Positions 1 to 64,000 of a stretch of 64,000 nt of DNA are shown in pieces (positions within the stretch are counted from its first letter, which is position 1; each line of letters opens with the position of its first letter). Origin of the DNA: Verrucomicrobiia bacterium (lineage in GTDB: Bacteria > Verrucomicrobiota > Verrucomicrobiia > Chthoniobacterales > UBA6821); contig JAPLTJ010000121.1 of NCBI GenBank assembly GCA_026398175.1, positions 3,357-67,356 on the forward strand, in the 5' to 3' direction. The position numbers and the translations under genes were made by a program. Under the pieces are notes generated by a model. It had not been told where the DNA came from. It saw only the letters and a list, made by a program, of their open reading frames with translations, and ran no database searches.

Positions 1-219
1 CATTTTGTGGCGCTCTCCTTGCAGCTCGGTTGGGTTTTAATGCTCTCTGGCATCCTTGGAAACCTTTGTGATCGCTGGTTCCGCGGCCATGTCATCGATT
101 TCTTAGGATTTCAAATTTGGAATTATTACTGGCCACCGTTTAACATTGCTGATACTTGCATCTGCATGGCGACCGGATTTTTTCTACTGAGTGCTTTTTC
201 TTCTCAAAGATCGAAGTAA
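1..219 (+). CDS. lspA: Lipoprotein signal peptidase (SPase II), C-terminal part; 5' end lies outside the window
   Basis: The frame is open from base 1. The translation has SPase II C-terminal motifs (GNLCDR, VIDF, FNIADTCI) and a hydrophobic tail. Confidence 0.8.
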   Translation, partial: HFVALSLQLGWVLMLSGILGNLCDRWFRGHVIDFLGFQIWNYYWPPFNIADTCICMATGFFLLSAFSSQRSK

Positions 220-228
220 AGGATGCAA

Positions 229-279
229 GCCAAAGAACGGAATAGCCACAAAAGAACGCAAAGAACGCAAAGAAAAGAC
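229..279. repeat. Tandem-word arm (AAAGAACGC period 9), left partner
   Basis: GCCAAAGAACGGAATAGCCACAAAAGAACGCAAAGAACGCAAAGAAAAGAC starts 10 nt after the lspA stop. It is about three-quarters complementary (hand alignment) to 738-778. Confidence 0.55.
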
Positions 280-300
280 AAAAAATGAGCCGCTAGTGGA

Positions 301-660
301 TTATTTTATTCTTCCCTCATCGAGATCGATGTAGTCAAAGATTGTCTGAATGTCAGTGCGACCTTCATAACCGCATTCCTTGAGGCGTTGTTTGACAAGT
401 TCTGCGGCATCATCATGCCAACCGTGTTTCATCATGAAGGCATTCCAAATTATCATCTCTTCTTCGGTGTGTGCTTTTCCGTTTTTGATGCACCACGCCC
501 AAGCCTCTTCATCAGAGGCTCCAGCAATTGTCACTTTTTTTAAAGCTTCATAATCAACGCCCAAAAAGCGAACGCAAACTCCATCCATTTTTTCTCCAAG
601 ATTAGCAAGATAGGCCTCAGGCAATTTTCCAACTGCATGCAATCGGATTTTATCGAGCAT
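301..660 (-). CDS. DUF5069-like conserved protein
   Basis: 119-aa ORF. The N-terminus MLDK..., the helical acidic body and the W-rich core resemble my recollection of DUF5069. Not searched. Confidence 0.55.
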   Translation of the reverse strand: MLDKIRLHAVGKLPEAYLANLGEKMDGVCVRFLGVDYEALKKVTIAGASDEEAWAWCIKNGKAHTEEEMIIWNAFMMKHGWHDDAAELVKQRLKECGYEGRTDIQTIFDYIDLDEGRIK

Positions 661-737
661 ACGACCAAAGAAGACAAGACTGTGAATTTGATCGTAAGGA
701 CTGCGAGGAATTTGTAAGTCTATTTTTATTTTATTAA

Positions 738-778
738 TTCTTTCTTTGGTTTTTTTGCGGCTATTTCTCTTTCTTCGG
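738..778. repeat. Tandem-word arm, right partner of 229-279
   Basis: TTCTTTCTTTGGTTTTTTTGCGGCTATTTCTCTTTCTTCGG shares the GGCTATT/AATAGCC core with the left arm. A second short partner, CCAAAGAAGA, lies at 661-680 next to the DUF5069 start. Confidence 0.5.
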
Positions 779-1483
779 AGTCACATGATAACTCGCTGGC
801 CAGCAGATTTGGCGGCGTAGGAGCCAATGAACACCGATGAGATCGAGAATGCCATGGCTCATTCTTTTGAAAATCGTATAGTTAGAATTGCCAAAGCGGC
901 GAGGGCGATGGTTGACTGGAAACTGTCCTAACGTGAGGCCTGCATTTTCTAACATCGCAATCATGTAGCATTGCATTTGATTAAAAGGCATGAGAAACCG
1001 AAGGTATTCTTTGCGGATGACTTTGAGCGTGCAGCCTGCATCGCGAACGGTATCGCCAGTGAAAAATTTGCGGACTTTATTAGCGACTTTGGAAGCTATT
1101 TTGACCTGCCAACTATCTTTGCGATTTTTACGATAGCCGCAGACAACATCGTAGTTTTTTGATTCACAAACTAACATCGGAATATCAGCAGGATCGTTTT
1201 GACCATCGCCATCCATCAAGATGCAGAGAGGATGTGAAGCTGCAAGTAAGCCAGCATAGAGGGCTGCGCTTTGGCCCAAATTTTTAGGGAACGAAATCAG
1301 GCGAACATCTTTGAATTTTCTGATCAGCGCTTCAGTTGTGTCACGACTCCCATCATTGACGGCAATGATTTCAGCATCAGGATTGGTGAGGCGTGTTTCT
1401 TCCAAAACAGCAACGACGTTATCTTTTTCATTGTAGAAAGGAATGATGATAGAAATTTTAGGCGAGGGATGAACTTGAGACAT
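761..1483 (-). CDS. Family 2 glycosyltransferase (polyprenyl-phosphate sugar synthase-like)
   Basis: Contains SIIIPFYNE, AVNDGSRDTT and DGDGQNDP (DxD), the typical GT2/Dpm1-ArnC-like core. Confidence 0.85.
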   Translation of the reverse strand: MSQVHPSPKISIIIPFYNEKDNVVAVLEETRLTNPDAEIIAVNDGSRDTTEALIRKFKDVRLISFPKNLGQSAALYAGLLAASHPLCILMDGDGQNDPADIPMLVCESKNYDVVCGYRKNRKDSWQVKIASKVANKVRKFFTGDTVRDAGCTLKVIRKEYLRFLMPFNQMQCYMIAMLENAGLTLGQFPVNHRPRRFGNSNYTIFKRMSHGILDLIGVHWLLRRQICWPASYHVTPKKEK

Positions 1484-1490
1484 GGAGGAA

Positions 1491-1520
1491 GGTTACAGGT
1501 TGTAGGTTACAGGTTACAGG
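1491..1520 (-). repeat. Heptamer arm (CCTGTAA/CCTACAA on the sense strand), 7 nt upstream of the GT2 start
   Basis: GGTTACAGGTTGTAGGTTACAGGTTACAGG fills most of a 46-nt intergenic gap. Confidence 0.7.
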
Positions 1521-1529
1521 AAAAAACAC

Positions 1530-2231
1530 CTATGCTGTTGGAATCAATCCTGCAAGACGCATGGGAGCTTCTGTGCCGTAGCGGGTTTTGATGGGAAGGG
1601 CCAAAATAAAACTTCCCGTTGGTGGAAGGCTGGCGGAGTTGGCCACATTTTCAACAATATATTTTTCGGCTCCCAAGAGTGTTGCGTGGACCGGATAGCC
1701 GCTCTCTGGGCGGTCTGGAGAGAGAGTGTCAATGCCGAGACCGACAATATTTCTTTGCAAAAGAAATTCAGCCGCTTCTTTGGAGACGGAGGGAAAAAGA
1801 AAATTGTTGTGATAGCGCTCTGGCTGATTCCAAAATTGATCCCAGCCTGTTCTGATCAGAACAAAACTATTTGGCTCGATGGCGCCGTAGATTTTTTCAA
1901 AGAGTGCAAGATCATCGAGGGAGACCGAGTAATGTTCATGAGCTTGTGCTGAGACATCGATTGTCACGCAAGGTGCTATCAGGCTGTTAAGATCTAGCTG
2001 CTCAACGGTTGCTTTTCCAATGCTGCAATGAGCTGGTGCATCGATGTGGGTTCCAATACCCGCGTGCAGCTTGAGTTGTTGGACACGAAAAGAAACATCG
2101 CTGGTTGTCAGATCGTAATCAAGTTTTACTTCCTGATGAAATCCACATGAGCCAGTCCAAGAAGGAATGCTTTCATTCAAGGTATGGGTTAAGTCGATGA
2201 TGCGATAAGGAAAAGACATAGAAGAAGCCAT
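1530..2231 (-). CDS. Cyclase family protein / kynurenine formamidase-like
   Basis: Carries the HxGTHxDAPxH metal motif (HAGIGTHIDAPAHC) and has cyclase-family length. Confidence 0.8.
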   Translation of the reverse strand: MASSMSFPYRIIDLTHTLNESIPSWTGSCGFHQEVKLDYDLTTSDVSFRVQQLKLHAGIGTHIDAPAHCSIGKATVEQLDLNSLIAPCVTIDVSAQAHEHYSVSLDDLALFEKIYGAIEPNSFVLIRTGWDQFWNQPERYHNNFLFPSVSKEAAEFLLQRNIVGLGIDTLSPDRPESGYPVHATLLGAEKYIVENVANSASLPPTGSFILALPIKTRYGTEAPMRLAGLIPTA

Positions 2232-2234
2232 TGC

Positions 2235-2536
2235 TGTCCAAAATAAAAAAGGCTACACCGAGACGTCATTCCAGCGGACGCTGGTACGTCATTCGTGCGA
2301 AGGCAGGAACCAAGCGGCTGTGGATCTTTATTTTTGGTTTCGTAAAAGTGGTATGATATCACAAAAGGAAGAAATACTTTCTTTAAAAAGAAGCGATGCT
2401 TTATTTTATAGAACCATTAATTCTGTATTGAAGGTCTCCTGGATTCCAGCGTCCGCTGGAATGACGGTAATGTGTAAATGTGGGCATAATATGGTTAGAG
2501 AAGCCTTTTCTTCTGTTAGTAGATTTTATTTTGGAC
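2235..2536 (+). mobile_element. MITE-like repeat, copy 1 (about 300 bp)
   Basis: Termini TGTCCAAAATAAA ... TTTATTTTGGAC. Internal palindromes lie at 2262-2311 (two tandem variants) and 2451-2477. It aligns along its full length with copies 2 and 5. Confidence 0.75.
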
Positions 2537-2559
2537 CAGAGTCAGAGGAAGCGTAACAA

Positions 2560-3072
2560 TTACATCATAATAATTCCCTTTTCCATGGCGCGTGCCAATG
2601 TTTTCTTGGCATCGGCGCTGTAAGCACGTGTTGGGGCAATTTCATCTTCTTCGTCATTGAGAGTTGCTCCTGTTCTCTCTTTTTTCTTTTTATTGATGGA
2701 AGGTCTTCGTGAGCCTCTTTGTCCAACGGGAGCGAGCATTTGGTCCTGGGCCATGGCTGCTTGAATAGATGACTTGGTGGCGTCATCAACTGTCGTGTAT
2801 TGATTGCCAGCTACTGCTTGGTTTGTTGCGGTTGATCCAAAAACAAAAGCGGTGGAGTCATTAGACTGCATGGAATAACTATCAGGAGCAACGGTTCCTG
2901 GTGCCACGCTAACACTTGCCGCGGTGCCTCCGCTAACGCCCGTAGAAGTTTCTCCCTTGCCAGCAGTCGGAGGTGTTGAACTGTTGGAGGGAGAGGCCCG
3001 ATCGTTATTAAATGCCAGCGATGATTGAATCACTTGTGCTGGAGAAATAAGCGTGATGGGATGGTTGGCCAT
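2560..3072 (-). CDS. Hypothetical Ser/Thr/Ala-rich protein, no signal peptide
   Basis: 170-aa ORF. It is the only long ORF between two MITE-like copies. Low-complexity sequence with no recognisable domain. Confidence 0.4.
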   Translation of the reverse strand: MANHPITLISPAQVIQSSLAFNNDRASPSNSSTPPTAGKGETSTGVSGGTAASVSVAPGTVAPDSYSMQSNDSTAFVFGSTATNQAVAGNQYTTVDDATKSSIQAAMAQDQMLAPVGQRGSRRPSINKKKKERTGATLNDEEDEIAPTRAYSADAKKTLARAMEKGIIMM

Positions 3073-3082
3073 GGTTAAAAAA

Positions 3083-3106
3083 GGTTACAGGTTGCAGGCT
3101 ACAGGT
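3083..3106 (-). repeat. Heptamer arm, 10 nt upstream of the start of ORF 2560..3072
   Basis: GGTTACAGGTTGCAGGCTACAGGT is in the same family and orientation as 1491-1520. Confidence 0.65.
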
Positions 3107-3115
3107 AATCATTGC

Positions 3116-3411
3116 TGTCCAAAATAAATATTTCAAAATAAAAAAACGCTACACCTAGACGTCATTCCTGCGAAGGCAGGAAAGAGGGGGCTGTGGATCT
3201 TTATTTTTGTTTTCGCAAAAGTGGCATGATTTCACAAAAGGAAGAAATGCTTTCTTCGAAAAAAGAATTGAGACTTTATTTTAAGCGATCATCAAGTCTG
3301 TGCCGATAGTCGCTGGATTCCAGCGTCCGCTGGAATGACGGTAATGTGTAAATGTAGGCAGAATGTGGTTAGCCAGGCCCTTTCTTCTGTTGGTAGATTT
3401 TATTTTGGACA
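3116..3411 (+). mobile_element. MITE-like repeat, copy 2
   Basis: Same termini. The first palindrome is the variant TTCCTGCGAAGGCAGGAA (3158-3186) and the second is canonical (3315-3341). Confidence 0.75.
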
Positions 3412-3538
3412 AGAGTGACAGGTAATACTACTTGAAGAAAATTTTTTAGTCATTATCGTCAGATTCAGGTATTCTATCAGGATCATTCAAGATGTCGCTG
3501 ATCAAAGTTGGCTGCAATGATGCTCGGCTTTGTGGTTG

Positions 3539-5314
3539 TCATTGCTGTTGGAGTGCTGGTCTGACAACTTCTTCCATATGATTTTTCAGTGCTTGGAATG
3601 CCGCTTCTCTATTTTCAGGCGTGGCCGAAGCAACACCAAAGAAAAGATCGATGGTTTTTTGCATCGAGGAGTCTTTCAGCAAGGCGTTAGCTAGCTTGCC
3701 ATTAGCTCCAAGAATACGAAGATACTCTGCAGTGGTGGTAGGGATTTTTTTGCCAGCGATAACATCGACTTTCTTTCGATCAAAAAATGTTGCGACCGCT
3801 TGCTCAAAACCTTTTGGATCCAGTAATTCGATGAGGGTTGCTCCAGCGCTATGAAAATCAACTTCTGATCCATAAGCTTTTCGATTAAGAACTTCTGGTG
3901 CGAGAGTATCTGGAGTTCCAGCAAGCTTTGTTGAGTACAATGGATTATTATTTTTGGGCGTGGTTATTGCCCCATTGAGCATTTTACTTCGTTTCCCAAA
4001 GACTCCTCCTAAGCCAGCATCGATGACAGTCAATTTCTGATAGGTTGGGCTTTGTGGATCAGCATCAAACATGAGGTTCTCTGTTTTGATATCCCGATGG
4101 ATGAAGTTACGCGCATAAGTTTTTTCTAGAAAACTAAAGAGTTGTTCTGAAATAGTGTGGAAATGCTTGGATCCATCAAGAGGCAGTTCGCGAGATTCTG
4201 GGGCTACAAGTTTTCGGAGTTCCTGTCCAGGTGCTTTTTCCATCAGTTGACCAAGCAAGGCGACGCTTGTACCTAGAGACAAATTTTGTGTAAAAGCTTT
4301 TACTTGTTCGGTAGGGACATAGAATTTTTTTTCTAGTTCGGTAGGCTCTTTTATTTCTAAAATAAAAACAGCTGTCTTTGCAAAGTGAGGCAAGTCGTTA
4401 AGACGTGATGCTGCAATGTCTCCAGTGCGATGAAATTTGCTAGTAGGGCTAGCAATAAAAACACATTTTTCTTTTTCTTCTTTATAAACATATTCTTTAT
4501 AACCAATGGAAGCTGCATAGACCTTTCCAAAAGCTCCTTGTCCAATTGGTTTGGACGCATCGATTTTTACTCCTTTTGTGATGAGATAAGAAATCAGACT
4601 TATTGACGGTGGTATTTCTTTAGTTTCGGAGGAGGGTAGTGAGGGCAACACGTTGTCTAAGCTTTGGAGGTTTTCATTGTTATTTGTAGCAAATAGACTT
4701 TTGAAATTTTTCCCCAAATTTTGATCATTAGGTGCGCTGGAAAGATATTCGCTAAAGCTGTTTTTAAGTAAATTTAGCTGAGCAGGTGTTATCCCAGGAT
4801 AAGCATTTTGAAGAAGATCATAGATGTACAAATTAGTCGCGGTCTTTTCTGCTTCACTTGGAGCAAACCAAAAATTTTTATATTGCAACGCGGCCCCCTC
4901 TTTGGCTTGTCTTAAGACGAGTGTTCCTTTCCCTTCTAGCCCGCTGAGTGAGGAAAGAAGTTCTTTTGCCTGATCTTGTGAACCCTGAAAGGCGTAACGG
5001 GATACTAGCTGTCTAGCAACTGTTGTTATCTGTGTAGCCTCGTAGTTTGCACGAGGAATCGTAATTTTCGCTCCGGACCAAAAAGAAGAAGTGATGGGGG
5101 TTTTTTCTTGTGCTGTAGCTGCAACACGCGCTCTTTCCTCATTTCCTGGTTGAGAATTTGTCTGCCTCACTCTCCATCCAAAGAACGAACAAAATTTTGA
5201 ACTCCAAGATGACTCAACTGACGAAGTGGTGGAGGCGGAGGCGACGACGGTGGCATTGTTGGATGACGAAGATGCGCTTGCTTTATTCATAAATTTATTA
5301 AAATAATCCCGCAA
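3539..5314 (-). CDS. Hanks-type Ser/Thr protein kinase with a large uncharacterised N-terminal region
   Basis: Has a Gly-loop GQGAFGKVY, catalytic loop HRDIKTENLMF, DAG (DFG-like) and APE motifs in the C-terminal half. The alternative start at 5290 would remove the overlap with the upstream gene. Confidence 0.8.
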   Translation of the reverse strand: MRDYFNKFMNKASASSSSNNATVVASASTTSSVESSWSSKFCSFFGWRVRQTNSQPGNEERARVAATAQEKTPITSSFWSGAKITIPRANYEATQITTVARQLVSRYAFQGSQDQAKELLSSLSGLEGKGTLVLRQAKEGAALQYKNFWFAPSEAEKTATNLYIYDLLQNAYPGITPAQLNLLKNSFSEYLSSAPNDQNLGKNFKSLFATNNNENLQSLDNVLPSLPSSETKEIPPSISLISYLITKGVKIDASKPIGQGAFGKVYAASIGYKEYVYKEEKEKCVFIASPTSKFHRTGDIAASRLNDLPHFAKTAVFILEIKEPTELEKKFYVPTEQVKAFTQNLSLGTSVALLGQLMEKAPGQELRKLVAPESRELPLDGSKHFHTISEQLFSFLEKTYARNFIHRDIKTENLMFDADPQSPTYQKLTVIDAGLGGVFGKRSKMLNGAITTPKNNNPLYSTKLAGTPDTLAPEVLNRKAYGSEVDFHSAGATLIELLDPKGFEQAVATFFDRKKVDVIAGKKIPTTTAEYLRILGANGKLANALLKDSSMQKTIDLFFGVASATPENREAAFQALKNHMEEVVRPALQQQ

Positions 5315-6035
5315 TGATATTTACGATCAACGCTAGGATGGAAGTGTTAAAAAGAAAAGAGAGTAATCCATGTAATAAAACGAGTCGGCGTAATCGATGT
5401 GTGGCAATGCCGACATCGGCGACCTGGCAGGTCATTCCGATGACAAAAGAAAAATAGACAAAGTCCCAATAGTCAGGAAATTTTTCTTGGCCAGGAAAAA
5501 CTAATCCTCCTGTGACGCTCTTTTCTTCTTCTGGATCAGGCTTTGTAGCAGATAATGAGGGATCTCTTGCTGGCGGTAAGGGATGATAAAAAAAATGAGC
5601 ATACAAACTTGCAAAGCGCGTATGAACAAAAGTCCACGAAATTGCGATTGTGATCAGTGCAAAAGCAATGCTTTCGGAAACATGAGGAGTAAATTTTTCT
5701 TTTGCTAAACTTAACAAGAACCATGTTGATAAAACACTGGCAATGGAGGCTAGGATGAGGACGAAAAAGAAAAAATGACGCGCAGTGTCGGTGACGCGCA
5801 GTCGTTTTCTAATCGAGTAAGGATCTTTGGTGAAAATTAAAAACCAAGTTAGTATGATGCTAGTCAAAGCAAATCCATCCCAAGCAACAATGGATGGGAC
5901 CGGAAAAAGAAAAGAGTGATGCAGTCCCCAAAAAAGAAGAAGTGCTATCAAGCATTCGATGGCCCAATATTCATGCAAGCGCAAAAAACAATGGAATCGT
6001 TTTGAAGATTGAGTTATTTTTTTGAACGATGACAT
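5298..6035 (-). CDS. DUF1345 family membrane protein
   Basis: Multi-TM protein with the motif DYWDFVYFSFVIGMTCQVADV, which is characteristic of DUF1345. Confidence 0.75.
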   Translation of the reverse strand: MSSFKKITQSSKRFHCFLRLHEYWAIECLIALLLFWGLHHSFLFPVPSIVAWDGFALTSIILTWFLIFTKDPYSIRKRLRVTDTARHFFFFVLILASIASVLSTWFLLSLAKEKFTPHVSESIAFALITIAISWTFVHTRFASLYAHFFYHPLPPARDPSLSATKPDPEEEKSVTGGLVFPGQEKFPDYWDFVYFSFVIGMTCQVADVGIATHRLRRLVLLHGLLSFLFNTSILALIVNIIAGLF

Positions 6036-6062
6036 TATGAAGCCAATAAATTAACACAAATT

Positions 6063-8279
6063 ATGTTCTCTCGCTCCTTTTTAACAAAGAATTTTTTTTC
6101 GCAGCCCTTAGCGGGAGTGGTGGTTTTTTTAGTGGCGTTGCCGTTGTCGCTTGGTATTGCTTTAACCTCGGGGGCGCCGCTTATTTCAGGACTCTTGGGT
6201 GGCATGGTGGGAGGTCTTGTGGTTGGCTTGCTGAGCGGCTCTCAGGTTAGTGTCAGTGGCCCTTCTGCCGCGTTGGCGGCCATCGTGGCGCAACAAATTG
6301 GGGGGTTGCGTTCCTTTGAAGCATTTTTGTTAGCACTTTTTTTTGCTGGGCTCATTCAAGTCGTTTTGGGCTGTTGCCGTGGAGGCTTCATTGCAGAGTT
6401 TTTTCCCTCGAGCGTCATTAAGGGGTTGCTCGCAGCGACGGGAATTTTAATTGCGCTCAAACAAATTCCCCACTTGCTTGGTTATGATCCTGTCGTTTTT
6501 GGAGATTCTTCTTTTTGGGAATGGGATGGAAACAATACGTTCAGCGCTATTCGGTGTGCTGTTACGCATCTTCAATGGGGAGCTCTATTAGTTGGCGTGA
6601 CCTCGCTTCTTTTTTTAGTACTGAGCAATCGGTTGAAATGCTTGAAGAGCTTGCCCATTCCAGCACCACTGTTCGTTGTAATCATGTCAGTTATTGCTAA
6701 TGGGATGTTAGGACATATAGGAAGTTCTTGGGATATAAATGCTACTCATCTTGTTAAAATTCCTGACATCCCTACACCTGCAGCTTTTTTAACTACGCTC
6801 CGATTTCCAGATTGGCAACAATGGTTGCAGCCTGGAATTTATGCAGCAGCTATTTTTATAGCTATCAGCGCTAGTCTTGAAACATTGCTCAACCTTGAAG
6901 CAACAGATAGAATCGATCCAGAGCAGCATGTGAGTCCTCCCAATCGGGAGCTCATTGCTCATGGAATTGGGAATATGATTCTAGGTCTTATTGGAGGCAT
7001 TCCCGTTACGAGTGCGATTGTACGAAGCACAGCCAACATTACAGCAGGAGGAAGGACCCGTTGGTCAACAGTCACCCATGGTCTCTTTCTTCTTGCCTCA
7101 ATTCTTTTTTTATCCCGTTGGATTAATCAAATTCCTTTGGCGACATTGGCAGCTATTTTGGTGGTTGTCGGCATGAAGCTCGCACAACCACAGCTTTTTG
7201 TGAAGCTTTGGCGCGAGGGGAGCAATCAGTTCGTTCCCTTTTGCGCGACTATTTTGGCCATCATTTTTACCAATTTACTTTTTGGTATTTTGATTGGTCT
7301 TGGGGTTGGTCTTCTTTTCTTACTACATAACAATCTCTATCGGCCGATACACCAAGTCTTGGAGCGGCATGCAGCTGGAGATGTCTTGCGATTGGAGTTG
7401 GCTAACCAAGTGAGTTTTTTAAATCGTCCCTCACTCATGAAGGCCCTCGATGCAGTGCCCGTAAAAAGTCATCTTTTTATCGACGCACGTGCCACGGATT
7501 ACATTGATCCAGATATCATCAGCTTGATTCATGATTTTATTCAATCGAAAGCCAAGGTGCGCAACATCACCGTGAGTCTGCTCGGCTTTCAGGAGAAGTA
7601 TCAACGCATGAAAGATGTTATTCGATTTGTTGACTATTCGACGCAAGAGCTCCAATCTAAGCTCTTGCCAGAGGAGGTGATGGCGATCATGAGAGAAGGG
7701 AATGAACGTTTTTGGCAAGGACGTCCGTTGCAGCGCGATCTTCGTCGTCAAGTTCGAGAAACATCCGAAGCGCAGTATCCGATGGGAGTTGTTTTAAGTT
7801 GTATCGATAGTAGAGCTCCCGTGGAGATGGTTTTTGATGCTGGCTTGGGAGATTTTTTTAGCATTCGCATGGCGGGTCAGGTTGCTAATGAAAGGGAGCT
7901 TGCCAGCATGGAATATAGTTGTGTGGTAGCTGGGGCTAAACTTATCATCGTCCTGGGACATACTTCTTGTGGGGCTGTTGGGGCTGCTCTCGAATTTTAT
8001 CAGAAGAAAACCACAGCCCAACAAGCTGCGGGATGTGAGCATCTTGATTTGCTGTTAAAAGAAATTCAACAATCCATTGATCCCTCAACACCGGCAACTT
8101 TTTCTTCGGCTGAGGAAAAGAAAAAATGGACCAATGAGCTGGCACGACGTCATGTTAGTGCGACGATTATCTTTATCCGTAAAGAAAGCCCTTCCTTGCG
8201 ACGCCTCGAAGAAGAAGGAACAATCGCCATTGTAGGAGCATTCTATGATCTAGCAACGGGGAAGGTGGAGTTTTTGTAA
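6063..8279 (+). CDS. SulP-family anion (bicarbonate/sulfate) transporter fused to a beta-carbonic anhydrase
   Basis: N-terminal SulP TM core plus a STAS-like segment. The C-terminus has beta-CA motifs CIDSR and GHTSCGAV. Confidence 0.9.
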   Translation: MFSRSFLTKNFFSQPLAGVVVFLVALPLSLGIALTSGAPLISGLLGGMVGGLVVGLLSGSQVSVSGPSAALAAIVAQQIGGLRSFEAFLLALFFAGLIQVVLGCCRGGFIAEFFPSSVIKGLLAATGILIALKQIPHLLGYDPVVFGDSSFWEWDGNNTFSAIRCAVTHLQWGALLVGVTSLLFLVLSNRLKCLKSLPIPAPLFVVIMSVIANGMLGHIGSSWDINATHLVKIPDIPTPAAFLTTLRFPDWQQWLQPGIYAAAIFIAISASLETLLNLEATDRIDPEQHVSPPNRELIAHGIGNMILGLIGGIPVTSAIVRSTANITAGGRTRWSTVTHGLFLLASILFLSRWINQIPLATLAAILVVVGMKLAQPQLFVKLWREGSNQFVPFCATILAIIFTNLLFGILIGLGVGLLFLLHNNLYRPIHQVLERHAAGDVLRLELANQVSFLNRPSLMKALDAVPVKSHLFIDARATDYIDPDIISLIHDFIQSKAKVRNITVSLLGFQEKYQRMKDVIRFVDYSTQELQSKLLPEEVMAIMREGNERFWQGRPLQRDLRRQVRETSEAQYPMGVVLSCIDSRAPVEMVFDAGLGDFFSIRMAGQVANERELASMEYSCVVAGAKLIIVLGHTSCGAVGAALEFYQKKTTAQQAAGCEHLDLLLKEIQQSIDPSTPATFSSAEEKKKWTNELARRHVSATIIFIRKESPSLRRLEEEGTIAIVGAFYDLATGKVEFL

Positions 8280-8280
8280 C

Positions 8281-8305
8281 TTGCAGAATAACTGTTTTTC
8301 TGCAA
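8281..8305 (+). terminator. Hairpin after the SulP-CA gene
   Basis: TTGCAGAA-N9-TTCTGCAA forms an 8-bp perfect stem starting 2 nt after the stop codon, with T-rich flanks. Confidence 0.5.
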
Positions 8306-8315
8306 TGTTGATTAT

Positions 8316-8564
8316 ATGCAAATGGTTTTAACAATGACAGAGCGTGGCATTATTTCTCTGCCTAAAAAAATAAGGACTGTTTTAGGTCTTCATGGAAATG
8401 ATCATTTGATTGCTGAGGTAACATCTCAAGGTCTTCTCCTGAAGCAGGCTGTTACGCTTCCTGTCGAGATATATCAAGATGCTCGTGTTCGAGAGTTTGA
8501 TGAAGCTGAAGCAGAGCTTGCTGCCATATTAAAAGCAAAAAAAAAGAAAACAGATCGTAGTTAA
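8316..8564 (+). CDS. AbrB/MazE/SpoVT-type antitoxin
   Basis: Small protein with a SpoVT-AbrB-like N-terminus (ISLPKKIRTVLGL). It lies 12 nt upstream of a PIN gene. Confidence 0.7.
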   Translation: MQMVLTMTERGIISLPKKIRTVLGLHGNDHLIAEVTSQGLLLKQAVTLPVEIYQDARVREFDEAEAELAAILKAKKKKTDRS

Positions 8565-8576
8565 GTTTTCTTTTTT

Positions 8577-8984
8577 ATGAAGATTTTTCTCGACGCCAAT
8601 ATTTTGTTTTCAGCTGCAAAATCAAATGGAGCGATTCGTTTTTTAATCATGAGCCTGCTTGATAAAGAGCATCAGCTTGTAATTAATCTGTTTGTTCAAG
8701 AGGAGGCCGAACGCAATTTAACTGCAAAAGCGCCAGAAGCATTAGAATATTTTTACGATTTGATATTGCGGCTTACGATTGTTCCTTTAACGAACTATCA
8801 GTTGCTGCCCAAAAAGGCTTCGTTTTTGCCACTCAAAGATCAGCCAGTACTTCAAGCTGCACTTCATGATCGTTGTGATGTCTTGCTAACTGGAGATCGA
8901 ACTCATTTTGGAAGATTATATGGTGAGAGAATCGAAAGTCTTGCTGTTTATTCTCCAGGTGCTTTAGCTGATTTAATTTTATAG
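8577..8984 (+). CDS. PIN-domain toxin (VapC-like)
   Basis: Has N-terminal FLDANIL with an acidic residue and C-terminal LLTGDRTHF. The size is typical of a PIN toxin. Confidence 0.75.
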   Translation: MKIFLDANILFSAAKSNGAIRFLIMSLLDKEHQLVINLFVQEEAERNLTAKAPEALEYFYDLILRLTIVPLTNYQLLPKKASFLPLKDQPVLQAALHDRCDVLLTGDRTHFGRLYGERIESLAVYSPGALADLIL

Positions 8985-8991
8985 CCTCTAC

Positions 8992-10545
8992 ATGACTACC
9001 AACTATCAATGCAACCTTCTCCCCGCGAAGACGGGGATGCGAATAGGCTTCCTCGTAGGATGCTTAATCATCCTCGTTACCCTTTTCCGCTTTTGGTACG
9101 CCACGCAGCTTGAGTTGATCGGCGATGAGGCATATTATTGGTATTGCTCGCGGCATCTCGATTGGAGTTTTTTTGATAAGGGACCCGGTGCGGCCGTTAC
9201 CATTTTTTTAGGAACGCATCTTTTTGGAGATACTGTTTTTGGAGTTCGCTTTTTTGCCGTGCTGCTTTCGGCTGCCACTGGCATAGGACTCTTTGTTCTT
9301 GCTCGCATGCTCTATTCGTCGCGTGCGGCTTTTTGGACCTTGATGATAGTGCTCTTCATGCCGCTCTATGCGGTGGGGAGCATTTTGATGACGATTGATC
9401 CGCTGAGTATCTTTTTTTGGACGATGGCGGCTATCTCATTTTGGAAATCCACAAAAAGTGACAAGATTTGGTTTTGGATTCTCACGGGAGCTTTTGTTGG
9501 TCTTGGAATGTTAGCCAAATATACAAACTTGGTTGAGTTGCTCTGCTTTGCTCTTTTTTGCCTTTGGAGCCCAGCCCAACGTCGTCAATTCAGGAGGCCT
9601 CATTTCTACGTGATGTTGGCTACCGTCCTCTGCTTTGCCTTTCCTATGATTATTTGGAATTGTGAACATCACGGCATTGGCATTATCCATCTTCTTCACC
9701 GAGGCGATCTGGATCACGCCTGGAGTGTTAAACCCGTTGAGATCCTCACCTTTCTTGGCGCACAAGCCGGGGTCATTTCACCATTCTTTTTTCTTGGAGT
9801 GATGCTTTCTGTTTTTTGGCCTCAATATGATGATCTTCATGCAGAGGCGACACGTTATTTGCGTTCTCTCTTTATTCCTCTTTTTGTTTTTTATTCCTGT
9901 CTCAGTTTGAATAAAGCGGCGGAGCCAAATTGGCCTGCTCCTTGTTATGTTGCAGGAATGATCTTGCTGGCTGGTAATTGGCAGGCACTTGTGCGTCGTT
10001 GGCCTTGGGCAAAAAAATGGGTTGTGACTGCTTTTGTCATTGCTGCCCTTGAGACTGTCCTGTTGCACAATACTTTTTGGTTGCATCTTCCTTTGCCTCA
10101 ATCTTGGAATCAGAGCAAAAATCCCATCGTTCAAAAAATAAGTGAGGCTTATCGCAACCTGGGAGTTGTTGATCCTCTTGATCGAACCAGGGGAGGGGCT
10201 TCCATTGCGCAACATGCTTTGGAGCTTTCTCAAAAATATAAAACCTCATTTTTTATTTCCGACAATTATCAAACAGCAAGCCTCTTGAGTTTTTATCTTC
10301 CTGCTCATCCTGATACCTACGAGGCCGATTGGGGGCGGATCAAAGATCAATTTTCCATCTGGCCTGGATACCATCAGCAATATGCTCCAGGAAGCAATGC
10401 TATCCTTGTGTACGAATGGAGATATCCGCCGAGAGAAATGTGGTATGATTTTTCTCGGATGCCACTCCTCGACGAATACTATTCAACAACAGGCACGCGG
10501 CCGCTTAAAAAATATTACTATTCTCTTTGTGAGGGGTTGCGGTGA
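8992..10545 (+). CDS. GT39/ArnT-family (GT-C) glycosyltransferase
   Basis: Polytopic membrane protein with the N-terminal loop motif GDEAYYWYCSRHLDWSFFDKGPG, typical of ArnT/PMT_2. Confidence 0.85.
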   Translation: MTTNYQCNLLPAKTGMRIGFLVGCLIILVTLFRFWYATQLELIGDEAYYWYCSRHLDWSFFDKGPGAAVTIFLGTHLFGDTVFGVRFFAVLLSAATGIGLFVLARMLYSSRAAFWTLMIVLFMPLYAVGSILMTIDPLSIFFWTMAAISFWKSTKSDKIWFWILTGAFVGLGMLAKYTNLVELLCFALFCLWSPAQRRQFRRPHFYVMLATVLCFAFPMIIWNCEHHGIGIIHLLHRGDLDHAWSVKPVEILTFLGAQAGVISPFFFLGVMLSVFWPQYDDLHAEATRYLRSLFIPLFVFYSCLSLNKAAEPNWPAPCYVAGMILLAGNWQALVRRWPWAKKWVVTAFVIAALETVLLHNTFWLHLPLPQSWNQSKNPIVQKISEAYRNLGVVDPLDRTRGGASIAQHALELSQKYKTSFFISDNYQTASLLSFYLPAHPDTYEADWGRIKDQFSIWPGYHQQYAPGSNAILVYEWRYPPREMWYDFSRMPLLDEYYSTTGTRPLKKYYYSLCEGLR

Positions 10546-10557
10546 CTTCCAGTAAAA

Positions 10558-11553
10558 TTAATTTTTGCTAAGCGAAGTTAAGGCATTCTGATAAATATTC
10601 CGAACAACTGTTCCCCAACTATTCGCAACGTAGTTATCAACACCCTCTTGGTCCCAGATCGCTGTGCTGAAGCCATTTTGAGAGGCAAAGCCAATCCAGG
10701 TATTCAGACCGGAATTTGGTAACGTGTTGGGATCTGTCGGATCAACGCCGGCGCTGATGCGTGCGGAAGTGAAACCATGTTGTTGAATAAGCCAAGTATT
10801 CCAAGATGTCATGAAACCTTCATTTTGAGAAAGTGGGCAGCCGTCCCAGTATGTCATCACATAGACGCGATCGATGGCGCACCAATTTTGGCTTGTAACA
10901 GCAGCAGCTAGGAATGATGTGTTGCAGGCGTGCCAAGGCCCACTAGCATCACATCCACCAAAGACACAGCAGCTGGTTGCTAGATCAGGAGCAAGATCTT
11001 TAAATTTTCCTGCCATAGTCCCAGCAAAAGAGGCAGGAGTTGTGTCATCCATTTCATAGTCGAAGTCGGCTCCGTCAGCTCCTGTTGTGCGGCAGAGGTC
11101 GACAAGGGCTTGGGCAAAAGAATCGACATTGTCTGAATTGAGAACATTCCAAGAATTTCCAAAAGTTGTTCCAGCTTGTCCTCCGATAGAGAGTTTAACG
11201 CTGCAGCCAGCAGCCTTGCACTGCTGAACAAAATTGGTGAGTGCTGCAACATCAGGAAAGGCGCCAGTTCCGGCTGGCTTGCCTGGTGTGTCGAGGGAGT
11301 AACCGTTGATCGTTGCAGCGCCGTTGACAACAGCGAGCTGTCCAACAAAAACATTAATCGTATTAACTCCTTTGGGAAGGGCGGCAATGTAGGGAGAGGT
11401 ATCTAAATTGGCGCTCCAATCTTCAACCCAGGTGCTATTTTCGTAGCCAAGACCATCTTGGAAAGCTTTCACTGAATTTTTATTCTGGGCATGATCTGTT
11501 GCAAATCCTAAAAGGGAAAGAGTAGCGAAAAGGAAGAATAGATTTTTTTTCAT
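10558..11553 (-). CDS. Secreted GH18-like glycosyl hydrolase (chitinase/endo-beta-N-acetylglucosaminidase family)
   Basis: Has the catalytic DxxDxDxE motif (DGADFDYE). Starting at MKKNLFFLFATLSLL gives a signal peptide. The longer track ORF (to 11907) would overlap the upstream gene. Confidence 0.75.
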   Translation of the reverse strand: MKKNLFFLFATLSLLGFATDHAQNKNSVKAFQDGLGYENSTWVEDWSANLDTSPYIAALPKGVNTINVFVGQLAVVNGAATINGYSLDTPGKPAGTGAFPDVAALTNFVQQCKAAGCSVKLSIGGQAGTTFGNSWNVLNSDNVDSFAQALVDLCRTTGADGADFDYEMDDTTPASFAGTMAGKFKDLAPDLATSCCVFGGCDASGPWHACNTSFLAAAVTSQNWCAIDRVYVMTYWDGCPLSQNEGFMTSWNTWLIQQHGFTSARISAGVDPTDPNTLPNSGLNTWIGFASQNGFSTAIWDQEGVDNYVANSWGTVVRNIYQNALTSLSKN

Positions 11554-11611
11554 TAATGAATAAAAGTAAAATTTTGAACAGTAGTCAAAGCAAGAATTTG
11601 TGGTTTGCAGT

Positions 11612-12799
11612 CTATATTGCCTCTGCAGCCGCATGGCCACTAGCCCAAGCCCACTGAAAGTTGTAACCGCCCAGCCAGCCGGTGACATCCACGACTTCAC
11701 CAATAAAATAAAGCCCTGGAATTTTTCGAGATTCCATTGTTTTAGAAGAGAGTTCGGAGGTGGAGATGCCACCTTGTGTGACTTCAGCCTTGGGATAACC
11801 TTCGGTATCAGCGAAACGAAGTGGCCACTGGTGCAGGAGCTGAAGAAAATTTGAAAATTCTTGATGGGTGCATTGGTGAGCAGATTTTGAAAAGTGATAC
11901 CGCTCACACCATCCTTCCGAAAAACGTCGAGGAAGATAATGGCTTAAAATGTTAGGTAGCAAAGCCTGGCTCTTTCCTTCTTGCTGTAGCTGTAAAGACG
12001 CTGTGGAGTCTGGCAGTAAATCGAAAACAAGCTCTTCACCTGGCTTCCAGGTTGATGAAATTTGAAGAATTGCAGGCCCGCTTACGCCACGATGGGTGAA
12101 TAAGAGAGCTTCCTCAAATTGAACATCGCGATAAGTGACGCGCACTGGTAGCGAGACTCCAGCTAGGTTGCTACAAAAATAACGATCTGCTGGTATAAAA
12201 GTCAGTGGGACAAGTGCTGGTCGTAGTGGTGTAACGGTGATGTCAAATTGTTTGGTGATGCGATAGCCAAAATCAGTAGCGCCTAGTTTTGCAAAGGAAC
12301 TCCCTCCAGTAGCGATGACCAGAGAGTCGGCGGTGAAAGGCCCTCGAGAAGTAATGAGATGGAATTTTTCTCCCTTGCTGATTTCTTGAACGAGACAGGA
12401 AGTCATGATTGTAACACCTGCATCATGACATTCGTGTAACAACATTTCGATGATTTCTCGAGAGCTTCCATCGCAAAATTGCTGTCCCAATTTTTTTTCA
12501 TGATAGGCGATTCCATGCTTTTCTACGAGGGCGATGAAATCCCAAGGAGAAAAGCGTGCTAGTGCTGGCTTGCAAAAATTGGGATTCTCAGAAAGGTAAT
12601 TTTCTGCGGCGGCATGGATGTTCGTGAAATTACAGCGACCACCACCCGAGATCCCTATTTTTTTTCCAACACGATCATTGTGTTCCAATAAAAGAACTCG
12701 ACTTCCTCGCTGAGCCGCTTGGAAAGAGCAAAAGAGGCCAGCTGCGCCTGCGCCGATCACGATGACGTTGTAATGTTGTTGAAATAAAGAAGCTTTCAT
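11612..12799 (-). CDS. HI0933/YhiN-family NAD(P)/FAD-dependent oxidoreductase
   Basis: Contains VIVIGAGAAGL and ISGGGRCNFTN, and ends with the characteristic YNFQWAWASG. Confidence 0.9.
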   Translation of the reverse strand: MKASLFQQHYNVIVIGAGAAGLFCSFQAAQRGSRVLLLEHNDRVGKKIGISGGGRCNFTNIHAAAENYLSENPNFCKPALARFSPWDFIALVEKHGIAYHEKKLGQQFCDGSSREIIEMLLHECHDAGVTIMTSCLVQEISKGEKFHLITSRGPFTADSLVIATGGSSFAKLGATDFGYRITKQFDITVTPLRPALVPLTFIPADRYFCSNLAGVSLPVRVTYRDVQFEEALLFTHRGVSGPAILQISSTWKPGEELVFDLLPDSTASLQLQQEGKSQALLPNILSHYLPRRFSEGWCERYHFSKSAHQCTHQEFSNFLQLLHQWPLRFADTEGYPKAEVTQGGISTSELSSKTMESRKIPGLYFIGEVVDVTGWLGGYNFQWAWASGHAAAEAI

Positions 12800-12868
12800 A
12801 AAAACGGATTTTTATCTTCTATGTTATAAACCGTGACGGCAAGCCATTCATGGGGTATGTTAGATTCT

Positions 12869-14440
12869 ATGGAAAAACGTACGTTCGAGGCGCTCGGCCT
12901 CTCCCCCGAGATGATGAAGGCTGTGGCTCAACTTGGCTTTGAGGAGGCCTCGCCTATTCAGACAGCAGCTATTCCGATTTTATTAACTGGTGCTGATGTT
13001 GTTGGGCAGTCTCAAACCGGTTCTGGAAAAACGGCAGCCTATGCCATTCCTGCTATTGAAAAAGTTGACCCTACGAGTAAAGCTGTTCAAGTCTTAGTCC
13101 TCTGCCCAACGCGTGAGCTAGCAACGCAGGTTGCCGATGAAGTTTATAAACTGACAGCTTTTAAGCGCAACATTCATTGTGTTCCGATTTATGGCGGTGC
13201 TTCTTATGAACGTCAGCTTTTTGAATTAAAAAAAGGAGTTCAAATTGTCATTGGGACGCCAGGTCGCGTCATGGATCATTTGGAGCGTGGCACGTTGAAA
13301 CTGGATCAAGTTAAGGTTGTTGTTTTGGATGAAGCGGATCGCATGCTCGATATGGGCTTTCGTGATGATATTCAAATCATCCTTGAAAAGACACCTGAAG
13401 ACAGGCAGACAGTTTTCTTTTCAGCAACGCTTTCCAAGCCGATCCGCGATTTGATTAATCGTTTTTCACATGAGCCGCAGACGGTCAAGATCGAGCAGAA
13501 GGAGTTGACCGTTCCAACGGTGGAGCAATGGTTTTATGAAGTTCCTGGGCGCATGAAGACAGAAGCGTTTATTCGACTGATCGATTTTCATGGATACAAA
13601 CTTGGGATTATTTTTTGTAATACGCAACGCATGGTCGATGAACTGGCTGATGCACTCTTGGCGCAGGGATTCTCGACGGATCGCTTGCATGGCGGGATTC
13701 CGCAAGCTCAGCGGACTCGGGTGATGAACAAGTTTAAAAATTCTGAATTTGAGTTTCTTGTGGCAACCGATGTCGCAGGACGAGGGATTGATGTTGAATC
13801 CTTAGAGCTCGTGGTCAATTATGATCTCCCATACGATCCAGAAGATTATGTGCATCGCATTGGACGCACGGGACGAGCTGGAAAAAAAGGAGTGGCGATG
13901 ACGTTTGTCACGGGGCGTGATATTTATAAACTTCAATTTATTGAACGCTACACCAAAACAAAAATTCGTCGTGGAATACTTCCGACTGTCGGAGAGGTTG
14001 AAGGAAAACGTGCGGAACAACTTTACGGAAAACTTCAGAAACAACTTCAACAAAACTCGTTCAAAAAGCATGAGATCATCATGGATCGTTTGTTGGAAGA
14101 GGGATATTCTTCGACTGATATTGGATCAGCACTTTTTTCGATGCTGTTAGGAAATGCTCCTGAAGCAGCTAAAAAAGAGGCTGTAGAGCCTTCTCGCGAG
14201 CGCGAGTCGCAAGATTTTTCTTTTGCGCAAGCTAAGGGAGGTCGAGGTGGGCAGCGTGATGATCGCCGTGAGGCTCCTCGTGGAGGCCAAGGTTTTAAAA
14301 GCGGTCCTCCTCGTGGCGATCGAGGAGAACAACGAAGTGGCCCGCCAAGGCGCAATAGTGACTACCGAGCTGACGCACCTAGGAGTGGTTCCTTTAAAAA
14401 AGGGCCTGTGCGCAAATATTCGAAGGCTCCTAGGGACTGA
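12869..14440 (+). CDS. DEAD-box ATP-dependent RNA helicase with an RG-rich C-terminal tail
   Basis: Has the Q motif, GSGKT, DEAD, SAT and HRIGRTGRAG. The start could instead be GTG 12833 or ATG 12857. Confidence 0.9.
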   Translation: MEKRTFEALGLSPEMMKAVAQLGFEEASPIQTAAIPILLTGADVVGQSQTGSGKTAAYAIPAIEKVDPTSKAVQVLVLCPTRELATQVADEVYKLTAFKRNIHCVPIYGGASYERQLFELKKGVQIVIGTPGRVMDHLERGTLKLDQVKVVVLDEADRMLDMGFRDDIQIILEKTPEDRQTVFFSATLSKPIRDLINRFSHEPQTVKIEQKELTVPTVEQWFYEVPGRMKTEAFIRLIDFHGYKLGIIFCNTQRMVDELADALLAQGFSTDRLHGGIPQAQRTRVMNKFKNSEFEFLVATDVAGRGIDVESLELVVNYDLPYDPEDYVHRIGRTGRAGKKGVAMTFVTGRDIYKLQFIERYTKTKIRRGILPTVGEVEGKRAEQLYGKLQKQLQQNSFKKHEIIMDRLLEEGYSSTDIGSALFSMLLGNAPEAAKKEAVEPSRERESQDFSFAQAKGGRGGQRDDRREAPRGGQGFKSGPPRGDRGEQRSGPPRRNSDYRADAPRSGSFKKGPVRKYSKAPRD

Positions 14441-14443
14441 GTG

Positions 14444-14510
14444 ATTCGCAGGGATGGAAGTAGATAAGAAAAAGAATTTACAGGGATGGAAGCGATGGAA
14501 GGGATACTGG
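14444..14510 (+). repeat. Purine-rich arm(s) after the helicase stop (two sub-copies)
   Basis: ATTCGCAGGGATGGAAGTAGATAAG and ATTTACAGGGATGGAAGCGATGGAAGGGATACTGG. Confidence 0.8.
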
Positions 14511-14605
14511 AAAATACTTTTTCTAAGTTCTGCCTTTTTAAATTAGCTTTCAATAAATTCTGGTGACACTTTTCAAAAAGGAGTTTCAAATTTATTAAAT
14601 TTATT

Positions 14606-14637
14606 CAATCCCTTCCATCGCTTCTATCCCTGTGAAT
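14606..14637 (+). repeat. Complementary pyrimidine-rich arm covering the esterase GTG start
   Basis: CAATCCCTTCCATCGCTTCTATCCCTGTGAAT pairs with 14478-14507 (26 WC + 2 G.U of 30, hand count). Confidence 0.8.
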
Positions 14638-16377
14638 TTCTTCTCGCTTCTGTCTTCTGTTGTTGTTGCCAGCTTCTTGCTAGCGACAGCACACGCCGAC
14701 GTGACAATGCCAGCGATCTTTGGAGATCATATGGTGATGCAACAAGGAACGTCATTGCCGATTTGGGGTGAGGCTGATCCAGGCGAGCGAGTAACAGTGA
14801 AATTTGTGGGACAACAAGCAATGACCACGGCAAGAAAAGATCGGCAATGGCGCGTGAACTTGCAAACGGTTTATCTGAGGAGTTCTCCAGATGTCTTGAT
14901 GGTTGATGGAAAAAATCATCTCGAATTTTCGGATGTGATCATGGGAGATGTCTGGCTCTGCTCCGGGCAATCTAATATGGCGTTTCCTTTGCGAGAAGCC
15001 GATGGAGGAGAGACGGCGATTATTCATGCTGAAGATGGCCAGTTGCGTTTTTTTGTTGTTCCTGAAAAGCAAGCTTTTCAACCTCAACATCAAATGGAAG
15101 GAAGTTGGGAGCGCTGCTCGCCAGAGGCTGCGGCAGGATTTTCTGCGATTGGTTATTTTTTTGGACGCGATCTTCGAATGGCAACTGGCATGCCCGTTGG
15201 ATTAATTGGAAGTTATTGCGGAGGCAGCTCAGCGCAAGCGTGGATGAGTCTTCCTGCGCTTCAGCAGTCACCTTCTTTCAGTCATTATCTTGCAGAATAT
15301 TATCAGGGCGCCCGTGATTTTTCAAAAAATCAGGACACTTATTCTCAGCGAAAAATGGATTATGAGCAAGAGCTAGCTGCCTGGGAAGAGCAGGTAGGAA
15401 CGCCCTATCAAGAAGAACTGGCAACTTGGAAACTCAAATGCAAAGAGGCTTGTTCAAAACTTTGGGCGCAGCCATTAAAACCAGATCCACTTTCGCAAAA
15501 ACCAACACCTCCTTTGCCGCCAGACGGAGGTGTTACGGCGCCAACACTGCTTTTCAATGCTATGATTGCCCCGTTGATTCCGTATGCCATGACCGGTGTG
15601 ATTTGGTATCAGGGAGAGTCTAATGAGAATAGGAAATCTCAGCATTCTTGGATGGCTCAATTTGAGAATAATAGTGTTGACAGCACCGTTTTTTCAGTTT
15701 TTGAATACCGACGTCTTTTTCAACGGTTGATTCGTTCATGGCGTGTAGCTTGGGGAGAGGGACCATTCCCTTTTTATTTTGTGAGTTTAGCTGGATTCCG
15801 TAAGTCAACGTTCGATCCTGTCGAAATGTTGATGGATGATGAAGGGGGCTTGAATCCTTGTTGGGCTTGGTTGCGCGAGGGTCAAGCCGTCGCGCTCTCA
15901 CTGCCTGAGACAGGGATGGCAGTGGCTACTGATATTGGCAATCCTAACGATATTCATCCCAAGGATAAACTTGATGTGGGACGGCGGTTGGCATTGCTCG
16001 CGCGGAAAAATCTTTACGGTCAACAAGTCGTAGCGAGTGGTCCGACTTATTGTTCGATGAAACAAGAAGAGAAAAAAATTCGTCTGACATTTAACGATGT
16101 TGGCAAAGGCCTGACTGTTGCAGCTCCGCCGTGGCGGTATGATGGGACGATCGTGATGCCGCTTTCCCTTCAAGGTTTTGCCATTGCAGGAGACGATCGT
16201 CATTGGTACGACGCTGTTGCTCTCATTGAAGGAAGTGATATCATCGTCTCCAGCGAGTTTGTTTTAAAACCAACAGCGGTTCGTTACAATTGGAAAGATA
16301 ATCCCACGGGCAACCTCTACAACAAAGAGGGATTGCCTGCGGCGTCATTTAGAACGGATTTGGATCAACCGAAGTAA
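14632..16377 (+). CDS. Sialate O-acetylesterase (SASA/SGNH-like) family protein, secreted
   Basis: The GTG start gives the signal peptide MNFFSLLSSVVVASFLLATAHA. GDVWLCSGQSNM is the esterase nucleophile motif. Confidence 0.8.
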   Translation: MNFFSLLSSVVVASFLLATAHADVTMPAIFGDHMVMQQGTSLPIWGEADPGERVTVKFVGQQAMTTARKDRQWRVNLQTVYLRSSPDVLMVDGKNHLEFSDVIMGDVWLCSGQSNMAFPLREADGGETAIIHAEDGQLRFFVVPEKQAFQPQHQMEGSWERCSPEAAAGFSAIGYFFGRDLRMATGMPVGLIGSYCGGSSAQAWMSLPALQQSPSFSHYLAEYYQGARDFSKNQDTYSQRKMDYEQELAAWEEQVGTPYQEELATWKLKCKEACSKLWAQPLKPDPLSQKPTPPLPPDGGVTAPTLLFNAMIAPLIPYAMTGVIWYQGESNENRKSQHSWMAQFENNSVDSTVFSVFEYRRLFQRLIRSWRVAWGEGPFPFYFVSLAGFRKSTFDPVEMLMDDEGGLNPCWAWLREGQAVALSLPETGMAVATDIGNPNDIHPKDKLDVGRRLALLARKNLYGQQVVASGPTYCSMKQEEKKIRLTFNDVGKGLTVAAPPWRYDGTIVMPLSLQGFAIAGDDRHWYDAVALIEGSDIIVSSEFVLKPTAVRYNWKDNPTGNLYNKEGLPAASFRTDLDQPK

Positions 16378-16406
16378 TACCACTTCTGTTAAATAATGAG
16401 ACTATA

Positions 16407-16435
16407 GGACTCAGGAGTTTTGATCTCCTGACTCC
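16407..16435 (+). terminator. Hairpin after the esterase gene
   Basis: GGACTCAGGAG-TTTTGAT-CTCCTGACTCC forms an 11-bp stem with one mismatch. Confidence 0.45.
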
Positions 16436-16436
16436 G

Positions 16437-17717
16437 TTGATTATCAACTTTGCACTCAATATGGCTTTACTGATGATACTTCCTTTTGTTGTGCTGTTAC
16501 TCGCGATTGCCTTCATGCCATTCGTTTATCCAGCTTGGTGGGAGGCTCACTTTCGAAAAGTTGCTAGTTTTGTAGGAGGGATCATCATTTTTTATTATCT
16601 GCTAGTTCTTCATGATAGTTCTCGATTATTCGTTCTTTTTCATGAGTACCTGAGTTTCATTATTCTCATTGGTTCATTTTTTGTTGTTGCTGGTGGCATT
16701 TATCTGCGTGTTCAAGGTGAGTCGACTCCTCTGGGTAATACACTTTTTTTATTGGGTGGAGCCTTGCTTGCCAGTTTGATCGGAACAACAGGAGCCTCCA
16801 TGTTGCTCATTCGTCCATGGATTCATAGTAATCGTTATCGTATTACGGCATTTCATCTCGTTTTTTTTATTTTTATGATCAGCAATATTGGAGGAGGGCT
16901 CACTCCGATTGGAGATCCTCCTCTGTTTCTCGGTTATCTTCGAGGCATTCCTTTTTTTTGGGTGATCAAGCATCTTTGCTCTCCGTGGCTAGTGGCCATG
17001 GCTCTGCTTTCAATCATTTTTTATTTTTTGGATAGAAGAAATTTTCTAAGAGCCCCAATTCTTGTCAGAGAAGAAAAAACAGCAGAAGAGGTTTGGACTT
17101 TTCGGGGGATTGGGAACCTGGGATTTCTTGTCTGTATTGTTATGGCCGTTTTTTTTCCAAGTCCTTGGAGAGAGTCAGTCATGATTCTTCTAGCCTTGAG
17201 TTCTTACTTTTTGACGCCCAAAAAAATCTTCGAATCTAACAAGTTTAATTTTTATCCGATTGAGGAAGTAGCGTGGCTCTTTTTTGGAATTTTTGCAACA
17301 ATGGCCCCTGTGCTTGATTATCTGGATCAACAGAAAGAGATAATTGCTTCTTGCATACGGCTACAACCAATTCATTTTTATTATCTCACGGGTCTGGTTT
17401 CAGCAATGCTCGATAATGCACCAACCTATCTTACGTTTCTTCAACTCCATCTTAGCCTTAATGGGGGAAGTATTAATTCCATGAGCGATGTTGCTTTTTC
17501 TGCGGCTCATCATCCTTCGCCTATCATAGCAATCTCGTTAGGAGCTGTTTTTTTTGGTGGGATGACCTATATTGGTAATGGTCCTAATTTTATGATCAAG
17601 AGTATTGCGGAAGAGACAGGGATTAAGATGCCTCATTTTTTCAAGTATATTTTTTACTACTCGCTTCCCATCTTGTTGCCAATCCTTCTGCTCATTGGAT
17701 GGCTTTATTGTTCTTAA
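16437..17717 (+). CDS. ArsB/NhaD-superfamily (CitMHS-like) ion transporter
   Basis: Protein with about 12 TM segments and a GG..TPIGDPP motif. The start could instead be ATG 16461. Confidence 0.6.
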   Translation: MIINFALNMALLMILPFVVLLLAIAFMPFVYPAWWEAHFRKVASFVGGIIIFYYLLVLHDSSRLFVLFHEYLSFIILIGSFFVVAGGIYLRVQGESTPLGNTLFLLGGALLASLIGTTGASMLLIRPWIHSNRYRITAFHLVFFIFMISNIGGGLTPIGDPPLFLGYLRGIPFFWVIKHLCSPWLVAMALLSIIFYFLDRRNFLRAPILVREEKTAEEVWTFRGIGNLGFLVCIVMAVFFPSPWRESVMILLALSSYFLTPKKIFESNKFNFYPIEEVAWLFFGIFATMAPVLDYLDQQKEIIASCIRLQPIHFYYLTGLVSAMLDNAPTYLTFLQLHLSLNGGSINSMSDVAFSAAHHPSPIIAISLGAVFFGGMTYIGNGPNFMIKSIAEETGIKMPHFFKYIFYYSLPILLPILLLIGWLYCS

Positions 17718-17764
17718 GAAGTGGCCCCACTTCCCACATTAAGATTTAGAAACAGATTGGCATT

Positions 17765-17785
17765 CTTACAGCCTACAGCCTATAG
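17765..17785 (+). repeat. Heptamer arm, 14 nt upstream of ffh
   Basis: CTTACAGCCTACAGCCTATAG. Confidence 0.55.
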
Positions 17786-17799
17786 TTTATAACCTTATT

Positions 17800-19167
17800 A
17801 TGTTTTCCCGTCTTTCTGATCAACTTCAACAAACTTTTAAAAATCTCCGAGGGCAAGGACGCATTACCGAAGCGAATATTTCTGAAGCGCTCCGCGAAGT
17901 CCGCCTGGCCTTGCTCGACGCGGATGTTCATTTTCAAGTTGCCAAGGATTTTATAGCAAGGGTGAAGGAAAAAGCTTTGGGTGAAACGGTGATTAAAAGT
18001 GTCGCTCCAGGGCAGCAGATCATCAAAATTTTTCAAGATGAGTTGACGCAGTTGCTCGGCGGAGATGCTGCTCCTCTTGATTTAAACAAGCCCGCGCGCA
18101 TTTTAATGGTGGGACTGAATGGTGCAGGAAAAACAACTTCTTCTGCCAAGTTAGCAAAATGGTTAAAGGCGCAAGGGCAACATCCAATGCTCGTAGCCCT
18201 TGATTTAGTCAGGCCTGCAGCTATTGAGCAGCTTGTAACTTTAGGAAAACAAATTGAAGTTCCTGTTTTTGAACCAGCGGCTGGTTCCACTGATGTGATT
18301 GCAACAGCCCGTGAAGCTCTTGCATGGTGTGAGCAGCAACATGGCAATGTCACTATTTTTGATACAGCGGGACGTCGAGAAATTGATGAGGCGCTCGTGA
18401 ATGAATTAAGTCAGTTAAAAGAGTTGTTCCAACCACAGGAAATTTTATTGGTTTGTGACGGAGCTACCGGACAACAGGCGGTGAGTGTCGCAGAACGATT
18501 TCACGCAGCGCTCGAGCTGACGGGGCTCATTCTTACTAAATTAGATGGTGATGCTCGTGGTGGTGCTGCTCTTTCTTTGCGTTCGGTGACCGGGAGGCCA
18601 ATTAAATTTGTGGGCGTTGGAGAGAAGCTTGATCAATGGGAGCTGTTTCATCCTGATCGCCTTGCAGGACGTATTCTTGGGATGGGAGATGTTGTTAGTT
18701 TTGTCGAAAAGGCAGCAGAGGCTTTTGAGATGGATGAGATGATGCAGCTGGAGAAAAAATTAAAAACATCCTCCTTGGACCTGAATGATTTTTTAGCTCA
18801 GTTAAAAATGATTCGACGAATGGGGCCCTTAGAAAATCTTGTTGGGATGTTGCCTGGAGGAGCGAAACTTCCTCCCAATGTCACCAATGGAAAAGAGCTC
18901 ACCCAGATAGAAGCGATTATTTTTTCGATGACTCTCCAAGAACGAAAACGCCCTGAGATTCTTAATGCACGCCGTCGCCATCGGATTGCGCAAGGGAGTG
19001 GCACCACGGTAACGGCAGTTAATAATCTCCTTCTTCGCTTTCAGCAACTCAAGAAGATGACAAAAAACATGGGGAATATGAAAAAAATGCTGGCCCAATT
19101 CGGAAAAAGCGGATTAAATATGCCGTCACAACAGAACTACCAGCGTCATTTCATTTCTCCGAAATAA
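17800..19167 (+). CDS. ffh: Signal recognition particle protein
   Basis: Has N and G domains (GLNGAGKTT, DTAGR, TKLDGD) and a Met-rich M domain. Confidence 0.95.
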   Translation: MFSRLSDQLQQTFKNLRGQGRITEANISEALREVRLALLDADVHFQVAKDFIARVKEKALGETVIKSVAPGQQIIKIFQDELTQLLGGDAAPLDLNKPARILMVGLNGAGKTTSSAKLAKWLKAQGQHPMLVALDLVRPAAIEQLVTLGKQIEVPVFEPAAGSTDVIATAREALAWCEQQHGNVTIFDTAGRREIDEALVNELSQLKELFQPQEILLVCDGATGQQAVSVAERFHAALELTGLILTKLDGDARGGAALSLRSVTGRPIKFVGVGEKLDQWELFHPDRLAGRILGMGDVVSFVEKAAEAFEMDEMMQLEKKLKTSSLDLNDFLAQLKMIRRMGPLENLVGMLPGGAKLPPNVTNGKELTQIEAIIFSMTLQERKRPEILNARRRHRIAQGSGTTVTAVNNLLLRFQQLKKMTKNMGNMKKMLAQFGKSGLNMPSQQNYQRHFISPK

Positions 19168-19213
19168 ACTGACGGTACGTTGGCAGTTAACAACATTTAC
19201 CCAATCGATTACC

Positions 19214-19474
19214 ATGGCAGTAGCAATTAGACTTCGTCGCGAAGGAGCACGCAATCATCCTTTTTATCGCGTCACTGTAGCAGACCAACGCAGCCCGCGT
19301 GATGGCAAATTTATTGAACTGATAGGACATTATGATCCTAAGAAAAAAGGTGATAATTTTACTATCAATTTAGAGCGCGCTGAATATTGGTTGAGCGTTG
19401 GGGCACGTCCATCTCAGACCGTTAAGAGTTTCATTACTAAAACACGGAAGCAGCAAGAGTCTGTTGCTGCTTAG
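19214..19474 (+). CDS. rpsP: 30S ribosomal protein S16
   Basis: Begins MAVAIRLRREGARNHPFYRVTVAD and lies downstream of ffh. Confidence 0.95.
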   Translation: MAVAIRLRREGARNHPFYRVTVADQRSPRDGKFIELIGHYDPKKKGDNFTINLERAEYWLSVGARPSQTVKSFITKTRKQQESVAA

Positions 19475-19534
19475 TTGGTATCCCCGCCTTCGAGGGGACA
19501 AGGTTGCAGCAGTATTGGCAGTAAATTAGTTTTT

Positions 19535-19738
19535 ATGAAATTAGTTTTTATTCCTTCGTTTGCTTTTTTGTTGCTTTTTTTTGCCGTTGCCTGTGATCGG
19601 CATCCTGCATCACAGACGATTCCTGGATATCAAGAAAAGAGTCACCTGCTTAATGGCAAGGAAGCCTTGACTCCAGCAGCTCATCCTATGAAGTTTTTTT
19701 CTCAGAAGAATTCTGAGAAGAAAAATGATGTCAATTAG
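19535..19738 (+). CDS. Small putative lipoprotein
   Basis: MKLVFIPSFAFLLLFFAVAC has a lipobox-like AVAC. The longer track ORF begins at a non-ATG codon directly after rpsP. Confidence 0.45.
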   Translation: MKLVFIPSFAFLLLFFAVACDRHPASQTIPGYQEKSHLLNGKEALTPAAHPMKFFSQKNSEKKNDVN

Positions 19739-19747
19739 GTTTTCAAA

Positions 19748-19776
19748 TTGACATTGCCGTTTGTATCAGTTAGCAC
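19748..19776 (+). promoter_or_regulatory. Candidate promoter of TA cassette A (TTGACA-N17-TAGCAC, 6 nt before the ATG)
   Basis: The same geometry recurs at cassettes B and C. Confidence 0.45.
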
Positions 19777-19782
19777 TACGAC

Positions 19783-19974
19783 ATGATGATGACTGAACAA
19801 CACACTGCAACTTTAGTGCAATCAAATACAAAAGAATGCGATTCCTTTGATGGCGCTAGTTATAAGGCTGAGTTAATTGCTGCAATTGAGGAGTCAAGAG
19901 CTGCAATAAGACGAGGAGAATTTTTCACCCTTGAGGAAATTGAAAAAGAAATTCCTTCATGGATTATCGGATAA
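19783..19974 (+). CDS. Antitoxin of ParE-type TA cassette A
   Basis: Small acidic protein that overlaps the toxin start by 16 nt. Its C-terminal motif AAIEE..A.IRRGEF.TLEEI.KE..SW is shared with cassettes B and C. Confidence 0.75.
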   Translation: MMMTEQHTATLVQSNTKECDSFDGASYKAELIAAIEESRAAIRRGEFFTLEEIEKEIPSWIIG

Positions 19975-20255
19975 TCTTGTCTCCTTCGGCTCGACGCGAT
20001 CTTAGAAATATCATTCATTATATTTCTCTTGATTCCCGTATAGCAGCTGAGCGTTTTGCAGTATTTCTGAGTTCAAGAACTCAAATACTTAAAAAGCATC
20101 CTGAAATAGGACGTGTTTTTCCTGAGGTTGGAGACGTTAGAATAAGGGAAATTATTGTGAAGAGTTATCGAGTGATTTACGAAATCAATTTTTTGAAAAA
20201 GCAAATTGAAATTCATCACTATTGGCACGCAGCTCGAGGGACTCCTGAAATTTAA
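19959..20255 (+). CDS. RelE/ParE-family toxin (cassette A)
   Basis: 98 aa with SPSARRDLRNI, HPEIGR, YRVIYE and the ParE-typical HYWHAARG. Confidence 0.85.
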   Translation: MDYRIILSPSARRDLRNIIHYISLDSRIAAERFAVFLSSRTQILKKHPEIGRVFPEVGDVRIREIIVKSYRVIYEINFLKKQIEIHHYWHAARGTPEI

Positions 20256-20260
20256 AATTC

Positions 20261-20938
20261 ATGAACCTCATTCTCTTTGATCTCGATCATACCTTGTTGA
20301 ACGGTGACACTCAAAGCGAGTGGGGATGTTACTTGGCTGACCGTGGTGTTATTGATCTTGCGGCTTATCAAGAAGCGATGGCTGTTTTTGATGAGACCTA
20401 TCATCGAGGAGCATTGGATATTCGAGCGTTGGTGGAGTTCCAGATTAAAATTTTAAAACCATATTCTCTTCCAACGCTCCATGCGTGGAGTGAAGAATTT
20501 GTGCAGGAGCGGATTCGTCCGTTGCTTGTCGAAGCTGGATGGAAAGCCATTGCTGAGCACAAAAAACAAGGGGATGAACTGGTTCTGATTACGGCAACAA
20601 ATGAATTTCTGACGACACCCATCGCGAAGCTCTTAGGTATTCAGCATTTGATTGCCTCTCAAGAAGAGTATGATGCTCAGGGAAACCTCACAGGATTTTT
20701 TTGTGGCATTCCCTCTTATCGTGAGGGAAAAGTAACGCGCTTTCATCAATGGTTGAAAGAACAAGGCCGAAAGAGAAGTGATTACAACAAGATTTTATTT
20801 TATAGTGACTCTCATAATGACCTTCCTCTTCTTTCTCTTGTTGATGAGCCGATCATCGTGAATCCTGATTCACACCTGCGAGAGCATGCCTTCAAAAACA
20901 AATGGAAGATTGTTGACTTTGGAATTCAACGAAGATAA
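20261..20938 (+). CDS. HAD-IB family hydrolase (SerB-like phosphatase)
   Basis: Motif I FDLDHTLL, a cap domain, and the downstream motif YSDSHNDLPLL. Confidence 0.85.
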   Translation: MNLILFDLDHTLLNGDTQSEWGCYLADRGVIDLAAYQEAMAVFDETYHRGALDIRALVEFQIKILKPYSLPTLHAWSEEFVQERIRPLLVEAGWKAIAEHKKQGDELVLITATNEFLTTPIAKLLGIQHLIASQEEYDAQGNLTGFFCGIPSYREGKVTRFHQWLKEQGRKRSDYNKILFYSDSHNDLPLLSLVDEPIIVNPDSHLREHAFKNKWKIVDFGIQRR

Positions 20939-21155
20939 TTATTGAGGTCCTAGCTTTTCTCTTCCGTTGACAATAGAATTGTAATTTTCCAATCCTGCTC
21001 TGTCCAATTTTGTTGGATCTTCAACGCATTACGTATTAGTGCGTGTTTCAGGATGACCTCTTCTGCACCAGCAGCCCTGCTGTCCAAGCTCTGTTCTGGC
21101 TGACTGAATTTTCCGTTCAACCACTTTTTCTGTTCCTTGATGGAGCATTGTCTCT

Positions 21156-22913
21156 ATGAATCTTCCTAAAAAAGTTTTTCCTTTTATTTTTTATTTTGTC
21201 CGTCAGCAATGGATCAAGTTTTTCATTGCCGTTGTCGCTTCTGCCTGCTGGGGAGCATACAGTTCTTTTTTTCCTTGTTTGCTAAAGCGTCTCATTAATG
21301 TGCTCGATTCTCATGAGATGACAGCGTTAGAAATTAATGCTGCTGCGGCAAAGGTGATTGGGCTCATCGTCTTTCTTTGGCTTGGGAGTCAACTCTTGTT
21401 GAGAGTTCAAGGGATGTTGTTCAGTATCCATTTTTGTGCAAGATTTCGAGCAAATATTCGAGAGGCCCTTTTTAATTACGTTCAAACACATTCCTCTTCT
21501 TATTTTGCGAATAATTTTTCTGGAACCATTGCCAGCAAAATATCAGATGTACCCACGAGCTGTGAAACGATGCTGATGAGTATCTGTTTTGAATTTACAT
21601 CAGCCATCATCATGGCTCTGGTGGTGATCGTTACGATGTGGATTAGTCATCCTCTTTTTGCTGGATTGCTAATTTTATGGCTCGTGCTCCATTTTTTAAT
21701 AACGTTTCTTTTTCTCAAAAAAGGAAATGTCTTGCTGGGGTACCACGCCAGTGCTGTGACAACACTTTCTGGAAAGATTGTTGATGTTTTCACAAACATT
21801 CAAAGCATGAAGCTCTTTGCTCGTGAAAAGTACGAACGCCATTATCTGCGTCATTTTCAAAATGAGGAAAGCAAATGCTCCAAGCAAGCTTATGGCTTTT
21901 TAGAGTGGATGCAGATGGTTTTTTTCTTCAATCAGACTTTTTTAATGTTTGGAATGCTCTTTCTTTTAATGAGAGGGTGGCAGCACCATTCTGTGAGTCT
22001 TGGAGATTTCACGCAGATTATGATGCAGGCTTTTTGGTTATCAGGGTGGATGTGGTATGTGAGTTACCAAATGAGATTTTTTATTAAGAATGCAGCAATC
22101 GTAGGCTCTGCTCTTTCACTCATTCAACAACCGCATGATGTCGTAGACGTTCCAGGTGCAGACTCATTAAAAGTTTCACGAGGAGAAATCTGTTTTGATG
22201 ACGTGAGCTTTTCTTATCATCAACAACCTATTTTTCAAAAGCTCAACGTGACGATTCATGCTGGCGAAAAAGTGGGGATTGTGGGCCTGTCGGGAGCGGG
22301 TAAAACAACTTTCATGAATCTTATCTTGAGGCTTTATGAGTTGAATGCTGGAAAAATTTTAATCGATGATCAATCGATCGCAGATGTCACGCAGCAATCG
22401 CTGCATGAAAACATTGCGGTCATTCCGCAAGAGCCACTCCTTTTTCATCGTACCTTGATGGAAAATATTCGCTATGGGCGCCTGGAAGCCGCTGATGAAG
22501 AGGTTCTCAAGGCATCTCAGCAGGCTCATTGCCACGAATTTGTTGAGGATCTCTCCGAAAAGTATGAAACGCTCGTGGGAGAGCGCGGAACCAAGCTTTC
22601 TGGAGGTCAACGTCAGCGCATTGCGATTGCACGAGCGTTGTTGAAAGATGCACCTATCCTTATTTTAGATGAAGCCACTTCATCGCTTGATTCGATGACG
22701 GAGAAAAAAATTCAAGAAGGATTGCATTCTTTGATGCGTGGTAGAACTACGATCGTGATTGCTCATCGTCTCTCAACGCTCGCTGCTATGGATCGTATTT
22801 TGGTTTTTCATGAGGGCACCATTGTTGAAGATGGGACCATTCAAGAGTTGCTTCACAAAGGAAATCATTTTGCGGCACTCTGGAAAATGCAGCAGCAAGA
22901 TCATGGAGATTGA
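21156..22913 (+). CDS. ABC exporter, fused permease/ATPase (MsbA-like)
   Basis: Six TM segments in the N-terminal half. Walker A GLSGAGKTT, signature LSGGQRQR and Walker B LILDEATS. Confidence 0.9.
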   Translation: MNLPKKVFPFIFYFVRQQWIKFFIAVVASACWGAYSSFFPCLLKRLINVLDSHEMTALEINAAAAKVIGLIVFLWLGSQLLLRVQGMLFSIHFCARFRANIREALFNYVQTHSSSYFANNFSGTIASKISDVPTSCETMLMSICFEFTSAIIMALVVIVTMWISHPLFAGLLILWLVLHFLITFLFLKKGNVLLGYHASAVTTLSGKIVDVFTNIQSMKLFAREKYERHYLRHFQNEESKCSKQAYGFLEWMQMVFFFNQTFLMFGMLFLLMRGWQHHSVSLGDFTQIMMQAFWLSGWMWYVSYQMRFFIKNAAIVGSALSLIQQPHDVVDVPGADSLKVSRGEICFDDVSFSYHQQPIFQKLNVTIHAGEKVGIVGLSGAGKTTFMNLILRLYELNAGKILIDDQSIADVTQQSLHENIAVIPQEPLLFHRTLMENIRYGRLEAADEEVLKASQQAHCHEFVEDLSEKYETLVGERGTKLSGGQRQRIAIARALLKDAPILILDEATSSLDSMTEKKIQEGLHSLMRGRTTIVIAHRLSTLAAMDRILVFHEGTIVEDGTIQELLHKGNHFAALWKMQQQDHGD

Positions 22914-22938
22914 CATGCTATAAAAGATCTGTTAGTAC
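22910..22938 (+). promoter_or_regulatory. Candidate promoter of TA cassette B (TTGACA-N17-TAGTAC)
   Basis: The TGA stop of the ABC gene (22911-22913) lies inside the TTGACA hexamer. The -10-like element ends 6 nt before the ATG. Confidence 0.45.
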
Positions 22939-22944
22939 GAATAC

Positions 22945-23151
22945 ATGATGATGACTAAACTAGAAACAACAGAAAAAATCGAAAATCGTTTTCTAGTAGG
23001 TCAGCCATGCGAAGATGACTCTATCGATGCTGCTGACTATCAAAAGAAATTTATTGCGGCAGTTGAGGAGGGGTTGGCTGAGCTTGATCGCGGAGAGTTT
23101 GTTACTCTTGAAGAAATTAAAAAAGAATTTTCTTCATGGGGTACGAGATAA
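22945..23151 (+). CDS. Antitoxin of ParE-type TA cassette B
   Basis: Paralog of 19783..19974, with a 16-nt overlap with its toxin. Confidence 0.75.
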   Translation: MMMTKLETTEKIENRFLVGQPCEDDSIDAADYQKKFIAAVEEGLAELDRGEFVTLEEIKKEFSSWGTR

Positions 23152-23432
23152 TTTTTTCTCCTCGAGCTCAACGCGACCTCAGAAATATTAAGCGTTATAT
23201 TTCTGTTTACTCTTTTCAAGTGGCAGAACGTTTCTGTCAAAAGCTTGTAGCAAAAACAGAGGTGCTTGAAGTTCATCCAGAGATAGGACGCATGGTTCCT
23301 AGTTTTGCTAGTCGTTCATTGCGAGAAATTATTGTTGGAAATTATCGGGTGATTTATAGAGTTGATCTTTTGGCTAAACAAATTGAAATTATTCGCTATT
23401 GGCACGCTGCACGAGGAATTCCTGAAATTTGA
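23136..23432 (+). CDS. RelE/ParE-family toxin (cassette B)
   Basis: Paralog of 19959..20255 (SPRAQRDLRNI, HPEIGR, YRVIYR, RYWHAARG). Confidence 0.85.
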   Translation: MGYEIIFSPRAQRDLRNIKRYISVYSFQVAERFCQKLVAKTEVLEVHPEIGRMVPSFASRSLREIIVGNYRVIYRVDLLAKQIEIIRYWHAARGIPEI

Positions 23433-23498
23433 AGATGTGCAGCAAGATTCTTTGTTTGAAGGTTGTTCATCTGGATAGCCAGGTGCTAAGCTGATCGG

Positions 23499-24266
23499 AT
23501 GAAATGTGTCATTTTAGCAGGTGGCCTTGGAACCCGCATTAGCGAAGAGACGGTGCTCAAGCCAAAACCAATGGTAGAAATCGGAGGGAAACCCCTTCTT
23601 TGGCATGTGATGAAAATTTATTCCGCACATGGTATTAACGACTTCATTATCTGTGCTGGCTACAAGGGATATTTGATCAAAGAATATTTTGCTAACTATT
23701 TTCTGCACATGTCAGATGTTACTTTTGACATCAAAGAAAATAGTATGGAGGTTCATGAGCGTTATGCTGAGCCATGGAAAGTGACCGTTGTGGATACGGG
23801 AGAGGAGACGATGACAGGAGGGCGTTTAAAAAAAGTGGCTCGTTATCTGGGAACCGAGACGTTTTGTATGACCTATGGTGATGGAGTGGGAGATGTTGAT
23901 ATTACAAAAGTTTTAGAAGCACATCGACGAGGAAAGCGTAAAGCCACGATCACCGCAGTGCAGCCACCTGGGCGCTTTGGAGCGTTGCACCTAGAACACG
24001 ATACCGTTACTCATTTTATTGAAAAGCCAGAGGGTGATGGAGCCTGGATTAATGGGGGATTTTTTGTTTTAGAGCCAGAGGTGCTCTCCTACATTGAGCA
24101 TGATCAAATAATTTGGGAGCGAGAGCCTCTTCAAAGATTGGCAAAAGAAAAAGAATTGAATTCCTACCAACATCATGGTTTTTGGCAGCCGATGGACAGC
24201 CTTCGTGACAAGCAACTCCTCGAACAGCTGTGGAATAAGGGGCAGGCTCCTTGGAAAATTTGGTAA
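23499..24266 (+). CDS. rfbF: Glucose-1-phosphate cytidylyltransferase
   Basis: [34 protein letters not shown], and the length and C-terminus are typical of RfbF/DdhA. Confidence 0.93.
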
Positions 24267-24316
24267 GAAGAAATTTAACCGCGAAATACGCGAAAAAACG
24301 TAATCAACATCACTGG

Positions 24317-24606
24317 TGTCCAAAATAAAATTACTCGCATGCTATGCGTATGACTTTTCTGAAAAAGCAGGAGTATCTTATTTCAGTGCTACTCAGCAAT
24401 CCTAGTAACCGTCATTCCAGCGGACGCTGGAATCCAGGCGAAGGTCAATTCAGATTTGATCGCTAGCGTCAAAAAAATTAAAATAATTAGTAAGGATGAG
24501 AAAATACTTTTACGAAAACAAAAATAAAGATCGCCTCCTCGCGGAGGCGAGGACCCAGAAGAGACCACCAACCAGCGTCCGCTGGAATGACGGTGGTGTA
24601 GCTGGA
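24317..24606 (-). mobile_element. MITE-like repeat, copy 3 (diverged; one terminus missing), between rfbF and rfbG
   Basis: TGTCCAAAATAAAA at 24317. Palindromes at 24411-24437 and 24573-24592, plus an extra hairpin CGCCTCC-TCGC-GGAGGCG at 24531-24548. The centre matches copy 4. Confidence 0.65.
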
Positions 24607-24836
24607 ATCTGGCTAGTGGCGATTTTTCTTTTTTTGATGAATATACCTTTCACGAATGATTTTTAGGAATTTCTGCTTGTTTCTTTTTCCTCTGGCTGTG
24701 TTACCCTCGCTGACGTTATGTACGCATAGCGCTGCGCTCGGTCGCCTTGCCAGAGAAAAAAGCTCCAGCGCATAATTGTCCTAAAAATCATCCGCAAAAG
24801 GTATACGTTAGTACGAATTTAGCGGTTTGTTATTTT

Positions 24837-25961
24837 ATGATCTCACTTCATTCCCAGCTTTCTAATATCTACCGAGGCAAGAAAGTCTTTCTCACAGGCC
24901 ACACGGGCTTCAAAGGCTCATGGCTGGCTGAGTGGCTCTTGCAGCTGGGGGCAGAAGTGCACGGCTATGCTTTAGAGCCAGCGACAACGTCAGCACTATT
25001 TCATCAGTTGGATCTGGCCTCGCGATTGCATCATCAAGCAGGAGATATTCGGAATGCCTCATTGCTGAGAGAATCGATTTTATCTTTTTATCCTGATTTT
25101 GTTTTTCATTTAGCTGCTCAGCCGCTTGTGCGCTATTCGTACCAGGAGCCGCTTGAAACTTACGAGACCAATGTCATGGGGACGTTGCATGTTCTCGAAG
25201 CCTTACGCGAGCTTCAAAAAAATTCTTCTCATCGCATTGCTGCGGTGATGGTCACCACCGATAAATGTTATGAGAATAAGGAGGATCAGACTGCTTATCA
25301 CGAAGATCATCCTCTCGGCGGACATGATCCTTACAGCTCGAGCAAAGCGATGGCTGAAATTGGAACAGCAGCCTATCGGCGTTCTTATTTTTCTAACACT
25401 AGTTCTAATTTCTCTGCCGTGCATGTCGCTACAGCTCGTGCTGGCAATGTGATTGGTGGGGGAGATTGGGCAGATGATCGTATTATTCCCGATGCGATTC
25501 GTGCTTTAGAAAAAAAAGAACCGATCCTTGTTCGCAATCCTTCTTCCGTAAGGCCTTGGCAGCATGTTCTGGAGCCGCTCTGCGGGTATTTGATGTTGGG
25601 GGCTCAACTCATGCAAGATCGGGAATTGGCGGGAGCTTTTAATTTTGGGCCTGACCCAAAAGAAAACTATTCTGTTTCCAATGTGGTGACCGAAGTGCTT
25701 CTCCATTGGCCAGGCTCTTGGAAAGATGTTAGCGACCCTATTGCGCCGCATGAAGCAAAACATCTCAATCTCTCCATTAAAAAAGCTATTGAGCTTTTAG
25801 GGTGGCGTCCTGTTTGGGATTTCAAAAAAACCATAGCTCAAACCATCGAGTGGTATCGCTTGCATCATGAAGATCCTAAAACTGCACGTGTATTAACCCA
25901 GGAGCAGATTTTTTCTTACGAAGAGGCTGCAGGGATCGCCTTAAAAACTGAAATTTCATGA
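24837..25961 (+). CDS. rfbG: CDP-glucose 4,6-dehydratase
   Basis: GKKVFLTGHTGFKGSWL, the YSSSK catalytic motif and RPWQHVLEP. The start was chosen at ATG 24837 because the track ORF extends into non-coding repeat DNA. Confidence 0.92.
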   Translation: MISLHSQLSNIYRGKKVFLTGHTGFKGSWLAEWLLQLGAEVHGYALEPATTSALFHQLDLASRLHHQAGDIRNASLLRESILSFYPDFVFHLAAQPLVRYSYQEPLETYETNVMGTLHVLEALRELQKNSSHRIAAVMVTTDKCYENKEDQTAYHEDHPLGGHDPYSSSKAMAEIGTAAYRRSYFSNTSSNFSAVHVATARAGNVIGGGDWADDRIIPDAIRALEKKEPILVRNPSSVRPWQHVLEPLCGYLMLGAQLMQDRELAGAFNFGPDPKENYSVSNVVTEVLLHWPGSWKDVSDPIAPHEAKHLNLSIKKAIELLGWRPVWDFKKTIAQTIEWYRLHHEDPKTARVLTQEQIFSYEEAAGIALKTEIS

Positions 25962-27451
25962 ACTCAAAAGCAATCGAACTTAAAAAAGAAATTCTGCGTC
26001 TCACGCGAGAGTATTCCTCGCTCACCCATCAGGCCAATTTGCCAGCATGGGAGAGAGCGTCTGATTTTATTCCTGGTGAAACCATGATTCCGTATGCAGG
26101 TCGCGTTTTTGATTTCAACGAAGTCGAGGCTGCTGTCGGAAGCACGCTCGATTTTTGGCTGACGCTGGGAAAAGAGGGGGAAGCTTTTGAAAAAGAGTTT
26201 GCTGCTTTTCTTGGAGTTAAACATACGCTCTTGGTGAACTCCGGATCGTCAGCAAATTTGGTGGCGCTTTCAGCACTGACGACCCACAAACTCCCTTCGC
26301 ATCAGCGTTTGCAGCCTGGAGATGAAGTCATCACCGTGGCAGCTGGTTTTCCAACGACGGTGGCTCCGATCATTCAGCTAGGAGCAGTTCCTGTTTTTCT
26401 CGATAACAATCCTGCAACTGGAAACATGAATGTTGCGTTGTTAGAAAAAGCTTTTTGTGAAGGAAAAACAAAAGCAGTGATGATGGCTCACGCTCTCGGA
26501 AATCCTTTTGATCTAGGAACCGTCTTGGAATTTTGTCGTCGTCACAGTCTCTGGTTGATCGAGGATAATTGCGACTCACTCGGTTCCACCTATTCAATGC
26601 CCCTTGAGCGCGCAAAAAAATTGGGCATTACTGAAAATTCTCCAGGCATTCCGTTTGATGGAAAAAATATCACGCGGTACACCGGAACATGGGGTGACCT
26701 TTCAACGCAATCTTTTTATCCACCGCACCATCTCACGATGGGAGAGGGAGGTGCCGTAAATATTATCTCACGTCCACCGCTCAAGTCCTATGCAGAGAGC
26801 TTTCGTGATTGGGGGCGTGATTGTTGGTGTGCTTCCGGCAAGGACAATACCTGCAACAAACGCTTCTGTTGGCAGCTGGGCGAATTGCCAAAGGGATACG
26901 ATCACAAATATATTTATAGCCATCTCGGCTACAATTTGAAGCCGCTTGATCCTCAAGCTGCGATCGGACGTCAGCAGCTCAAGAAGCTACCTGCTTTTGT
27001 GGAGGCGCGGAAAAAAAATTGGGAGATCTTGCGCGCAGGCCTTGCTGATTTAGAAAAGTTTTTTGAGTTTTCTTTGCCGACCCATGCAACCGCTTGGAAT
27101 CAAGATGTCACTTTCGATTGGGATGATTCTGGATGTCAGGCTGACTGCTCTTGGTTTGGATTTATGCTGCGCGTCAAATCAACAGCTCCTTTTTCTCACA
27201 CTGACTTTGCGCGTTATCTCGAAGAGAAAAAAATTGGAACGCGGATGTTTTTTGGAGGAAACTTGTTGCGACAACCAGCATTCGTGCAGTTGAAGAAAGA
27301 TTGTCCTGAGGCCTTGCGTGTCTTGGGAAGCCTCGCTGGAGCTGATGACATCATGAACAGTGCACTTTTTTTAGGAACTTATCCTGGATTGACGCAAGCG
27401 ATGTTGGAGTATGAAATTAAGATGATTCATGAGTTTTGCCTTCCTTCTTGA
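25958..27451 (+). CDS. rfbH: CDP-4-keto-6-deoxy-D-glucose 3-dehydrase (E1; DegT/DnrJ/EryC1 family)
   Basis: ATGA overlap with rfbG. RfbH-type N-terminus, NSGSSANL, the DNCDSLGS region and a Cys-rich segment (CWCASGKDNTCNKRFC). Confidence 0.88.
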   Translation: MNSKAIELKKEILRLTREYSSLTHQANLPAWERASDFIPGETMIPYAGRVFDFNEVEAAVGSTLDFWLTLGKEGEAFEKEFAAFLGVKHTLLVNSGSSANLVALSALTTHKLPSHQRLQPGDEVITVAAGFPTTVAPIIQLGAVPVFLDNNPATGNMNVALLEKAFCEGKTKAVMMAHALGNPFDLGTVLEFCRRHSLWLIEDNCDSLGSTYSMPLERAKKLGITENSPGIPFDGKNITRYTGTWGDLSTQSFYPPHHLTMGEGGAVNIISRPPLKSYAESFRDWGRDCWCASGKDNTCNKRFCWQLGELPKGYDHKYIYSHLGYNLKPLDPQAAIGRQQLKKLPAFVEARKKNWEILRAGLADLEKFFEFSLPTHATAWNQDVTFDWDDSGCQADCSWFGFMLRVKSTAPFSHTDFARYLEEKKIGTRMFFGGNLLRQPAFVQLKKDCPEALRVLGSLAGADDIMNSALFLGTYPGLTQAMLEYEIKMIHEFCLPS

Positions 27452-27476
27452 CTATAAAAACTTAATCTGTTAGGCC
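27448..27476 (+). promoter_or_regulatory. Candidate promoter of TA cassette C (TTGACT-N17-TAGGCC)
   Basis: The TGA stop of rfbH (27449-27451) lies inside the -35-like hexamer. The spacing to the ATG is the same as in A and B. Confidence 0.45.
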
Positions 27477-27482
27477 TTTTTT

Positions 27483-27683
27483 ATGATCACTCAACAACCG
27501 CCGCCGCATACTTCCAGTTCTCATTTGGCAGAGGCTTCTTGTGAAGATCTTTCCTTCGATTCTATTCCCTATGATGTAGAGCTCGTAGCAGCTATTGAAG
27601 AGGCTCGGGCTGAGATTAGACGTGGAGAATTTATTACACACGAAGAACTTGAAAAAGAATTCTATTCATGGTTTTTCGAATAA
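27483..27683 (+). CDS. Antitoxin of ParE-type TA cassette C
   Basis: Paralog of the A and B antitoxins, with a 16-nt overlap with its toxin. Confidence 0.75.
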   Translation: MITQQPPPHTSSSHLAEASCEDLSFDSIPYDVELVAAIEEARAEIRRGEFITHEELEKEFYSWFFE

Positions 27684-27967
27684 TTGTCTCTCCCGGAGCA
27701 AGGCGTGATCTTAGAGGGATTCAACGTTATATTTCTATTGATTCGCCTCAAGCAGCTCTACGCTTTGGTCAACGACTTCTGAAAAAACAAGAAATGCTTG
27801 GAAGTCATCCTGAAATAGGACGTGTCGTTCCTGAAATAGGTAATCGAGCGGTACGAGAGCTTATTGTTGGAAATTATCGATTGATTTATGAAGTCAATTT
27901 TTTGAACAAGGAGATTGAAATATTTCGCTACTGGCACGCTGCTCGAGGGATTCCAAAGATCCGTTGA
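27668..27967 (+). CDS. RelE/ParE-family toxin (cassette C)
   Basis: Paralog of the A and B toxins (SPGARRDLRGI, HPEIGR, YRLIYE, RYWHAARG). Confidence 0.85.
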   Translation: MVFRIIVSPGARRDLRGIQRYISIDSPQAALRFGQRLLKKQEMLGSHPEIGRVVPEIGNRAVRELIVGNYRLIYEVNFLNKEIEIFRYWHAARGIPKIR

Positions 27968-27974
27968 TATACTC

Positions 27975-29177
27975 ATGACGAATAAAAAAAACATTGTTCC
28001 GCCACTTCTGCAGGAAGATCTCGAGCATGTCTTAACACACACGAAGCCCCTCTGGGAGCAGGTGCGGGGAGGTCGGATTTTTGTGACGGGGGCAACAGGA
28101 TTTTTTGGAACTTGGTTGCTAGAAACTTTTTTGTATGCCAATGACCAATTGAAATTAGGAGCAGAGCTTGTGGGGCTCAGTCGTAATTCTGCTGCATTTG
28201 CTGCAAAGGCGCCTCACATCGTCAATCATCCAGCGATTACAATGCATGCTGGTGATGTGCGTGATTTTATTTTTCCTAACCCGACTTTCACTATTCGAGA
28301 TGGCGATCTTTCTCAATATACTCGGCCTCAAAACGATTTTTTAAATCATTCATGTATGAAACATACACCGCATGATTTTAAAAATGATTTTGAGACCAAG
28401 TCCTCACAAAATCTCATCCATTCGAATAGCGAAAGTCGGGTAGGAAAATTTTCTCATGTGATTCATGCAGGCACAACTTCCAGTGCGCCCGTGCCGCCGC
28501 TAGAAATGCTGGAGACGATTACCCGAGGAACACGGCGAGCGCTTGATTTTGCGGTCGCTTGTGAAGCAAAGCGATTTCTTTTTGTCAGCTCTGGCGCTGT
28601 TTATGGTGACGCACGCTCAGAGCAACATCATTTTTCCGAAGAAGACCACGCGGCTCCCGATCCCATGAATTCTGCCTCTGCGTATGGCGAGGGAAAGCGA
28701 TTCGCTGAGCTGCTGTGCCGACTTTATCATGACAACCATCAGCTGGAGACGACGATTGCGCGCTGTTTTGCCTTTGTTGGACCGCATTTGCCACTCAATG
28801 CTCATTTTGCGATTGGGAATTTTTTACGCGATGCTTTAGAAAAAAAACCGATCGTGATCAAGAGCGATGGTCAGTCGCAGCGTTCCTACCTCTACGCTGC
28901 GGATCTGATGATTTGGCTCTGGACAATTCTTTTTAAAGGCCAGCCTTGCCGTCCATACAATGTCGGTTCGGAGCACGCGCTCACCATCAAGCAGCTAGCG
29001 GAAAAAGTTCACGACACACTACAACTCAAGGAAAAGGTGCAAATCGGAACCGGTGGTAAAACTTCATGCTACGTCCCTGACACAACTAGGGCACACAAAG
29101 AATTAGGATTGCAAGAGTGGGTGACAATCGAGGAGAGTGTTCGGAAATGTTTTGATTGGGCTGCTGAAATTACTTAG
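27975..29177 (+). CDS. NAD-dependent epimerase/dehydratase (extended SDR), candidate 4-ketoreductase
   Basis: VTGATGFFGTWL Rossmann motif and YGEGK (YxxxK). A low-complexity insertion of about 60 aa sits between HAGDVRDF and HVIHAG. The start was moved to ATG 27975, downstream of the toxin stop. Confidence 0.8.
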   Translation: MTNKKNIVPPLLQEDLEHVLTHTKPLWEQVRGGRIFVTGATGFFGTWLLETFLYANDQLKLGAELVGLSRNSAAFAAKAPHIVNHPAITMHAGDVRDFIFPNPTFTIRDGDLSQYTRPQNDFLNHSCMKHTPHDFKNDFETKSSQNLIHSNSESRVGKFSHVIHAGTTSSAPVPPLEMLETITRGTRRALDFAVACEAKRFLFVSSGAVYGDARSEQHHFSEEDHAAPDPMNSASAYGEGKRFAELLCRLYHDNHQLETTIARCFAFVGPHLPLNAHFAIGNFLRDALEKKPIVIKSDGQSQRSYLYAADLMIWLWTILFKGQPCRPYNVGSEHALTIKQLAEKVHDTLQLKEKVQIGTGGKTSCYVPDTTRAHKELGLQEWVTIEESVRKCFDWAAEIT

Positions 29178-30069
29178 CTAACTTACAAGCTATTTGAAAA
29201 ATGTAAGATGTGTTAGCTCCACCCCAAGCGTTCAATTTATTTAACGCAATAACATCAAAGCCGCAATTAGCTACTAGTCGACGTAGTGATTCTTCAGAAT
29301 AAAAATTGATATGCTCATGCCAATGGCGTTTTTTTAGTTGAAGCTCCATATCATCATTGGCATTTTGCATGATTTCTTCAAAGGGGACCTCAATATACAA
29401 TATTGTATTTGATTGCATAGCCTCTTTGATTTCTAAAAGTAAATCTGAGGGATAGGAGACGTGCTCTAGAACATGACTGCAGACAACAAGATCGTAAGTA
29501 GTTTTTGAAATTTCCTTTTTATCAACGAGCTTTGCACCTTCAATAGGTTGCTTGTTGTTGATTTCATAAATGTGCAATAGAGAGCTGTTGTTTTTAAAAG
29601 GAGTGTTTTTACCAGTATCTCCTCCCCAATCTAGTGTTTTTATAGGAGAAGTGAGAAAAGGAGAGAGGAACTTTTCTACTTGGTCTATATAAGTAACTCC
29701 TCCAGTTAATGTCTCATTTCGTTTTTTATAACCTGGTTCATAATGTTCCCTTAATTCAGTATAGTCTTTTTCACGATATCCCTCGTAGAGTGATGAGAGC
29801 TCTCTCTCTGAAAACCGTACATCTAAAAAAAGGAAGCCACAACTTGGGCAAAAAGTTGAATGACATAATGCATAGGCCATTCCTGTTGGAATAGTCTTTA
29901 AGCCCCATGTTTCATCGATTTTTACTGGTGCTAATCCCAATGCACGATGAGAAATAAAAGGCATTAATAATGCCGGAGATTTTTTGAGAGCTGTATTATT
30001 ACAACAAACACAGGCGGTAGCTATTCGTTCTTTGCAAGTGGACATGGAAGTTTTTATAATTTCAGACAT
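29170..30069 (-). CDS. Class I SAM-dependent methyltransferase with an N-terminal Zn-ribbon (sugar C/O-methyltransferase-like)
   Basis: CxxC...CxxC (CVCCNN, CPSCGF), DWGGDTG, and the VCSHVLEHV motif. Confidence 0.75.
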   Translation of the reverse strand: MSEIIKTSMSTCKERIATACVCCNNTALKKSPALLMPFISHRALGLAPVKIDETWGLKTIPTGMAYALCHSTFCPSCGFLFLDVRFSERELSSLYEGYREKDYTELREHYEPGYKKRNETLTGGVTYIDQVEKFLSPFLTSPIKTLDWGGDTGKNTPFKNNSSLLHIYEINNKQPIEGAKLVDKKEISKTTYDLVVCSHVLEHVSYPSDLLLEIKEAMQSNTILYIEVPFEEIMQNANDDMELQLKKRHWHEHINFYSEESLRRLVANCGFDVIALNKLNAWGGANTSYIFQIACKLAK

Positions 30070-30187
30070 GAAAAATTGATTGAAAGTTCTTATCTGTCAA
30101 ACAACAAAAATATATTTTAATTGATTAAAGAGGATTTTTATTAATGATTTGTTTTTTACTTTCTTTCGATCAAAAACTTTTTAACCA

Positions 30188-31984
30188 ATGATACGGGTCG
30201 CTGATTACATTATTCAAAAATTAGCAGAGCATGGCATCAAAGATGTTTTCATGGTGACAGGGGGAGCTGCTATGCACCTCAATGATGCTTTTGGTCGCTC
30301 CTCTCAGATGAAAGTGACTTGTTGCCATCATGAGCAAGCCTGTGCGATGGCCGCGGAAAGTTATTTTCGTCTCACAAATCGCTTTGCTGCTGTCAACGTG
30401 ACAGCAGGACCTGGTGCCATCAATGCACTCAATGGAGTGTATGGAGCTCATGTTGACTCGATGGGAATGATTGTGATTTCTGGACAAGCAAAATGGGAGA
30501 CGCTTGTTCGCTCTACGGATTTGCCTCTGCGGCAACTCGGCGATCAGGAGGTTGATATCGTGCAGATGGTGAAGGGAATTACAAAATATGCAGTGGTTAT
30601 TCAAGATCCTAAAACGATTCGTTATCACTTAGAACGTGCTCTCTACTTGGCATCTCATGGGCGTCCTGGGCCGGTTTGGTTGGATGTTCCGATCAATGTT
30701 CAAGGAACCATGATTAATCCTGATCAACTTCAAGGTTACAATCCACAAGAAGATCAAATTAAATTTGAAACAAAAAATCTGAGAGAAGCGATTCAAAATA
30801 TTGTTCACGAGCTTTCATCGGCAAAACGCCCTGTCATCTATGCAGGGACAGGAATTCGTTTGTCAGAGCAGTATGAAGTTTTTCTTGAATTAATTAATCG
30901 CCTGAAAATTCCAGTGGTAACAGCATGGAATTCCAATGATCTTCTTCCTGATGATCACTCTTGTTATGCTGGGCGTCCAGGTTCTGTTGGAAATAGGGCA
31001 GGGAATTTTACCGTGCAGAATGCTGATTTTGTCTTGGTATTAGGATGTCGACTCAACCTCCGTTTAATTTCTTACAATTGGGAGAATTTTGCAAAGCAGG
31101 CAAAGATCGCGATGATTGACGTTGATGATGCTGAGTTAAAAAAGCCAACATTGAAAATAGATATTCCTGTTCATGCAGATTTGAGAGAAGCGTTGCCATT
31201 ATTGCTAGAGAAATCAGGCGAGTGGAAGTCGCATCATGAGGAGTGGCTGGCCTGGTGCCGAGAGCGACTGCAGCTCTATCCTGCGGTGACAGAAGCAATG
31301 AAAAATGATTCTAAGGGAGTGAATCCCTATTACTTTTTTGATAAGCTTTTTGCTCAGCTTGATGAAAATGAAATCATCGCTTGTGCTGATGGGACGGCTT
31401 CTGTAGCGGCAATGCAAGCTGCCATTATTAAACGAGGACAACGTCTTTTTCACAATTCAGGTTGTGCCTCGATGGGATATGATTTGCCTGCAGCAATTGG
31501 CGCAGCTCTGGGATGCCCTGATCGTAAGCGCATCATCTGCATCGCTGGAGATGGAAGTGTTATGATGAATCTTCAAGAATTACAGACAATTGTTCATGAG
31601 CACTTGCCGATAAAACTTTTTATTCTTAATAATCATGGGTATCACTCCATTCGACAGACACAGCAAAATTTTTTCTCAAATAATATTATTGGTTGTGATG
31701 TCGAGTCTGGAGTCAGTTTTCCTAATTTTGAGAAAATGGCAGGAGCATTTGGATTGCTTTATCGGAAGATTGACAAACATGCCGATATTGATGAGGCGAT
31801 CAGAAAAATTCTTTCTCAACCAGGTGCTATGATAACAGAAGTGATGCTAGACTTGCATCAAGCATTTGAACCCAAACTTTCTTCACGCAAATTAGAAGAT
31901 GGAACAATGGTGACTGCTAGCCTAGAAGATATGGCGCCATTTTTAGCACGAGAAGAATTAGGAAAAAATATGATTGCTTCTTAG
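30188..31984 (+). CDS. Thiamine-pyrophosphate enzyme of the acetolactate-synthase family (YerE-like candidate)
   Basis: N-terminal Pyr domain, a middle domain and a C-terminal PP domain with GDGSVMMNLQEL...NNHGY. Confidence 0.85.
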   Translation: MIRVADYIIQKLAEHGIKDVFMVTGGAAMHLNDAFGRSSQMKVTCCHHEQACAMAAESYFRLTNRFAAVNVTAGPGAINALNGVYGAHVDSMGMIVISGQAKWETLVRSTDLPLRQLGDQEVDIVQMVKGITKYAVVIQDPKTIRYHLERALYLASHGRPGPVWLDVPINVQGTMINPDQLQGYNPQEDQIKFETKNLREAIQNIVHELSSAKRPVIYAGTGIRLSEQYEVFLELINRLKIPVVTAWNSNDLLPDDHSCYAGRPGSVGNRAGNFTVQNADFVLVLGCRLNLRLISYNWENFAKQAKIAMIDVDDAELKKPTLKIDIPVHADLREALPLLLEKSGEWKSHHEEWLAWCRERLQLYPAVTEAMKNDSKGVNPYYFFDKLFAQLDENEIIACADGTASVAAMQAAIIKRGQRLFHNSGCASMGYDLPAAIGAALGCPDRKRIICIAGDGSVMMNLQELQTIVHEHLPIKLFILNNHGYHSIRQTQQNFFSNNIIGCDVESGVSFPNFEKMAGAFGLLYRKIDKHADIDEAIRKILSQPGAMITEVMLDLHQAFEPKLSSRKLEDGTMVTASLEDMAPFLAREELGKNMIAS

Positions 31985-32032
31985 TTTGCTTGTTTTTTTT
32001 GCTATTCTCATTCAATCTTCAAAACCTTTTAT

Positions 32033-33118
32033 ATGATTATTAAGCGAGATTATTTTGAAGAACTTTTTGTTCTCGAGATGGCAAATAACCATTTGGGTAA
32101 TCTTGATCGTGCTTTAAAAATTGTTGCTGATTTTTCCAAAGTTGTTCGTTTTAACAATGTGCGCGCAACGATCAAGTTGCAGCTGCGTGATGTCGAAAAT
32201 TTTATTCATTCTGATTTTCGAGACAGAAAAGAAATTCGCTATATCAAAAAGACACTCGATACAAAAATGTCGCGTGAACACGTTGCTACTATTATTGAAG
32301 AGATCCGCCAAAGTGGATGCATTCCTAGCGCTACTCCTTTTGATGAAGCTTCTGTAGGATTTTGTGAAGAGTTAGAATTGCCACTGATTAAGATTGCTAG
32401 TTCGGATATCAATGATTGGTTTCTTATTGAACGTATCGCTAAGACGCGAAAACCAGTCATTGCTTCCTCAGGCGGTTCTTCGTTGAAAGATACCGATGAT
32501 TTAGTAACTTTTTTTGCTAATCGAAATATTCCCTTAGCCTTGAATCATTGTGTTTCGCTTTACCCTGCTGAAGATACAGACCTTCAGATGAATCAAATTG
32601 ATTTTTTAAAAAACCGTTATCCACATAATACCATCGGCTTTTCTACTCATGAGTATCACGATTGGGAAACAAGCATGGCTATTGCCTATGCAAAAGGGGC
32701 TCGAACTTTTGAACGTCACATTGACATTGAAACGGAAGGAGTCACTGTTTCTCCTTATTGTAGTTTGCCCCATCAAGTGGACTTGTGGTTTAAATCTTTT
32801 CGCCGTGTTAAGGCGATGTGCGGGCATCCTGGAACTGTTAAACGAACTCCGCCTCCAGAGGAGTTAAAATATTTGGATGCGCTGGTTCGTGGTGCCTATG
32901 CAAAAAAAGATCTTCAAAAAGGACATGTTTTAACAGAAGAAGACCTTTACCTCGCCATTCCTTTACAAAAAGGCCAAGCTTCTTGTCGTGAAATCATGAA
33001 GGGACAATCGCTTTTATCCGATATCAAAAAAGATGCTCCATTGATAATCGATCAAATTGATAGCCCTTATGCCTATGATGATGAATTGAAGCAGCAAATT
33101 TATAATCGAGGCATTTAG
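32033..33118 (+). CDS. NeuB/SpsE-family (sialic-acid-synthase-like) PEP-condensing enzyme with a C-terminal SAF domain
   Basis: EMANNHLGNLDRA, IKIASSDI and the FSTHEY motif. The C-terminal part of about 70 aa is SAF-like. Confidence 0.75.
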   Translation: MIIKRDYFEELFVLEMANNHLGNLDRALKIVADFSKVVRFNNVRATIKLQLRDVENFIHSDFRDRKEIRYIKKTLDTKMSREHVATIIEEIRQSGCIPSATPFDEASVGFCEELELPLIKIASSDINDWFLIERIAKTRKPVIASSGGSSLKDTDDLVTFFANRNIPLALNHCVSLYPAEDTDLQMNQIDFLKNRYPHNTIGFSTHEYHDWETSMAIAYAKGARTFERHIDIETEGVTVSPYCSLPHQVDLWFKSFRRVKAMCGHPGTVKRTPPPEELKYLDALVRGAYAKKDLQKGHVLTEEDLYLAIPLQKGQASCREIMKGQSLLSDIKKDAPLIIDQIDSPYAYDDELKQQIYNRGI

Positions 33119-33120
33119 TT

Positions 33121-34050
33121 ATGAAGCTCATTAGCATTGTTTCTGGTTGCTATAATGAAGTAGGAAATGTCGAAGACCTTGTTGCTCGAGTGGGGCAAGC
33201 AATGCAGCAGCAGCCTCATTATGATTACGAACAGATCATTATTGATAATGCTTCGACTGATGGGACTCAGGAGTTACTTAAAAAATTAGCTAAGAAAAAT
33301 CCAAAGTTGAAAGTCATTCTCAACGCTAGGAATTTTGGACATGTTCGTTCTCCTTATCATGGTATGATGCAAGGATCTGGAGAGGCGATTGTTTACTTGG
33401 CTTCTGATTTGCAAGATCCGCCAGAGCTGATTCCCGAGATGGTGAGCAAGTGGGAACAAGGAGCTAAGGCTGTTGTTTGTGTCAAGGAATCAAGCGAAGA
33501 AAGACCGCTGTTTTTTAAGATGCGGCGTCTTTGCTATTCCATTTTTGACCGACTCGCAAATGTCGAGACGATTCAAAATTTTACTGGCTTCGGTCTTTAT
33601 GATCGGACGATTATTAATCATTGCCGCAACATGCAAGATTCTTATCCCTATTTTCGTGGGATGATTTCAGAAATTGGTCTTCCTATTGTTGAACTCCCTT
33701 ATCGACAACTAGTGAGAAAAAAGGGAATCACTAAAAATAATTTCTATACGCTTTATGATGTTGCGATGTTAGGAATGACGAATTACACAAAAATCCCTCT
33801 CCGACTTGCTTCTATCGTTGGTTTTTTCATGGCATTAGTTAGCTTTTTTTTGGCCTGCGGTTATTTTATTTATAAACTTCTTTTTTGGGCCAAGGTCCCT
33901 TTTGGAACAGCGCCTCTCATTATAGGCTTATTCTTTTTTGCTTCGGTCCAACTTTTTTTTATTGGCATTCTTGGGGAATACATCAGTGCCATTTATACAC
34001 AAGTGCTCAATAGGCCCTTGGTGATAGAAAAAGAGAGGGTTAATTTTTAA
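33121..34050 (+). CDS. GT2 polyprenyl-phosphate glycosyltransferase (GtrB/CsbB/ArnC-like)
   Basis: SIVSGCYNE, IIIDNASTDGT and a DLQDPPE motif, plus two C-terminal TM helices. Confidence 0.85.
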   Translation: MKLISIVSGCYNEVGNVEDLVARVGQAMQQQPHYDYEQIIIDNASTDGTQELLKKLAKKNPKLKVILNARNFGHVRSPYHGMMQGSGEAIVYLASDLQDPPELIPEMVSKWEQGAKAVVCVKESSEERPLFFKMRRLCYSIFDRLANVETIQNFTGFGLYDRTIINHCRNMQDSYPYFRGMISEIGLPIVELPYRQLVRKKGITKNNFYTLYDVAMLGMTNYTKIPLRLASIVGFFMALVSFFLACGYFIYKLLFWAKVPFGTAPLIIGLFFFASVQLFFIGILGEYISAIYTQVLNRPLVIEKERVNF

Positions 34051-34066
34051 TAGGTTATCTATAAGC

Positions 34067-35020
34067 ATGAAAACAGTTCAGAAATTAAAATTTTTTCTTG
34101 TTTCATTGGGTCCAAGAAGCTTAGTGACCCAAGCGTTTTTAAAACTATATGCCTCTTTACTCGGTTATAGAATCTATTTTAAAAACCATTGTATTAAGAT
34201 AATAAAGAGTAAGAAACAGCTAATCATTAAGCTACGCGACTATGCTTTCATTCCTATTATCATGAAACAGGTTTTTGATAATAGATTTGAAGTTATTGAA
34301 CCAATACAAAGCGACGATTGCTTGGTTCTTGATTTTTCAATGCCTGCAACTCATTGCTATAAGCGCTGTGGAATTAGCTTTATGTTTCTTGGTATACCAG
34401 AGGATGATTCTATTGATGCTTATACATCCCTTTTTAAACCTAAGGAAGGCATGGTTGTCTTTGATGTTGGTGCTGGTGTTGGCTCAATAACGTATTTTTT
34501 ATCTCAGATGGTAGGAGAGCAAGGGAAGGTTTATGCATTTGAGCCAGATGACAAGAGTCGTGAATGCTTAGAAAAAAACATCATAGATAAAAAATTAAAT
34601 AATATTACAATATTAGATACTGCACTTGCTGGCCAATCAGGGATAGGAATATTTAATATGGATGGGTCTATGGCTGCTTCACTAGTTCAGGCTTCAATTT
34701 ATCCAAATACTGGAGTAAAAAAAGAAGTGGGAACTCTAACTTTAGAGGATTGCTGCCAGCGGTTAGGAGTTGTACCCAACTTTATTAAAATGGATATAGA
34801 GGGTTCTGAAGTTGAAGTTATTGCTCGTTCTTTAGATTTTCTCCAAAAAAACCCTATTCATTTTGCTTTTGATAGTTGTCATAAGTTAAAAGATGGTTCG
34901 TTTAGTTATGAACATCTTGAAAATCTCTTTCGATCTATTAATTACTCAGTGAGATCTCAGATGTTTTCTGGAGAAATGTTTACTTTTGCTTCGCCTTCCT
35001 CTCTAAAAGTTAGTTATTAA
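34067..35020 (+). CDS. FkbM-family methyltransferase
   Basis: VFDVGAGVGSITYF and IKMDIEGSEVEV. Confidence 0.8.
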   Translation: MKTVQKLKFFLVSLGPRSLVTQAFLKLYASLLGYRIYFKNHCIKIIKSKKQLIIKLRDYAFIPIIMKQVFDNRFEVIEPIQSDDCLVLDFSMPATHCYKRCGISFMFLGIPEDDSIDAYTSLFKPKEGMVVFDVGAGVGSITYFLSQMVGEQGKVYAFEPDDKSRECLEKNIIDKKLNNITILDTALAGQSGIGIFNMDGSMAASLVQASIYPNTGVKKEVGTLTLEDCCQRLGVVPNFIKMDIEGSEVEVIARSLDFLQKNPIHFAFDSCHKLKDGSFSYEHLENLFRSINYSVRSQMFSGEMFTFASPSSLKVSY

Positions 35021-35106
35021 TTTTCTATCATGAAATACGTGTGTAGGCTGTTAATAGTGCAAAAATCAACAACACTCGGTAGAAAGAAAATTAATTATTT
35101 AACTCA

Positions 35107-37467
35107 ATGAAGGCGCAACGATCTTTATTTATAATCATTCTCCTGTTTGTTGCCTTCATCGCCATCCTCTGGCTCTTACAGGCGCCTTCAGCAGAAGAAG
35201 CCTTTGGTGATCTTGGACGACTTTGGGATACAAGGCAGGGATTCCTCTCTGGTTGGAGTCCGCATTTTCTTTTAGGAAGTAGTTTGGTGATTCAGCAGGT
35301 TGCAATTTGGGTCGTTTTATTATCCAATTTGTCGATTGTCATTTTTGGGCCTCTGATTGGTGGACTTGCCGCTTTTAAATTGGTAGCCATCCTCTCCCTA
35401 GCCGCCAGTGGAGTGACGATGTTCTTTTTTGTTCGTCGTTTGACGCGGGATGAGACGCAGGCGGCAGTGGCGGCATTGGCCTATATCATGATGCCATCGA
35501 TCACCGTGGCAATGGGCATTTATGAGCATTTCAGCGTGACGCTTTGTTTTGTTTTTGTCCCTCTGATTTTGCGCGGAATTTTAGTTTTATCGGAAGAAGA
35601 ATCGCCACGAGAGATCGTGGGCCTCGGTTTGGCGGCTAGTGCGATTGCGTTGAGTTACACAAAAATCGCCGTCGTGATTTCGCCGATGCTTTTGTTGTGG
35701 ACGTTGGAAGTTTTACGATTGCAGCCTGCCAATGTTCGTTTAAAAATTATGAGTCGCTATGCCATGAGTGCTGGTCTGGCACTAGCGCTGGCTCTTCCAT
35801 TTTTGTTGCCAGCTTCACGAGAGTTTGGTTTTGCGGCAGGATTTTTATTCGATCCGCTAGAGGGATGGCAGCATCATTACGCTTTTAAATCAGCGCTGCA
35901 GTGGATCGATCTCTGGGGTGTTTTCATGAAAGGTTCCGATCCTAATGTTGAAAGGGATTCTGTGATGTTTGCCATTGGGTTGATACCGATGCTCGCTATT
36001 TCTTTTGGGCTAGGTCTTTCTTCTCTTCAAGAGTGGCGTCGCTCTTCCCTCGGACGTTGGTTTTTGATCTTAGTAGCTTGTTGGTTGCTTTCCATGAATC
36101 TGGCTGCTGGTCCTGACGGGATTCTTTTAGGACATTGGCATCTTCTAAAAGAGGGTGCTCGCGGTATGTTTGACTTTGCTATTCCTTGTCTTTGGTTTGC
36201 TCTTGCTTGGCTGGTCTGGATGAGTTATCAGACCATCTGTTGTCTTATTGGAGGTAAAGCATGGCGCTCTTGGTTGTTGTTGGCCGTATTTTTGGCAACG
36301 CCATTTTTTCGTATCGCTGCAGCATTTCCTCTTTTTAACGACATTCGCGCCCCGGAATCATTTTGGAGCGTTGGTGGTTTTTGTGTCTTAGCAGCAGCTG
36401 TTGGGATGGTGACTGTAGCACTTTTTACAAAAGTTATTTCAACGCGATTTCGTCTTATCAGTGCCATCGGTATTGGTCTTCTTTTTTTATTGGAGCTTTA
36501 TCCGATTCACTCTGCTTATTGGACTCGTGGTCTTCCTGAAGAATTATTTTCTGATTACGATCAATCACTCACATTTTTAAAAAATGCTCCGTTGCCAGGT
36601 CGCGTGCATCCTCTTTGTAGTCGCTATTTTTACTTAACCATTCCTCAGAAGACGGGCCACTCTCTCAGCACCGAAGCGCTTCTTCGGCACTTTGAATTAA
36701 AATGGGTCAGGCATTTTGAGGCTGCGGGCGCAGCTAATATGGATGCGATGCAAAGCTATCTGAATCTTGCTGGCGTTTCTTATATTTTCATCGATAAAGA
36801 AGATCCACTGACGCCCAAGCAAGCCCAGGATGTCTACAGGACGGTCTTTCCCGTTGTTTTTGAAAATCGTTCTATTGTAATTTTATCCAATGAAGCCTCG
36901 CTCTATCCTGCTTTTTTGGCACGTAATTTTGTTACTCTGCCTCTGGAAAGCTACCAGCAGGCTCCGATGGCGTTGCAGTTAGCAAGGATGAATCTCCTTG
37001 GAGTAGAGCTTGCGCAAAGTGATCAAAGGCAGACTGGATTTGCAGGAAGAGCTACTGGAAATAATCAGGTGGAGCTTCTTCCTCAATATCAAGGCCGCGG
37101 TGGCGCTCCTTTTCAGCGTGTGGCGTCTGTTGGTAATCGGGCTGATGACTATGGAAAGATGACCTATCGTTTGCCGCCTACTGTTTCAGGGTGGCTAACA
37201 GTTACTGAGGTCTTTCATCCAGATTGGACTGCAACTATCGATGGGCAGCCAGCTGATATTCATCGTGCTGCTGCTGCACTGCTTTCTGTCTATGTGCCAC
37301 TCGGGTCTCAAGAAATTATTTTTAAATTTATTCAACCTGCTTGGTATGCGCTTTTGTTTTATTTAGGATGCTTCTTTTGGTTGATAGCGCTAGGTGCCTT
37401 TTTGTTTTTTGCCAGTCGCTGGGCTAGGCCTGAATGGAAGAAACTTTGGGATGGAACAACCAGGTAG
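35107..37467 (+). CDS. Large polytopic membrane protein, YfhO-like GT-C glycosyltransferase candidate
   Basis: More than 12 N-terminal TM helices, a soluble domain of about 270 aa and a terminal TM helix. This is the YfhO architecture. The call is by topology only. Confidence 0.5.
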   Translation: MKAQRSLFIIILLFVAFIAILWLLQAPSAEEAFGDLGRLWDTRQGFLSGWSPHFLLGSSLVIQQVAIWVVLLSNLSIVIFGPLIGGLAAFKLVAILSLAASGVTMFFFVRRLTRDETQAAVAALAYIMMPSITVAMGIYEHFSVTLCFVFVPLILRGILVLSEEESPREIVGLGLAASAIALSYTKIAVVISPMLLLWTLEVLRLQPANVRLKIMSRYAMSAGLALALALPFLLPASREFGFAAGFLFDPLEGWQHHYAFKSALQWIDLWGVFMKGSDPNVERDSVMFAIGLIPMLAISFGLGLSSLQEWRRSSLGRWFLILVACWLLSMNLAAGPDGILLGHWHLLKEGARGMFDFAIPCLWFALAWLVWMSYQTICCLIGGKAWRSWLLLAVFLATPFFRIAAAFPLFNDIRAPESFWSVGGFCVLAAAVGMVTVALFTKVISTRFRLISAIGIGLLFLLELYPIHSAYWTRGLPEELFSDYDQSLTFLKNAPLPGRVHPLCSRYFYLTIPQKTGHSLSTEALLRHFELKWVRHFEAAGAANMDAMQSYLNLAGVSYIFIDKEDPLTPKQAQDVYRTVFPVVFENRSIVILSNEASLYPAFLARNFVTLPLESYQQAPMALQLARMNLLGVELAQSDQRQTGFAGRATGNNQVELLPQYQGRGGAPFQRVASVGNRADDYGKMTYRLPPTVSGWLTVTEVFHPDWTATIDGQPADIHRAAAALLSVYVPLGSQEIIFKFIQPAWYALLFYLGCFFWLIALGAFLFFASRWARPEWKKLWDGTTR

Positions 37468-37479
37468 TCCTAATCGCCT

Positions 37480-38469
37480 TCAATCCTCTAAATCAACCGG
37501 ATGATTTTTTAACGCTGGCAACCATTCGTGTGCCCAAGCAATAACGCTATCGATCCCTTCTTCTAATTCAATATTAGGGTGCCACTGAAGTTCGCGATGA
37601 CTTTTGGAATTATCAAGAAGATAGGCAGCATCTTTGCCAGGACGATCTTCAGCAAGAGTTATCACATCTTCCAAATTAACATTCATGCGAGTGCAAATTA
37701 AGGCAACAAGATCACGGATTGAAATAAAACGATTGGTAGAGAGATGATAAGCCTCTCCTGGTGCTCCCTGGCGCGCTGTCTTTAAAGTGCCAGAGACAAC
37801 ATCATCAATATGAATAAAAGATCGCACTGCATGGCCTCCACCATGAAGAGGAATTTTTTTTCCTAACAAGATAGAAAGAATCGCACGAGGAATGATGCGA
37901 TGCGTTTGTTGTCCGGGGCCATAAACGTTTGCGGCGCGAGTAAAGACAACAGGAAAGCGGTCATTTTTAAAAATAGTGTTGAGGTGCCATTCGCAAGCGG
38001 CACGCGATGTAGCGTGAGGAGTGCTGGGATTAAAAGAGTTGCTCTCGGTAGCAAGCTCTTGGCAATGTCCATAAACTTCAGGGGTGGAAACGTGAACGTA
38101 TTTTTTAAGGAAAGAACAATGTTTTAAATGATCATGAAGTTGAGCATTGCTAAAAAGATTCGTTCGATGCCACTCTTCGATTCCTTGAGTATTTTTTAAC
38201 GCTCTTCGCTGCGCAGCAAAATTGATTACGTAATCTGGTTGGTAAGCGGCAATCGTTTTAGCTATTTCTTTTGTATGCTGATTAAGGTCGAGTTGTTCAA
38301 AAGAAAAATTGTGAGCAGCTCCCTTTTTCCAATGATAAGGTGTAAAAGGGATGCTCGGCTCTATCGAGCGGCTAATTCCTAGGACGCTGGATTCTTGCGA
38401 GAGAGCATGATGAACAAAGTGGCTTCCTGAAAAAGAATTGCTTCCAATAACAACGATTTTTCCGTGCAT
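37480..38469 (-). CDS. NAD-dependent epimerase/dehydratase (NDP-sugar 4,6-dehydratase-like SDR)
   Basis: VIGSNSFSGSHF Rossmann variant, STPEVYG and the SDR fold length. Confidence 0.75.
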   Translation of the reverse strand: MHGKIVVIGSNSFSGSHFVHHALSQESSVLGISRSIEPSIPFTPYHWKKGAAHNFSFEQLDLNQHTKEIAKTIAAYQPDYVINFAAQRRALKNTQGIEEWHRTNLFSNAQLHDHLKHCSFLKKYVHVSTPEVYGHCQELATESNSFNPSTPHATSRAACEWHLNTIFKNDRFPVVFTRAANVYGPGQQTHRIIPRAILSILLGKKIPLHGGGHAVRSFIHIDDVVSGTLKTARQGAPGEAYHLSTNRFISIRDLVALICTRMNVNLEDVITLAEDRPGKDAAYLLDNSKSHRELQWHPNIELEEGIDSVIAWAHEWLPALKNHPVDLED

Positions 38470-38497
38470 TTTTTTTGTGGCTTGTAGTTCGGTCCGG

Positions 38498-38520
38498 AAT
38501 TATTATTTGAAATAACAATT
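38498..38520. promoter_or_regulatory. Near-perfect 9-1-9 AT-rich palindrome upstream of sufC (candidate Fur/IscR/SufR-type operator)
   Basis: AATTATTATTTGAAATAACAATT. A TATACT -10-like hexamer lies at 38542-38547, 16 nt before the sufC ATG. Confidence 0.35.
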
Positions 38521-38563
38521 TGGTTTTTGAGATAGAGAAGATATACTGTACAGGAATTTTATT

Positions 38564-39310
38564 ATGAAGACACTCTCTATTCGCAATCTCCATGCTTCTA
38601 TCGGCGAGAAGCCAATTCTTCGAGGCCTCAATTTAGACATTCCTCAAGGGGAAGTGCATGCCATTATGGGAAAAAATGGTTCTGGAAAAAGCACTCTCGC
38701 AAAAGTCATGGCAGGACATCCCGACTATACGGTGACGGAAGGGGATGTTTTACTCAATGGGCAAAGCATTCTTGGCATGGAGCCTGATGTACGGGCGCGT
38801 TTGGGGCTCTTCCTTGCTTTTCAATACCCCATGGAAATTCCAGGAGTGACCATCGCCAACTTTATTCGAGCTGCAGTGCAGGCTCGTCTGCCTGAGGGAG
38901 AAGAGTTAGAAGCCACGGAGTATTACGCAAAGCTTTACGCTAAGATGGATGAGTTGAGTATTCCTCGTGCATTTACTTCGCGTTCGGTGAATGAAGGTTT
39001 TTCGGGTGGAGAAAAAAAGAGATGTGAGATTTTGCAAATGGCGATGCTTCAGCCGAGCTATGCCGTGCTTGATGAAACAGACAGCGGCCTTGATATTGAT
39101 GCGCTCAAAGTTGTTTCTTCAGGAGTCAATGCTCTCCGAGGTCCAGAGGTTGGAATGCTTGTCATCACGCACTATCAACGGCTTCTCGATTACATCGTTC
39201 CTGACAAAGTCCATGTCATGGGCGAAGGAGAAATTGTCTTGAGTGGGGATAAAGATCTGGCGCTCAAACTCGAGGCTGAAGGCTACGACTGGGTGACGGC
39301 AAAAAAATAA
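38564..39310 (+). CDS. sufC: Fe-S cluster assembly ATPase
   Basis: [17 protein letters not shown] and the [11 protein letters not shown] motif. Confidence 0.95.
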
Positions 39311-39410
39311 TTCACAGGGATAGAAGCGATAAAAGAAGTTTTATTTTTAGCGCTTTTTAGCGAATTTAGCGGTTATGCTTTTATCTCTCATCCCTTTCAT
39401 CGCTGTAAAT
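39311..39410 (+). repeat. Arm pair in the sufC-sufB spacer, same sequence family as 14444-14637
   Basis: TTCACAGGGATAGAAGCGATAAAAGAAG (starts 1 nt after the sufC stop) and CTCTCATCCCTTTCATCGCTGTAAAT (ends 16 nt before the sufB ATG). The complementarity is weaker (core AGCGATAAAAG / CTTTCATCGCT). Confidence 0.6.
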
Positions 39411-39426
39411 CTCTTTCCTCTTTCTT

Positions 39427-40839
<1,413 letters not shown>

Positions 40840-40888
40840 AAAGAAGCATTAGCCACAAAGTAAAACAAAAAATATTTAGAAACACTCT

Positions 40889-41133
40889 TGTCCAAAATAC
40901 ACCAATCAATAGAAGAAAAGCAGCAACTAGCCACACCGCCATCATTCGAGCGGACGCTGGAATCCAGCGACTGACGATCTTTATTTTTGTTTTCGTAAAA
41001 GTGTTGTTTAATCCTCCTCAATCTTTTTAAATTTTTTTGACGCTACTACTCAAATGTGAATTGACCTTCACCTGGATTCCAGCGTCCGCTGGAATGACGG
41101 TTAATCGAGTTGTCAAATAGCATTGAAATAAGA
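40889..41133 (+). mobile_element. MITE-like repeat, copy 4 (3' terminus truncated), between sufB and sufD
   Basis: TGTCCAAAATAC at 40889. Palindromes at 40943-40966 and 41074-41100. The core GATCTTTATTTTTGTTTTCGTAAAAGTG is shared with all long copies. Confidence 0.65.
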
Positions 41134-41185
41134 TTTTCTTCTTCTTTCTTTTTTATTGTACGTTCTTCGTAGTTAATTTTTTTAT

Positions 41186-42454
41186 ATGAATATTATTTCC
41201 GAATATCAGATTTCTTTAGATTTGCCGGCTTGGCTTGTCCAGCAGCAAGCTCACGCCTGGGAGCAATTTTTAAAACTCCCACAACCAACACGTCATGATG
41301 AACAGTGGCGTTTTTCCAATTTAAAAATTCTCGATCTTGCTCGGTGGCATCTGGCATCGGCACCGGCAAATGTGGATGCTTTGTTAGCTCGTTCTCAAGG
41401 AAGTGCTGATCTTGCTGCTAAGCTCGTCTTTGCTAATGAGCGTTTGATTTCACGAGAGATTCACGATCTTCCTGAAGGCGTTCTGCTGCTGCCATTGGAA
41501 GAGGCAGCTCGTGATCATGAGGCCTTGTTCCAGCGCTATTTCATGAAGCATCCTGCTCTTCTCGGTTCAGCCAAGATCGCAGCGCTTCATCGTGCGCAAC
41601 TTCAAACGGGAGTCTTCCTCTACGTGCCAGCTGGAGTGAAGATTGAAAAACCGATTGAACTTTGGCATTGGAGCGAGGGAGATCATGCCGCCATTTTTCC
41701 ACACACACTCGTCGTCTGTGAGGAAAGGAGTTCTGCGTCCGTCATTGATCATTTTTTCTCGATGAACAACGAGGCCTCCTTTGTTGCAGGAGTGAATGAT
41801 TTGATTGTAAAAGCAGATGCTCATCTCAAATACATTGCGGTTCAAAATTGGAGTCGTGAAACAACGGCGTTTCATTTGAACACGACCGATGTTGGCAAGA
41901 ATGCTGTTGCTACCTCGCTACAGCTCAACTTAGGAGGCCGGTACATTCGTACGGAGAGCAACAGCCGACTCTTAGAAGAAGGGGCACGAAGTGTGATGCT
42001 TTCAATCAATCCAATAGATGCCGATGGTGAGATAGATCAACGGACCTTTCAAGATCACCTTGCTCCGAGTGCTACGAGTGATTTACTTTATCACAATGCT
42101 CTCGATGATCGTTCAAGGAGTGTTTTTTCCGGGCTCATCAAAGTTGGAACAGCTGCTCATGAGACCGACGCTTATCAAAAAGTGCGCAATCTGATGCTGA
42201 GTGATGAAGCCGAGGCCAACTCCATGCCAGGACTCGAGATCTTAGCCGATCGGGTTCGCTGCTCCCACGGTGCGACCTCGGGAGAACTCAATCAAGATGA
42301 ACTTTTTTATATGATGGCGCGCGGCATCCCTCCACAAAAGGCTGCGAAGCTGATTGTCCGTGGATTTTTTGAAACAGTTTTAAGACGTCTGGAAGAACCT
42401 TCGTTAGAAAAATATTTTGGACAGTTGCTGAATCAACGATTGGGGTTGGATTAA
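41186..42454 (+). CDS. sufD: Fe-S cluster assembly protein
   Basis: SufB/D beta-helix family (VQNWS, RCSHGAT.G.L..DELFYM). Confidence 0.9.
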   Translation: MNIISEYQISLDLPAWLVQQQAHAWEQFLKLPQPTRHDEQWRFSNLKILDLARWHLASAPANVDALLARSQGSADLAAKLVFANERLISREIHDLPEGVLLLPLEEAARDHEALFQRYFMKHPALLGSAKIAALHRAQLQTGVFLYVPAGVKIEKPIELWHWSEGDHAAIFPHTLVVCEERSSASVIDHFFSMNNEASFVAGVNDLIVKADAHLKYIAVQNWSRETTAFHLNTTDVGKNAVATSLQLNLGGRYIRTESNSRLLEEGARSVMLSINPIDADGEIDQRTFQDHLAPSATSDLLYHNALDDRSRSVFSGLIKVGTAAHETDAYQKVRNLMLSDEAEANSMPGLEILADRVRCSHGATSGELNQDELFYMMARGIPPQKAAKLIVRGFFETVLRRLEEPSLEKYFGQLLNQRLGLD

Positions 42455-43509
42455 CTTCCAAATAAATAAGCCACTCCCGGACGCTGATAGCAAAAGCCGC
42501 TGAGAGCCGCTGTCGTTGAAATCTTTTTTCCAAGGCCCAGAAATTTAAACGAGCGGCCCATGGTCTCTGGGTGGAGCAGCGTCTGCAGAAGACGAAACTC
42601 TTTTTGCTCGGCTGTTGTGAGCGATCTTCCTTCAAACGTTCGTAGCCATGTTTCAGCAGCACCGATGAGAAAGTGATGCTGGTCACTGTAGCCGAGGATT
42701 TCAAAATTGCGTTGAAGCGCTTTCTCGGCGAGGTCGGTAAAATCGACATGGGCTGTGATGTCCCGTTTTCCAACTTCTTCGAGAGGATTGTCGTGGCGAT
42801 GATGATTTTCGTAGCAGGCAATGCTTCCTTCTGCGCGGTAAGAGGCAAAGCGATCGATTCCCGCATATCCATAATCCGCAATGAGGATTATGCCGCGCTT
42901 CATGCGTACTTCAATCTCTTGCAGCCAGGGAACGATGCCAAGTCTCACTTCCCATAAAAATTCAGGAGCAAGATTGTGAGGTAGTTTTTTTGCGACGCTC
43001 TGGAGTTCCTCTTGTTCGATCGGAAGCGTGACCCAAGCCTTTGCTGCTATGCGCTGTTCCAACCATTCCTCTCCATTCCAGCGGAGCAAGTCAATGGGGA
43101 AGGCATCCAGTAGTTCATTTGAAAAATGGAGGCCTTCAAATTCTGGGAGCTCTATGATTTTTTTTACCCAGGAAACATTTTGGTGTTGTTTCAATGTCTC
43201 TTGTTGTTTTTTTTGGTGAATAGAAAACGGTTCAACGATGTAGTAGTGGATTGATTTGAAAAAATCTGATGAGGCCTCCGCTGCCTCCAAGATATCGAGA
43301 GCCAGTCTTCCATCGTTGGCTCCTTGTTCTACAATCGTGAAGGGCTCTGGTTGTCCCATCTTTTCCCAGAGCTCTTCAAAAAAGAGCGCTAAAATTTTCC
43401 CGTAAATTTTCCCCACACTCACGTTAGTAAAAAAATCACCGGCTTTGCCAATGTGGACGCGACCAGAGGCGTAGTAGCCGTGCTCAGGATCGTAGAGAGC
43501 CTGCTCCAT
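42451..43509 (-). CDS. MidA/NDUFAF7-family (DUF185) SAM-dependent methyltransferase
   Basis: YYASGRVHIGKAGDFFTNVSVG and VEQGANDGRLA. The start was set at MEQALYDPEHGYY because the upstream track extension translates repeat DNA. Confidence 0.8.
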   Translation of the reverse strand: MEQALYDPEHGYYASGRVHIGKAGDFFTNVSVGKIYGKILALFFEELWEKMGQPEPFTIVEQGANDGRLALDILEAAEASSDFFKSIHYYIVEPFSIHQKKQQETLKQHQNVSWVKKIIELPEFEGLHFSNELLDAFPIDLLRWNGEEWLEQRIAAKAWVTLPIEQEELQSVAKKLPHNLAPEFLWEVRLGIVPWLQEIEVRMKRGIILIADYGYAGIDRFASYRAEGSIACYENHHRHDNPLEEVGKRDITAHVDFTDLAEKALQRNFEILGYSDQHHFLIGAAETWLRTFEGRSLTTAEQKEFRLLQTLLHPETMGRSFKFLGLGKKISTTAALSGFCYQRPGVAYLFGS

Positions 43510-43524
43510 GAATTCGGCGAAAGA

Positions 43525-43740
43525 CAGGCAGGAGGCTACAGGCTGGAGGCTAGAAGAGAGGCTGAAGGCGGAGGGCTGAAGGCTGAAGGAAAAGCAATTT
43601 TGAGTTGCTAGTTTATGATTCATGCTAGTTTTCTTTGTGGGCATTCTTTTTTGCCATATAAGAATTGTTTTCCATTAAAATGCGAGAATATCAAACTAAG
43701 TTTTCTTCAGCCTTCAGTCTTCAGCCCTTAGCCTTCAGCC
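43525..43740 (-). repeat. Arm pair (CTTCAGC family) between hypothetical gene 43740..45455 and the MidA-like gene
   Basis: On the minus-strand RNA, GGCTGAAGGCTAAGGGCTGAAGACTGAAGG pairs with CCTTCAGCCTTCAGCCCTCCGCCTTCAGCC as 10 + 10 + 7 bp, separated by a 2x2 and a 1x1 mismatch. The spacer is about 115 nt. Confidence 0.8.
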
Positions 43741-45455
43741 TATTTCAGAATCTCCCTCACATAGACATTGACCGTCCCATCATTTCCCTTTTTAACATCG
43801 GTAATCATAAAAGGGTGATCTTGATTGCGTGCAACTGAAGTCCCTTCAGCAGGAGGTACTGCTCCAGCAGGATAAGCAACGATGATGCGCATTTTTGTGA
43901 TGCCATCGGGTGTCAGCGAGGAATTATTTGATTGGTAGCGGAGGACAGAGCGGTCTTGACCAGAGGCTGTCACCGCAAAATCTCCTTGAAGATAAAGCCG
44001 CTCACCAGCAAGTCCCTGTTCTGCAAGATCGCGAAGTTGTGGTGCAGCGACGAAGCGTCCGCGAGGCATTTTTCCAGGGTCGTATGTTGGCCACAATGGA
44101 TTATTGGAATCAGGAAGAGGGCCTCTTTCGGTAATTGCCATTGGGGTTCCGGGAGCAGGAGCAAACGATGTAGGCGGCGGCAGACTGGATTGATTGGCAG
44201 CAGCAAGAGCTGGTGCCGCTTCTGCTTCGAGAGGAGTTGTTGAAGAAAGGGGCGTTGCTGTTGGAAGAGGCGCGACCTGTTTCGCAGGAGCCACTGGAAG
44301 CGCTACTGGAGTTGCAGGCAGCACTGCTGGCGTGTTCAGAGGAAGTGCACGAGCCACTTTTGGGGCAGTGACAGGCACTGCTTTTGCTGCGCGCGAAATA
44401 TTTTTTAAAAATGATTTTTTGGCAGAGGCCGCTAGTTTGTTAGAAATAATTTGTAAGATAAAGGCAGAGTTGGGCTGCACCGTTTGTTGTGTCCCTTCCT
44501 GCCTAGAAAACCCCATCTTCGTACGATAATCTGCATGCTGTGTCTCTGCCGAAATAAGATCTTTTGGAGGAAGCAAAGGAAGTCCTCCTTCGATATTGAG
44601 GTGAGCCGGTGGTGCTAGTGAAAAGAGAACAGGGCCGCTGCTTGTAGGTCCATAACTTCCATAAAGAAGCGAGATGGTGGTCAATTTTAAATGTCCATCG
44701 GGAAGTTTTTCAACATGCAGGATGGCGGAAAGGTCTAAAGGCTTTTCAAATTTAATCTCTTGGCCTGGAGTGAGCGCCTGCTCTAGAGGATTGAGATCAT
44801 TAGACATTTTTTCAAATTCTACTGCTGGTGCGACAGGCTGTGCTGCTCCACTATTAGTGCCAGTGAGTATCTCGTGTATACTGCGGGTCTGCGCATCAGA
44901 GATTCCTTTCACTTCACTAGCGCGATCGATTTTTGAAATAAGTTTACTGTTTACTGCCGGAAAAACCTGCTCCAAGAGGATTTCTGGCTGGTCTACTGAT
45001 TGAAGCAAGGCGCACATTCCTGGATAAAAAAAATTTTTTTTAGTGAGCGGAAAAGCAGCCAAGACGCGATAAGTCTCGGTGACATAGGGTGTCAAATCGT
45101 GCGTCTGATGATAATTGCGAAGAAAGTTAGAAAGGAGTCGATCGTTTAAGCGTCTCGTTTCACGTTGGCCGAGCGGACCAAAGCGCTCGAGAAGTTGTTT
45201 TGGTTTTAGGAATTCACCGCGCGGTGCTTCTGTCAACTCGAAGCGTTGAGGCTCATCTAATTTATGAAGCCTCATGAGGAGATGATAATTCACTGATTTT
45301 TCAGGATGCCCAAAAACATAGAAGCTTCCTATCCAGCAAAAAAGGGCAAACCCCATCAGCAAGAAGATAAAAATAGTCCACGCAAATATCCCGTCAACAC
45401 CATGGGCGCTGGCTCGTCGTGGTGTGGCGCTAGGAAAACGATTGTAATTTTTCAT
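43740..45455 (-). CDS. Hypothetical membrane-anchored protein with a Pro/Ala-rich linker
   Basis: One N-terminal TM (IFAWTIFIFLLMGFALFCWIGSFYVF), a PA-rich tract of about 90 aa and a C-terminal domain of about 120 aa. Start at MKNYNRF. Confidence 0.55.
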   Translation of the reverse strand: MKNYNRFPSATPRRASAHGVDGIFAWTIFIFLLMGFALFCWIGSFYVFGHPEKSVNYHLLMRLHKLDEPQRFELTEAPRGEFLKPKQLLERFGPLGQRETRRLNDRLLSNFLRNYHQTHDLTPYVTETYRVLAAFPLTKKNFFYPGMCALLQSVDQPEILLEQVFPAVNSKLISKIDRASEVKGISDAQTRSIHEILTGTNSGAAQPVAPAVEFEKMSNDLNPLEQALTPGQEIKFEKPLDLSAILHVEKLPDGHLKLTTISLLYGSYGPTSSGPVLFSLAPPAHLNIEGGLPLLPPKDLISAETQHADYRTKMGFSRQEGTQQTVQPNSAFILQIISNKLAASAKKSFLKNISRAAKAVPVTAPKVARALPLNTPAVLPATPVALPVAPAKQVAPLPTATPLSSTTPLEAEAAPALAAANQSSLPPPTSFAPAPGTPMAITERGPLPDSNNPLWPTYDPGKMPRGRFVAAPQLRDLAEQGLAGERLYLQGDFAVTASGQDRSVLRYQSNNSSLTPDGITKMRIIVAYPAGAVPPAEGTSVARNQDHPFMITDVKKGNDGTVNVYVREILK

Positions 45456-45477
45456 GGTTTTTTGTGAAAGGTAACAG

Positions 45478-45807
45478 CTATCGCTGCGGTTCAAATGACG
45501 TTCCGCATCCACAGCTGCGAGCCGCTCGCGGATTCATGATTCGAAAGCCAGTTCCTGTCAAACCTCCCTCATAATCAATAGTACAATCTGCGAGTTGCTC
45601 AAGGCTTTTTGCATCAATGAAAATAAAAGCTCCTTCTGATTCAATGACAGTGTCTCCTTCTTGCTGCGCTGCCAAGTTCATGGCATATTGCAGCCCAGCG
45701 CAACCACCTTGTTCGACAGCAAGGCGGAGACCTTGACCTTGAGGTGACTGCTTTTCTAGGACTAGTTCACGCACGTGCTTAGCCGCTTGTGGGGTAATGG
45801 AAATCAT
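45478..45807 (-). CDS. HesB/IscA-family Fe-S cluster insertion protein (ErpA/SufA-like)
   Basis: 109 aa ending with the CGCG.SF motif, plus an upstream conserved Cys (GGCAG). Confidence 0.9.
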   Translation of the reverse strand: MISITPQAAKHVRELVLEKQSPQGQGLRLAVEQGGCAGLQYAMNLAAQQEGDTVIESEGAFIFIDAKSLEQLADCTIDYEGGLTGTGFRIMNPRAARSCGCGTSFEPQR

Positions 45808-45816
45808 AAGAAGAAT

Positions 45817-45978
45817 GTAACGAGTAAAGAGTAAAGGGTAAAGAGTGCAGAGACCTTCAAGTCATCTCAGTTGTAGTTCATAAAAAAAATTATCCTATCA
45901 GATCAAAATTAAATATTAAAAATAAAATAAACCTACCCAAGAACTCTTTACCCGTTACCTTTTAGCCTTTACTCTGCC
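45817..45978. repeat. Arm pair (GTAAAGA / CTCTTTAC family) in the divergent iscA-mutL region
   Basis: GTAACGAGTAAAGAGTAAAGGGTAAAGAGTGCAG and CTCTTTACCCGTTACCTTTTAGCCTTTACTCTGCC flank a very AT-rich spacer of about 93 nt. Confidence 0.75.
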
Positions 45979-45992
45979 TTTATTTTTTTTCC

Positions 45993-47774
45993 ATGGGACG
46001 CATTCATCTTCTAAGTGACATTGTCGCAAACCAAGTGGCTGCTGGGGAGGTGGTGGAGCGGCCCGCTTCGGTACTCAAGGAGCTTATCGAAAATAGTATT
46101 GATGCCGGCGCAAAGAAAATCCTCGTTGAATTTAACGGAGGGGGCGTTGAATTGTTGCGCATCACCGATGATGGCTCTGGGATGGATCGTTCCGATGCAT
46201 TACTTTCGCTCGAACGTCATGCCACCAGCAAAATTCGGACGATTCATGATTTGGCCTTAGTGAATACGCTCGGATTTCGCGGAGAGGCCTTGCCTAGTAT
46301 TGCGAGTGTATCTCGTTTTCGTCTTATTACTCGTCAACAAGAAATGGAGGTTGGCACTGAGATCAAGGTGGAAGGAGGAAAGATTGTTGAAGTGAAAGAA
46401 AGCGGCGAAGCTCCTGGGACTAAAATTGAGATGAGGGATCTTTTTTATAATGTTCCGGCACGCCGGAAATTTCTCAAAGGAGAACAGACGGAAGCCGCGC
46501 ACTTGATAGCACAATTACAATTCTTAGCGGTAGCGCATCCCGAGATTGCATGGACTTGTGTGCGTGATGGAAAAGAAGTTTTTCGCTTGGGGGCTACCGA
46601 GAGTCTTGCTGTGAGGCTTAGCGATCTTTACGGTTCTCCTTTTCTCAAGCGGATGAAAGAAGTGATGCCGTTAGAAGTTGACGGAATAGTGGTGCGAGGA
46701 TTTTTTGCGCGTCCTGGAGAAGGGCGTTCCGATCGGTCACATCAATTGCTTTTTGTAAATGGACGGATCATTCGTAATAACCTTTTGTCTCAAGCCTTGA
46801 GAGAAGCGTGCGATGGAATTTTGCCAAAGGGGCTTCATCCTCCTGCCGTTCTCTTTTTTGAACTCGATCCCGCCAAGCTTGATTGCAATGTCCATCCGGC
46901 AAAACGAGAAATTCGTTTTCAAGAGCCAGCCAAGCTGAAAGCAGCTGCATTGAGGGCGGCCGCGAGGGTGATGGGAAACTTTGAACAAGCAGCGACAGGG
47001 ATTCCTCCACTGCAAGAGATTGCTCGGTCGTATCAGGTGCAACGGAGAGAATATCCGACAGAACTTTTTTCTGAAAGAAATGCGATCATCGAAGAAAAAG
47101 GAGAGCGTCATGCATCCCCTCTAGAAACCAGTGTTCAAGAGCCTATCGCGGCCATAGAAAAAATTCCATTTCGTTATCTCGGTAATTTAGCTCAACGTTA
47201 TTTATTGTTGGAAGAAGAGGAGGGGCTCGTTTTGTTGGAAATTAGCGGAGCGCTTGAACGCATCACCTATGATGCGCTTTATCAAACGCTCTTGAGGGGA
47301 GCTTTGCAACGTCAACCGCTCCTGCTGCCACAGGTCGTTGAGCTTTCTCCGGCGGAATCTTCTTGGATCATGGCGCATCAAGAACTTTTAGAAAAAGCGG
47401 GAGTCGAAGTGGAACTTTTTGGAGAAGAGACAAGAGCCTCGGTCTCTCAGAGTCTCAAAGTCGATGCTGTTCCTGTCATCGCAGCTCAAGTTCCAGTGGC
47501 CACATTGTTGCAACAACTCGTTCACGATTTTCAACAAGAGGAATCTAGAAGTTCGCTCAAAGAAGGAAAGCGTGTCCTTGCTGTTGAGGAGACATTGGCA
47601 CGCTCCGTGAGCGGCATGGTAGCTCAAGCAAAAAAATTGCCAGAGGGAGAAACGGCAGCCGTGATGCTTGTTCGAGATCTTCTGCGTTGCTCACTTCCTT
47701 ACTCGACTCCTTCAGGAAAACCGACGATGATCCAACTTTCGCAAACTGAATTGCGAAGAAAATTTAGTAAGTAA
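45993..47774 (+). CDS. mutL: DNA mismatch repair protein
   Basis: GHKL ATPase motifs (IAAGEVVERPASVLKELIENSIDAG, DDGSGM, GFRGEAL) and the C-terminal dimerisation region. Confidence 0.93.
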   Translation: MGRIHLLSDIVANQVAAGEVVERPASVLKELIENSIDAGAKKILVEFNGGGVELLRITDDGSGMDRSDALLSLERHATSKIRTIHDLALVNTLGFRGEALPSIASVSRFRLITRQQEMEVGTEIKVEGGKIVEVKESGEAPGTKIEMRDLFYNVPARRKFLKGEQTEAAHLIAQLQFLAVAHPEIAWTCVRDGKEVFRLGATESLAVRLSDLYGSPFLKRMKEVMPLEVDGIVVRGFFARPGEGRSDRSHQLLFVNGRIIRNNLLSQALREACDGILPKGLHPPAVLFFELDPAKLDCNVHPAKREIRFQEPAKLKAAALRAAARVMGNFEQAATGIPPLQEIARSYQVQRREYPTELFSERNAIIEEKGERHASPLETSVQEPIAAIEKIPFRYLGNLAQRYLLLEEEEGLVLLEISGALERITYDALYQTLLRGALQRQPLLLPQVVELSPAESSWIMAHQELLEKAGVEVELFGEETRASVSQSLKVDAVPVIAAQVPVATLLQQLVHDFQQEESRSSLKEGKRVLAVEETLARSVSGMVAQAKKLPEGETAAVMLVRDLLRCSLPYSTPSGKPTMIQLSQTELRRKFSK

Positions 47775-47783
47775 AATCACTCT

Positions 47784-48084
47784 TGTCCAAAATAAAATTT
47801 ACCAACAGAAGAAAGGGCCTCTCTAATCACATTCTGCCTACACTTACACATTGCCGTCATTCCAGCGGACGCTGGAATCCAGCGTCCGTCGACACAGAAT
47901 TGATGATTTTCTAAAATAAAGTCTCACTTCTTTTTTAAAGAAAGCATTTTCTCCTTTTGCAACATCATACCAATTTTACGAAAACAAAAATAAAGATCCA
48001 GAGCCGCCTGGATTCCAGCGTCCGCTGGAATGACGTTTGGGTGTAGTGTTTTTTTATTTTAAAAAAATTAATTTATTTTGGACA
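47784..48084 (-). mobile_element. MITE-like repeat, copy 5 (full length), 9 nt after the mutL stop
   Basis: Both termini are intact. Palindromes at 47856-47886 and 48010-48035. It is the reverse complement of the copy 1/2 layout. Confidence 0.75.
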
Positions 48085-48108
48085 CCACTGAAGTGAAATA
48101 TGCTTTTT

Positions 48109-48140
48109 CCTTCAGTCTTCAGTCCTTAGCCTGTAACCTG
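48109..48140 (+). repeat. Arm (CTTCAG/CTGTAAC words), 5 nt upstream of the NUDIX-like gene
   Basis: CCTTCAGTCTTCAGTCCTTAGCCTGTAACCTG. The short partner ACTGAAG lies at 48087-48093. Confidence 0.65.
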
Positions 48141-48145
48141 TTTTT

Positions 48146-48766
48146 ATGAAATCCCAAGAAAAAGTTCTCGTTGTTCCTCGTTCTCTCTTTGACTCGCTTG
48201 GCTCTTTTCAAGGCCTTAACAGCGAAGTAGAGCGATACCTTCCCATTTTTTTAGATCCAGCGAATCACTCGTTTGTCGCTCGCTCGGAGGCGGAGGAAGA
48301 TCCTTCGCTCAAGCAGCTCATTCCTTACATTATCGTGACTTGTGGTGATCGCGTGTTGCAATACCAACGTGGGAGTGGCTCTGGCGAAACGCGCCTTTTA
48401 AAAAAGCGCTCTCTTGGAATCGGCGGCCACATCAATGATGAAGATGGTCTCGGAAAAGATTTTGATGCTGCTGCCTATGAGAGGGCCTTGCTGCGAGAGT
48501 TAGAGGAGGAGTTGAATTTGCCAGCCTCGTTTCACAAAAGCAAAATTAAACCATTGGCGCTCCTCAATGATGATTCAAATCCCGTAGGAGAAGTTCATCT
48601 TGGTGTTGTGCATCAATGCGAGCTTTTGTCTGACGAAGTCACGGCACGTGAGGAAGCGATTGCTGAGTTGGGATTTTTTACCTACGAAGAATTGCAACAT
48701 CGCATTGAGGAATTTGAGAGCTGGTCGCAGATTGTGATTCGAGGCTGGAGGGAATTGCAAGGATAG
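48146..48766 (+). CDS. NUDIX-fold phosphoesterase-like protein (COG4112-type, tentative)
   Basis: The central segment GIGGHI..E...........RELEEEL resembles a Nudix box. Assigned from memory only. Confidence 0.45.
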   Translation: MKSQEKVLVVPRSLFDSLGSFQGLNSEVERYLPIFLDPANHSFVARSEAEEDPSLKQLIPYIIVTCGDRVLQYQRGSGSGETRLLKKRSLGIGGHINDEDGLGKDFDAAAYERALLRELEEELNLPASFHKSKIKPLALLNDDSNPVGEVHLGVVHQCELLSDEVTAREEAIAELGFFTYEELQHRIEEFESWSQIVIRGWRELQG

Positions 48767-49083
48767 GCGCTGTAAAGGTAATCCTGATGTCTATTGTTCC
48801 TGATTGCGTCCCGAGGGAGGAGAATTGGAGGCATTTTTACAGAGAAAATTGCCAGGAGCGCTATATCGGAGGTGCTAAAATATTCTTAGCAACATCTTCA
48901 TTGTCTGGATGATTTGCTGAAAACAGGGGCTTCTCAACCGAGCGCTATGCTCATAGCACCCACTCTAACAAACAACGCTACAGGTCAAATGTGGAGGTTT
49001 TTTTGAGGGGCGCGTTTCGATTTTACTGTTTCAAACTAGTTGAGATTGACTTCATTGCTGCCATCAAAGATAATCCCGCAATT

Positions 49084-49950
49084 ATGGCACGCTACCTTGA
49101 TCCAAAAAATGATTTGGTTTTTAAAAAAATCTTTGGACATCATCCCGCGTTACTCAAAAGCTTTCTCAATGCCATCTTGCCATTGCCAGATGATTGCGTC
49201 ATTGAGAGTTTGACTTATCTTTCTCCAGAAAGTGTGCCTGAATTGGCTGCCTTAAAAAATTCTATCGTCGATGTCCGCTGCTGCGACAACCATGGGCGTC
49301 ACTTTATCGTTGAAATGCAGTTGCAGTGGACGGGTGATTTTATAAAAAGAATGTTATTCAATACTGCTGCGACTTATGTTAGGCAGCTTGAAAAAGGAAA
49401 AAAATATGAGCACTTGAGCCCCGTCTATGGACTGGCTCTGCTCGATGATACTTTTACTTCCGAAGAAAAATGGTTTCATCATTATCGCATGGCCAATGTT
49501 CATGACGGCAGCAAAAATTTAGATGATATTCAATTGGTCTTAATCGAGCTTCCTAAATTCAAACCGAATAATATTGTCGGAAAGAAGCTGACTGTTTTGT
49601 GGCTTCGTTTTTTAAAAGAAATTAAAGATGGCACAGAAGTAATCGATCCTAGCTTGTTTGAAGTAGAAGAAATTAAGGAAGCACTTCGTTTGCTCGAAGT
49701 GGCTTCTTACAATGCAGCCGAGTTATTGGCTTACGATCAGCGTTGGGATGTTGTGAGCTCTGAAAGAACGTTGATCAGCGGCAAATTTGCTGAAGGTAAG
49801 GCTGAAGGTAAGGCTGAAGAAAGAAACACGCTCGTAATGAATATGCATCACGAGGGATTGCTGATGAAGCAAATCTGCACGATTGCTAAGTTATCACAAG
49901 ACGAGGTTCAAAAAATTATTGAAGCTGCGGAATGCAGTCAAATTACTTAG
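49084..49950 (+). CDS. Rpn/YhgA-like PD-(D/E)XK recombination-promoting nuclease (transposase_31 family)
   Basis: N-terminus YLDPKNDLVFKKIFG, D...VEMQ nuclease core and a C-terminal (GKAE)n tract. Confidence 0.8.
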   Translation: MARYLDPKNDLVFKKIFGHHPALLKSFLNAILPLPDDCVIESLTYLSPESVPELAALKNSIVDVRCCDNHGRHFIVEMQLQWTGDFIKRMLFNTAATYVRQLEKGKKYEHLSPVYGLALLDDTFTSEEKWFHHYRMANVHDGSKNLDDIQLVLIELPKFKPNNIVGKKLTVLWLRFLKEIKDGTEVIDPSLFEVEEIKEALRLLEVASYNAAELLAYDQRWDVVSSERTLISGKFAEGKAEGKAEERNTLVMNMHHEGLLMKQICTIAKLSQDEVQKIIEAAECSQIT

Positions 49951-49973
49951 AACTTATAGGCAATTGACACGCC

Positions 49974-51062
49974 CTAATTCCCCACTTCTCCCATCATTGT
50001 TACGAGAGGAAGAAAGAGCGCAACAATCAAGGTCCCTACGGTCAGCGCGAGGAGGAGGATGGTGACGGGCTCGAGCAGCGTCAGGAGGCGTTCCAAGTGA
50101 GTTTGTAATTCTTCCTCATAAAAATCTGCGAGATTGAGGAACATTTTTGGAAGCTGGCCAGTTGCTTCTCCAACTTCCATCATGTTCACGACCATGGGAG
50201 GAAAAAAAGCATGCTGGCGCAACGAGGCAGCCATTGCATTGCCATGCTGAATGCTATCATGAACTTCTTGGAAGAGCTGATCCACGGAGCGAGAGCCGGT
50301 CGTCTCTTTTCCTAGCTCCAGTGCTTGCAACAAGGGGATGCCCTGAGTCAGGAGTGTTCCCACCGTTCTTGTAAAGCGAGCTAAGATATTTTTTTGAAAG
50401 AGCTTTTGAAAATAGGGAGTTCTCAAAAAGATCCGATCTCGCCATAAACGACCCAAAGCTGTTTTCGAAAAAAAAATGATTACTCCCAGCAACGTCACTC
50501 CTCCAAAAATAAGAAGGTGAGGGTGTTTTATGATGTTACGACTTAAATTTAAAATCAGTTGGGTCAATGCCGGGAGGGCCTTGTCAGAGAACATTTCTGA
50601 AAAGATAACTTCAAATTTTGGGACCACAAAAAAAAGTAACAACCCTATGATGAGGAGAGCTGCTATCAGCACGATCATCGGATAAAGCAGAATGGAAAAT
50701 AATTTCTGCTGAAGTTTTTGGCGCTTGTCTTGCAATGCTGCTAGTTGTTGCAAGACATCTCCCAAGATTCCTCCACGTTCGCCAGCTTTCACCATGCTCC
50801 GATAGTCATTCGAAAAAAGTGTTGGATGCTCGCTCAGGGCACTGCTGAAGCTCTTGCCTTCGTGGAGAGAGGCGATTAGTTGAGAAATGATTTTTTTGAA
50901 ATGACTTTTAGGCTGCTGCTCTTCCAACATCAAGAGGCTTGGCAACAGTGGCATGCCAGCGTGGAGTAAGGTGGCGAGCTGATGGGTAAAAAGAGAAAGC
51001 GTTTTAGAAGAAATCTTTTTTTCAGGGAAATGTTTTTGAAAAAAAGAAGAATGCATTAGCAA
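49974..51062 (-). CDS. Type II secretion / type IV pilus platform protein (GspF/PilC family)
   Basis: Two T2SSF repeats (FTHQLATLLHAGMPLL, FTRTVGTLLTQGIPLL) and 3 TM segments. Confidence 0.8.
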   Translation of the reverse strand: MLMHSSFFQKHFPEKKISSKTLSLFTHQLATLLHAGMPLLPSLLMLEEQQPKSHFKKIISQLIASLHEGKSFSSALSEHPTLFSNDYRSMVKAGERGGILGDVLQQLAALQDKRQKLQQKLFSILLYPMIVLIAALLIIGLLLFFVVPKFEVIFSEMFSDKALPALTQLILNLSRNIIKHPHLLIFGGVTLLGVIIFFSKTALGRLWRDRIFLRTPYFQKLFQKNILARFTRTVGTLLTQGIPLLQALELGKETTGSRSVDQLFQEVHDSIQHGNAMAASLRQHAFFPPMVVNMMEVGEATGQLPKMFLNLADFYEEELQTHLERLLTLLEPVTILLLALTVGTLIVALFLPLVTMMGEVGN

Positions 51063-51075
51063 TTCTCATACTATT

Positions 51076-52110
51076 TTAAGCCTCTAAGCTCAAGCCTTGA
51101 GTTTTTGGTTTCATTAATTGCAGAGTCAGTTTTTTAAACTCTTGGACCAGGTGGTAGACAATAATAGCTACAAAAAAGGCAAGAAGACTTACGGTGATTC
51201 GTCCATAGGCCACATGAAAATTCGAATCGGGAGCTGGTACCATAAAAACTGAAAAGGAACACATTGCTATGATGCCGCGGAGAATAGGCGTATGATTTGA
51301 AAAGTAGGAAGCAAGCCATTCTAATAATCCAAATAGCCCTGCTAATCCGAGGAGATAAATAGTGATGTCATTTGCAAAAGCAACGATACCTACGAGGAAA
51401 GCCATTGCTACAAATGCTCCCAAAAAATAACCGATCATTTGTTGAAGATAGAGGTTTGCGGATTTTCCAATTTCTAAAAAAGTAATTGTGGAAATGCTTG
51501 CCATGACCAGGCGTCCCCCTTGATCTGTTTGAATAGCCACTTCTAACATAATGGCGATGGATGCCGTAATTCCGATACTAACGATGCTGCCAAAATCTAT
51601 CTTCGGATAAGTTTGAGGTGGTTGATGTTTTTTAGTGAGTGCTGCAGCAAGGTAAGTCATCACAATGGGAACAATTGTTTGAGCCCAGATTTTAAGACCC
51701 TGAATCAGCAGGTCGTTTCCGTAATCCGAGTGAGTGGCCGTTGTATAAAGTGCTAAAAAACAGGCTCCAAAAGCATACGCACTTCCAGGTCCTGAATGCT
51801 TAAAAAAAAGAGCGTATCCAAATGCAGCAATAAAGCCTGCCAGAGGAAAGGAAAGCCAAGGGGCTTGGAAAAAAGCGATCAAGAGAGCCATGCTCGTGAG
51901 GATGCCGAGTGAGAGTGCAGCAAATAGAGCTAGAACATGACTCAATGTGGGTCTTGGCAAGAGAGAGAGCGTTGCAGCCAAACTCAGTGACATGTAGCAA
52001 TGGGGAATTCTAAAACATTCCAATACTAAAACAGTTCCTGCAGTTCCAAGAGCGATGCAGAGTGCTGAAGAAGTTTTCTCGCCAAATTGAAATAGAGAAT
52101 TATTACTCAT
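51076..52110 (-). CDS. Half-size FUSC/ArAE-like inner-membrane efflux subunit
   Basis: About 10 TM helices and 345 aa. It overlaps the upstream HlyD gene by 8 nt (ATGAGTAA), in an AaeB/YdhK-like context. Confidence 0.5.
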   Translation of the reverse strand: MSNNSLFQFGEKTSSALCIALGTAGTVLVLECFRIPHCYMSLSLAATLSLLPRPTLSHVLALFAALSLGILTSMALLIAFFQAPWLSFPLAGFIAAFGYALFFKHSGPGSAYAFGACFLALYTTATHSDYGNDLLIQGLKIWAQTIVPIVMTYLAAALTKKHQPPQTYPKIDFGSIVSIGITASIAIMLEVAIQTDQGGRLVMASISTITFLEIGKSANLYLQQMIGYFLGAFVAMAFLVGIVAFANDITIYLLGLAGLFGLLEWLASYFSNHTPILRGIIAMCSFSVFMVPAPDSNFHVAYGRITVSLLAFFVAIIVYHLVQEFKKLTLQLMKPKTQGLSLEA

Positions 52111-53287
52111 TTTCTTGAATCGATTTAAAATCGTAAAGCGGCGGAACAAAAGGAATCGACTCCGGTTCTTGAAGTAATTTTAACTCCGTGTTGTAAGGAG
52201 TGGTGCGTGTGTCAATGATCACGGTCGCTTTACCTCCTGAACGAAATTCGGGTTGTTCTTTTGATTGAAGGACGATGCGGACAGGAAAGCGTGTTGCCAA
52301 TTGGATGAAATCAAACGTTGGTGGGACAGCAGATAAGACACCTTCTCCGGCGGCTTGGTTTTTTGAGGCGCCGACATAAGGAATGACGCCGCGCGCTATT
52401 CCTTGAACAATACCATCAACGGAAGTTAAGCGTCGTCCCATGATGAAAACCTTAGCGCTTTGTCCTCGCCTGACGCGGTGAATATCAATTTCTCTAAAAT
52501 TGCCCATAACGTACCAAATGCTCGAGTCAACAATGGTGAAGAGCTGTTCACCAGTAGCGGCGTAGGAACCTGGTGCAATTTTAAGATTCGTGATGTAGCC
52601 CTCACACGATGCAAAAACTTTGCAATAAGAGACTCGAAGTTCTGCATTCTTCAGTTCTGCTTCTGCTTCTTCAATGCGTGTATTTCTTCCAGCATATTCA
52701 CCATATAAATTTTCAGCACGAACGACAGCAGCCTCTGCTTCTTTGACTAAGGCTGCGCTACTTTCAGCTTCGGATTGAGATTGTTGAACTTTATCAGCAG
52801 AAGCAAAATTTCCTTCGAGAAGCGGCTTGAGGCGCTCGTAGTGCGCAATAGCATATGATGCCTTGGCCTGACGATCGCGCAAAGTCGCTTTGGCGGCTTT
52901 GATCTGTTCTTCGAGCGCGGTGACTTCAAGTCGAACAAGATTGAGTTTTGCGCGAGCACGAGCTGCTTCTGCTTCGTAAGGACGAGCATCGAGCTTGAGG
53001 ATCAGATCGCCACGTTTGACTTTCTGATTATCAACAACATGAATTTCGGTAATGGTGCCACCGACTTGAGCCGCAACGCCAACAGTATTTGCAAGAACTT
53101 CTGCATCATCGGTGCGAGGACAAAGTTCAATATTATGCCAGGCCAAATACGCGCCCAAGAAGCCTGCCAGCAGAATAAAAATGCGAATGGGGGTTACGAG
53201 CCATTGGAGCGAGCTGTCAGATTGCTCTCCATTTTTAGGAAGAGGATCAGGAATAGCGAGAGATGTTTTTTTTTCTTCAGAAGTCAT
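52103..53287 (-). CDS. HlyD-family membrane fusion protein (AaeA/YdhJ-like)
   Basis: N-terminal TM, coiled-coil hairpin, and lipoyl and beta-barrel motifs. Start MTSEEKK, which overlaps the DUF1656 stop in ATGA. Confidence 0.85.
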   Translation of the reverse strand: MTSEEKKTSLAIPDPLPKNGEQSDSSLQWLVTPIRIFILLAGFLGAYLAWHNIELCPRTDDAEVLANTVGVAAQVGGTITEIHVVDNQKVKRGDLILKLDARPYEAEAARARAKLNLVRLEVTALEEQIKAAKATLRDRQAKASYAIAHYERLKPLLEGNFASADKVQQSQSEAESSAALVKEAEAAVVRAENLYGEYAGRNTRIEEAEAELKNAELRVSYCKVFASCEGYITNLKIAPGSYAATGEQLFTIVDSSIWYVMGNFREIDIHRVRRGQSAKVFIMGRRLTSVDGIVQGIARGVIPYVGASKNQAAGEGVLSAVPPTFDFIQLATRFPVRIVLQSKEQPEFRSGGKATVIIDTRTTPYNTELKLLQEPESIPFVPPLYDFKSIQENE

Positions 53288-53523
53288 CGGGCTGAAAAAT
53301 AGAATATCCAAGTCCAAAGCGTAATGACGGCAAAAAATGCAGGAATCATTAAACCAGGAGGTTGAAAAACACGAGAGAGATGAAGGCGTGATGCCACGAT
53401 GGCCGTTCCCCAGGTCCCAATGATGCCGACGATCATGCACATCAGCCAGCCTGGAAAGTAGGCTCCCCCAATATTAATGAGAGGGTCGTGGTTCAACTTG
53501 ATGATTGCTAAATTTTCCAACAT
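53284..53523 (-). CDS. DUF1656 small membrane protein (AaeX/YdhI-like)
   Basis: 80 aa with two TM segments, located directly upstream of the HlyD gene. The start at MLENL excludes the repeat-derived extension. Confidence 0.7.
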   Translation of the reverse strand: MLENLAIIKLNHDPLINIGGAYFPGWLMCMIVGIIGTWGTAIVASRLHLSRVFQPPGLMIPAFFAVITLWTWIFYFSAR

Positions 53524-53552
53524 AGTGAATAACTGCCAACGTGCCATTGGCA

Positions 53553-53712
53553 GTGTTGAAACGTTGAAGTGTTGAAATGTTGAAACGAGGCTCATTTTAA
53601 TATGTTGCCGTGAGTTATAGAACCAAGACTGTTTTTATTGTCAATTTTTACTGAGGTTTAAAACCTCTGTTCAACGCTTCAACATTTCAAGAGCTGCGGA
53701 GCAGCATTCAAC
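53553..53712. repeat. Arm pair (GTTGAAAN / NTTTCAAC octamers) in the divergent DUF1656-TolC region
   Basis: GTGTTGAAACGTTGAAGTGTTGAAATGTTGAAACGAGG and GTTCAACGCTTCAACATTTCAAGAGC... share a perfectly complementary 13-nt core, TTGAAATGTTGAA. Confidence 0.75.
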
Positions 53713-53746
53713 TTTTTTCTTCTCGTTGCTTATAAAACTAATTTTC

Positions 53747-55300
53747 ATGAGATATCTGCGCGGACTGATTATATATCTTTTTTTCTTTTGGGGAAGTTCT
53801 CTTCTTGCTGCCGTAGAAAGTTCTTTTCAAGAAAAGCATGCTGCCGCTGCGGGACCTGAAATGCTGCCACGAAGTGGGCAGAATCCCCGCGAAGGAGGGG
53901 ATCCAGCTAGCGTTGCTACGACCTCAACTAGTAACTTAAACTGTCGCGAAGCGACTTCAGCGTCTCAGTTTTCTTCTCAAAAAAGTTACAATCTTGGAAA
54001 CTTAATTGATCTTGCGCTCAATAATAATCCTTCTACACGCGCAGCATGGAGTCAAGCAAAGGCTGCTTCAGCCTCCGTAGGAGAGGCTCGTTCTCTTTAC
54101 TATCCATGGGTAAAAACTGGTTTTACTGGAGGGTACGACCAGAATTATCTTCCTCTTGTTGCAGGTCCTAATGTCTACAACCGGACTCAGGCCACCGTTT
54201 TTTTTAGCTTAGAATATATTTTGCTCGATTTTGGACGAAGGGATGCTGATGTGGCGCGGACGATCGCTACCTTCAACGCGCTTGGTTTGACTTATCAACG
54301 GAAGTTGCAAGAGATTATTTTTGCCGTCCAGAAAGTTTATTTTGCGCACGAGGCTGCTCTTTGGAAAAAAAAGGCAGCAGAAACGAACCTCGCTTTTTTA
54401 TCAACCCTAGCTGATATGATTGCCCGAGAAAATGTTACTGGTTTGTCAGCAGGACCAGAGCTGCTCAAAGCACGAAAACAAGTTCTCGAAGCTCAGTATG
54501 AGGTGGAGGCAGCTACGGCGAAGGTCAAAAATACATTAGGAGAACTCTGCGTTGCTACGGGGCTTCCAGCTAACACTCCTTTGCAAATCACAACGACAGA
54601 GCGTCCTGTTTCCACCAAAAAATTACGAGGGGATGCCAATGAATTAGTGCGTCGGGCGCTTGTCTTTCGTCCTGATATTGCCGCTCGTGTCGCAGAGCTG
54701 AAAGCCAGTAAAGAAGCCACGCGACGAGCCATTGCTGATTTTTTTCCTGTTATTAAACTGCATTCAGACTATATCAACAGCACTTTTGGATACACTGCGA
54801 ATGATGGGACCTTGAATGGAACGCATAATAGAAATGGAAATTCTGGAGTGAATGGTTTTGTCATGGCGAGCTGGGATATTTTTGATGGTTTGGAGCGCAT
54901 CTTTAAAGTTCGGCAGCGACAAGAAGAAGATAAAGTTGCTGAAAGAAACTTAGAACAGACAAAGTTGAATACAACACGAGATGTTTGGACTTCTTACAAT
55001 GATAGTTTGACAGCAGAGCAACGTGTTAATTTTGCTGAAGGGTATGTGGCCTCTGCTAAAGAAACATTTGATGCCGTCAAAACGGCCGTGGAAACAGGGT
55101 TAACGAATGTTACTGATTTTGCTGAGTCAGGGAGTAATGTTGCTAATTCTGATTCAGAATTGGCTAGTGCTGTCGCGGATTATTCAACAGCATTGGCTCT
55201 TCTTGCGTTTTCAGTGGGGACCACTACTCCTGCGCCCTCGCGTGTTCCTCAGGACTTGGGAAAGCCCGGGGAATTGAAGTTGAAGGCGTTCTCGTTTTAG
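53747..55300 (+). CDS. TolC-family outer-membrane efflux protein
   Basis: Signal peptide MRYLRGLIIYLFFFWGSSLLA and two OEP repeats with coiled-coil segments. Confidence 0.85.
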   Translation: MRYLRGLIIYLFFFWGSSLLAAVESSFQEKHAAAAGPEMLPRSGQNPREGGDPASVATTSTSNLNCREATSASQFSSQKSYNLGNLIDLALNNNPSTRAAWSQAKAASASVGEARSLYYPWVKTGFTGGYDQNYLPLVAGPNVYNRTQATVFFSLEYILLDFGRRDADVARTIATFNALGLTYQRKLQEIIFAVQKVYFAHEAALWKKKAAETNLAFLSTLADMIARENVTGLSAGPELLKARKQVLEAQYEVEAATAKVKNTLGELCVATGLPANTPLQITTTERPVSTKKLRGDANELVRRALVFRPDIAARVAELKASKEATRRAIADFFPVIKLHSDYINSTFGYTANDGTLNGTHNRNGNSGVNGFVMASWDIFDGLERIFKVRQRQEEDKVAERNLEQTKLNTTRDVWTSYNDSLTAEQRVNFAEGYVASAKETFDAVKTAVETGLTNVTDFAESGSNVANSDSELASAVADYSTALALLAFSVGTTTPAPSRVPQDLGKPGELKLKAFSF

Positions 55301-55323
55301 AATAGTTAATAGAATAATGCTCT

Positions 55324-55452
55324 TGTTCAAAATAAAATCTACCAACATAAGAAAGTGCCTTGCTAACTACATTCTGCCTACACTTACACATTACCGTCAT
55401 TCCAGCGGACGCTGGAATGACGTCTGGGTCTAGCGTTTTTTTATTTCGAACA
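55324..55452 (-). mobile_element. MITE-like repeat, copy 6: 129-bp short form with a single palindrome
   Basis: TGTTCAAAATAAA ... TTTATTTCGAACA. Both end segments of the long form are joined at one GTCATTCCAGCGGACGCTGGAATGAC (55396-55421). Confidence 0.7.
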
Positions 55453-55491
55453 ATTTTTTTGTGTATTCTTTGTAGTTAATAAAATTTTTTC

Positions 55492-57702
55492 ATGAAAAAC
55501 CTAACTCACTTCTTAATCACACTTGCTTTGGTTGCCGTTGCTGCTCGAGGAGGTGATCAAAAACTTCCCATCGTTCAACAAAAAGCACTTGATGAAAATA
55601 GTATTTTGTTTGTACCACAAGGATACGACGCGAAGAACAATCCTTCCTTCGCTTTTGAAAAACCACTTAAGACAGTTGGACCTGTTCCTAAAAATTGGAA
55701 GCTTGTTCCTCATTTTTCATCGCATGGAACAAGCACGAAGGTTGTCCTTGATGTTCCCTTCCAGGCTTCTCTCTATGGGACGGGCGAGGTGACTGGATCG
55801 CTTTTGCGTAATGGAAAAGAAATCACGCTTTGGAATACTGATAATTCCACCTATGGTACGGCTCACGGTCGTCGGCTTTATCAATCGCATCCGTGGGTCT
55901 TGGGTGTCCGTCTTGATGGAAGCGCTTTTGGGATTATTTTTGACACAACCTGGAAGGCTCATTTAAAAACAACATCGCAGCAAATTATTTTCACAAGTGA
56001 GGGGCCTGCTTTTAGAGTTGTTATCCTCGAAGGAAAAACGCCGCAAGCCCTTGTTCGCAAACTAGCCGACCTTACTGGAAAAATACCGCTGCCACCAAAG
56101 TGGGCGATCGGTTTTCAACAATGCCGCTACTCCTATTACCCCGATAGCAAAGTGCGTGAGATCGCTGATCAATATCGGGCTCGTCATCTGCCGTGCGATG
56201 TCATCTGGCTCGACATTCATTTCATGGACGGGTATCGCGATTTTACTTTTGATCCTGAGCGATTCCCTGATCCAAAAGCAACAAACGATTATTTGCACAA
56301 GCATGGCTTTCATTCGGTCTGGATTGTCGATCCTGCAATAAAAATTGATCCCAACTATTTTGTTTATCAACAGGGCTCCAATTTGTTTTCTAATGAAAAT
56401 TTTAAAGTGGGTTCGAGCGTGGCAGGTTTGAAGACTGCTTGGGTGCTCACGAAAAATGGTCAACCTTTTCAAGGTGAGGTTTGGCCAGGAAAATCTGTCT
56501 TTCCCGATTATACAATGCCAGAGGTTCGCCATTGGTGGTCGGGACTCTATCACAATTTCTTAGCTCAGGGAATTGATGGTGTTTGGAATGACATGAATGA
56601 ACCTTCTGTTTTTACTGGTCCTCACCTCACCATGCCTGAAGATAACTGGCATCGCGGCGGAGGCGGGCTTCCAGCTGGCATTCACCGGATGTATCACAAT
56701 GTTTATGGAATGCTGATGGCATCAGCAACACGTGCTGGCATTCTTCATGAACGTCCTGACAAACGTCCTTTCCTTCTGTCGCGCTCTAACTATCTCGGAG
56801 GCCAACGCTATGCAACGACATGGACGGGTGACAATAGTTCCGGGATGCACTATTTGAAAATGTCGATTCCGATGGGGCTTAACCTAGGGCTTTCAGGATC
56901 ACCTTTCAACGGCGTTGACCTTGGTGGTTACGCAGGCAAAGAGAATTCTGATCTTTTTGGAAAATGGATTGTGTTGGCTGCGTTCTTTCCTTTTTCGCGA
57001 GCTCACACGGCTGTCTATAACCCGCCGCGCGAGCCATGGGTCTTTGGTCCCAAGATTGAAAACGTCACACGTACTAGTTTGGAACGTCGTTATCGGATGT
57101 TGCCTTACCTCTACACGCTCTTTTACAAAGCCTCGCAGCATGGCGATCCGATTATGCAACCGGTTTTCTTTGCCGATCCAAAAAATTTGCTGCTTCGTTC
57201 CGAGGATCAGGCATTTTTATTAGGTCAAGATCTCCTCGTTGTTCCGCGCTGGGCAAGCCTTCCGAGGTTGCCAGGTGGTATTTGGCGTAACGTTTCTCTT
57301 CTTCCTGGAAAACAAGAAGAAGAAGATGGCTATCAGCCTCGCATCAAGATTCGCGGTGGTGCCATCGTGCCGCTCGGACGTGTGATTCAAAATGCCAACG
57401 AAGAATCGCTGAAACCGTTGACGTTGCTTGTCTGCTTAAATGAAAAAGGAGAGGCGAGTGGAACCCTCTACGAAGATGCAGGCGAGGGCTTCGGTTATAA
57501 AACAGGAGGCTATGCTCTCACGCACTATCACGCTATTCGCAAAGGAAAGACCGTGACTGTAACCATGGAAAAGCGGGAAGGAAGTCGCTTTATTTCTGAT
57601 CGTCCCGTCCATGTGCAGCTGGTCGTCAATGGTCCTGATGTAGAAGCGACTGGGCTTGAATCGCAAGGAATTGTTTTGAAATTAAACAAACGTTGGTTTT
57701 AA
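55492..57702 (+). CDS. GH31 alpha-glucosidase, secreted
   Basis: Signal peptide, GH31 catalytic regions (DVIWLDIHFMDGYRDFT, GVWNDMNEP) and WTGDN. Confidence 0.9.
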   Translation: MKNLTHFLITLALVAVAARGGDQKLPIVQQKALDENSILFVPQGYDAKNNPSFAFEKPLKTVGPVPKNWKLVPHFSSHGTSTKVVLDVPFQASLYGTGEVTGSLLRNGKEITLWNTDNSTYGTAHGRRLYQSHPWVLGVRLDGSAFGIIFDTTWKAHLKTTSQQIIFTSEGPAFRVVILEGKTPQALVRKLADLTGKIPLPPKWAIGFQQCRYSYYPDSKVREIADQYRARHLPCDVIWLDIHFMDGYRDFTFDPERFPDPKATNDYLHKHGFHSVWIVDPAIKIDPNYFVYQQGSNLFSNENFKVGSSVAGLKTAWVLTKNGQPFQGEVWPGKSVFPDYTMPEVRHWWSGLYHNFLAQGIDGVWNDMNEPSVFTGPHLTMPEDNWHRGGGGLPAGIHRMYHNVYGMLMASATRAGILHERPDKRPFLLSRSNYLGGQRYATTWTGDNSSGMHYLKMSIPMGLNLGLSGSPFNGVDLGGYAGKENSDLFGKWIVLAAFFPFSRAHTAVYNPPREPWVFGPKIENVTRTSLERRYRMLPYLYTLFYKASQHGDPIMQPVFFADPKNLLLRSEDQAFLLGQDLLVVPRWASLPRLPGGIWRNVSLLPGKQEEEDGYQPRIKIRGGAIVPLGRVIQNANEESLKPLTLLVCLNEKGEASGTLYEDAGEGFGYKTGGYALTHYHAIRKGKTVTVTMEKREGSRFISDRPVHVQLVVNGPDVEATGLESQGIVLKLNKRWF

Positions 57703-57731
57703 ATGCTTAAAAAAATAAGGAACCACATCAA

Positions 57732-58403
57732 ATGCAAATTCACAGTTCTATTTCTCAATTGAATGGAGCCGCTTCAGCAGAAGGAACGCCAGCAGCATCA
57801 GGATGGAAGCCCGGCAAGATAGCAGGTCAGGTAGCAGGTAAGATAGGATCGATCTTTGGATTCAAGGCAAGTATTGCTTCTTCTCAACAACATAGTGATC
57901 ATGTTGAACAAAGTAATGCTACACAACAAGAGATTGAAAGTAGAATTATAGGGATTGATAAACACTTGCAAAGCTTATCATCAAAGGGGTCAATACAAGA
58001 ATCTGATCCTCTAAAGAGGCAGCTTCAGCAGGAGAGTTTGCACAACACAAAGATTACTCTTGGACAAGAAAAAGGTCGGTTGCTAGAACAACTAGCCAAT
58101 AAAAATTACAGACTTCCTACAAATTCAAGCAAAACCTCTGCTCCTCCTGGTTCTTCCTCGCCAGTCACTGTAGCGAGAACCCCATCACCTACAACAGGCT
58201 CGCGAGATCCAAAGCAAGTAGCGCTTCAACAATATCAAAGCGATAAAAAACAAATCGCAGCGAATCAAAGACTCATGGATCAGCCAGGTGGTATTTTTAG
58301 TGCTGCCCAAAAAAGCGCGATAGCGCAAGACACCTGGAATCGTCAGCAAAAAACAGAGGAATACGAACAGAAACATCCGGAAGTTTTGCAAAATAATTCA
58401 TAA
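57732..58403 (+). CDS. Hypothetical Gln/Ser-rich disordered protein
   Basis: 223-aa ORF with no signal peptide, TM segment or recognisable domain. Confidence 0.4.
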   Translation: MQIHSSISQLNGAASAEGTPAASGWKPGKIAGQVAGKIGSIFGFKASIASSQQHSDHVEQSNATQQEIESRIIGIDKHLQSLSSKGSIQESDPLKRQLQQESLHNTKITLGQEKGRLLEQLANKNYRLPTNSSKTSAPPGSSSPVTVARTPSPTTGSRDPKQVALQQYQSDKKQIAANQRLMDQPGGIFSAAQKSAIAQDTWNRQQKTEEYEQKHPEVLQNNS

Positions 58404-58411
58404 AAATTTTC

Positions 58412-58440
58412 TTGCCACTTTTTCAATTCACTGTTACTTT
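58412..58440 (+). promoter_or_regulatory. Candidate sigma70-type promoter for rpmI (TTGCCA-N17-TACTTT)
   Basis: The hexamers and spacing were read directly. It lies 10 nt upstream of the rpmI ATG. Confidence 0.35.
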
Positions 58441-58450
58441 TTTCCGCCTC

Positions 58451-58660
58451 ATGCCAAAAGCAATCGCACGTAGTAAAACAAAGAAGTCTGTTGCAAAACG
58501 ATTCAAAATCACTGCAACGGGTAAAGTCATTCGCTCCAAAGCAGGCCGCCGCCACTTGCTGGAATGTAAAAATTCCAAATTAAAACGCAATATGGGCAAG
58601 CGCGCTGTGGTGGAAGCTTGTGATGTTAAACACATCAAAGCTAATCTTCCTTGGGGATAA
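58451..58660 (+). CDS. rpmI: 50S ribosomal protein L35
   Basis: MPKAIARSKTKKSVAKRFKITATGKV. Confidence 0.9.
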   Translation: MPKAIARSKTKKSVAKRFKITATGKVIRSKAGRRHLLECKNSKLKRNMGKRAVVEACDVKHIKANLPWG

Positions 58661-58788
58661 GATTTTCATTGATTCACGGGACTGGATGTTCGTTTTGAAT
58701 GTTCTAACCGGGCGGGTGAGTTCCTGAATCATTAACTAACAAACAGCCTGCCCGAGGAGACTCTTTGCGAAAGCAAAGAGATTTACAT
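58661..58788 (+). promoter_or_regulatory. Structured 128-nt rpmI-rplT spacer (possible L20-responsive leader)
   Basis: CGGGCGGG...CCTGCCCG forms a long-range stem (7 WC + 1 G.U). CTCTTTGC-GAAA-GCAAAGAG is a perfect 8-bp GNRA hairpin at 58765-58784, 4 nt before the rplT ATG. Confidence 0.35.
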
Positions 58789-59157
58789 ATGCCTAGAGCC
58801 ACTAACTCTCCCGCGAGTCGCGCACGTCGCAAGCGGGTCATTGATGAAGCCGCTGGTTATCGCGGTCGCCGTTCCAAACTTTTCCGCTATGCAAAAGATG
58901 CGCGGATGAAAGCCAAGTATTGGGCTTATCGTGATCGTAAGACACGGAAGCGCAATGTTCGCTCACTCTGGATTGCTCGTCTTAATGCAGCAGTTCGTGC
59001 AGAATCAATCACCTACAGCCGTTTTATGGAAGGCATGAAAGCAGCAGCGATCACTCTTGATCGTAAAGTGCTTTCTGATCTTGCCATCAACGATGCGAAG
59101 GCTTTTTCTGTCATCGTAGCTCAAGCAAAAGCAGCGCTAGCTAAGAAAAGCAAGTAA
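58789..59157 (+). CDS. rplT: 50S ribosomal protein L20
   Basis: MPRATNSPASRARRKRV..AKGYRGRRS-like N-terminus and the expected length. Confidence 0.93.
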   Translation: MPRATNSPASRARRKRVIDEAAGYRGRRSKLFRYAKDARMKAKYWAYRDRKTRKRNVRSLWIARLNAAVRAESITYSRFMEGMKAAAITLDRKVLSDLAINDAKAFSVIVAQAKAALAKKSK

Positions 59158-59313
59158 AGAGTGAAGGGTGAAGGGTAAAGAGTGGCTGGCGCAAATAATG
59201 AAATTCCATTTTTCAAAAGACAATATTCTAGAAAAACACGAATTCCTAATTGCTCATTTGATGTTCGATCTTAAAATTCAGAACTCTTTACTCTTTACTC
59301 TTCACGCTTTACC
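59154..59313 (+). repeat. Arm pair (GTAAAGA/GTGAAGG vs CTCTTTA/CTCTTCA) between rplT and pheS
   Basis: GTAAAGAGTGAAGGGTGAAGGGTAAAGAG contains the rplT TAA. It pairs with CTCTTTACTCTTTACTCTTCACGCTTTAC as 25 WC + 3 G.U + 1 mismatch of 29 (hand count). The spacer is 98 nt. Confidence 0.85.
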
Positions 59314-59330
59314 GCGTTGTGAAACAACGC
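59314..59330 (+). promoter_or_regulatory. Small hairpin immediately 5' of the pheS start codon
   Basis: GCGTTGT-GAA-ACAACGC ends 1 nt before the ATG. Confidence 0.35.
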
Positions 59331-59331
59331 T

Positions 59332-60342
59332 ATGAATATCGAGATTGATCAGCTTCAACAAAAAGCTCTAGCGGCCTTGGAAGCCTCTTCTGATGAGGCT
59401 TCGCTGAAGGAAGCGCGAGTTCATTATCTCGGTAAAGCAGGTGCCATTTCTCAATTAAGCGAAGGGATGCGCTGTCTTTCCAAAGAGGAGCGTCCTGTCG
59501 TCGGAAAGTTGTTGAATGAGCTGCGAACCTCTTTTACAGGGGCTCTCGAGGCCAAAGAAGCACAACTTGGAGCGGTAGCAGATGCGGCTCTTTTTGCGGA
59601 GCTTGATTCAACGCTTCCGGGGACGCCTTTGATTCAAGGCGGATTGCATCCGCTCACACTCTTGACGGATCGCGCGATTCAGATTTTTCGTCGGCTTGGG
59701 TTTGCTCTTGCGACAGGTCCTGATATTGACACCGAGTGGCGTTGCTTTGATGCCCTCAATACGCCGTCGCATCATCCAGCGCGCAATGATCAAGATACTT
59801 TTTATTTTCCTGATGGTCGTTTGCTGAGAACGCAGACTTCTACCGTTCAAATTCGGGCGATGGAGCAAGCGCCACCGCCTTTGCGCATCATTGCTCCTGG
59901 ATCGGCTTATCGACGTGATGAAATTGATGCGACGCATCTTTCTCAATTCACGCAAATGGAAGTTCTCTGCGTGGCTCCTGGAATTACGTTGGCTGATCTC
60001 AAAGGAACAGCGGAGTTTTTCTATCGTGAACTTTTTGGTCCTGAAATCGAGTGTCGCTTCCGACCTCATTTTTTCCCCTTCACCGAGCCGAGCTTCGAAA
60101 TTGATGTCCGCTCGTCGCTGCTTTCTAACAAATGGTTGGAGCTTGCTGGTTGTGGCATGGTCGATCCAGCGGTCTTTAAGGCAATCAATCAAAAACGTGG
60201 CGATAATGCCTATGATCCCGACAAAGTGAGCGGCTTCGCCTTTGGCTTCGGTCTGGAGCGCCTCGTCATGATCCTGACAGGAACTCCTGATATTCGCATG
60301 CTGACCGAAAATGATCTTCGGTTTTTAGAACGGTTTGTCTGA
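59332..60342 (+). CDS. pheS: Phenylalanine--tRNA ligase alpha subunit
   Basis: Class II motifs (FRPHFFPFTEPS, GFAFGFGLERL). Confidence 0.95.
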   Translation: MNIEIDQLQQKALAALEASSDEASLKEARVHYLGKAGAISQLSEGMRCLSKEERPVVGKLLNELRTSFTGALEAKEAQLGAVADAALFAELDSTLPGTPLIQGGLHPLTLLTDRAIQIFRRLGFALATGPDIDTEWRCFDALNTPSHHPARNDQDTFYFPDGRLLRTQTSTVQIRAMEQAPPPLRIIAPGSAYRRDEIDATHLSQFTQMEVLCVAPGITLADLKGTAEFFYRELFGPEIECRFRPHFFPFTEPSFEIDVRSSLLSNKWLELAGCGMVDPAVFKAINQKRGDNAYDPDKVSGFAFGFGLERLVMILTGTPDIRMLTENDLRFLERFV

Positions 60343-60344
60343 TT

Positions 60345-62702
60345 ATGAAAATTTCTCTCTCTTGGCTAGGCGACTATCTTAAGACCACTCAGACTGCAGA
60401 GCAGCTTGCTGAGACGCTGACGCGTTCGGGGATTGAGGTAAAGTCGATCGTCTCGCACGGAGCTGCTATCCCAAAAGTTGTCGCTGCTCAAATTTTGGAA
60501 TCAAGTCAGCATCCCGATGCCGATCGTCTCCGTGTTTGTAAAGTTGATGATGGAAGTGGAGCGCCGCGTCAAATTGTTTGTGGCGCTAAAAATTACAAAG
60601 TTGGGGACAAGATTCTACTAGCCTTGCCTGGAGCCGCTCTTCCGGGTGGTGTCAAAATTAAAGTTGGCAAGTTGCGTGGCGTTGAGAGCGAAGGAATGAT
60701 GTGTAGTTCAAAAGAACTCGGATTGGGCGAAGGAGTTGATGGCCTTCATATTCTCCCGCCAGAAACAATGATAGGCACGGAGCTCGGCGCGCTCTTTCCA
60801 GCTGATGATATTTTAGAATTGGAAATCACACCCAATCGTCCTGATTGGCTCGGTTATCTTGGTGTGGCTCGGGAAGCCTCTGTTTTTGGGGCTGGAGAGT
60901 TCAGCGAACATTCTGTTGAACTTCCTGCAACAATCGAAGACAAAAATGTGACGACAATCACAGCGCACAACGCCTGTCCTTTTTATAGTATTCGACGCAT
61001 TGATGGCATCACGATGAATCCAAGTCCCTCTTGGCTCGTGCAGCGGCTTGCCGTCATGGACGCAAGGTCGATCAATCTTGTTGTTGATCTTGCCAATTAT
61101 GTGATGTTTGAGACAGCGCAACCGTTGCATGCCTTTGATGCCGATAAGATCCAAGGAGCTTTAAACGTTCGGTTTGCTCGAGAGGAGGAAAAATTGGAAG
61201 CTCTTGATGGAAAAATATATCAACTGCGGCCTTCCGATCTTGTGATTGCTGATGATCAAGGAGTACAAGCATTAGCTGGCATCATTGGAGGAATGAAGAG
61301 TGGCGTGACTGAAAAGACGACTTCGATATTGCTAGAAAGTGCTGTTTTTGATCTCGCCACAGTGGCTGCTTCGCTTCGCTTTCATGGAATTAACACGGAA
61401 GGGGGCTATCGTTTTGAACGTGGCAATCGAGCTGGCACGCTGGAAGCTTCTGCGCGCGTGGCGGCGCTGCTTGCAGAGCTCGCTGGAGGCATCGTTTCGG
61501 AAAATCTTTTTATAGCAGGTCATTTTCCAGAGCCGCTCCAGATCGAACTCAGGGGTGATCAGGTACGTCAACTTCTTGGCGCTGAGATTACTGATCAGCA
61601 GATCGATGGGTATTTAAAAAAACTAGGACTGATCAAAAAAGAAAGTGCTTGGTTCATTCCATCATGGCGCCCCGATTTACTTCGTTCCGTTGATTTGATC
61701 GAAGAAGTCTCGCGGGTGCATGGCATTGAGGCAATCAAGTCTCGTTACATGGCCTTTCCAGCTCCTTCGAGCAAGGAAGATCAGGCCTACGATCAGATGA
61801 TGATGTTGCGACGGAGATTAGCAGCAGGTGGATTTTTTGAAGCTCGCACGGGTACCTTGGTTGCCAAAGAAGTTGCTAATGAAAAAAATATTGCTCTTCG
61901 CAATCCGATGGGAGAACAGCAAGCGGTCTTGAGAACGAGTTTGCTTCCAGGCTTAAAAAAAGTGCTGCAGCATAATTTGCATCAGGGAATTTCTTCAGCG
62001 CGACTTTTCGAACTTGGAAAAATTTATCAACAATCTGAGGCGCCTGATTGTGAAGAAAAATTTTCTTTAGCTCTGATGACAACAGGAGCAGCTGTTCCAA
62101 TGTCATGGAGATCGGACTCACAACGATCGCTCGATCTCTATGATCTCAAAGGAATGATTGATCAACTCGTGCCAGGAAAAATAAATTATCAATCTTGGGA
62201 GGAGCCTCTCCCTCCAGGCATGAGTCTGATGTTGTCTGTTTTTTGCGACACGCACCGCCTTGGCTATGTCGGACTTCTTCATCCATCGGCAGCTCGGGAG
62301 CTGATGCTCACAGGCCAAGAACATCCTGTCGCCGTGGCTGAGCTGGATGTGGCAATGCTTTGTAATGTGATTGAGCAAGAGGAGTGGAACAAAGGAGGAG
62401 TGCTCACTCGTTTTCCGGCGATGGTTCGCGATATCGCTCTCATCGTCGACAAGTCAGTCGCTTATGCCTCCTTGGAAAAGGTGCTGCTTTCCTCTCAGGA
62501 AGAGCTTTTGCGGTCGGTGACGCCTTTTGATATTTTTACCGATCCTTCTGGTGAAAAAATTGCGGTTGATAAAAAATCAGTCGCACTCTCTTTGAAATTT
62601 CAACACGACGAGCGGACCTTGACTGCCCAGGAAGTTGGTGAGACTTGCGAGCGATTGATAGCGTTATTAGAAAAATCTCTGCATGTTGAAATAAGGAAGT
62701 GA
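60345..62702 (+). CDS. pheT: Phenylalanine--tRNA ligase beta subunit
   Basis: MKISLSWL, the tRNA-binding OB domain, B3/4, B5 and FDX-ACB domains. It starts 2 nt after pheS. Confidence 0.95.
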   Translation: MKISLSWLGDYLKTTQTAEQLAETLTRSGIEVKSIVSHGAAIPKVVAAQILESSQHPDADRLRVCKVDDGSGAPRQIVCGAKNYKVGDKILLALPGAALPGGVKIKVGKLRGVESEGMMCSSKELGLGEGVDGLHILPPETMIGTELGALFPADDILELEITPNRPDWLGYLGVAREASVFGAGEFSEHSVELPATIEDKNVTTITAHNACPFYSIRRIDGITMNPSPSWLVQRLAVMDARSINLVVDLANYVMFETAQPLHAFDADKIQGALNVRFAREEEKLEALDGKIYQLRPSDLVIADDQGVQALAGIIGGMKSGVTEKTTSILLESAVFDLATVAASLRFHGINTEGGYRFERGNRAGTLEASARVAALLAELAGGIVSENLFIAGHFPEPLQIELRGDQVRQLLGAEITDQQIDGYLKKLGLIKKESAWFIPSWRPDLLRSVDLIEEVSRVHGIEAIKSRYMAFPAPSSKEDQAYDQMMMLRRRLAAGGFFEARTGTLVAKEVANEKNIALRNPMGEQQAVLRTSLLPGLKKVLQHNLHQGISSARLFELGKIYQQSEAPDCEEKFSLALMTTGAAVPMSWRSDSQRSLDLYDLKGMIDQLVPGKINYQSWEEPLPPGMSLMLSVFCDTHRLGYVGLLHPSAARELMLTGQEHPVAVAELDVAMLCNVIEQEEWNKGGVLTRFPAMVRDIALIVDKSVAYASLEKVLLSSQEELLRSVTPFDIFTDPSGEKIAVDKKSVALSLKFQHDERTLTAQEVGETCERLIALLEKSLHVEIRK

Positions 62703-62827
62703 TTTGTAGGCGTTCAGATGAACGATTCCGTTCTGCTAATCCTTGATCAACTGAGCTTCAGCAAAAGGGATTGCTTACACTGGTTCAGTAGATAGAGCGT
62801 CATCAGGGCTTGGAATGGTTTTTCAAG

Positions 62828-63994
62828 TTAACTTATTTCAACGTTTCTTTCAATTTCTGTTATTAAAGCGAGTGTTGTTGTTGCGAAAGCTAAATTTCCC
62901 TGAATCAAGATTTTTTCGTCTTCTAAGGAGTGACCAAGCCGCAATTCGTGAAAGGTTCTTTGAATCAAAGCTAGGAATGAAGGGGCGTATATGATTTCAT
63001 CAGCATCATCATTCTGTTTCTTAGCTTTATCAGCTAATCCTTTGAGTGCAGTCTTAAGTTGTTGTTTCAGTTGAGAAACTTGATGAGAAATTTCATCTAC
63101 ATTTTTAGCAACACGATCATTTTTGCTCAAATGTGGGGTCAGTTTTAATGCTTTTCCATTGGAGGTTAGAGTAGTGCAGAGGTCTCTAACAACAGTTTTA
63201 GCTAGCGTTACTTCTTCTTGAAGAAGTGTTGTTGCTGGTTCTAAGAATTGTTTAAAATTGTAAGCATTGAGATTAATAGGAGCTGAGCTTCCGAGTTCGT
63301 AGTAATTATGTTTTTCTTTTAATTCTTTCAAAGCTGCGGCAAGAGCTCTTGTTTCCAGAATAAGCTTGTGAGCGTTTGTTAGCGTTTTAGGAATATCCGT
63401 TGTCGTTCTTGTTAAGAGTGTTGAGAGGTCCAGAGAAAGAGATCTTGCTTGTGGGAAAGGAGAAGGGTGGTCAGCTATATCTTGAGCTAAGCCTGAGATG
63501 TTAGTTTTCAAGATGCTGATATCTTGCGGTAATGAAGAAACTTCGTCATCAAGACATTCTAGTTTATCAGCAATGGCTTTAACAGTCACTGCTGCATCCC
63601 TAATATAGCGAGCATTAGCTATTAAAGTATTGGTTCTCTCTAAAACTTGCTTGGTCAGTCGGTGACTTAGTCCAACAGAGGGAGCGGTAGGAAGAGAGAT
63701 ATCTAGTTTGATGGATTTTAGTGTTGGGTTTAATTCTCTAACAGCACTTTGGACAACGGTGTGGAGTTGGCGTTGATAGAAAGGCATTGCTGGTGAAGGC
63801 CCTCCTTCGCTTTCAGCAAGAGAAAGATCAAGGTTGATAGCTCGAAGAGTTGGATTCAGAGCGCTTGCTAAGGTTTTGTTGGTTACTTCTTGGACATATC
63901 CTCCCCATTGTGAGGTAGCAGCTTGTTCCTGCTCGGGCTTAGGAAAAGCGTACTGAGCAATATGAGGGCCAAAATTCTTTTCCAGAGATTGCAT
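62828..63994 (-). CDS. Hypothetical helical/coiled-coil protein with an internal LNPTL+I+LD+SL repeat
   Basis: 388-aa ORF with no signal peptide or TM segment. The repeated motif occurs at aa 46-59 and 88-101. Confidence 0.45.
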   Translation of the reverse strand: MQSLEKNFGPHIAQYAFPKPEQEQAATSQWGGYVQEVTNKTLASALNPTLRAINLDLSLAESEGGPSPAMPFYQRQLHTVVQSAVRELNPTLKSIKLDISLPTAPSVGLSHRLTKQVLERTNTLIANARYIRDAAVTVKAIADKLECLDDEVSSLPQDISILKTNISGLAQDIADHPSPFPQARSLSLDLSTLLTRTTTDIPKTLTNAHKLILETRALAAALKELKEKHNYYELGSSAPINLNAYNFKQFLEPATTLLQEEVTLAKTVVRDLCTTLTSNGKALKLTPHLSKNDRVAKNVDEISHQVSQLKQQLKTALKGLADKAKKQNDDADEIIYAPSFLALIQRTFHELRLGHSLEDEKILIQGNLAFATTTLALITEIERNVEIS

Positions 63995-64000
63995 TAATGT

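Follow-up and report, generated by a model that had tools for sequence, protein, structure and literature searches.

[quoted passage not shown] Like ParDE, the present cassettes are small chromosomal modules whose toxin shares both family and fold with ParE (PF05016; TM 0.8-0.85) and is encoded behind an antitoxin gene with which the toxin gene overlaps. However, their antitoxins show neither a ribbon-helix-helix (RHH) nor another DNA-binding domain and do not match ParD families or structures in sequence, and whereas ParDE modules stand alone, these cassettes are embedded in biosynthetic operons.

A ParE antitoxin without DNA-binding motifs has been described, i.e., PaaA2 (PMC8630535). In the paaR2-paaA2-parE2 operon of E. 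coli O157:H7 (5CW7; PMC8630535), ParE is combined with a short antitoxin of 63 aa that wraps the toxin with helices, an arrangement predicted here as well, and paaR2, the first gene of the operon, has a leaderless transcript (PMC8630535), as is also predicted for the present cassettes. In M. tuberculosis, TA transcripts are predominantly leaderless (PMC8485053). Unlike the E. coli operon, the cassettes are not accompanied by a separate regulator gene; the genes 5' of cassettes 1, 2, and 3 are orf87, the ABC exporter gene and rfbH, respectively, and the leader measures just 35 nt. Their antitoxins show no sequence similarity to PaaA2 in a PDB profile search, and their context is not a prophage.

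A third precedent is the superintegron of Vibrio, where TA cassettes along the array stabilize it against deletion (PMC11551772). In V. cholerae, multiple co-directional TA modules, including ParE and RelE types, are interspersed among accessory genes (PMC11551772), which resembles the situation described here. In contrast, there are no attC sites at this locus, nor was integron machinery noticed; the next start codon follows T1 and T3 after just 5 and 7 nt, respectively, and the only flanking repeat is a 44-nt target duplication (slot 2). Moreover, the neighbors are pathway genes of conserved operons rather than promoterless mobile cassettes. Literature searches yielded no direct precedent for TA cassettes within loci of O-antigen synthesis or of Verrucomicrobia.

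Three cassettes in a glycan-biosynthesis locus

The window, i.e., the whole stretch of 64 kb that was analyzed, derives from a freshwater Chthoniobacterales lineage (lake Verrucomicrobium). It contains three antitoxin-toxin pairs, at 19783-20255, 22945-23432, and 27483-27967, with every ORF on the + strand (Table 1). A sequence-only reading had proposed three paralogous ParE-type pairs at exactly these ORFs, and the Pfam, PDB profile and fold comparisons agree with that assignment. The toxins, estimated by eye to be identical at half or more of their positions, are pairwise 58-62% identical in blastp (E 1e-38 to 1e-44), and all toxin motifs quoted in that reading are present. The antitoxins are pairwise 41-51% identical (blastp, E 1e-16 to 1e-18), so that the similarity among the three copies is far beyond chance for both proteins. 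The shared C-terminal antitoxin motif that had been proposed matches A1 and A3, with A2 departing from it (AAVEEGLAELDRGEF). The antitoxin and toxin ORFs overlap by 16 nt in all three pairs, as had been noticed; this overlap is, however, a trait of the whole family, found in nearly all 79 fetched loci, and is thus no evidence for a recent common origin of the three copies. A fourth copy was not found in the 64 kb by tblastn, and weak matches at 48638-48724 (NUDIX gene) and 39844-39966 (SufB gene) were rejected as chance.

Each cassette is a unit of ~520 nt that starts with the 35-nt leader and ends with the toxin stop codon, and the units are ~70% identical to one another at the DNA level. The distance from the toxin stop to the next gene is 5 nt (T1/HAD), 66 nt (T2/rfbF), or 7 nt (T3/SDR, ATG at 27975), which bears out the claim that each cassette lies 5-66 nt upstream of a co-directional module. 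The neighbors checked encode a HAD-IB hydrolase, an MsbA-like ABC exporter, RfbF, RfbG, RfbH, and an SDR protein, in accordance with the modules HAD/ABC, rfbFGH, and SDR.

Table 1. Features of the three cassettes and their borders (positions in the window).
Feature	Position	Strand	Remarks
Leader of cassette 1	19748..19782	+	TTGACA-N17-TAGCAC-N6, abuts antitoxin ATG; clade-conserved, homologous to family-wide motif
Antitoxin A1, 63 aa	19783..19974	+	C-terminal AAIEE..RGEF..EE..KE..SW motif; no Pfam or NCBIfam match
ParE-type toxin T1, 98 aa	19959..20255	+	PF05016 E 2e-15; AF2 pLDDT 90, best fold matches are ParE structures
Duplicated ABC-exporter 3' end, left copy	22883..22913	+	Present C-terminus ...KMQQQDHGD-stop; TGA stop within TTGACA of cassette 2
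Leader of cassette 2	22910..22944	+	TTGACA-N17-TAGTAC-N6-ATG
Antitoxin A2, 68 aa	22945..23151	+	Precomputed Pfam PF27535 RelB3_C on identical protein in L001
ParE-type toxin T2, 98 aa	23136..23432	+	PF05016 E 3e-17; TIGR02385 36.4 bits
Ancestral ABC 3' end, decayed right copy (target duplication)	23430..23472	+	Still intact in L025, encoding KMQQEQQDSSIED followed by a stop
Leader of cassette 3	27448..27482	+	TTGACT-N17-TAGGCC-N6-ATG; rfbH TGA stop within TTGACT
Antitoxin A3, 66 aa	27483..27683	+	AF2: residues 1-30 disordered, helices 32-46 and 53-64
ParE-type toxin T3, 99 aa	27668..27967	+	PF05016 E 3e-18; same-slot orthologues in relatives

Toxins and antitoxins

T1-T3 are ParE-type toxins; Pfam, PDB profile, and predicted fold all place them in the ParE branch of the RelE/ParE superfamily. 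They score 57.6, 63.4, and 66.5 bits, respectively, with the Pfam HMM PF05016 (cut-off 23), and the ParE proteins 6x0a, 5cw7, 5ceg, and 3kxe rank first in a PDB profile search. The AF2 model, computed with database homologues as alignment rows, has a pLDDT of 90 and the element order strand, helix, helix, three strands. In Foldseek, its best matches are all ParE proteins (TM 0.80-0.85), while RelE, YoeB, and HigB are clearly weaker (0.55-0.68). The model TIGR02385 for RelE/StbE mRNA interferases (cut-off 27.9) gives 36.4 bits with T2, 26.2 with T1, and 25.1 with T3.

The antitoxins belong to a large, uncharacterized family of proteins of ~61 aa comprising >4000 clusters. AF2 predicts a disordered N-terminus followed by two C-terminal helices, and these helices are conserved. 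Pfam, NCBIfam, PDB profile, and the AF2 model revealed neither a DNA-binding family nor a DNA-binding fold in the antitoxins. Their classification by Pfam, NCBIfam or PDB profile yielded sub-threshold noise only, such as DUF2683 and a TetR fragment. PF27535 (RelB3_C) is reported for A2 and several clade antitoxins as a precomputed annotation only, in places flagged as weak, and Pfam annotation is absent for A1, A3, and most of the >4000 family members. Identity with ParD was rejected: an RHH domain is absent, the N-terminus is predicted to be disordered, and ParD was matched neither by Pfam or NCBIfam among 38 family members nor in the PDB at E up to 10. Autoregulation through an antitoxin DNA-binding domain is typical, albeit not universal, for type II modules. 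Here it is not supported: no such domain was detected, and the leaders are not enriched in operator-like inverted repeats.

Recurrent slots in related genomes

In the subclade to which the window belongs, the cassettes are co-directional with both neighbors in 17/17 non-redundant cases. Every placeable copy of the close clade resides in one of approximately five recurrent slots, i.e., orf/HAD, ABC/rfbF, rfbH/SDR, gmd/fcl, and Host_attach/rseP (slots 1-5), so the cassettes are tied to such loci rather than scattered. This census rests on incomplete MAGs and two peptide patterns, and at least one real copy, in slot 1 of JAIEQF01, was missed. Four of the five slots are located directly 5' of glycan-locus genes (HAD, rfbF, SDR, fcl) and the fifth 5' of rseP. 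The next gene begins after 5-7 nt or overlaps at most slots, and after 47-73 nt at a few.

All three slots of the window are filled in L025. The rfbH/SDR slot is filled in the window, L018/L094, L017, L025, L041, and L097, with T3 orthologues that are 97-98% identical at the amino-acid level in L018/L094, 71% in L017, and 73% in L097; the gmd/fcl slot is filled in seven contigs. The survey of relatives also yielded downstream genes with no cassette in front of them, i.e., rfbF of L094 and rseP of L095, the neighbors of which stay 90-99% identical. Thus, the downstream genes are independent of the cassette.

Insertion, turnover and decay

The ABC/rfbF site is empty in L018/L094, and a 44-nt duplication of the 3' end of the ABC gene flanks the cassette in L025 (z=5.7); the copy in the window has decayed (z=2.4). 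The slot-2 cassette is, therefore, inserted with target duplication. Flanking direct repeats were not a feature of every slot: the remaining slots were at background.

The slots are stable over species-level divergence while their occupants turn over. In L094, slot 1 contains a cassette body of type 2 (80% identical to T2) within flanks that are 90-98% identical, and the slot-4 cassettes are only 57-73% identical within gmd/fcl flanks of 90-99% identity. Simple positional orthology had to be abandoned, since only slot 3 tracks species, whereas slots 1, 2, 4, and 5 hold different types in close relatives; the tree consulted was one NJ tree, built from 100-aa proteins and carrying no support values. 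Cassette bodies are thus swapped freely between slots, and selfish turnover fits better than a module-specific function. The recombination junctions are found in the conserved cassette ends, i.e., within ~21 nt of the antitoxin gene start and ~25 nt of the toxin gene end. These junctions, together with the mosaic nature of the locus, could be explained if the cassettes served as portable homology blocks that shuffle glycan-gene modules, their main effect being recombinational rather than toxic. However, the tracts exchanged are the cassette bodies and not the flanking modules, another mosaic breakpoint near 22150, inside the ABC gene, is away from any cassette, and at only about 70% DNA identity the cassettes are poor substrates for homologous recombination, which makes this explanation highly improbable.

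Decay has a fixed order in which the toxin goes first and the antitoxin never. In L044, a truncated toxin is found beside an intact antitoxin, and L095 and L011 have kept the previous antitoxin as an orphan. Such degenerate copies would be expected if the cassettes were inactive relics that hitchhike, are no longer toxic, and drift. There is very little to recommend this possibility for the window, where all three pairs are full-length ORFs with the invariant toxin residues of the family. Moreover, dN/dS amounts to 0.13-0.38 in every comparison, which indicates purifying selection, and the leader has stayed conserved among paralogues whose synonymous sites are nearly saturated (dS about 1). 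The turnover pattern is consistent with addiction. If the proposed behavior holds, decay of the toxin before the antitoxin is the footprint that the addiction model predicts and that is rarely so cleanly visible in chromosomes.

Predicted transcription across the cassette borders

Every cassette of the clade is preceded by the conserved 35 nt TTGAC-N17-TAGnnC-N6-ATG, and 67 loci of the wider family have CTTGAA-N17-CAnAnT-N6-7-ATG in common. The geometry is identical, and the clade leader is homologous to this family-wide −35/−10-like motif, which is spaced as for a leaderless mRNA. Position 19748, from which the sequence-only reading started, is the first base of the conserved TTGACA leader. 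The final T of the −10 hexamer is usually essential for sigma-70. It is absent from the clade hexamer TAGnnC, and a sigma-70 consensus scan did not call the clade leaders as promoters; hence, the cassettes may be expressed mainly by read-through. At the cassette borders, no terminator-like site was found on the + strand and the gaps are short, so terminators do not isolate the cassettes from the adjoining genes. They are, therefore, probably co-transcribed with these genes, with read-through entering from upstream and continuing into the downstream gene. Since the cassettes split pathways that need co-expression, transcription must either pass through them or restart there.

A restart could be provided by a regulated internal promoter, as was suggested earlier: stress would degrade the antitoxin, the TA promoter would be de-repressed, and the downstream glycan genes would be induced. 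The promoter-like leader kept before each cassette, the lack of terminators with the next gene very close or overlapping, and the splitting of co-expression pathways (gmd/fcl, rfbH/SDR) are compatible with such stress-coupled expression. It is, however, unlikely, as a de-repression circuit would be without visible parts: the antitoxins have no detectable DNA-binding domain, and operator-like inverted repeats in the leaders have the same mean arm length as in shuffled controls, both for the wide clade and for the close one. The −10-like element without its final T and the silent sigma-70 scan weaken it further, as do the cassette-free rfbF and rseP with their well-conserved neighbors and the interchangeability of occupants between slots.

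More speculatively, and rather doubtfully, this ParE subclade might act as a dedicated "operon anchor," an internal promoter that is portable, protected by addiction and leaderless in its start, and that specifically colonizes nucleotide-sugar operons (gmd/fcl, rfbH/SDR, ABC/rfbF). The host would then rely on the cassette to express and retain its surface-glycan genes, and in-slot turnover would be driven by cassettes competing with one another: the newcomer displaces the toxin of the former occupant, the antitoxin of which stays behind as an orphan.

Proposed addiction and its consequences for the locus

With slightly more confidence than doubt, we consider the cassettes to be active type II addiction cassettes of one family that are lodged in nucleotide-sugar operons. 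Rather than a new type of system, they resemble selfish addiction modules that colonize an operon. The ParE-type toxin would be a presumed gyrase poison, bound by a minimal antitoxin of about 61-68 aa through its two predicted C-terminal helices and without a DNA-binding domain. That the antitoxin would neutralize its toxin is supported indirectly, by the conservation of these helices and by its retention where the toxin has been lost. The 35-nt promoter-like leader would start transcription at the antitoxin ATG, giving a leaderless mRNA. In one freshwater Chthoniobacterales subclade, the family has colonized a few intergenic slots in co-directional nucleotide-sugar and envelope operons, where the cassettes may persist because loss of the antitoxin is lethal or costly. 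Occupants are replaced either through recombination at the conserved ends of the cassette or when a new cassette is stacked onto an old antitoxin.

As a side effect of addiction, deletions spanning adjacent glycan genes would be penalized, and stabilization of each biosynthetic module is plausible. The mosaic locus and the empty slot 2 in the closest species representative imply that any such stabilization is leaky, and cross-neutralization among the three paralogues, which have similar antitoxin C-termini, could weaken both addiction and stabilization. If the behavior is as proposed, the locus offers a compact case from nature of chromosomal TA cassettes settled inside essential-pathway operons, e.g., in the gmd/fcl gap and the gap between rfbH and its partner reductase. 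For Verrucomicrobial glycan loci, it means that these small genes, although outside the sugar pathway, probably influence how it is transcribed and how well it resists deletion.

The wider family

Rapid replacement within conserved flanks and presence/absence polymorphism are reminiscent of defense hot spots, and the locus is variable downstream of the SDR gene. The cassettes might, thus, be abortive-infection modules, with in-slot turnover as the trace of an arms race against phages for which the glycan is the receptor. This is improbable: none of the six window proteins matched a PADLOC-DB v2 defense model at E up to 0.1, none of 57 pattern matches on viral contigs was confirmed as a family member, and no other defense gene was recognized among the genes checked around the cassettes. 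Furthermore, the wider family has no association with glycan genes but is found among housekeeping genes (dapD, aminotransferases, tRNA synthetases), which makes the glycan association specific to the clade. The cassettes also draw attention to a group of ParE antitoxins that is large (>4000 clusters) and unstudied, without a DNA-binding domain and with a conserved, predicted leaderless promoter layout. In this wider family, co-direction with the downstream gene was observed at 35 of the 62 loci, which does not exceed the background (57%).

The cassettes and their genomic setting

The three TA (toxin-antitoxin) pairs of the window, antitoxins A1-A3 and toxins T1-T3, are present as open reading frames on the plus strand exactly where the sequence-only reading had placed them (see the table). 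The toxins are 58-62% identical to each other (blastp, E 1e-38 to 1e-44) and the antitoxins 41-51% (E 1e-16 to 1e-18). A tblastn search found no fourth copy within the 64-kb window; two weak matches inside NUDIX and SufB genes were rejected as chance. The 16-nt overlap between antitoxin and toxin genes is indeed common to all three pairs, but it is also found in nearly all 79 related loci fetched and is, thus, a family trait rather than a sign of recent duplication.

The HAD-IB hydrolase gene starts 5 nt, rfbF 66 nt and the SDR gene 7 nt (ATG at 27975) past the stop codon of the toxin gene in front of it. The NCBIfam models confirmed RfbF (TIGR02623, 458 bits), RfbG (TIGR02622, 467 bits) and RfbH (NF011936, 632 bits), as well as the HAD-IB hydrolase and an MsbA-related ABC exporter beside the cassettes, which bears out the proposal that the cassettes precede HAD plus ABC, rfbFGH and SDR modules. 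On the plus strand, no terminator-like structure was found at any cassette border, in agreement with the view that the cassettes are not transcriptionally isolated. The window also contains a second, unrelated TA type, i.e., a VapBC-like pair on the plus strand consisting of a MazE/AbrB-type antitoxin (8316-8564; PF04014) followed by a PIN-domain toxin (8577-8984; PF13470).

Coordinates of the cassette genes, decayed cassettes and MITE/REP-like repeats, and gene order at the recurrent slots
Feature	Location	Strand	Remark
Antitoxin A1	19783-19974	+	ORF
Toxin T1	19959-20255	+	ORF
Antitoxin A2	22945-23151	+	ORF
Toxin T2	23136-23432	+	ORF
Antitoxin A3	27483-27683	+	ORF
Toxin T3	27668-27967	+	ORF
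Orphan antitoxin	L011 2496-2714
Orphan antitoxin	L095 6044-6250
Intact antitoxin with truncated toxin	L044 9017-9320
MITE/REP-like copy	2226-2556
MITE/REP-like copy	3107-3427
MITE/REP-like copy	24292-24600
MITE/REP-like copy	40880-41150
MITE/REP-like copy	47775-48110
MITE/REP-like copy	55320-55460
Slot 1			orf / TA / HAD
Slot 2			ABC / TA / rfbF
Slot 3			rfbH / TA / SDR
Slot 4			gmd / TA / fcl
Slot 5			Host_attach / TA / rseP

Toxin and antitoxin families

T1-T3 match the Pfam model ParE_toxin well over threshold. In a PDB search with a profile of 25 family members, 6x0a came first (E 1e-10), followed by 5cw7, 5ceg and 3kxe, all ParE, whereas RelE and YoeB structures were marginal matches only. 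The AlphaFold model of T1 (pLDDT 90) superimposes on ParE structures with TM scores of 0.80-0.85 vs. 0.55-0.68 for RelE, YoeB and HigB. The NCBIfam RelE/StbE model was over its cut-off for T2, but not for T1 or T3. Since HMM and predicted fold both place them there, the toxins are assigned to the ParE family, as had been supposed.

Judged by sequence, the antitoxins do not belong to ParD: no DNA-binding family matched any of 38 family members, and a profile of the family found nothing in the PDB. In the model of A3, the N-terminal 30 residues are disordered and two helices are predicted (32-46 and 53-64). The family comprises over 4000 clusters with a typical length of 61 amino acids, mostly without annotation; precomputed annotation flagged A2 and some relatives with the more recent Pfam model PF27535 (RelB3_C). 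The module would be a type II TA system that lacks the usual autoregulatory domain. In this respect it resembles PaaA2-ParE2 (PMC8630535), where a ParE-type toxin is likewise paired with an antitoxin without such a domain. However, A1-A3 show no sequence similarity to PaaA2, and the cassettes lack a third regulator gene, which places them outside that three-gene family.

A conserved leader

DNA similarity among the three copies starts 35 nt upstream of the antitoxin ATG and stops at the toxin stop codon. All three leaders read TTGAC(A/T)-N17-TAGnnC-N6-ATG. At slots 2 and 3, the upstream gene ends inside the leader, its TGA stop codon falling within the TTGAC. The geometry is kept across 67 more distant members as CTTGAA-N17-CAnAnT-N6-7-ATG. 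It resembles a sigma-70-type −35/−10 pair, a putative promoter, although the −10-like hexamer lacks the final T in the clade of the window and a generic promoter scan of the window did not call the leader sites. As synonymous sites of the TA paralogues are near saturation, the retention of the motif indicates that it is under selection. The −10 element ends only 6-7 nt ahead of the start codon and there is no Shine-Dalgarno sequence, a layout that would correspond to that of a leaderless mRNA. Leaderless transcripts are common among the TA operons of Mycobacterium tuberculosis (PMC8485053).

The sequence-only reading had suggested, as one of two options, that TA promoters couple expression of the glycan genes to stress. 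This idea misses its key component, since neither a DNA-binding domain in the antitoxins nor an operator in the leaders was detected. It is weakened further by close relatives in which these downstream genes have no cassette in front of them.

Distribution and recurrent slots

More than 20 contigs from lake metagenomes encode a protein identical to T3; on two of these contigs, L001 and L002, the layout of the window is repeated. The source lineage is Chthoniobacterales (Verrucomicrobiota), and 361 relatives were found in species-representative genomes, chiefly of Verrucomicrobiota and Pyrinomonadaceae. No relatives of the cassettes were found on viral contigs; that the cassettes are anti-phage defense modules has little support.

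In a neighbor-joining tree, the toxins of the window and those of approximately ten related contigs form one clade. Its cassettes are co-directional with both flanking genes in all 17 non-redundant cases, and the gap on the upstream side has a median of 31 nt. Across the family at large, the downstream gene is co-directional in 35 of 62 cases, which equals the background of 57%, and the neighbors are housekeeping genes without enrichment for sugar-nucleotide functions. Hence, operon embedding and glycan association are limited to this subclade. Within it, every placeable cassette falls in one of about five positions, hereafter called slots, as counted in incomplete MAGs and with a pattern scan that missed at least one real copy; this agrees with the proposed association with this kind of locus and not with uniform scatter. 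In the related contig L025 (~75% DNA identity to the window), slots 1, 2 and 3 are all filled. Slot 3 holds a cassette in the window, L018/L094, L017, L025, L041 and L097. Seven contigs carry one in slot 4, where NCBIfam and tblastn verified Gmd and Fcl. Three MAGs gave two hits each; the copies detected belong to the rfb locus, to the gmd/fcl-rseP locus or, in DATEBV01, to one unplaced locus (L016).

Turnover of the occupants

The slots are stable, but their occupants are not. L018/L094, the species representative nearest to the window (~90% identity in the rfb genes), has an empty slot 2: its ABC gene ends in ...KMQREGSTIDD plus stop codon and rfbF comes directly next. Directly 3' of the slot-2 toxin, L025 still encodes KMQQEQQDSSIED and a stop codon, i.e., the ancestral C-terminus of the ABC protein, which means that a direct 44-nt duplication of the target site flanks this cassette (z=5.7). 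A decayed copy of the duplication is present in the window at 23430-23472 (z=2.4).

When the window is compared with L094, sliding identity is 90-98% in the flanks of cassette 1, falls abruptly to 55-69% exactly over the cassette, and reaches 98-100% over cassette 3. The slot-1 body of L094 is a type-2 cassette, its toxin being 80% identical to T2, with the swap junctions ~21 nt past the start of the antitoxin gene and ~25 nt ahead of the toxin stop. Similarly, the gmd/fcl flanks of slot 4 are 90-99% identical vs. 57-73% for the cassettes. A role of the cassettes as homology blocks for recombination finds little support. Over the segment at 27100-28000, which covers the end of rfbH and cassette 3, identity to L094 is 95-100%, and dS is ~0 for T3 vs. 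0.39 for the whole of rfbH. This suggests that the segment was recently transferred, or swept, between lineages.

In L095 and L011, an orphan antitoxin gene of the previous occupant is kept immediately ahead of the incoming cassette, its reading frame running into the leader of the latter. The L095 orphan is nearly identical to the resident antitoxin of L015. These genes, and the L044 pair of an intact antitoxin and a truncated toxin, are what is left of former occupants of the gmd/fcl region. In every decayed case, the toxin is gone and the antitoxin kept, as is expected if the toxins are active. All TA genes have a dN/dS of 0.13-0.38, indicative of purifying selection.

According to the best-supported interpretation, the cassettes are active and selfish addiction modules. 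They would have colonized slots between the genes of nucleotide-sugar and envelope operons, bringing a small putative leaderless promoter and being co-transcribed with their neighbors, and would persist since the toxin has to be lost before the antitoxin can be. As a by-product, adjacent glycan genes may be shielded from deletion, and the cassettes could also provide internal transcription starts. In the Vibrio superintegron, scattered TA cassettes protect the array from deletion (PMC11551772); those of the window are likewise interspersed along an accessory array, but lack attC sites. A literature search found no paper on TA cassettes inside nucleotide-sugar operons. Altogether, the cassettes represent a known kind of TA system with an unusual, well-documented genomic habit and no new mechanism, of moderate interest for specialists in TA systems and glycan loci.

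Other features of the glycan locus

The genes at 23499-31984 encode RfbF, RfbG, RfbH, the SDR and a ThDP-dependent acetolactate-synthase-like enzyme scoring under every equivalog cut-off. Their annotation suggests a pathway for a CDP-3,6-dideoxyhexose, perhaps with a branched-chain sugar of the yersiniose type. Downstream of the cassettes, the locus continues with genes for a ThDP enzyme, a NeuB-family protein, a GT2 glycosyltransferase, an FkbM methyltransferase and a YfhO-like membrane protein. Beyond the SDR gene (29170 onwards vs. 11387 onwards in L094), gene content is wholly different: methyltransferase, ThDP enzyme, NeuB, GT2 and FkbM in the window vs. NeuB, hydrolase, SDR, ThDP enzyme, an AP endonuclease-like protein and others in L094, a pattern characteristic of hypervariable glycan loci. 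The ABC exporter gene is ~63% identical to that of L094 over its 5' two-thirds (21156-22150) and 85-93% over its 3' third (22150-22913), which points to a recombination breakpoint inside this gene, unrelated to the cassettes.

Palindromic MITE/REP-like repeats of ~150-330 nt, with core GTCATTCCAGCGGACGCTGGAAT and inverted ends TTTATTTTGGAC, occur in the window; one copy lies between rfbF and rfbG, within the glycan operon, and a 66-nt match is present in the relative L016. Short CTTCAG-rich direct repeats were seen at 43698-43745 and 48096-48143. Finally, a pair of 38-nt inverted repeats, 102 nt apart (14468-14505/14608-14645), has a 27-nt motif in common with positions 18891 and 39304.

Follow-up and report, generated by a model that had tools for sequence, protein, structure and literature searches.

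The window, the whole 64,000-nucleotide stretch of DNA that was analysed, comes from a MAG of 186 contigs that is 95% complete. The rfbF, rfbG and E1-type rfbH genes, SDR, opposite-strand methyltransferase and acetolactate synthase (AHAS)-like ThDP enzyme of the original prediction were all found, displaced by a few codons at most, and the cluster was followed past 31984 to 37467, taking in a NeuB-like synthase, a GT2, an FkbM methyltransferase and a GT-C-like membrane protein. The features are as follows.

22945..23432, + strand: parDE-type toxin-antitoxin cassette upstream of rfbF, outside the pathway (ParE_toxin, 63 bits)
23499..24266, + strand: rfbF/ddhA, glucose-1-phosphate cytidylyltransferase, giving CDP-glucose (TIGR02623, 458 bits, cut-off 300)
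24837..25961, + strand: rfbG/ddhB, CDP-glucose 4,6-dehydratase (TIGR02622, 467 bits, cut-off 278)
25958..27451, + strand: rfbH/ddhC, E1-type PMP/[2Fe-2S] CDP-4-keto-6-deoxyglucose 3-dehydrase (PRK15407, 632 bits, cut-off 423)
27483..27967, + strand: second parDE-type cassette, between rfbH and the SDR gene, outside the pathway (ParE_toxin, 66.5 bits)
27975..29177, + strand: extended SDR, proposed side-chain ketoreductase in the YerF/ErwF role (Pfam Epimerase, 116 bits)
29170..30069, − strand: class I SAM methyltransferase whose N terminus has a Cys-rich (Zn-ribbon-like) segment (Methyltransf_23, 64 bits)
30188..31984, + strand: putative YerE/JanthE-like ThDP-dependent carboligase (sugar C-branching enzyme; three TPP_enzyme domains)
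32033..33118, + strand: PEP-dependent synthase of the NeuB family that has a SAF domain and is proposed to make a 4-hydroxy-2-oxo acid donor (Pfam NeuB, 125 bits, plus SAF)
33121..34050, + strand: GT2 polyprenyl-phosphate glycosyltransferase of the GtrB/ArnC/PgfS type (Glycos_transf_2, 88 bits)
34067..35020, + strand: FkbM-family methyltransferase (TIGR01444, 87.5 bits, cut-off 37.7)
35107..37467, + strand: 786-aa polytopic membrane protein, probable GT-C glycosyltransferase, YfhO/PTPS_related-like (weak YfhO match, E = 2e-4)

The upstream parDE cassette is one of three paralogous copies, and the cassette at 27483..27967 belongs to repeat family D1/D2. The rfbG ORF is readable from TTG 24747, with ATG 24837 as its likely start; the TIGR02622 match begins at residue 41 when the longer reading is translated. 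The rfbG 3′ end overlaps the start of rfbH. RfbH, which contains a lineage-specific insert, matched the solved Yersinia E1 (3BCX) at 410 bits; its His-His pair (257/258) aligns with the E1 catalytic His, and Cys205, 289, 291 and 299 align with the E1 [2Fe-2S] cluster ligands. All four cysteines were kept in 54/54 linked RfbH homologues, and the His-His pair was invariant across the same set, save one homologue with Gln at the second His. The longer TTG ORF of the SDR, from 27915, overlaps the ParE gene, and comparison with L046 places a ~69-residue low-complexity insert in the protein. The minus-strand methyltransferase carries an N-terminal CxCC...CxxC motif and is 25–28% identical to sugar C-methyltransferase-type proteins (Methyltransf_13/14) of related loci.

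Judged by its profile and structure matches, the ThDP enzyme is something other than an acetolactate synthase. It scored 343 bits against TIGR00118 (acetolactate synthase, cut-off 538), a model matched at 661–748 bits by true AHAS of related genomes, and in a tree built without YerE, ErwE and MMAR_2332 it was separated by long branches from eight genuine AHAS belonging to related genomes; five of those AHAS-bearing genomes carry the cassette ThDP enzyme as well. Nor does 30188..31984 match sulfoacetaldehyde acetyltransferase (237 bits, cut-off 620). Clustering with either of these two families had been named beforehand as grounds for rejecting the original prediction, which survived this check. 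The best PDB match, and best solved relative, was JanthE of Janthinobacterium sp. HH01 (8RPH, 392 bits, full length, with AHAS at ~240; PDB 8RPH/8RPI/8RPJ; PMC12188165), a characterised ketone-accepting YerE-like enzyme (PMC12188165, PMC12247030), and the alignment spans residues 2–596, including a common C-terminal tail beyond the end of the AHAS alignments. The HEQ glutamate and a canonical GDG motif are present in the window enzyme, whereas JanthE has an unusual CDG ThDP motif. Another YerE-like enzyme, PpYerE (5AHK), scored 230 bits, no better than AHAS, so 'YerE-like' does not denote one tight sequence family, and the likeness to YerE is drawn here through JanthE. Family and linkage together point to a YerE/JanthE-like sugar C-branching enzyme.

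The cluster is one copy of a cassette spread over many bacterial phyla. In 100 related loci from more than 10 phyla, which are non-independent samples, the ThDP gene had rfbF/G/H, a GT2 of the Und-P type and the same SDR as neighbours, with rfbF homologues adjoining the ThDP gene in 61/100 and GT2 homologues lying within the core cassette, also in 61 of the 100. An 80-locus count covering many phyla gave rfbF 47, rfbG 47, rfbH 45, GT2 51 and SDR 32, many of the loci having the SDR homologue immediately upstream of the ThDP gene (32/80, and also in the Verrucomicrobial cassette); homologues of the minus-strand methyltransferase were present in 4/80, and the FkbM methyltransferase was rarely kept (1/80). 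The recurrent core order in Verrucomicrobiota is rfbF-rfbG-rfbH-ThDP-GT2-SDR.

With moderate confidence, 23499–37467 is read as a glycan-modification cluster whose products would make a CDP-activated, C4-branched 3,6-dideoxyhexose and attach it to the cell envelope. RfbF and RfbG, assigned at equivalog level, would yield CDP-4-keto-6-deoxy-D-glucose, from which the E1-type RfbH, by its family and catalytic residues, is expected to take off the 3-hydroxyl. The NeuB-like enzyme may condense PEP with some aldehyde or aldose to a 4-hydroxy-2-oxo acid, which the JanthE/YerE-like ThDP enzyme, on the strength of family and linkage, would decarboxylate, adding the acyl carbanion to the C4 ketone and leaving a tertiary alcohol that bears an acyl branch. 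The branch ketone would then be reduced by the SDR, as by YerF and ErwF, and the sugar could be decorated by the two methyltransferases. By analogy with GtrB/GtrC, CsbB/YfhO and ArnC/ArnT, the GT2 would load the sugar onto undecaprenyl phosphate and, after flipping, the GT-C-like membrane protein would pass it to an envelope acceptor. The original prediction of a branched-chain dideoxyhexose pathway gains support, with JanthE as nearest characterised relative of the ThDP enzyme and the rfbF/G/H and SDR linkage kept across phyla. It had also called such a sugar undescribed for this kind of organism, and a literature search turned up no paper in which yersiniose and Verrucomicrobia are named together. 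Elsewhere, however, predictions of YerE-like clusters are already numerous (PMC12247030).

For the delivery step, the GT2 scored 160 bits against PgfS and 117 bits against ArnC, both below cut-off, and has a hydrophobic C-terminal segment (224–286). The 786-aa protein has ~13 hydrophobic segments in residues 1–470 and one more at 744–771, and its nearest Atlas clusters carry YfhO or PTPS_related (a lead only); a GtrA-type flippase was not identified. The pairing of a GT2 that has C-terminal membrane helices with a large polytopic GT-C-like neighbour resembles GtrA/GtrB/GtrC, CsbB/YfhO, ArnC/ArnT and PgfS, but in those systems UDP-sugars provide the glucose, GlcNAc or L-Ara4N that is loaded, whereas the donor here would be a CDP-activated branched dideoxy sugar.

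The closest described route is the YerE/YerF pathway to CDP-yersiniose A in Yersinia pseudotuberculosis O:VI (Chen, Guo and Liu 1998, summarised in PMC9306805 and PMC12247030), which shares the CDP-glucose, 4,6-dehydratase, E1, ThDP C4-branching and NAD(P)H reductase steps and the product class. Yersinia, however, has a dedicated E3 (AscD/DdhD), which the window cluster lacks, uses pyruvate as donor, where a longer, NeuB-made keto acid is probable here, and places its sugar in O-antigen, whereas the GT2/GT-C pair suggests a polyprenyl phosphate route. In the 'unifying scheme' of PMC9306805, covering the erwiniose (ErwE/ErwF/ErwI/ErwJ), caryophyllose (MMAR_2331-2333) and gastriose (MyGE/MygI/MygF) pathways, an in-cluster C–C bond-forming enzyme likewise makes a 4-hydroxy-2-oxo acid that a ThDP enzyme grafts onto a CDP-4-keto sugar, followed by a reductase and sometimes a SAM methyltransferase. 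Those pathways use pyruvate aldolases, BphI/HMGL-like for erwiniose and of the HpcH/citrate-lyase family for caryophyllose, and the window has a PEP-dependent NeuB-family synthase in the aldolase position. ErwE rejects pyruvate as a donor.

The NeuB-like protein retains both metal His motifs, scored ~120 bits against the PseI and NeuB equivalogs, far below their cut-offs, and had 3G8R 'SpsE' as best PDB match (205 bits; NeuB 78). Homologues 54–69% identical to it adjoin the ThDP gene in 21/100 loci, usually abutting it directly, and the other donor-slot families were HpcH/HpaI aldolase (32) and HMGL-like aldolase (19), both of them types credited with making the donor in the erwiniose and caryophyllose pathways (PMC9306805). 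In none of the 100 loci did any two of these three families occur together, and because the NeuB-like enzyme never co-occurs with the two side-chain donor aldolase families, it probably makes a keto-acid donor longer than pyruvate. On the ThDP tree, at least 9 changes are required to explain the NeuB label, and the pattern must therefore have had repeated origins. One cultured carrier of the NeuB-type cluster is Sphingobium chungbukense DJ77 (locus L066). A search for a NeuB-specific accessory gene found none, and a PEP-dependent NeuB-family synthase in the donor position of a branching cluster was not found in the literature searched. With such a donor, yersiniose itself is an unlikely product; the 'yersiniose-like' label of the original prediction holds for the kind of sugar, and its side chain is probably wrong, given the synthase gene adjoining the ThDP gene.

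None of the three donor families was detected in 28/100 loci, which means that some clusters can draw on pyruvate or another common keto acid; ten Verrucomicrobial cassettes in which none was detected are compact (rfbF-G-H-ThDP-GT2-SDR). The same branching pathway could run on pyruvate here too, giving a genuine yersiniose-type sugar whose branch has two carbons (1-hydroxyethyl), and the NeuB-like gene would then contribute to a different sugar within that glycan; YerE uses pyruvate, JanthE accepts it (PMC12247030), and the only other known role of NeuB-family enzymes is that of nonulosonic acid synthases. This is considered rather unlikely, given that NeuB-like genes are strictly exclusive with the two aldolase families and usually abut the ThDP gene, and given the distance of the window's NeuB-like protein from NeuB and PseI; the cluster contains no other nonulosonic-acid pathway genes, with KdsB the only match to a genome-wide search for a cytidylyltransferase (CMP-ulosonate synthetase).

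As originally predicted, no AscD/RfbI-type E3 lies in the window, and the genome-wide search that had been proposed found none in the 95%-complete genome. FAD_binding_6 had zero matches there, NAD_binding_1 matched one protein, CysJ-like, and this was also the only match to Salmonella RfbI (E = 0.001); neither a flavodoxin nor a small ferredoxin was found. An AscD/RfbI-type E3 was likewise not found genome-wide in 17/19 related genomes, and a nearby E3 was present in only 2/58 rfbH-bearing related loci. The absence is real, and it is the rule for the ThDP-rfb cassette, which nearly always lacks E3 across bacterial phyla; electrons for RfbH must therefore come from another source, a gap that weighs against the main reading. 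A published precedent is SpnQ of spinosyn forosamine biosynthesis, an E1 homologue and PMP/[2Fe-2S] 3-dehydrase that functions with no E3 of its own, its electrons being supplied by general reductase pairs with ferredoxin or flavodoxin (PMC8987622), although its substrate is a dTDP-2,6-dideoxy sugar, its host is an actinomycete, and such carriers were not detected in the window's genome.

In the absence of E3, C-3 deoxygenation might stay incomplete, and the pathway would then end in a 6-deoxy or amino sugar rather than a 3,6-dideoxy one, through CDP-4-keto-6-deoxyglucose as acceptor or RfbH acting as an aminotransferase. In line with this are the missing E3 and carriers, the aminotransferase activity of SpnQ when any reductase is absent (PMC8987622), and several related clusters that have rfbF and rfbG without rfbH, so that some members of the family must branch a 6-deoxy acceptor. 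It is nevertheless very unlikely: retention of His-His, not Lys, and of the cluster cysteines in the 54 homologues suggests that the redox-dependent dehydrase reaction is under selection, E1 did not show aminotransferase side activity under conditions where SpnQ had it (PMC8987622), and the MAG is incomplete and fragmented.

Highly improbable is a decaying or silent remnant, broken by mobile insertions and without product in this organism. The two ParDE cassettes and a 570-bp spacer separate the rfb genes from one another and from the rest, RfbH and the SDR carry lineage-specific inserts, and the G+C of the 30–36 kb block is 0.39–0.41 against ~0.44–0.47 elsewhere, but all genes are intact full-length ORFs with catalytic motifs retained, and the insertions fall between genes, none inside.

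Barely credible is that the ThDP enzyme is the genome's acetolactate synthase, a divergent housekeeping IlvB lying by chance near sugar genes: it is the genome's best TIGR00118 match, with no second AHAS large subunit found and ilvC present, yet it falls far below the cut-off, ilvN and ilvD were also not found, the window has no ilv genes (as predicted; the sole ilvC is on another contig), orthologues elsewhere coexist with true AHAS as a separate clade, the rfb linkage is kept in many phyla, and the other searched genomes of the order, including two of ~0.9 Mb, have a normal AHAS-type match.

The genes named in the original prediction (rfbF, rfbG, rfbH, an SDR, a methyltransferase and a ThDP enzyme) were all found in the window as ORFs with domain or NCBIfam profile matches. 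The span first given for them, 23499–31984, does hold these genes but stops short: four further genes follow the ThDP gene in the same direction, with short gaps or none, and the feature is therefore larger, extending to 37467. Its members are listed below.

Genes of the cluster, with coordinates in the window
23499–24266, rfbF (TIGR02623, 458 bits, cut-off 300)
24747–25961, rfbG, a TTG ORF with a likely ATG start at 24837 (TIGR02622, 467 bits, cut-off 278)
25958–27451, rfbH (PRK15407, 632 bits, cut-off 423)
27975–29177, extended SDR
29170–30069, minus strand, SAM methyltransferase with a Cys-rich N terminus
30188–31984, three-domain ThDP enzyme
32033–33118, same direction, NeuB-family synthase
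33121–34050, same direction, GT2 of the GtrB/ArnC/PgfS type
34067–35020, same direction, FkbM methyltransferase
35107–37467, same direction, polytopic membrane protein of 786 aa, weakly similar to YfhO

All pathway genes are intact, and rfbG and rfbH overlap. The genome carrying the window is an incomplete MAG (1.97 Mb, 186 contigs, 95% complete); the top protein hits come from MAGs of Chthoniobacterales and Opitutaceae, which places it in Verrucomicrobiota. Between rfbF and rfbG lies a 570-bp non-coding spacer (24267–24836) with no convincing ORF, and no Rfam match was obtained in 19–39 kb of the window, spacer included. Three paralogous ParD/ParE-type toxin-antitoxin cassettes (19748–20256, 22910–23433 and 27448–27967; DNA identity 65–77%) are present, the second and third bracketing rfbF-rfbG-rfbH; ParE_toxin scored 63 and 66 bits in the two that were checked. 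Compared with its closest relative, in the related locus L046, the SDR carries an insert of ~69 low-complexity residues (about 105–175; window 28290–28496).

The identity of the ThDP enzyme was assessed by phmmer scores against the PDB and by a tree against bona fide acetolactate synthases (AHAS) of related genomes. Its N, middle and C domains gave three Pfam matches at 114–126 bits. Against NCBIfam, it scored 343 bits with TIGR00118 (cut-off 538), was far below the cut-off of every other AHAS model, PRK models included, and reached 237 bits with the sulfoacetaldehyde acetyltransferase model (cut-off 620). The top PDB match by a wide margin was 8RPH (392 bits, residues 2–596 aligned), with plant, bacterial and yeast AHAS at 170–240 bits. 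The protein in 8RPH is JanthE of Janthinobacterium sp. HH01, which has been characterised as YerE-like and joins 2-oxo acids with ketones (PMC12188165, PMC12247030). Aligned with it, the window enzyme shows the ThDP-binding motif GDG and the motif HEQ, with the cofactor-activating Glu; JanthE has CDG where the window enzyme has the canonical GDG, and the two have a C-terminal tail in common. PpYerE (5AHK), another YerE-like enzyme, scored 230 bits, not above AHAS, and "YerE-like" is therefore a functional label covering more than one sequence clade.

Across the 150 genomes sampled from the phylum, matches were bimodal, with ~25 genomes holding an orthologue at 40–50% identity and most holding a 28–34% protein. 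Eight of the weaker matches were retrieved, and all eight were true AHAS (TIGR00118, 661–748 bits), in genomes of which five also hold the cassette orthologue. In an IQ-TREE phylogeny, 17 cassette enzymes, the window's included, were split from the 8 AHAS by a long branch (SH-aLRT 93 and 99). Clustering with bona fide acetolactate synthases had been named at the outset as the outcome that would count against a sugar-branching role; by score, PDB ranking and tree, the enzyme stays apart from them. It is not an acetolactate synthase, and is predicted to be a sugar-branching carboligase of YerE-like function that would add an acyl anion equivalent from a 2-oxo acid onto a ketone.

A housekeeping AHAS was weighed seriously because the genome is without any other AHAS: neither a large nor a small subunit was found in this incomplete MAG. 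It was rejected on the bimodal genome matches, the scores of true AHAS and the separate tree clades. The remark that no ilv genes lie nearby holds for the window; the regulatory subunit IlvN/IlvH (TIGR00119) and ilvD had no match in the 95%-complete genome, and ilvC sits on another contig (C121, 32556–33497) with no AHAS beside it. The other searched genomes of the order have an AHAS-type match, two of ~0.9 Mb included. The missing AHAS and ilvD reflect either loss of the branched-chain amino acid pathway or an assembly gap. On a further contig of the same genome (L008:180–2845, contig C125) lies an indolepyruvate-decarboxylase-like ThDP enzyme (TIGR03393, 388 bits, under the cut-off), with a ScyB-like tryptophan/amino-acid dehydrogenase (388 bits, under the cut-off) directly 3′ of it, possibly an aromatic keto-acid pair.

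The order rfbF-rfbG-rfbH-ThDP-GT2-SDR recurs around the 20 best Verrucomicrobial orthologues, with genes often overlapping or nearly abutting. An alignment of 16 orthologues was scanned against one genome per prokaryotic species, giving 80 loci at 46–67% identity. These span Verrucomicrobiota, Planctomycetota, Armatimonadota, Legionellaceae, Sphingomonadales, Bradyrhizobium and Rhodocyclaceae, among others, with further carriers in Gemmatimonadota, Clostridia, Paenibacillus, Cyanobium, Saccharibacteria and Wolfebacteria. The ThDP gene stands beside NDP-4-keto-sugar genes and a reductase in the window, in at least 15 of the 20 Verrucomicrobial loci and in 45–47 of the 80 loci of other phyla. 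Counted over the available flanks, many of them on short contigs, the 80 loci contain rfbF (47), rfbG (47), rfbH (45), GT2 (51), SDR (32) and a NeuB-like gene 54–69% identical to the window's (18). Phyla are intermixed on the ThDP tree, and G+C at 30–36 kb of the window is 0.39–0.41 versus about 0.44–0.47 elsewhere, both compatible with a horizontally mobile glycan cassette.

In E1 enzymes (RfbH/DdhC/AscC 3-dehydrases), the aminotransferase Lys is replaced by a His-His pair. RfbH keeps this pair in an alignment with the Yersinia E1 structure (3BCX), and its C...CxC...C pattern (Cys205, 289, 291 and 299) matches the cluster ligands; across 54 RfbH homologues linked to the ThDP subfamily, the four Cys and the first His are invariant, with Gln at the second His in one. 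By these residues, RfbH is a genuine E1. Just before the His-His pair it carries a 27-residue insert (residues 214–240) that neither the Yersinia E1 structure nor 53 of the 54 linked homologues have, and a second, shorter insert lies further on, at about residues 380–395.

The partner reductase E3 (AscD/DdhD/RfbI) had been noted as absent from the window; this is borne out, and the genome-wide search for an AscD/DdhD-type E3 also came back empty. By Pfam, the genome has no FAD_binding_6 match, its sole NAD_binding_1 protein (contig C54) corresponds to the FAD/NADPH half of a CysJ-like reductase, and its sole Fer2 match is an SdhB-type Fer2_3. Salmonella RfbI, taken from an rfb record of that genus in which its gene fell in an unannotated gap, was used as query in tblastn searches of the genome and of 100 related loci. 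In the genome only the CysJ-like protein was matched (E = 0.001), and 17 of 19 cassette-bearing relatives, searched genome-wide, were without a match at E ≤ 1e-5. Among the 100 loci, 58 bear rfbH, and an RfbI homologue lies near it in two (L021:3793–4572 and L120:8143–8865); both encode FNR-type proteins of 240–260 aa (NAD_binding_1, weak FAD domain) without the AscD/RfbI ferredoxin domain. Clustering of all ORFs in the 100 loci gave no recurrent reductase, ferredoxin or flavodoxin family, and a scan of the loci for the plant-type ferredoxin Cys motif returned scattered singletons only, shadow ORFs of the ThDP gene among them. As a published precedent, the E1 homologue SpnQ draws on general ferredoxin or flavodoxin reductase pairs (PMC8987622), whereas neither Flavodoxin_1 nor a small ferredoxin was found in this incomplete MAG. 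In the locus from Salmonella enterica serovar India (L044:5121–6095, NZ_CP022016.1), rfbI is intact (324 aa) between rfbC and rfbF; it is missing from the gene table of the plasmid collection, and the record resembles a chromosomal rfb region.

For erwiniose, caryophyllose and gastriose, a cluster aldolase of the BphI/HMGL-like or HpcH/citrate-lyase type makes a 4-hydroxy-2-oxo acid, which the ThDP enzyme grafts onto CDP-4-keto-3,6-dideoxyglucose, and the branch is completed by a reductase and sometimes a methyltransferase (PMC9306805). Among the 100 loci, which are related samples and not independent, an HpcH/HpaI aldolase occurs in 32, an HMGL-like aldolase in 19 and a NeuB-like gene in 21, with none of the three in 28 and no locus carrying two of them. 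At least nine changes on the ThDP tree are required to explain the NeuB label, so this exclusivity does not stem from one inherited event. The NeuB-like and ThDP genes are usually direct neighbours (centre-to-centre 1.3–1.7 kb in 13/21 loci), and a NeuB-type cluster is likewise present in L046, the locus closest to the window, from a subdivision-3 Verrucomicrobium. Cultured carriers include Sphingobium chungbukense DJ77 (L066) for the NeuB type, Bradyrhizobium canariense BTA-1 (L058) and Sphingomonas gei (L073) for the HpcH type, and Clostridium thailandense (L125) and Paenibacillus sp. P8 (L097) for the HMGL type. A search for a gene confined to NeuB-type clusters, as a possible pointer to the aldehyde substrate, gave only families resembling opposite-strand shadow ORFs.

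NeuB enzymes join PEP and an aldehyde into a 4-hydroxy-2-oxo acid. The window protein matches Pfam NeuB (125 bits) and SAF, and its STHE and ERH metal-binding His motifs align with NeuB. The NeuB and PseI equivalogs score about 120 bits (cut-offs 340 and 400) and solved NeuB 78 bits; the closest structure is 3G8R, an uncharacterised structural-genomics protein, at 205 bits. No CMP-sugar synthetase for nonulosonic acid was found in the genome other than KdsB, its sole CTP_transf_3 protein. With the metal-binding His kept, the distance from NeuB and PseI, and no cytidylyltransferase but KdsB, the NeuB-like enzyme is read as a predicted donor synthase, and the side chain would then exceed the two-carbon branch of yersiniose. 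The proposed "yersiniose-like" sugar would therefore hold for the kind of product but probably not for its side chain. Some relatives encode the NeuB-like enzyme as a fusion with a cupin domain at the C terminus (L037:10904–12478; Cupin_2, 43 bits), a hint that an isomerase makes the aldehyde substrate in those versions.

GT2 is a core cassette member (61/100 loci). The window protein scores 160 bits with PgfS and 117 bits with ArnC, both under the cut-offs, and has a hydrophobic C-terminal segment (224–286); such a membrane segment is typical of enzymes loading sugar onto undecaprenyl phosphate. The 786-aa protein directly after GT2 and FkbM has about 13 membrane segments and weak YfhO/PTPS_related similarity. 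By analogy with GtrB/GtrC, CsbB/YfhO and ArnC/ArnT, each a GT2 with a polytopic GT-C protein, we infer delivery by a GT2/GT-C pair, the GT-C assignment being weak: GT2 would load the branched sugar onto undecaprenyl phosphate, and the GT-C-like protein would add it to an envelope acceptor at the outer face of the inner membrane. No flippase for the pair was identified.

[quoted passage not shown] The window cluster differs in three respects. A NeuB-type synthase occupies the slot held by an aldolase in erwiniose and caryophyllose; E3, dedicated to E1 in the Yersinia paradigm, is absent here and from nearly all clusters of the subfamily; and delivery is apparently by a GT2/GT-C pair. A literature search found no description of the NeuB arrangement with a YerE-like enzyme, and none of yersiniose or another branched sugar in Verrucomicrobia, in agreement with the original prediction that such a sugar was new for this kind of organism.

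C-branched deoxysugars are uncommon constituents of bacterial envelopes and are antigenic, and ThDP branching enzymes are wanted as catalysts for chiral tertiary alcohols. If these assignments are true, a subfamily annotated as "acetolactate synthase" or "thiamine pyrophosphate-binding protein" in Verrucomicrobiota, Sphingomonadales, Legionellaceae, Clostridia, candidate phyla and others consists of sugar-branching enzymes, and a PEP-dependent synthase of the NeuB type is a third kind of donor-making enzyme in the aldolases' slot, predicting novel long-chain branched sugars. Clusters of this subfamily would then rarely follow the textbook pairing of E1 with E3, reopening the question of E1 reduction, and the organism would be predicted to have a surface glycan decoration not reported in Verrucomicrobia. 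YerE is reported as a flavoprotein. A far-reaching version, which we consider very improbable, is that the near-universal lack of E3 marks an undescribed reduction of the E1 cluster, possibly by the ThDP enzyme, which would oxidise part of its 2-oxo acid donor in the manner of pyruvate oxidase and pass the electrons to E1, or possibly through an unrecognised partner; together with the PEP-dependent NeuB-type donor synthase, this would make a self-contained pathway to C-branched dideoxy sugars with long chains, differing from the Yersinia paradigm at two steps.

Clustering of all ORFs in the 100 loci also returned HAD, HpcH aldolase, HMGL aldolase, DHQ-synthase-like, classical SDR, C-methyltransferase and GT87-like proteins as recurrent families. 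In twelve loci (L058, L059, L072, L073, L075, L078–L082, L084 and L101), rfbF and rfbG occur without rfbH within reach, and the substrate branched by part of the ThDP subfamily is probably a 6-deoxy-4-keto sugar instead of a 3,6-dideoxy sugar. Of the 21 loci with a DHQ-synthase-like gene (L021, L022, L057, L120 and 17 more), 20 also have a classical short-chain dehydrogenase gene; the pair often comes with an HpcH aldolase (13 loci) but in no case with the HAD phosphatase (0/35), which suggests a separate donor-building module.

Follow-up and report, generated by a model that had tools for sequence, protein, structure and literature searches.

Tandem arrays of heptanucleotide units beside genes have been described since the cyanobacterial STRR sequences in 1990, and we know of no function found for them so far. 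The heptameric repeats of Xanthomonas (GGGAATC) and Nostoc (GGGGA(C/T)T) lie in non-coding DNA, preferably as about four units, with the G-rich strand being the coding strand at stop codons (overlapping them or no more than 50 bp away) and the non-coding strand upstream of starts (Rehm 2015, PMC4692102). The same study reported 70–75 convergent (inverted) pairs per Xanthomonas genome, a repeat length that differs between species while the repeat type is kept, and no functional theme among neighbouring genes. In its putative G4-forming group, transcript starts and stops at repeats were commoner than in the control group; the authors leaned towards G-quadruplexes and could assign no function. 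In Beggiatoaceae, Cyanobacteria and Bacteroidetes, direct repeats of the heptamer TAACTGA sit just upstream of start codons, and proteins of the S1, cold-shock or CsrA type were proposed to bind them (MacGregor 2015, PMC4679880). Mrazek 2007, as cited in the latter paper, ascribed a general heptamer excess to polymerase slippage. Our literature search returned no bacterial paper with the repeat strings described below and none tying heptanucleotide repeats to Verrucomicrobia.

The stretch of DNA analysed here (the window, 64,000 nucleotides in full) carries such arrays between rplT and pheS, where a repeat search identified an inverted repeat with 30-nt arms at 59154–59183 and 59283–59312, 87% complementary and separated by 99 nt. 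Counted without gaps, the arms form 26 Watson–Crick pairs, three G·U (G·T) pairs and one mismatch. The initial annotation had described a 29-position stem with 25 Watson–Crick and three G·U pairs, a count that we reproduced (the remaining position is A·G). It had the site of the stem right and the distances wrong by 1–3 nt: for 29-nt arms, the right arm ends at 59312 rather than 59313, 19 nt rather than 18 nt separate it from the pheS ATG, and the arms lie 101 nt rather than 98 nt apart. What it missed is that heptamers in tandem make up both arms (TRF: period 7; 4.6 copies on the left and 4.3 on the right), with approximately four GTRAAGR units in the left arm and approximately four units of the complement, YCTTYAC, in the right. 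At least three 7-nt units thus follow one another head to tail, as in the heptamer-array class. In the left arm, on the + strand, the units read GTAAAGA, GTGAAGG, GTGAAGG and GTAAAGA followed by GT; this arm is 83% purine, contains no C and places TAA or TGA across all three frames. The rplT stop codon itself, TAA at 59155–59157, falls within the first unit, as had been proposed. The loop (59184–59282, 99 nt) is AT-rich, with a GC content of 31% compared to 44% for the window. The right arm, the complement of the left, reads ACTCTTT, ACTCTTT, ACTCTTC and ACGCTTT followed by AC on the + strand; it is G-poor (one G), stop-free in every frame and part of the pheS leader (−20 to −49). The 19 nt between its end and the pheS ATG (59332) hold a small separate hairpin of 7 bp on the + strand (59314–59330, GCGTTGT-GAA-ACAACGC), 1 nt short of the ATG, and the leader has no Shine–Dalgarno sequence.

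Folded as + strand RNA, positions 59140–59340 reached −63.2 kcal/mol (z = −6.6; equalled by 0 of 200 shuffles), and the − strand reached −55.9 kcal/mol (z = −4.7). The element is known from one strain only: two independent Logan assemblies of that strain confirm the sequence from 59269 onward, which covers the right arm, and both break inside the loop. Heptamer arrays break short-read assemblies. The left arm has two GGG runs, compared to the four or more G3 tracts that define the quadruplex subclass of Rehm 2015, so the element matches the heptamer class in its positional features and departs from it in the quadruplex feature.

The initial annotation had also noted that AGAACTCTTTAC recurs at 45940, upstream of mutL. 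This recurrence is real and was the correct clue to a wider class. Allowing at most one mismatch, the pattern GTRAAGRGTRAAGR has 11 matches in the window against 0.2 expected, all of them at the rplT–pheS locus or upstream of mutL. The window contains 11 period-7 arrays compared to 1.9 in shuffles, ten of which are intergenic, and five inverted pairs of short-repeat arrays, rplT–pheS included. These pairs have arms of 30–38 nt and spacers of 80–108 nt, total 156–209 nt in length and are flanked by unrelated housekeeping genes with no common functional theme. Their spacers are 23–33% GC compared to 44% for the window; in an alignment (A1) none showed homology to another, the rplT–pheS loop (59184–59282) included, and a window self-BLAST gave no dispersed copies of the rplT–pheS element.

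Two of the four sister elements lie between co-oriented genes. At 43533–43741 (− strand), an AGGCTGA array overlaps the stop codon (43742–43740) of the gene at 43740–45512 and is followed, after a 108-nt AT-rich spacer, by a CCTTCAG array upstream of a methyltransferase ATG (43509), both genes being on the − strand. At 14444–14645 (+ strand), arms made of ~9-nt units (GGGATGGAAGC) lie between a DEAD-box helicase stop and the start of a SASA esterase. The other two lie between divergent genes. The element at 45817–45974 separates an Fe-S protein gene (45478–45807, −) from mutL (45993, +) and consists of a GTAAAGR array, an 81-nt spacer (GC 23%) and a CTTTACY array, each arm being the G-poor leader of its own gene. 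The element at 53541–53700, made of 8-mers (GTTGAARY), separates a Ytca-like gene (−) from an OEP gene (+) and has orthologs of ~95% identity in two relatives (L084 and L085). At least five repeat-unit families are present in one genome.

Four further arrays have the leader position alone, 5–9 nt upstream of start codons. On the − strand these are 1490–1521, which reads CCTGTAA four times in the sense direction, ends 6 nt before a glycosyltransferase ATG and has no inverted partner, and 3080–3106 (sense CCTGTAR, 3.6 copies), upstream of the gene at 2560–3072. On the + strand, 17764–17791 (CTTACAG, CCTACAG and CCTATAG) lies upstream of ffh (ATG 17800), and 48109–48140 (CCTTCAG and CCTGTAA units) ends 5 nt before the ATG at 48146. 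Window arrays are always G-poor and pyrimidine-rich on the strand of the downstream gene, those that follow an upstream gene are purine-rich and start in or beside its stop codon, and in all pairs the G-rich arm comes first, whichever strand is read. The rule of the heptamer class, with the G-rich strand coding at stops and non-coding upstream of starts, describes rplT–pheS and the other window arrays alike. That the rplT–pheS stem is one copy of a widespread intergenic class of inverted heptamer arrays, of the LSSR/STRR/GGGNATC type, is well supported. True MITE elements and REP dimers also occur elsewhere in the window, and the REP dimers, of the CGTC type, look quite different.

We compared the rplT–pheS spacer across relatives. 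Judged by its PheS, the window belongs to the order Chthoniobacterales of the Verrucomicrobiota. The best species representative shares only 73% PheS identity with the window; closer relatives were found via a protein database and their contigs then compared, with PheS identities of 95% (L089), 90% (L083), 88% (L088) and 84% (L084 and L085). None of these spacers could be aligned with that of the window or with one another, and each opens, after the stop, with a purine-rich repeat and closes, before the ATG, with a pyrimidine-rich one complementary to it. The units are GCTGAAG heptamers in L083, CACAAAGA-type units in L088 and L089, and in L084 and L085 the 9-mer family that forms the arms at 14444–14645 in the window. 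TTGCTGA and GTTGAAG units form the same design in L005 and L036, which are more distant, and L087 and many other relatives have a plain hairpin-plus-T-run terminator after rplT. Against simple shuffles, nine of ten spacers checked folded end to end, with z-scores from −2.8 to −8.4, and the most distant (L001) reached only −1.5. The comparison with related genomes that had been suggested thus found rplT–pheS synteny kept and the spacers unrelated to each other yet structured, which leaves the case for a structure at this site intact. More broadly, 7 is the commonest tandem period in 1.33 Mb of Verrucomicrobiota loci, and the leaders of 85 genes in the clade have 10–13% G at −10 to −1 and no Shine–Dalgarno peak.

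A metagenome scan for (GTRAAGR)x3 recovered at least 120 loci. Among the matches listed, 39 of 133 arrays have an inverted partner of the same unit no more than 350 nt away with the purine arm leading, compared to four with the pyrimidine arm leading. The pairs include at least one from an Acidobacteriota contig, and their loops are mostly 13–80 nt, again among the matches listed. By eye and with rough ORF calls, they are found between co-directional, convergent and divergent genes, with stop codons within ~10 nt of the first arm. Fourteen of 19 pairs had their purine-rich arm on the 5' side of both strands, with none clearly reversed. In 22 unit-agnostic pairs, the arms that a reading ribosome enters have a mean of 2.6 stop codons and close all three frames in 17 of 44 cases; the arms that it exits have a mean of 0.6 and close all three in 1 of 44. 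Two constraints at gene borders would best account for the fixed polarity, closed frames at the 3' end and a G-poor leader at the 5' end, and the observed arm order is the only one that satisfies both. Stop codons in all three frames were set aside as a cause of polarity in themselves: their enrichment is real yet inseparable from purine richness, and the Xanthomonas unit GGGAATC is stop-free. Mimicry of Shine–Dalgarno and anti-Shine–Dalgarno sequences (GGUGA/UCACC in GTGAAGG units) was set aside too, as it is not general across units, and ORF-based orientation statistics over GC-rich loci (22 versus 13) were too noisy for use.

The best explanation for these observations, to which we give about even odds (probability near 0.5, class membership included), is that the inverted array pair acts as a generic transcript-boundary hairpin, and this is the function that we infer as most likely. 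In an RNA spanning both arms, the arrays would zip into a predicted duplex of ~30 bp, which would take the place of the plain terminator found after rplT in relatives. Such a duplex, above the ~20 bp that characterizes RNase III processing stems, could protect the 3' end, terminate transcription weakly or let RNase III process read-through RNA, and would mask the pheS leader in that RNA; in a pheS mRNA starting from a promoter in the loop, the G-poor array alone, unpaired, would form the 5' UTR. The arms may be kept alike by arm-to-arm templating (hairpin template switching) or by selection for pairing.

As to that promoter, the string TTGCTC-N16-TAAAAT highlighted by the initial annotation is indeed present in the loop (TTGCTC at 59250–59255 and TAAAAT at 59272–59277) and is a weak, promoter-like sequence. 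TTGCTC agrees with the −35 consensus TTGACA at three of six positions, below the scan threshold; no canonical promoter or terminator in 58300–59500 passed the scan, and neither kind of signal was enriched in 44–64 kb. A promoter within the loop is nonetheless plausible, since many relatives carry a plain terminator after rplT, which makes an own promoter for pheS plausible, and since the divergent elements need promoters within their loops or next to them. We also considered a shared −10 hexamer that sets the transcription start at the first repeat unit and discarded it, as TAAAAT-like sequences lie upstream of only 3 of 16 leader arrays.

Several observations count against the boundary hairpin. 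Matched arms are also found between divergent genes (two of the five window elements); with promoters in their loops, the two arms cannot share one RNA and yet they match, which points to a process or function at the DNA level. There is no preference for G·U pairs on the sense strand, and the number of units can differ between arms (5 versus 3 in L085). The features of an intrinsic terminator (short GC-rich stem, 3–8-nt loop and U-tract) were not found at rplT–pheS, and since no U-tract follows the right arm, the element is not a classical intrinsic terminator. A 99-nt loop is far larger than those of known terminators. Pairing is also not obligatory, as single arrays without a partner exist.

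A strong rival, possible at odds well short of even, is that the arrays are a near-neutral by-product: selfish or accidental heptamer slippage combined with hairpin-templated copying, tolerated where harmless (outside genes, in G-poor leaders and at stop-rich 3' ends) and with no function of its own. Slippage of whole units and matching of the arms belong to the boundary-hairpin explanation as well; unit-number polymorphism and fast turnover suit a by-product. L084 and L085 are 99.86% identical over 14 kb, and their sole non-homopolymer indel is one 8-nt repeat unit in the Ytca/OEP array, which has four units in L084 and five in L085. Over population time scales, then, arrays both acquire and drop whole units, to the point of unit-number polymorphism within one species, and by analogy with this sister array, whole-unit replication slippage probably occurs at the rplT–pheS arrays as well. 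Turnover is very fast, the spacer being unalignable already at 95% PheS identity (L089). In an Acidobacteriota lineage, three relatives with EF-G identities of 96–98% carry GTGAAGR hairpins at a conserved site upstream of fusA2 (L214, L215 and L098, the last with an EF-G 98% identical to a protein from an Acidobacteria MAG), with differing unit numbers and entirely different loops, and a fourth relative has unrelated sequence there. In L214 one arm mirrors the other almost perfectly over 35 nt, even in the order in which the unit variants occur, which fits either templating of one arm on the other (hairpin template switching) or strong selection to keep the arms paired. Template switching at hairpins is an established mutational mechanism. 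The coexistence of many unit families in one genome, the lack of a functional theme among flanking genes, here as in Xanthomonas and Nostoc (Rehm 2015, PMC4692102), and the slippage to which Mrazek 2007 ascribed the heptamer excess, as cited in PMC4679880, agree with a near-neutral origin too.

So does the missing strand-specific signal in the G·U pairs. The initial annotation had pointed out that the G·U positions pair only in + strand RNA; as an argument for such an RNA, this observation is confounded by strand skew. On the + strand, G exceeds C and T exceeds A throughout the window (GC skew positive, AT skew negative), so mismatches in inverted repeats are expected to appear as G·T on that strand regardless of transcription. 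Indeed, the element at 43559–43741, with its genes on the − strand, has four G·T and one A·C on the + strand and follows the skew. Pooled sense-strand counts (20 G·U versus 13 A·C) are not significant, and in the metagenome elements neither strand was consistently favoured. We therefore discarded the asymmetry between G·U and A·C as a test of selection on RNA, confounded as it is by strand skew of the replication type. What keeps the near-neutral origin strong is this absence of a strand-specific pairing signal, together with the size of the loop, the missing U-tract and the fact that arms match even between divergent genes. Three findings oppose it. Nearly every relative examined has a hairpin after rplT, whatever its sequence; identity between the window and L084 is ~95% for the divergent Ytca/OEP element, compared to 89.5% for the surrounding 5.3-kb block; and the 39:4 polarity among the matches listed extends to convergent genes, which are free of the leader constraint.

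The transcript-boundary hairpin invites a wider reading that is tentative and, taken as a whole, doubtful. Polar inverted short-repeat hairpins might be a self-renewing boundary device across phyla (Verrucomicrobiota, Acidobacteriota and Xanthomonas), regenerated by slippage and arm templating, with a polarity set by translation rather than by quadruplexes. They would serve in place of canonical terminators and shield downstream genes from read-through transcripts where Shine–Dalgarno-led initiation is missing. If so, the stop-rich, G-rich arm would face incoming ribosomes and the G-poor arm would serve as leader.

Four other explanations are each less likely than either the boundary hairpin or a near-neutral origin. 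The arrays could be binding sites for a protein that reads the 7-nt period on RNA (as HutP does on UAG-N4 repeats, or TRAP, or proteins of the S1, cold-shock or CsrA type) or on DNA, and that sets translation or transcription of the neighbouring genes, as MacGregor 2015 (PMC4679880) argued for TAACTGA. The arrays end 0–25 nt before starts, within the ribosome footprint, in an organism without Shine–Dalgarno sequences; the window units have a common pattern, AGRNTRN (alignment A1), and GTGAAGR is common to Verrucomicrobiota and Acidobacteriota. One specific binder is nevertheless a poor fit to five or more unit families in one genome and quite different units in relatives, the inverted partner and its polarity are left unexplained, and no candidate protein was identified, which together make a binding array unlikely.

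A reading along the lines of the initial annotation is a device specific to pheS, in which the hairpin couples pheST to, or uncouples it from, read-through from rplT in place of an attenuator or T-box. Some of the geometry is suggestive: the left arm begins in the rplT stop, where a ribosome that terminates would melt the base of the stem; relative to pheS, the right arm occupies −20 to −49; and hairpins fill the spacers of relatives. The absence of the classical controls, which had also been noted, held up. No T-box leader, L20 leader or other Rfam family was found in 58300–59500 (cmscan, E ≤ 1), and there was no sign of an attenuator of the E. coli pheM type: the scan of the same interval gave no terminator-like site, and the sole ORF in the loop, 55 aa with a GTG start, has scattered Phe codons and does not resemble a Phe-rich leader peptide. 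All of this is outweighed by the recurrence of the identical architecture in four unrelated intergenic regions of the window (divergent genes flank two of these) and beside many genes elsewhere. In addition, the element has no sensor of Phe or tRNA-Phe, and its arms are swapped for unrelated repeats at 90–95% PheS identity. We regard a pheS-specific regulator as very improbable.

Hardly more can be said for non-B DNA, whether a G-quadruplex in the G-rich arm with an i-motif in the C-rich arm, or a cruciform that modulates a loop promoter. The positional rules equal those of the Xanthomonas and Nostoc repeats, and (GGGTGAA)n, with its G3N4 pattern, is found in many metagenome copies. In the window, GGG occurs only twice in the left arm and not at all in the sister arrays (AGGCTGA, AGGTTAC, GTAAAGA and GTTGAAAC); relatives have units such as CTCTCAA or TTGCTGA. 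Cruciform extrusion is very unfavourable with a 99-nt loop. Least probable is a MITE or foldback element that by chance has heptamer arrays for its terminal inverted repeats: the 156–209-nt total resembles the true MITE and REP-dimer elements of the window and one conserved site holds different hairpins in the Acidobacteriota relatives, but the window loops are not alignable (A1), the units of the arms vary from copy to copy, the flanks of the window elements show no target-site duplication and there is no associated transposase.

These results extend the heptamer class by two phyla. They also show its positional rules (G-rich at the stop, G-poor before the start and one order of the pair) persisting in arrays unable to form G-quadruplexes, which removes the leading structural explanation and points to translation constraints and hairpin formation. 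For annotation, they are a warning that a striking stem beside pheS can be a generic repeat rather than a new amino-acid-sensing leader.

Among known systems, bidirectional intrinsic terminators resemble the rplT–pheS element in their site directly after rplT in relatives and in their symmetry, A/G-rich on the 5' side and U/C-rich on the 3' side of either strand; they differ from its 30-bp stem and 99-nt loop, which come with neither a short GC stem nor a U-tract. REP, BIME and REPIN sequences and Correia elements have been proposed or shown to stabilize 3' ends, terminate transcription weakly or be cut by RNase III. The roles of REP and REPIN sequences are summarized in PMC3733652. Like the pairs described here, REP/BIME/REPIN sequences and Correia-type MITEs are extragenic inverted repeats just after stop codons that form long hairpins in read-through RNA. 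In those families one conserved sequence is dispersed by a transposase, whereas here arms and loops are specific to each locus and growth is by slippage. Assignment to REP or REPIN proper (palindromes of 20–40 nt with a GTAG/CGTC tag, in many copies) was rejected because the arms here are direct repeats and not self-complementary.

The TAACTGA repeats and STRR share other features with the arrays of the window. Their arrays end a few nucleotides before starts, over the expected ribosome-binding site, in genomes poor in Shine–Dalgarno sequences; the downstream genes show no functional pattern, and one orientation has stops in all frames. In the TAACTGA repeats it is this stop-containing orientation that faces the downstream start, whereas here the stop-free, G-poor strand does, and those repeats have a single unit sequence compared to many here, with inverted sets in 1 of 170. 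The Xanthomonas and Nostoc repeats differ in phylum (Verrucomicrobiota and, for L098, Acidobacteriota here) and in unit sequence, with several families per genome here, most of them without G3 tracts, and loops that are long (80–108 nt) and AT-rich; divergent intergenic regions, which are under-represented in Xanthomonas, are used here. The two sets also have features in common: both consist of 7-nt units in approximately four copies, follow the same strand rule at stops and starts, form inverted pairs, vary in length and lack a common gene theme.

Directly 5' of rplT, the rpmI-rplT spacer (window 58672-58785) contains three conserved helices with compensatory changes in an alignment of this spacer (A2, six relatives). 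The helices had no match in Rfam, and the spacer is a candidate leader for autoregulation by ribosomal protein L20. In the closest relative (L089; 95% PheS identity to the window), rplT itself (285-660) carries an in-frame TAA (GCGCGGATGTAAGCC), because of which the gene caller returns just a 40-aa rplT fragment; the stop codon is either a sequencing error or the mark of a pseudogene.

Downstream, pheS adjoins pheT in the window. In three relatives the two genes are split by an inserted PIN-domain toxin-antitoxin pair (L083 7157-7822, L084 11055-12389 and L090 1998-2725), and in a fourth they are kept apart by a gene for a Y1 transposase together with IS elements (L087 11062-17021). Upstream, a 5.3-kb efflux-gene block (window 50001-55299) is 89.5% identical to L084 (1063-6338) but only ~75% identical to L083, while PheS shows the opposite order, with L083 closer to the window (90%) than L084 (84%). 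The sequence comparison therefore suggests that the block was exchanged between lineages.

We also identified several further repeats in the window. One is a MITE-like element (24642-24805; 164 nt) whose terminal inverted repeats (TATACCTTTCACGAATGATTTTTAGGA) are each 27 nt long; it is also found in L084 (~9150-9320), at a different locus, the rpmI-rplT spacer. A ~360-nt repeat is present in three copies (19879-20256, 23063-23433 and 27588-27954; ~71% identity), and a 27-nt inverted repeat with 85% complementary arms separated by 123 nt (28272-28298 and 28422-28448) has no tandem units in its arms.

In the fusA2 leader of Acidobacteriota contigs (L098 9300-9350; L212-L216 ~1440-1500), GATTCACCTCCTTTT is a near copy of the 3' end of 16S rRNA, that is, of the anti-Shine-Dalgarno sequence. 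It lies ~25 nt upstream of the GAGGA belonging to fusA2 itself and could mask the fusA2 ribosome-binding site.

Finally, a dispersed ~300-nt repeat occurs in the window at 2264-2548, 3109-3418, 24375-24600, 40939-41134, 47777-48091 and 55303-55460 (84-94% identity). Two heptamer leader arrays, which are single 7-nt tandem-repeat arrays just upstream of start codons (3080-3106 and 48109-48140), each adjoin one copy of this repeat. The repeat contains CGTC ATTCCAGC GGAC GCTGGAAT CCA units arranged as inverted pairs; in each unit the stem has 8 bp, the loop has 4 nt and the tail is CCA. The units belong to the CGTC-1 REPs described in Di Nocera 2013 (PMC3733652), a paper that reported none from Verrucomicrobia.
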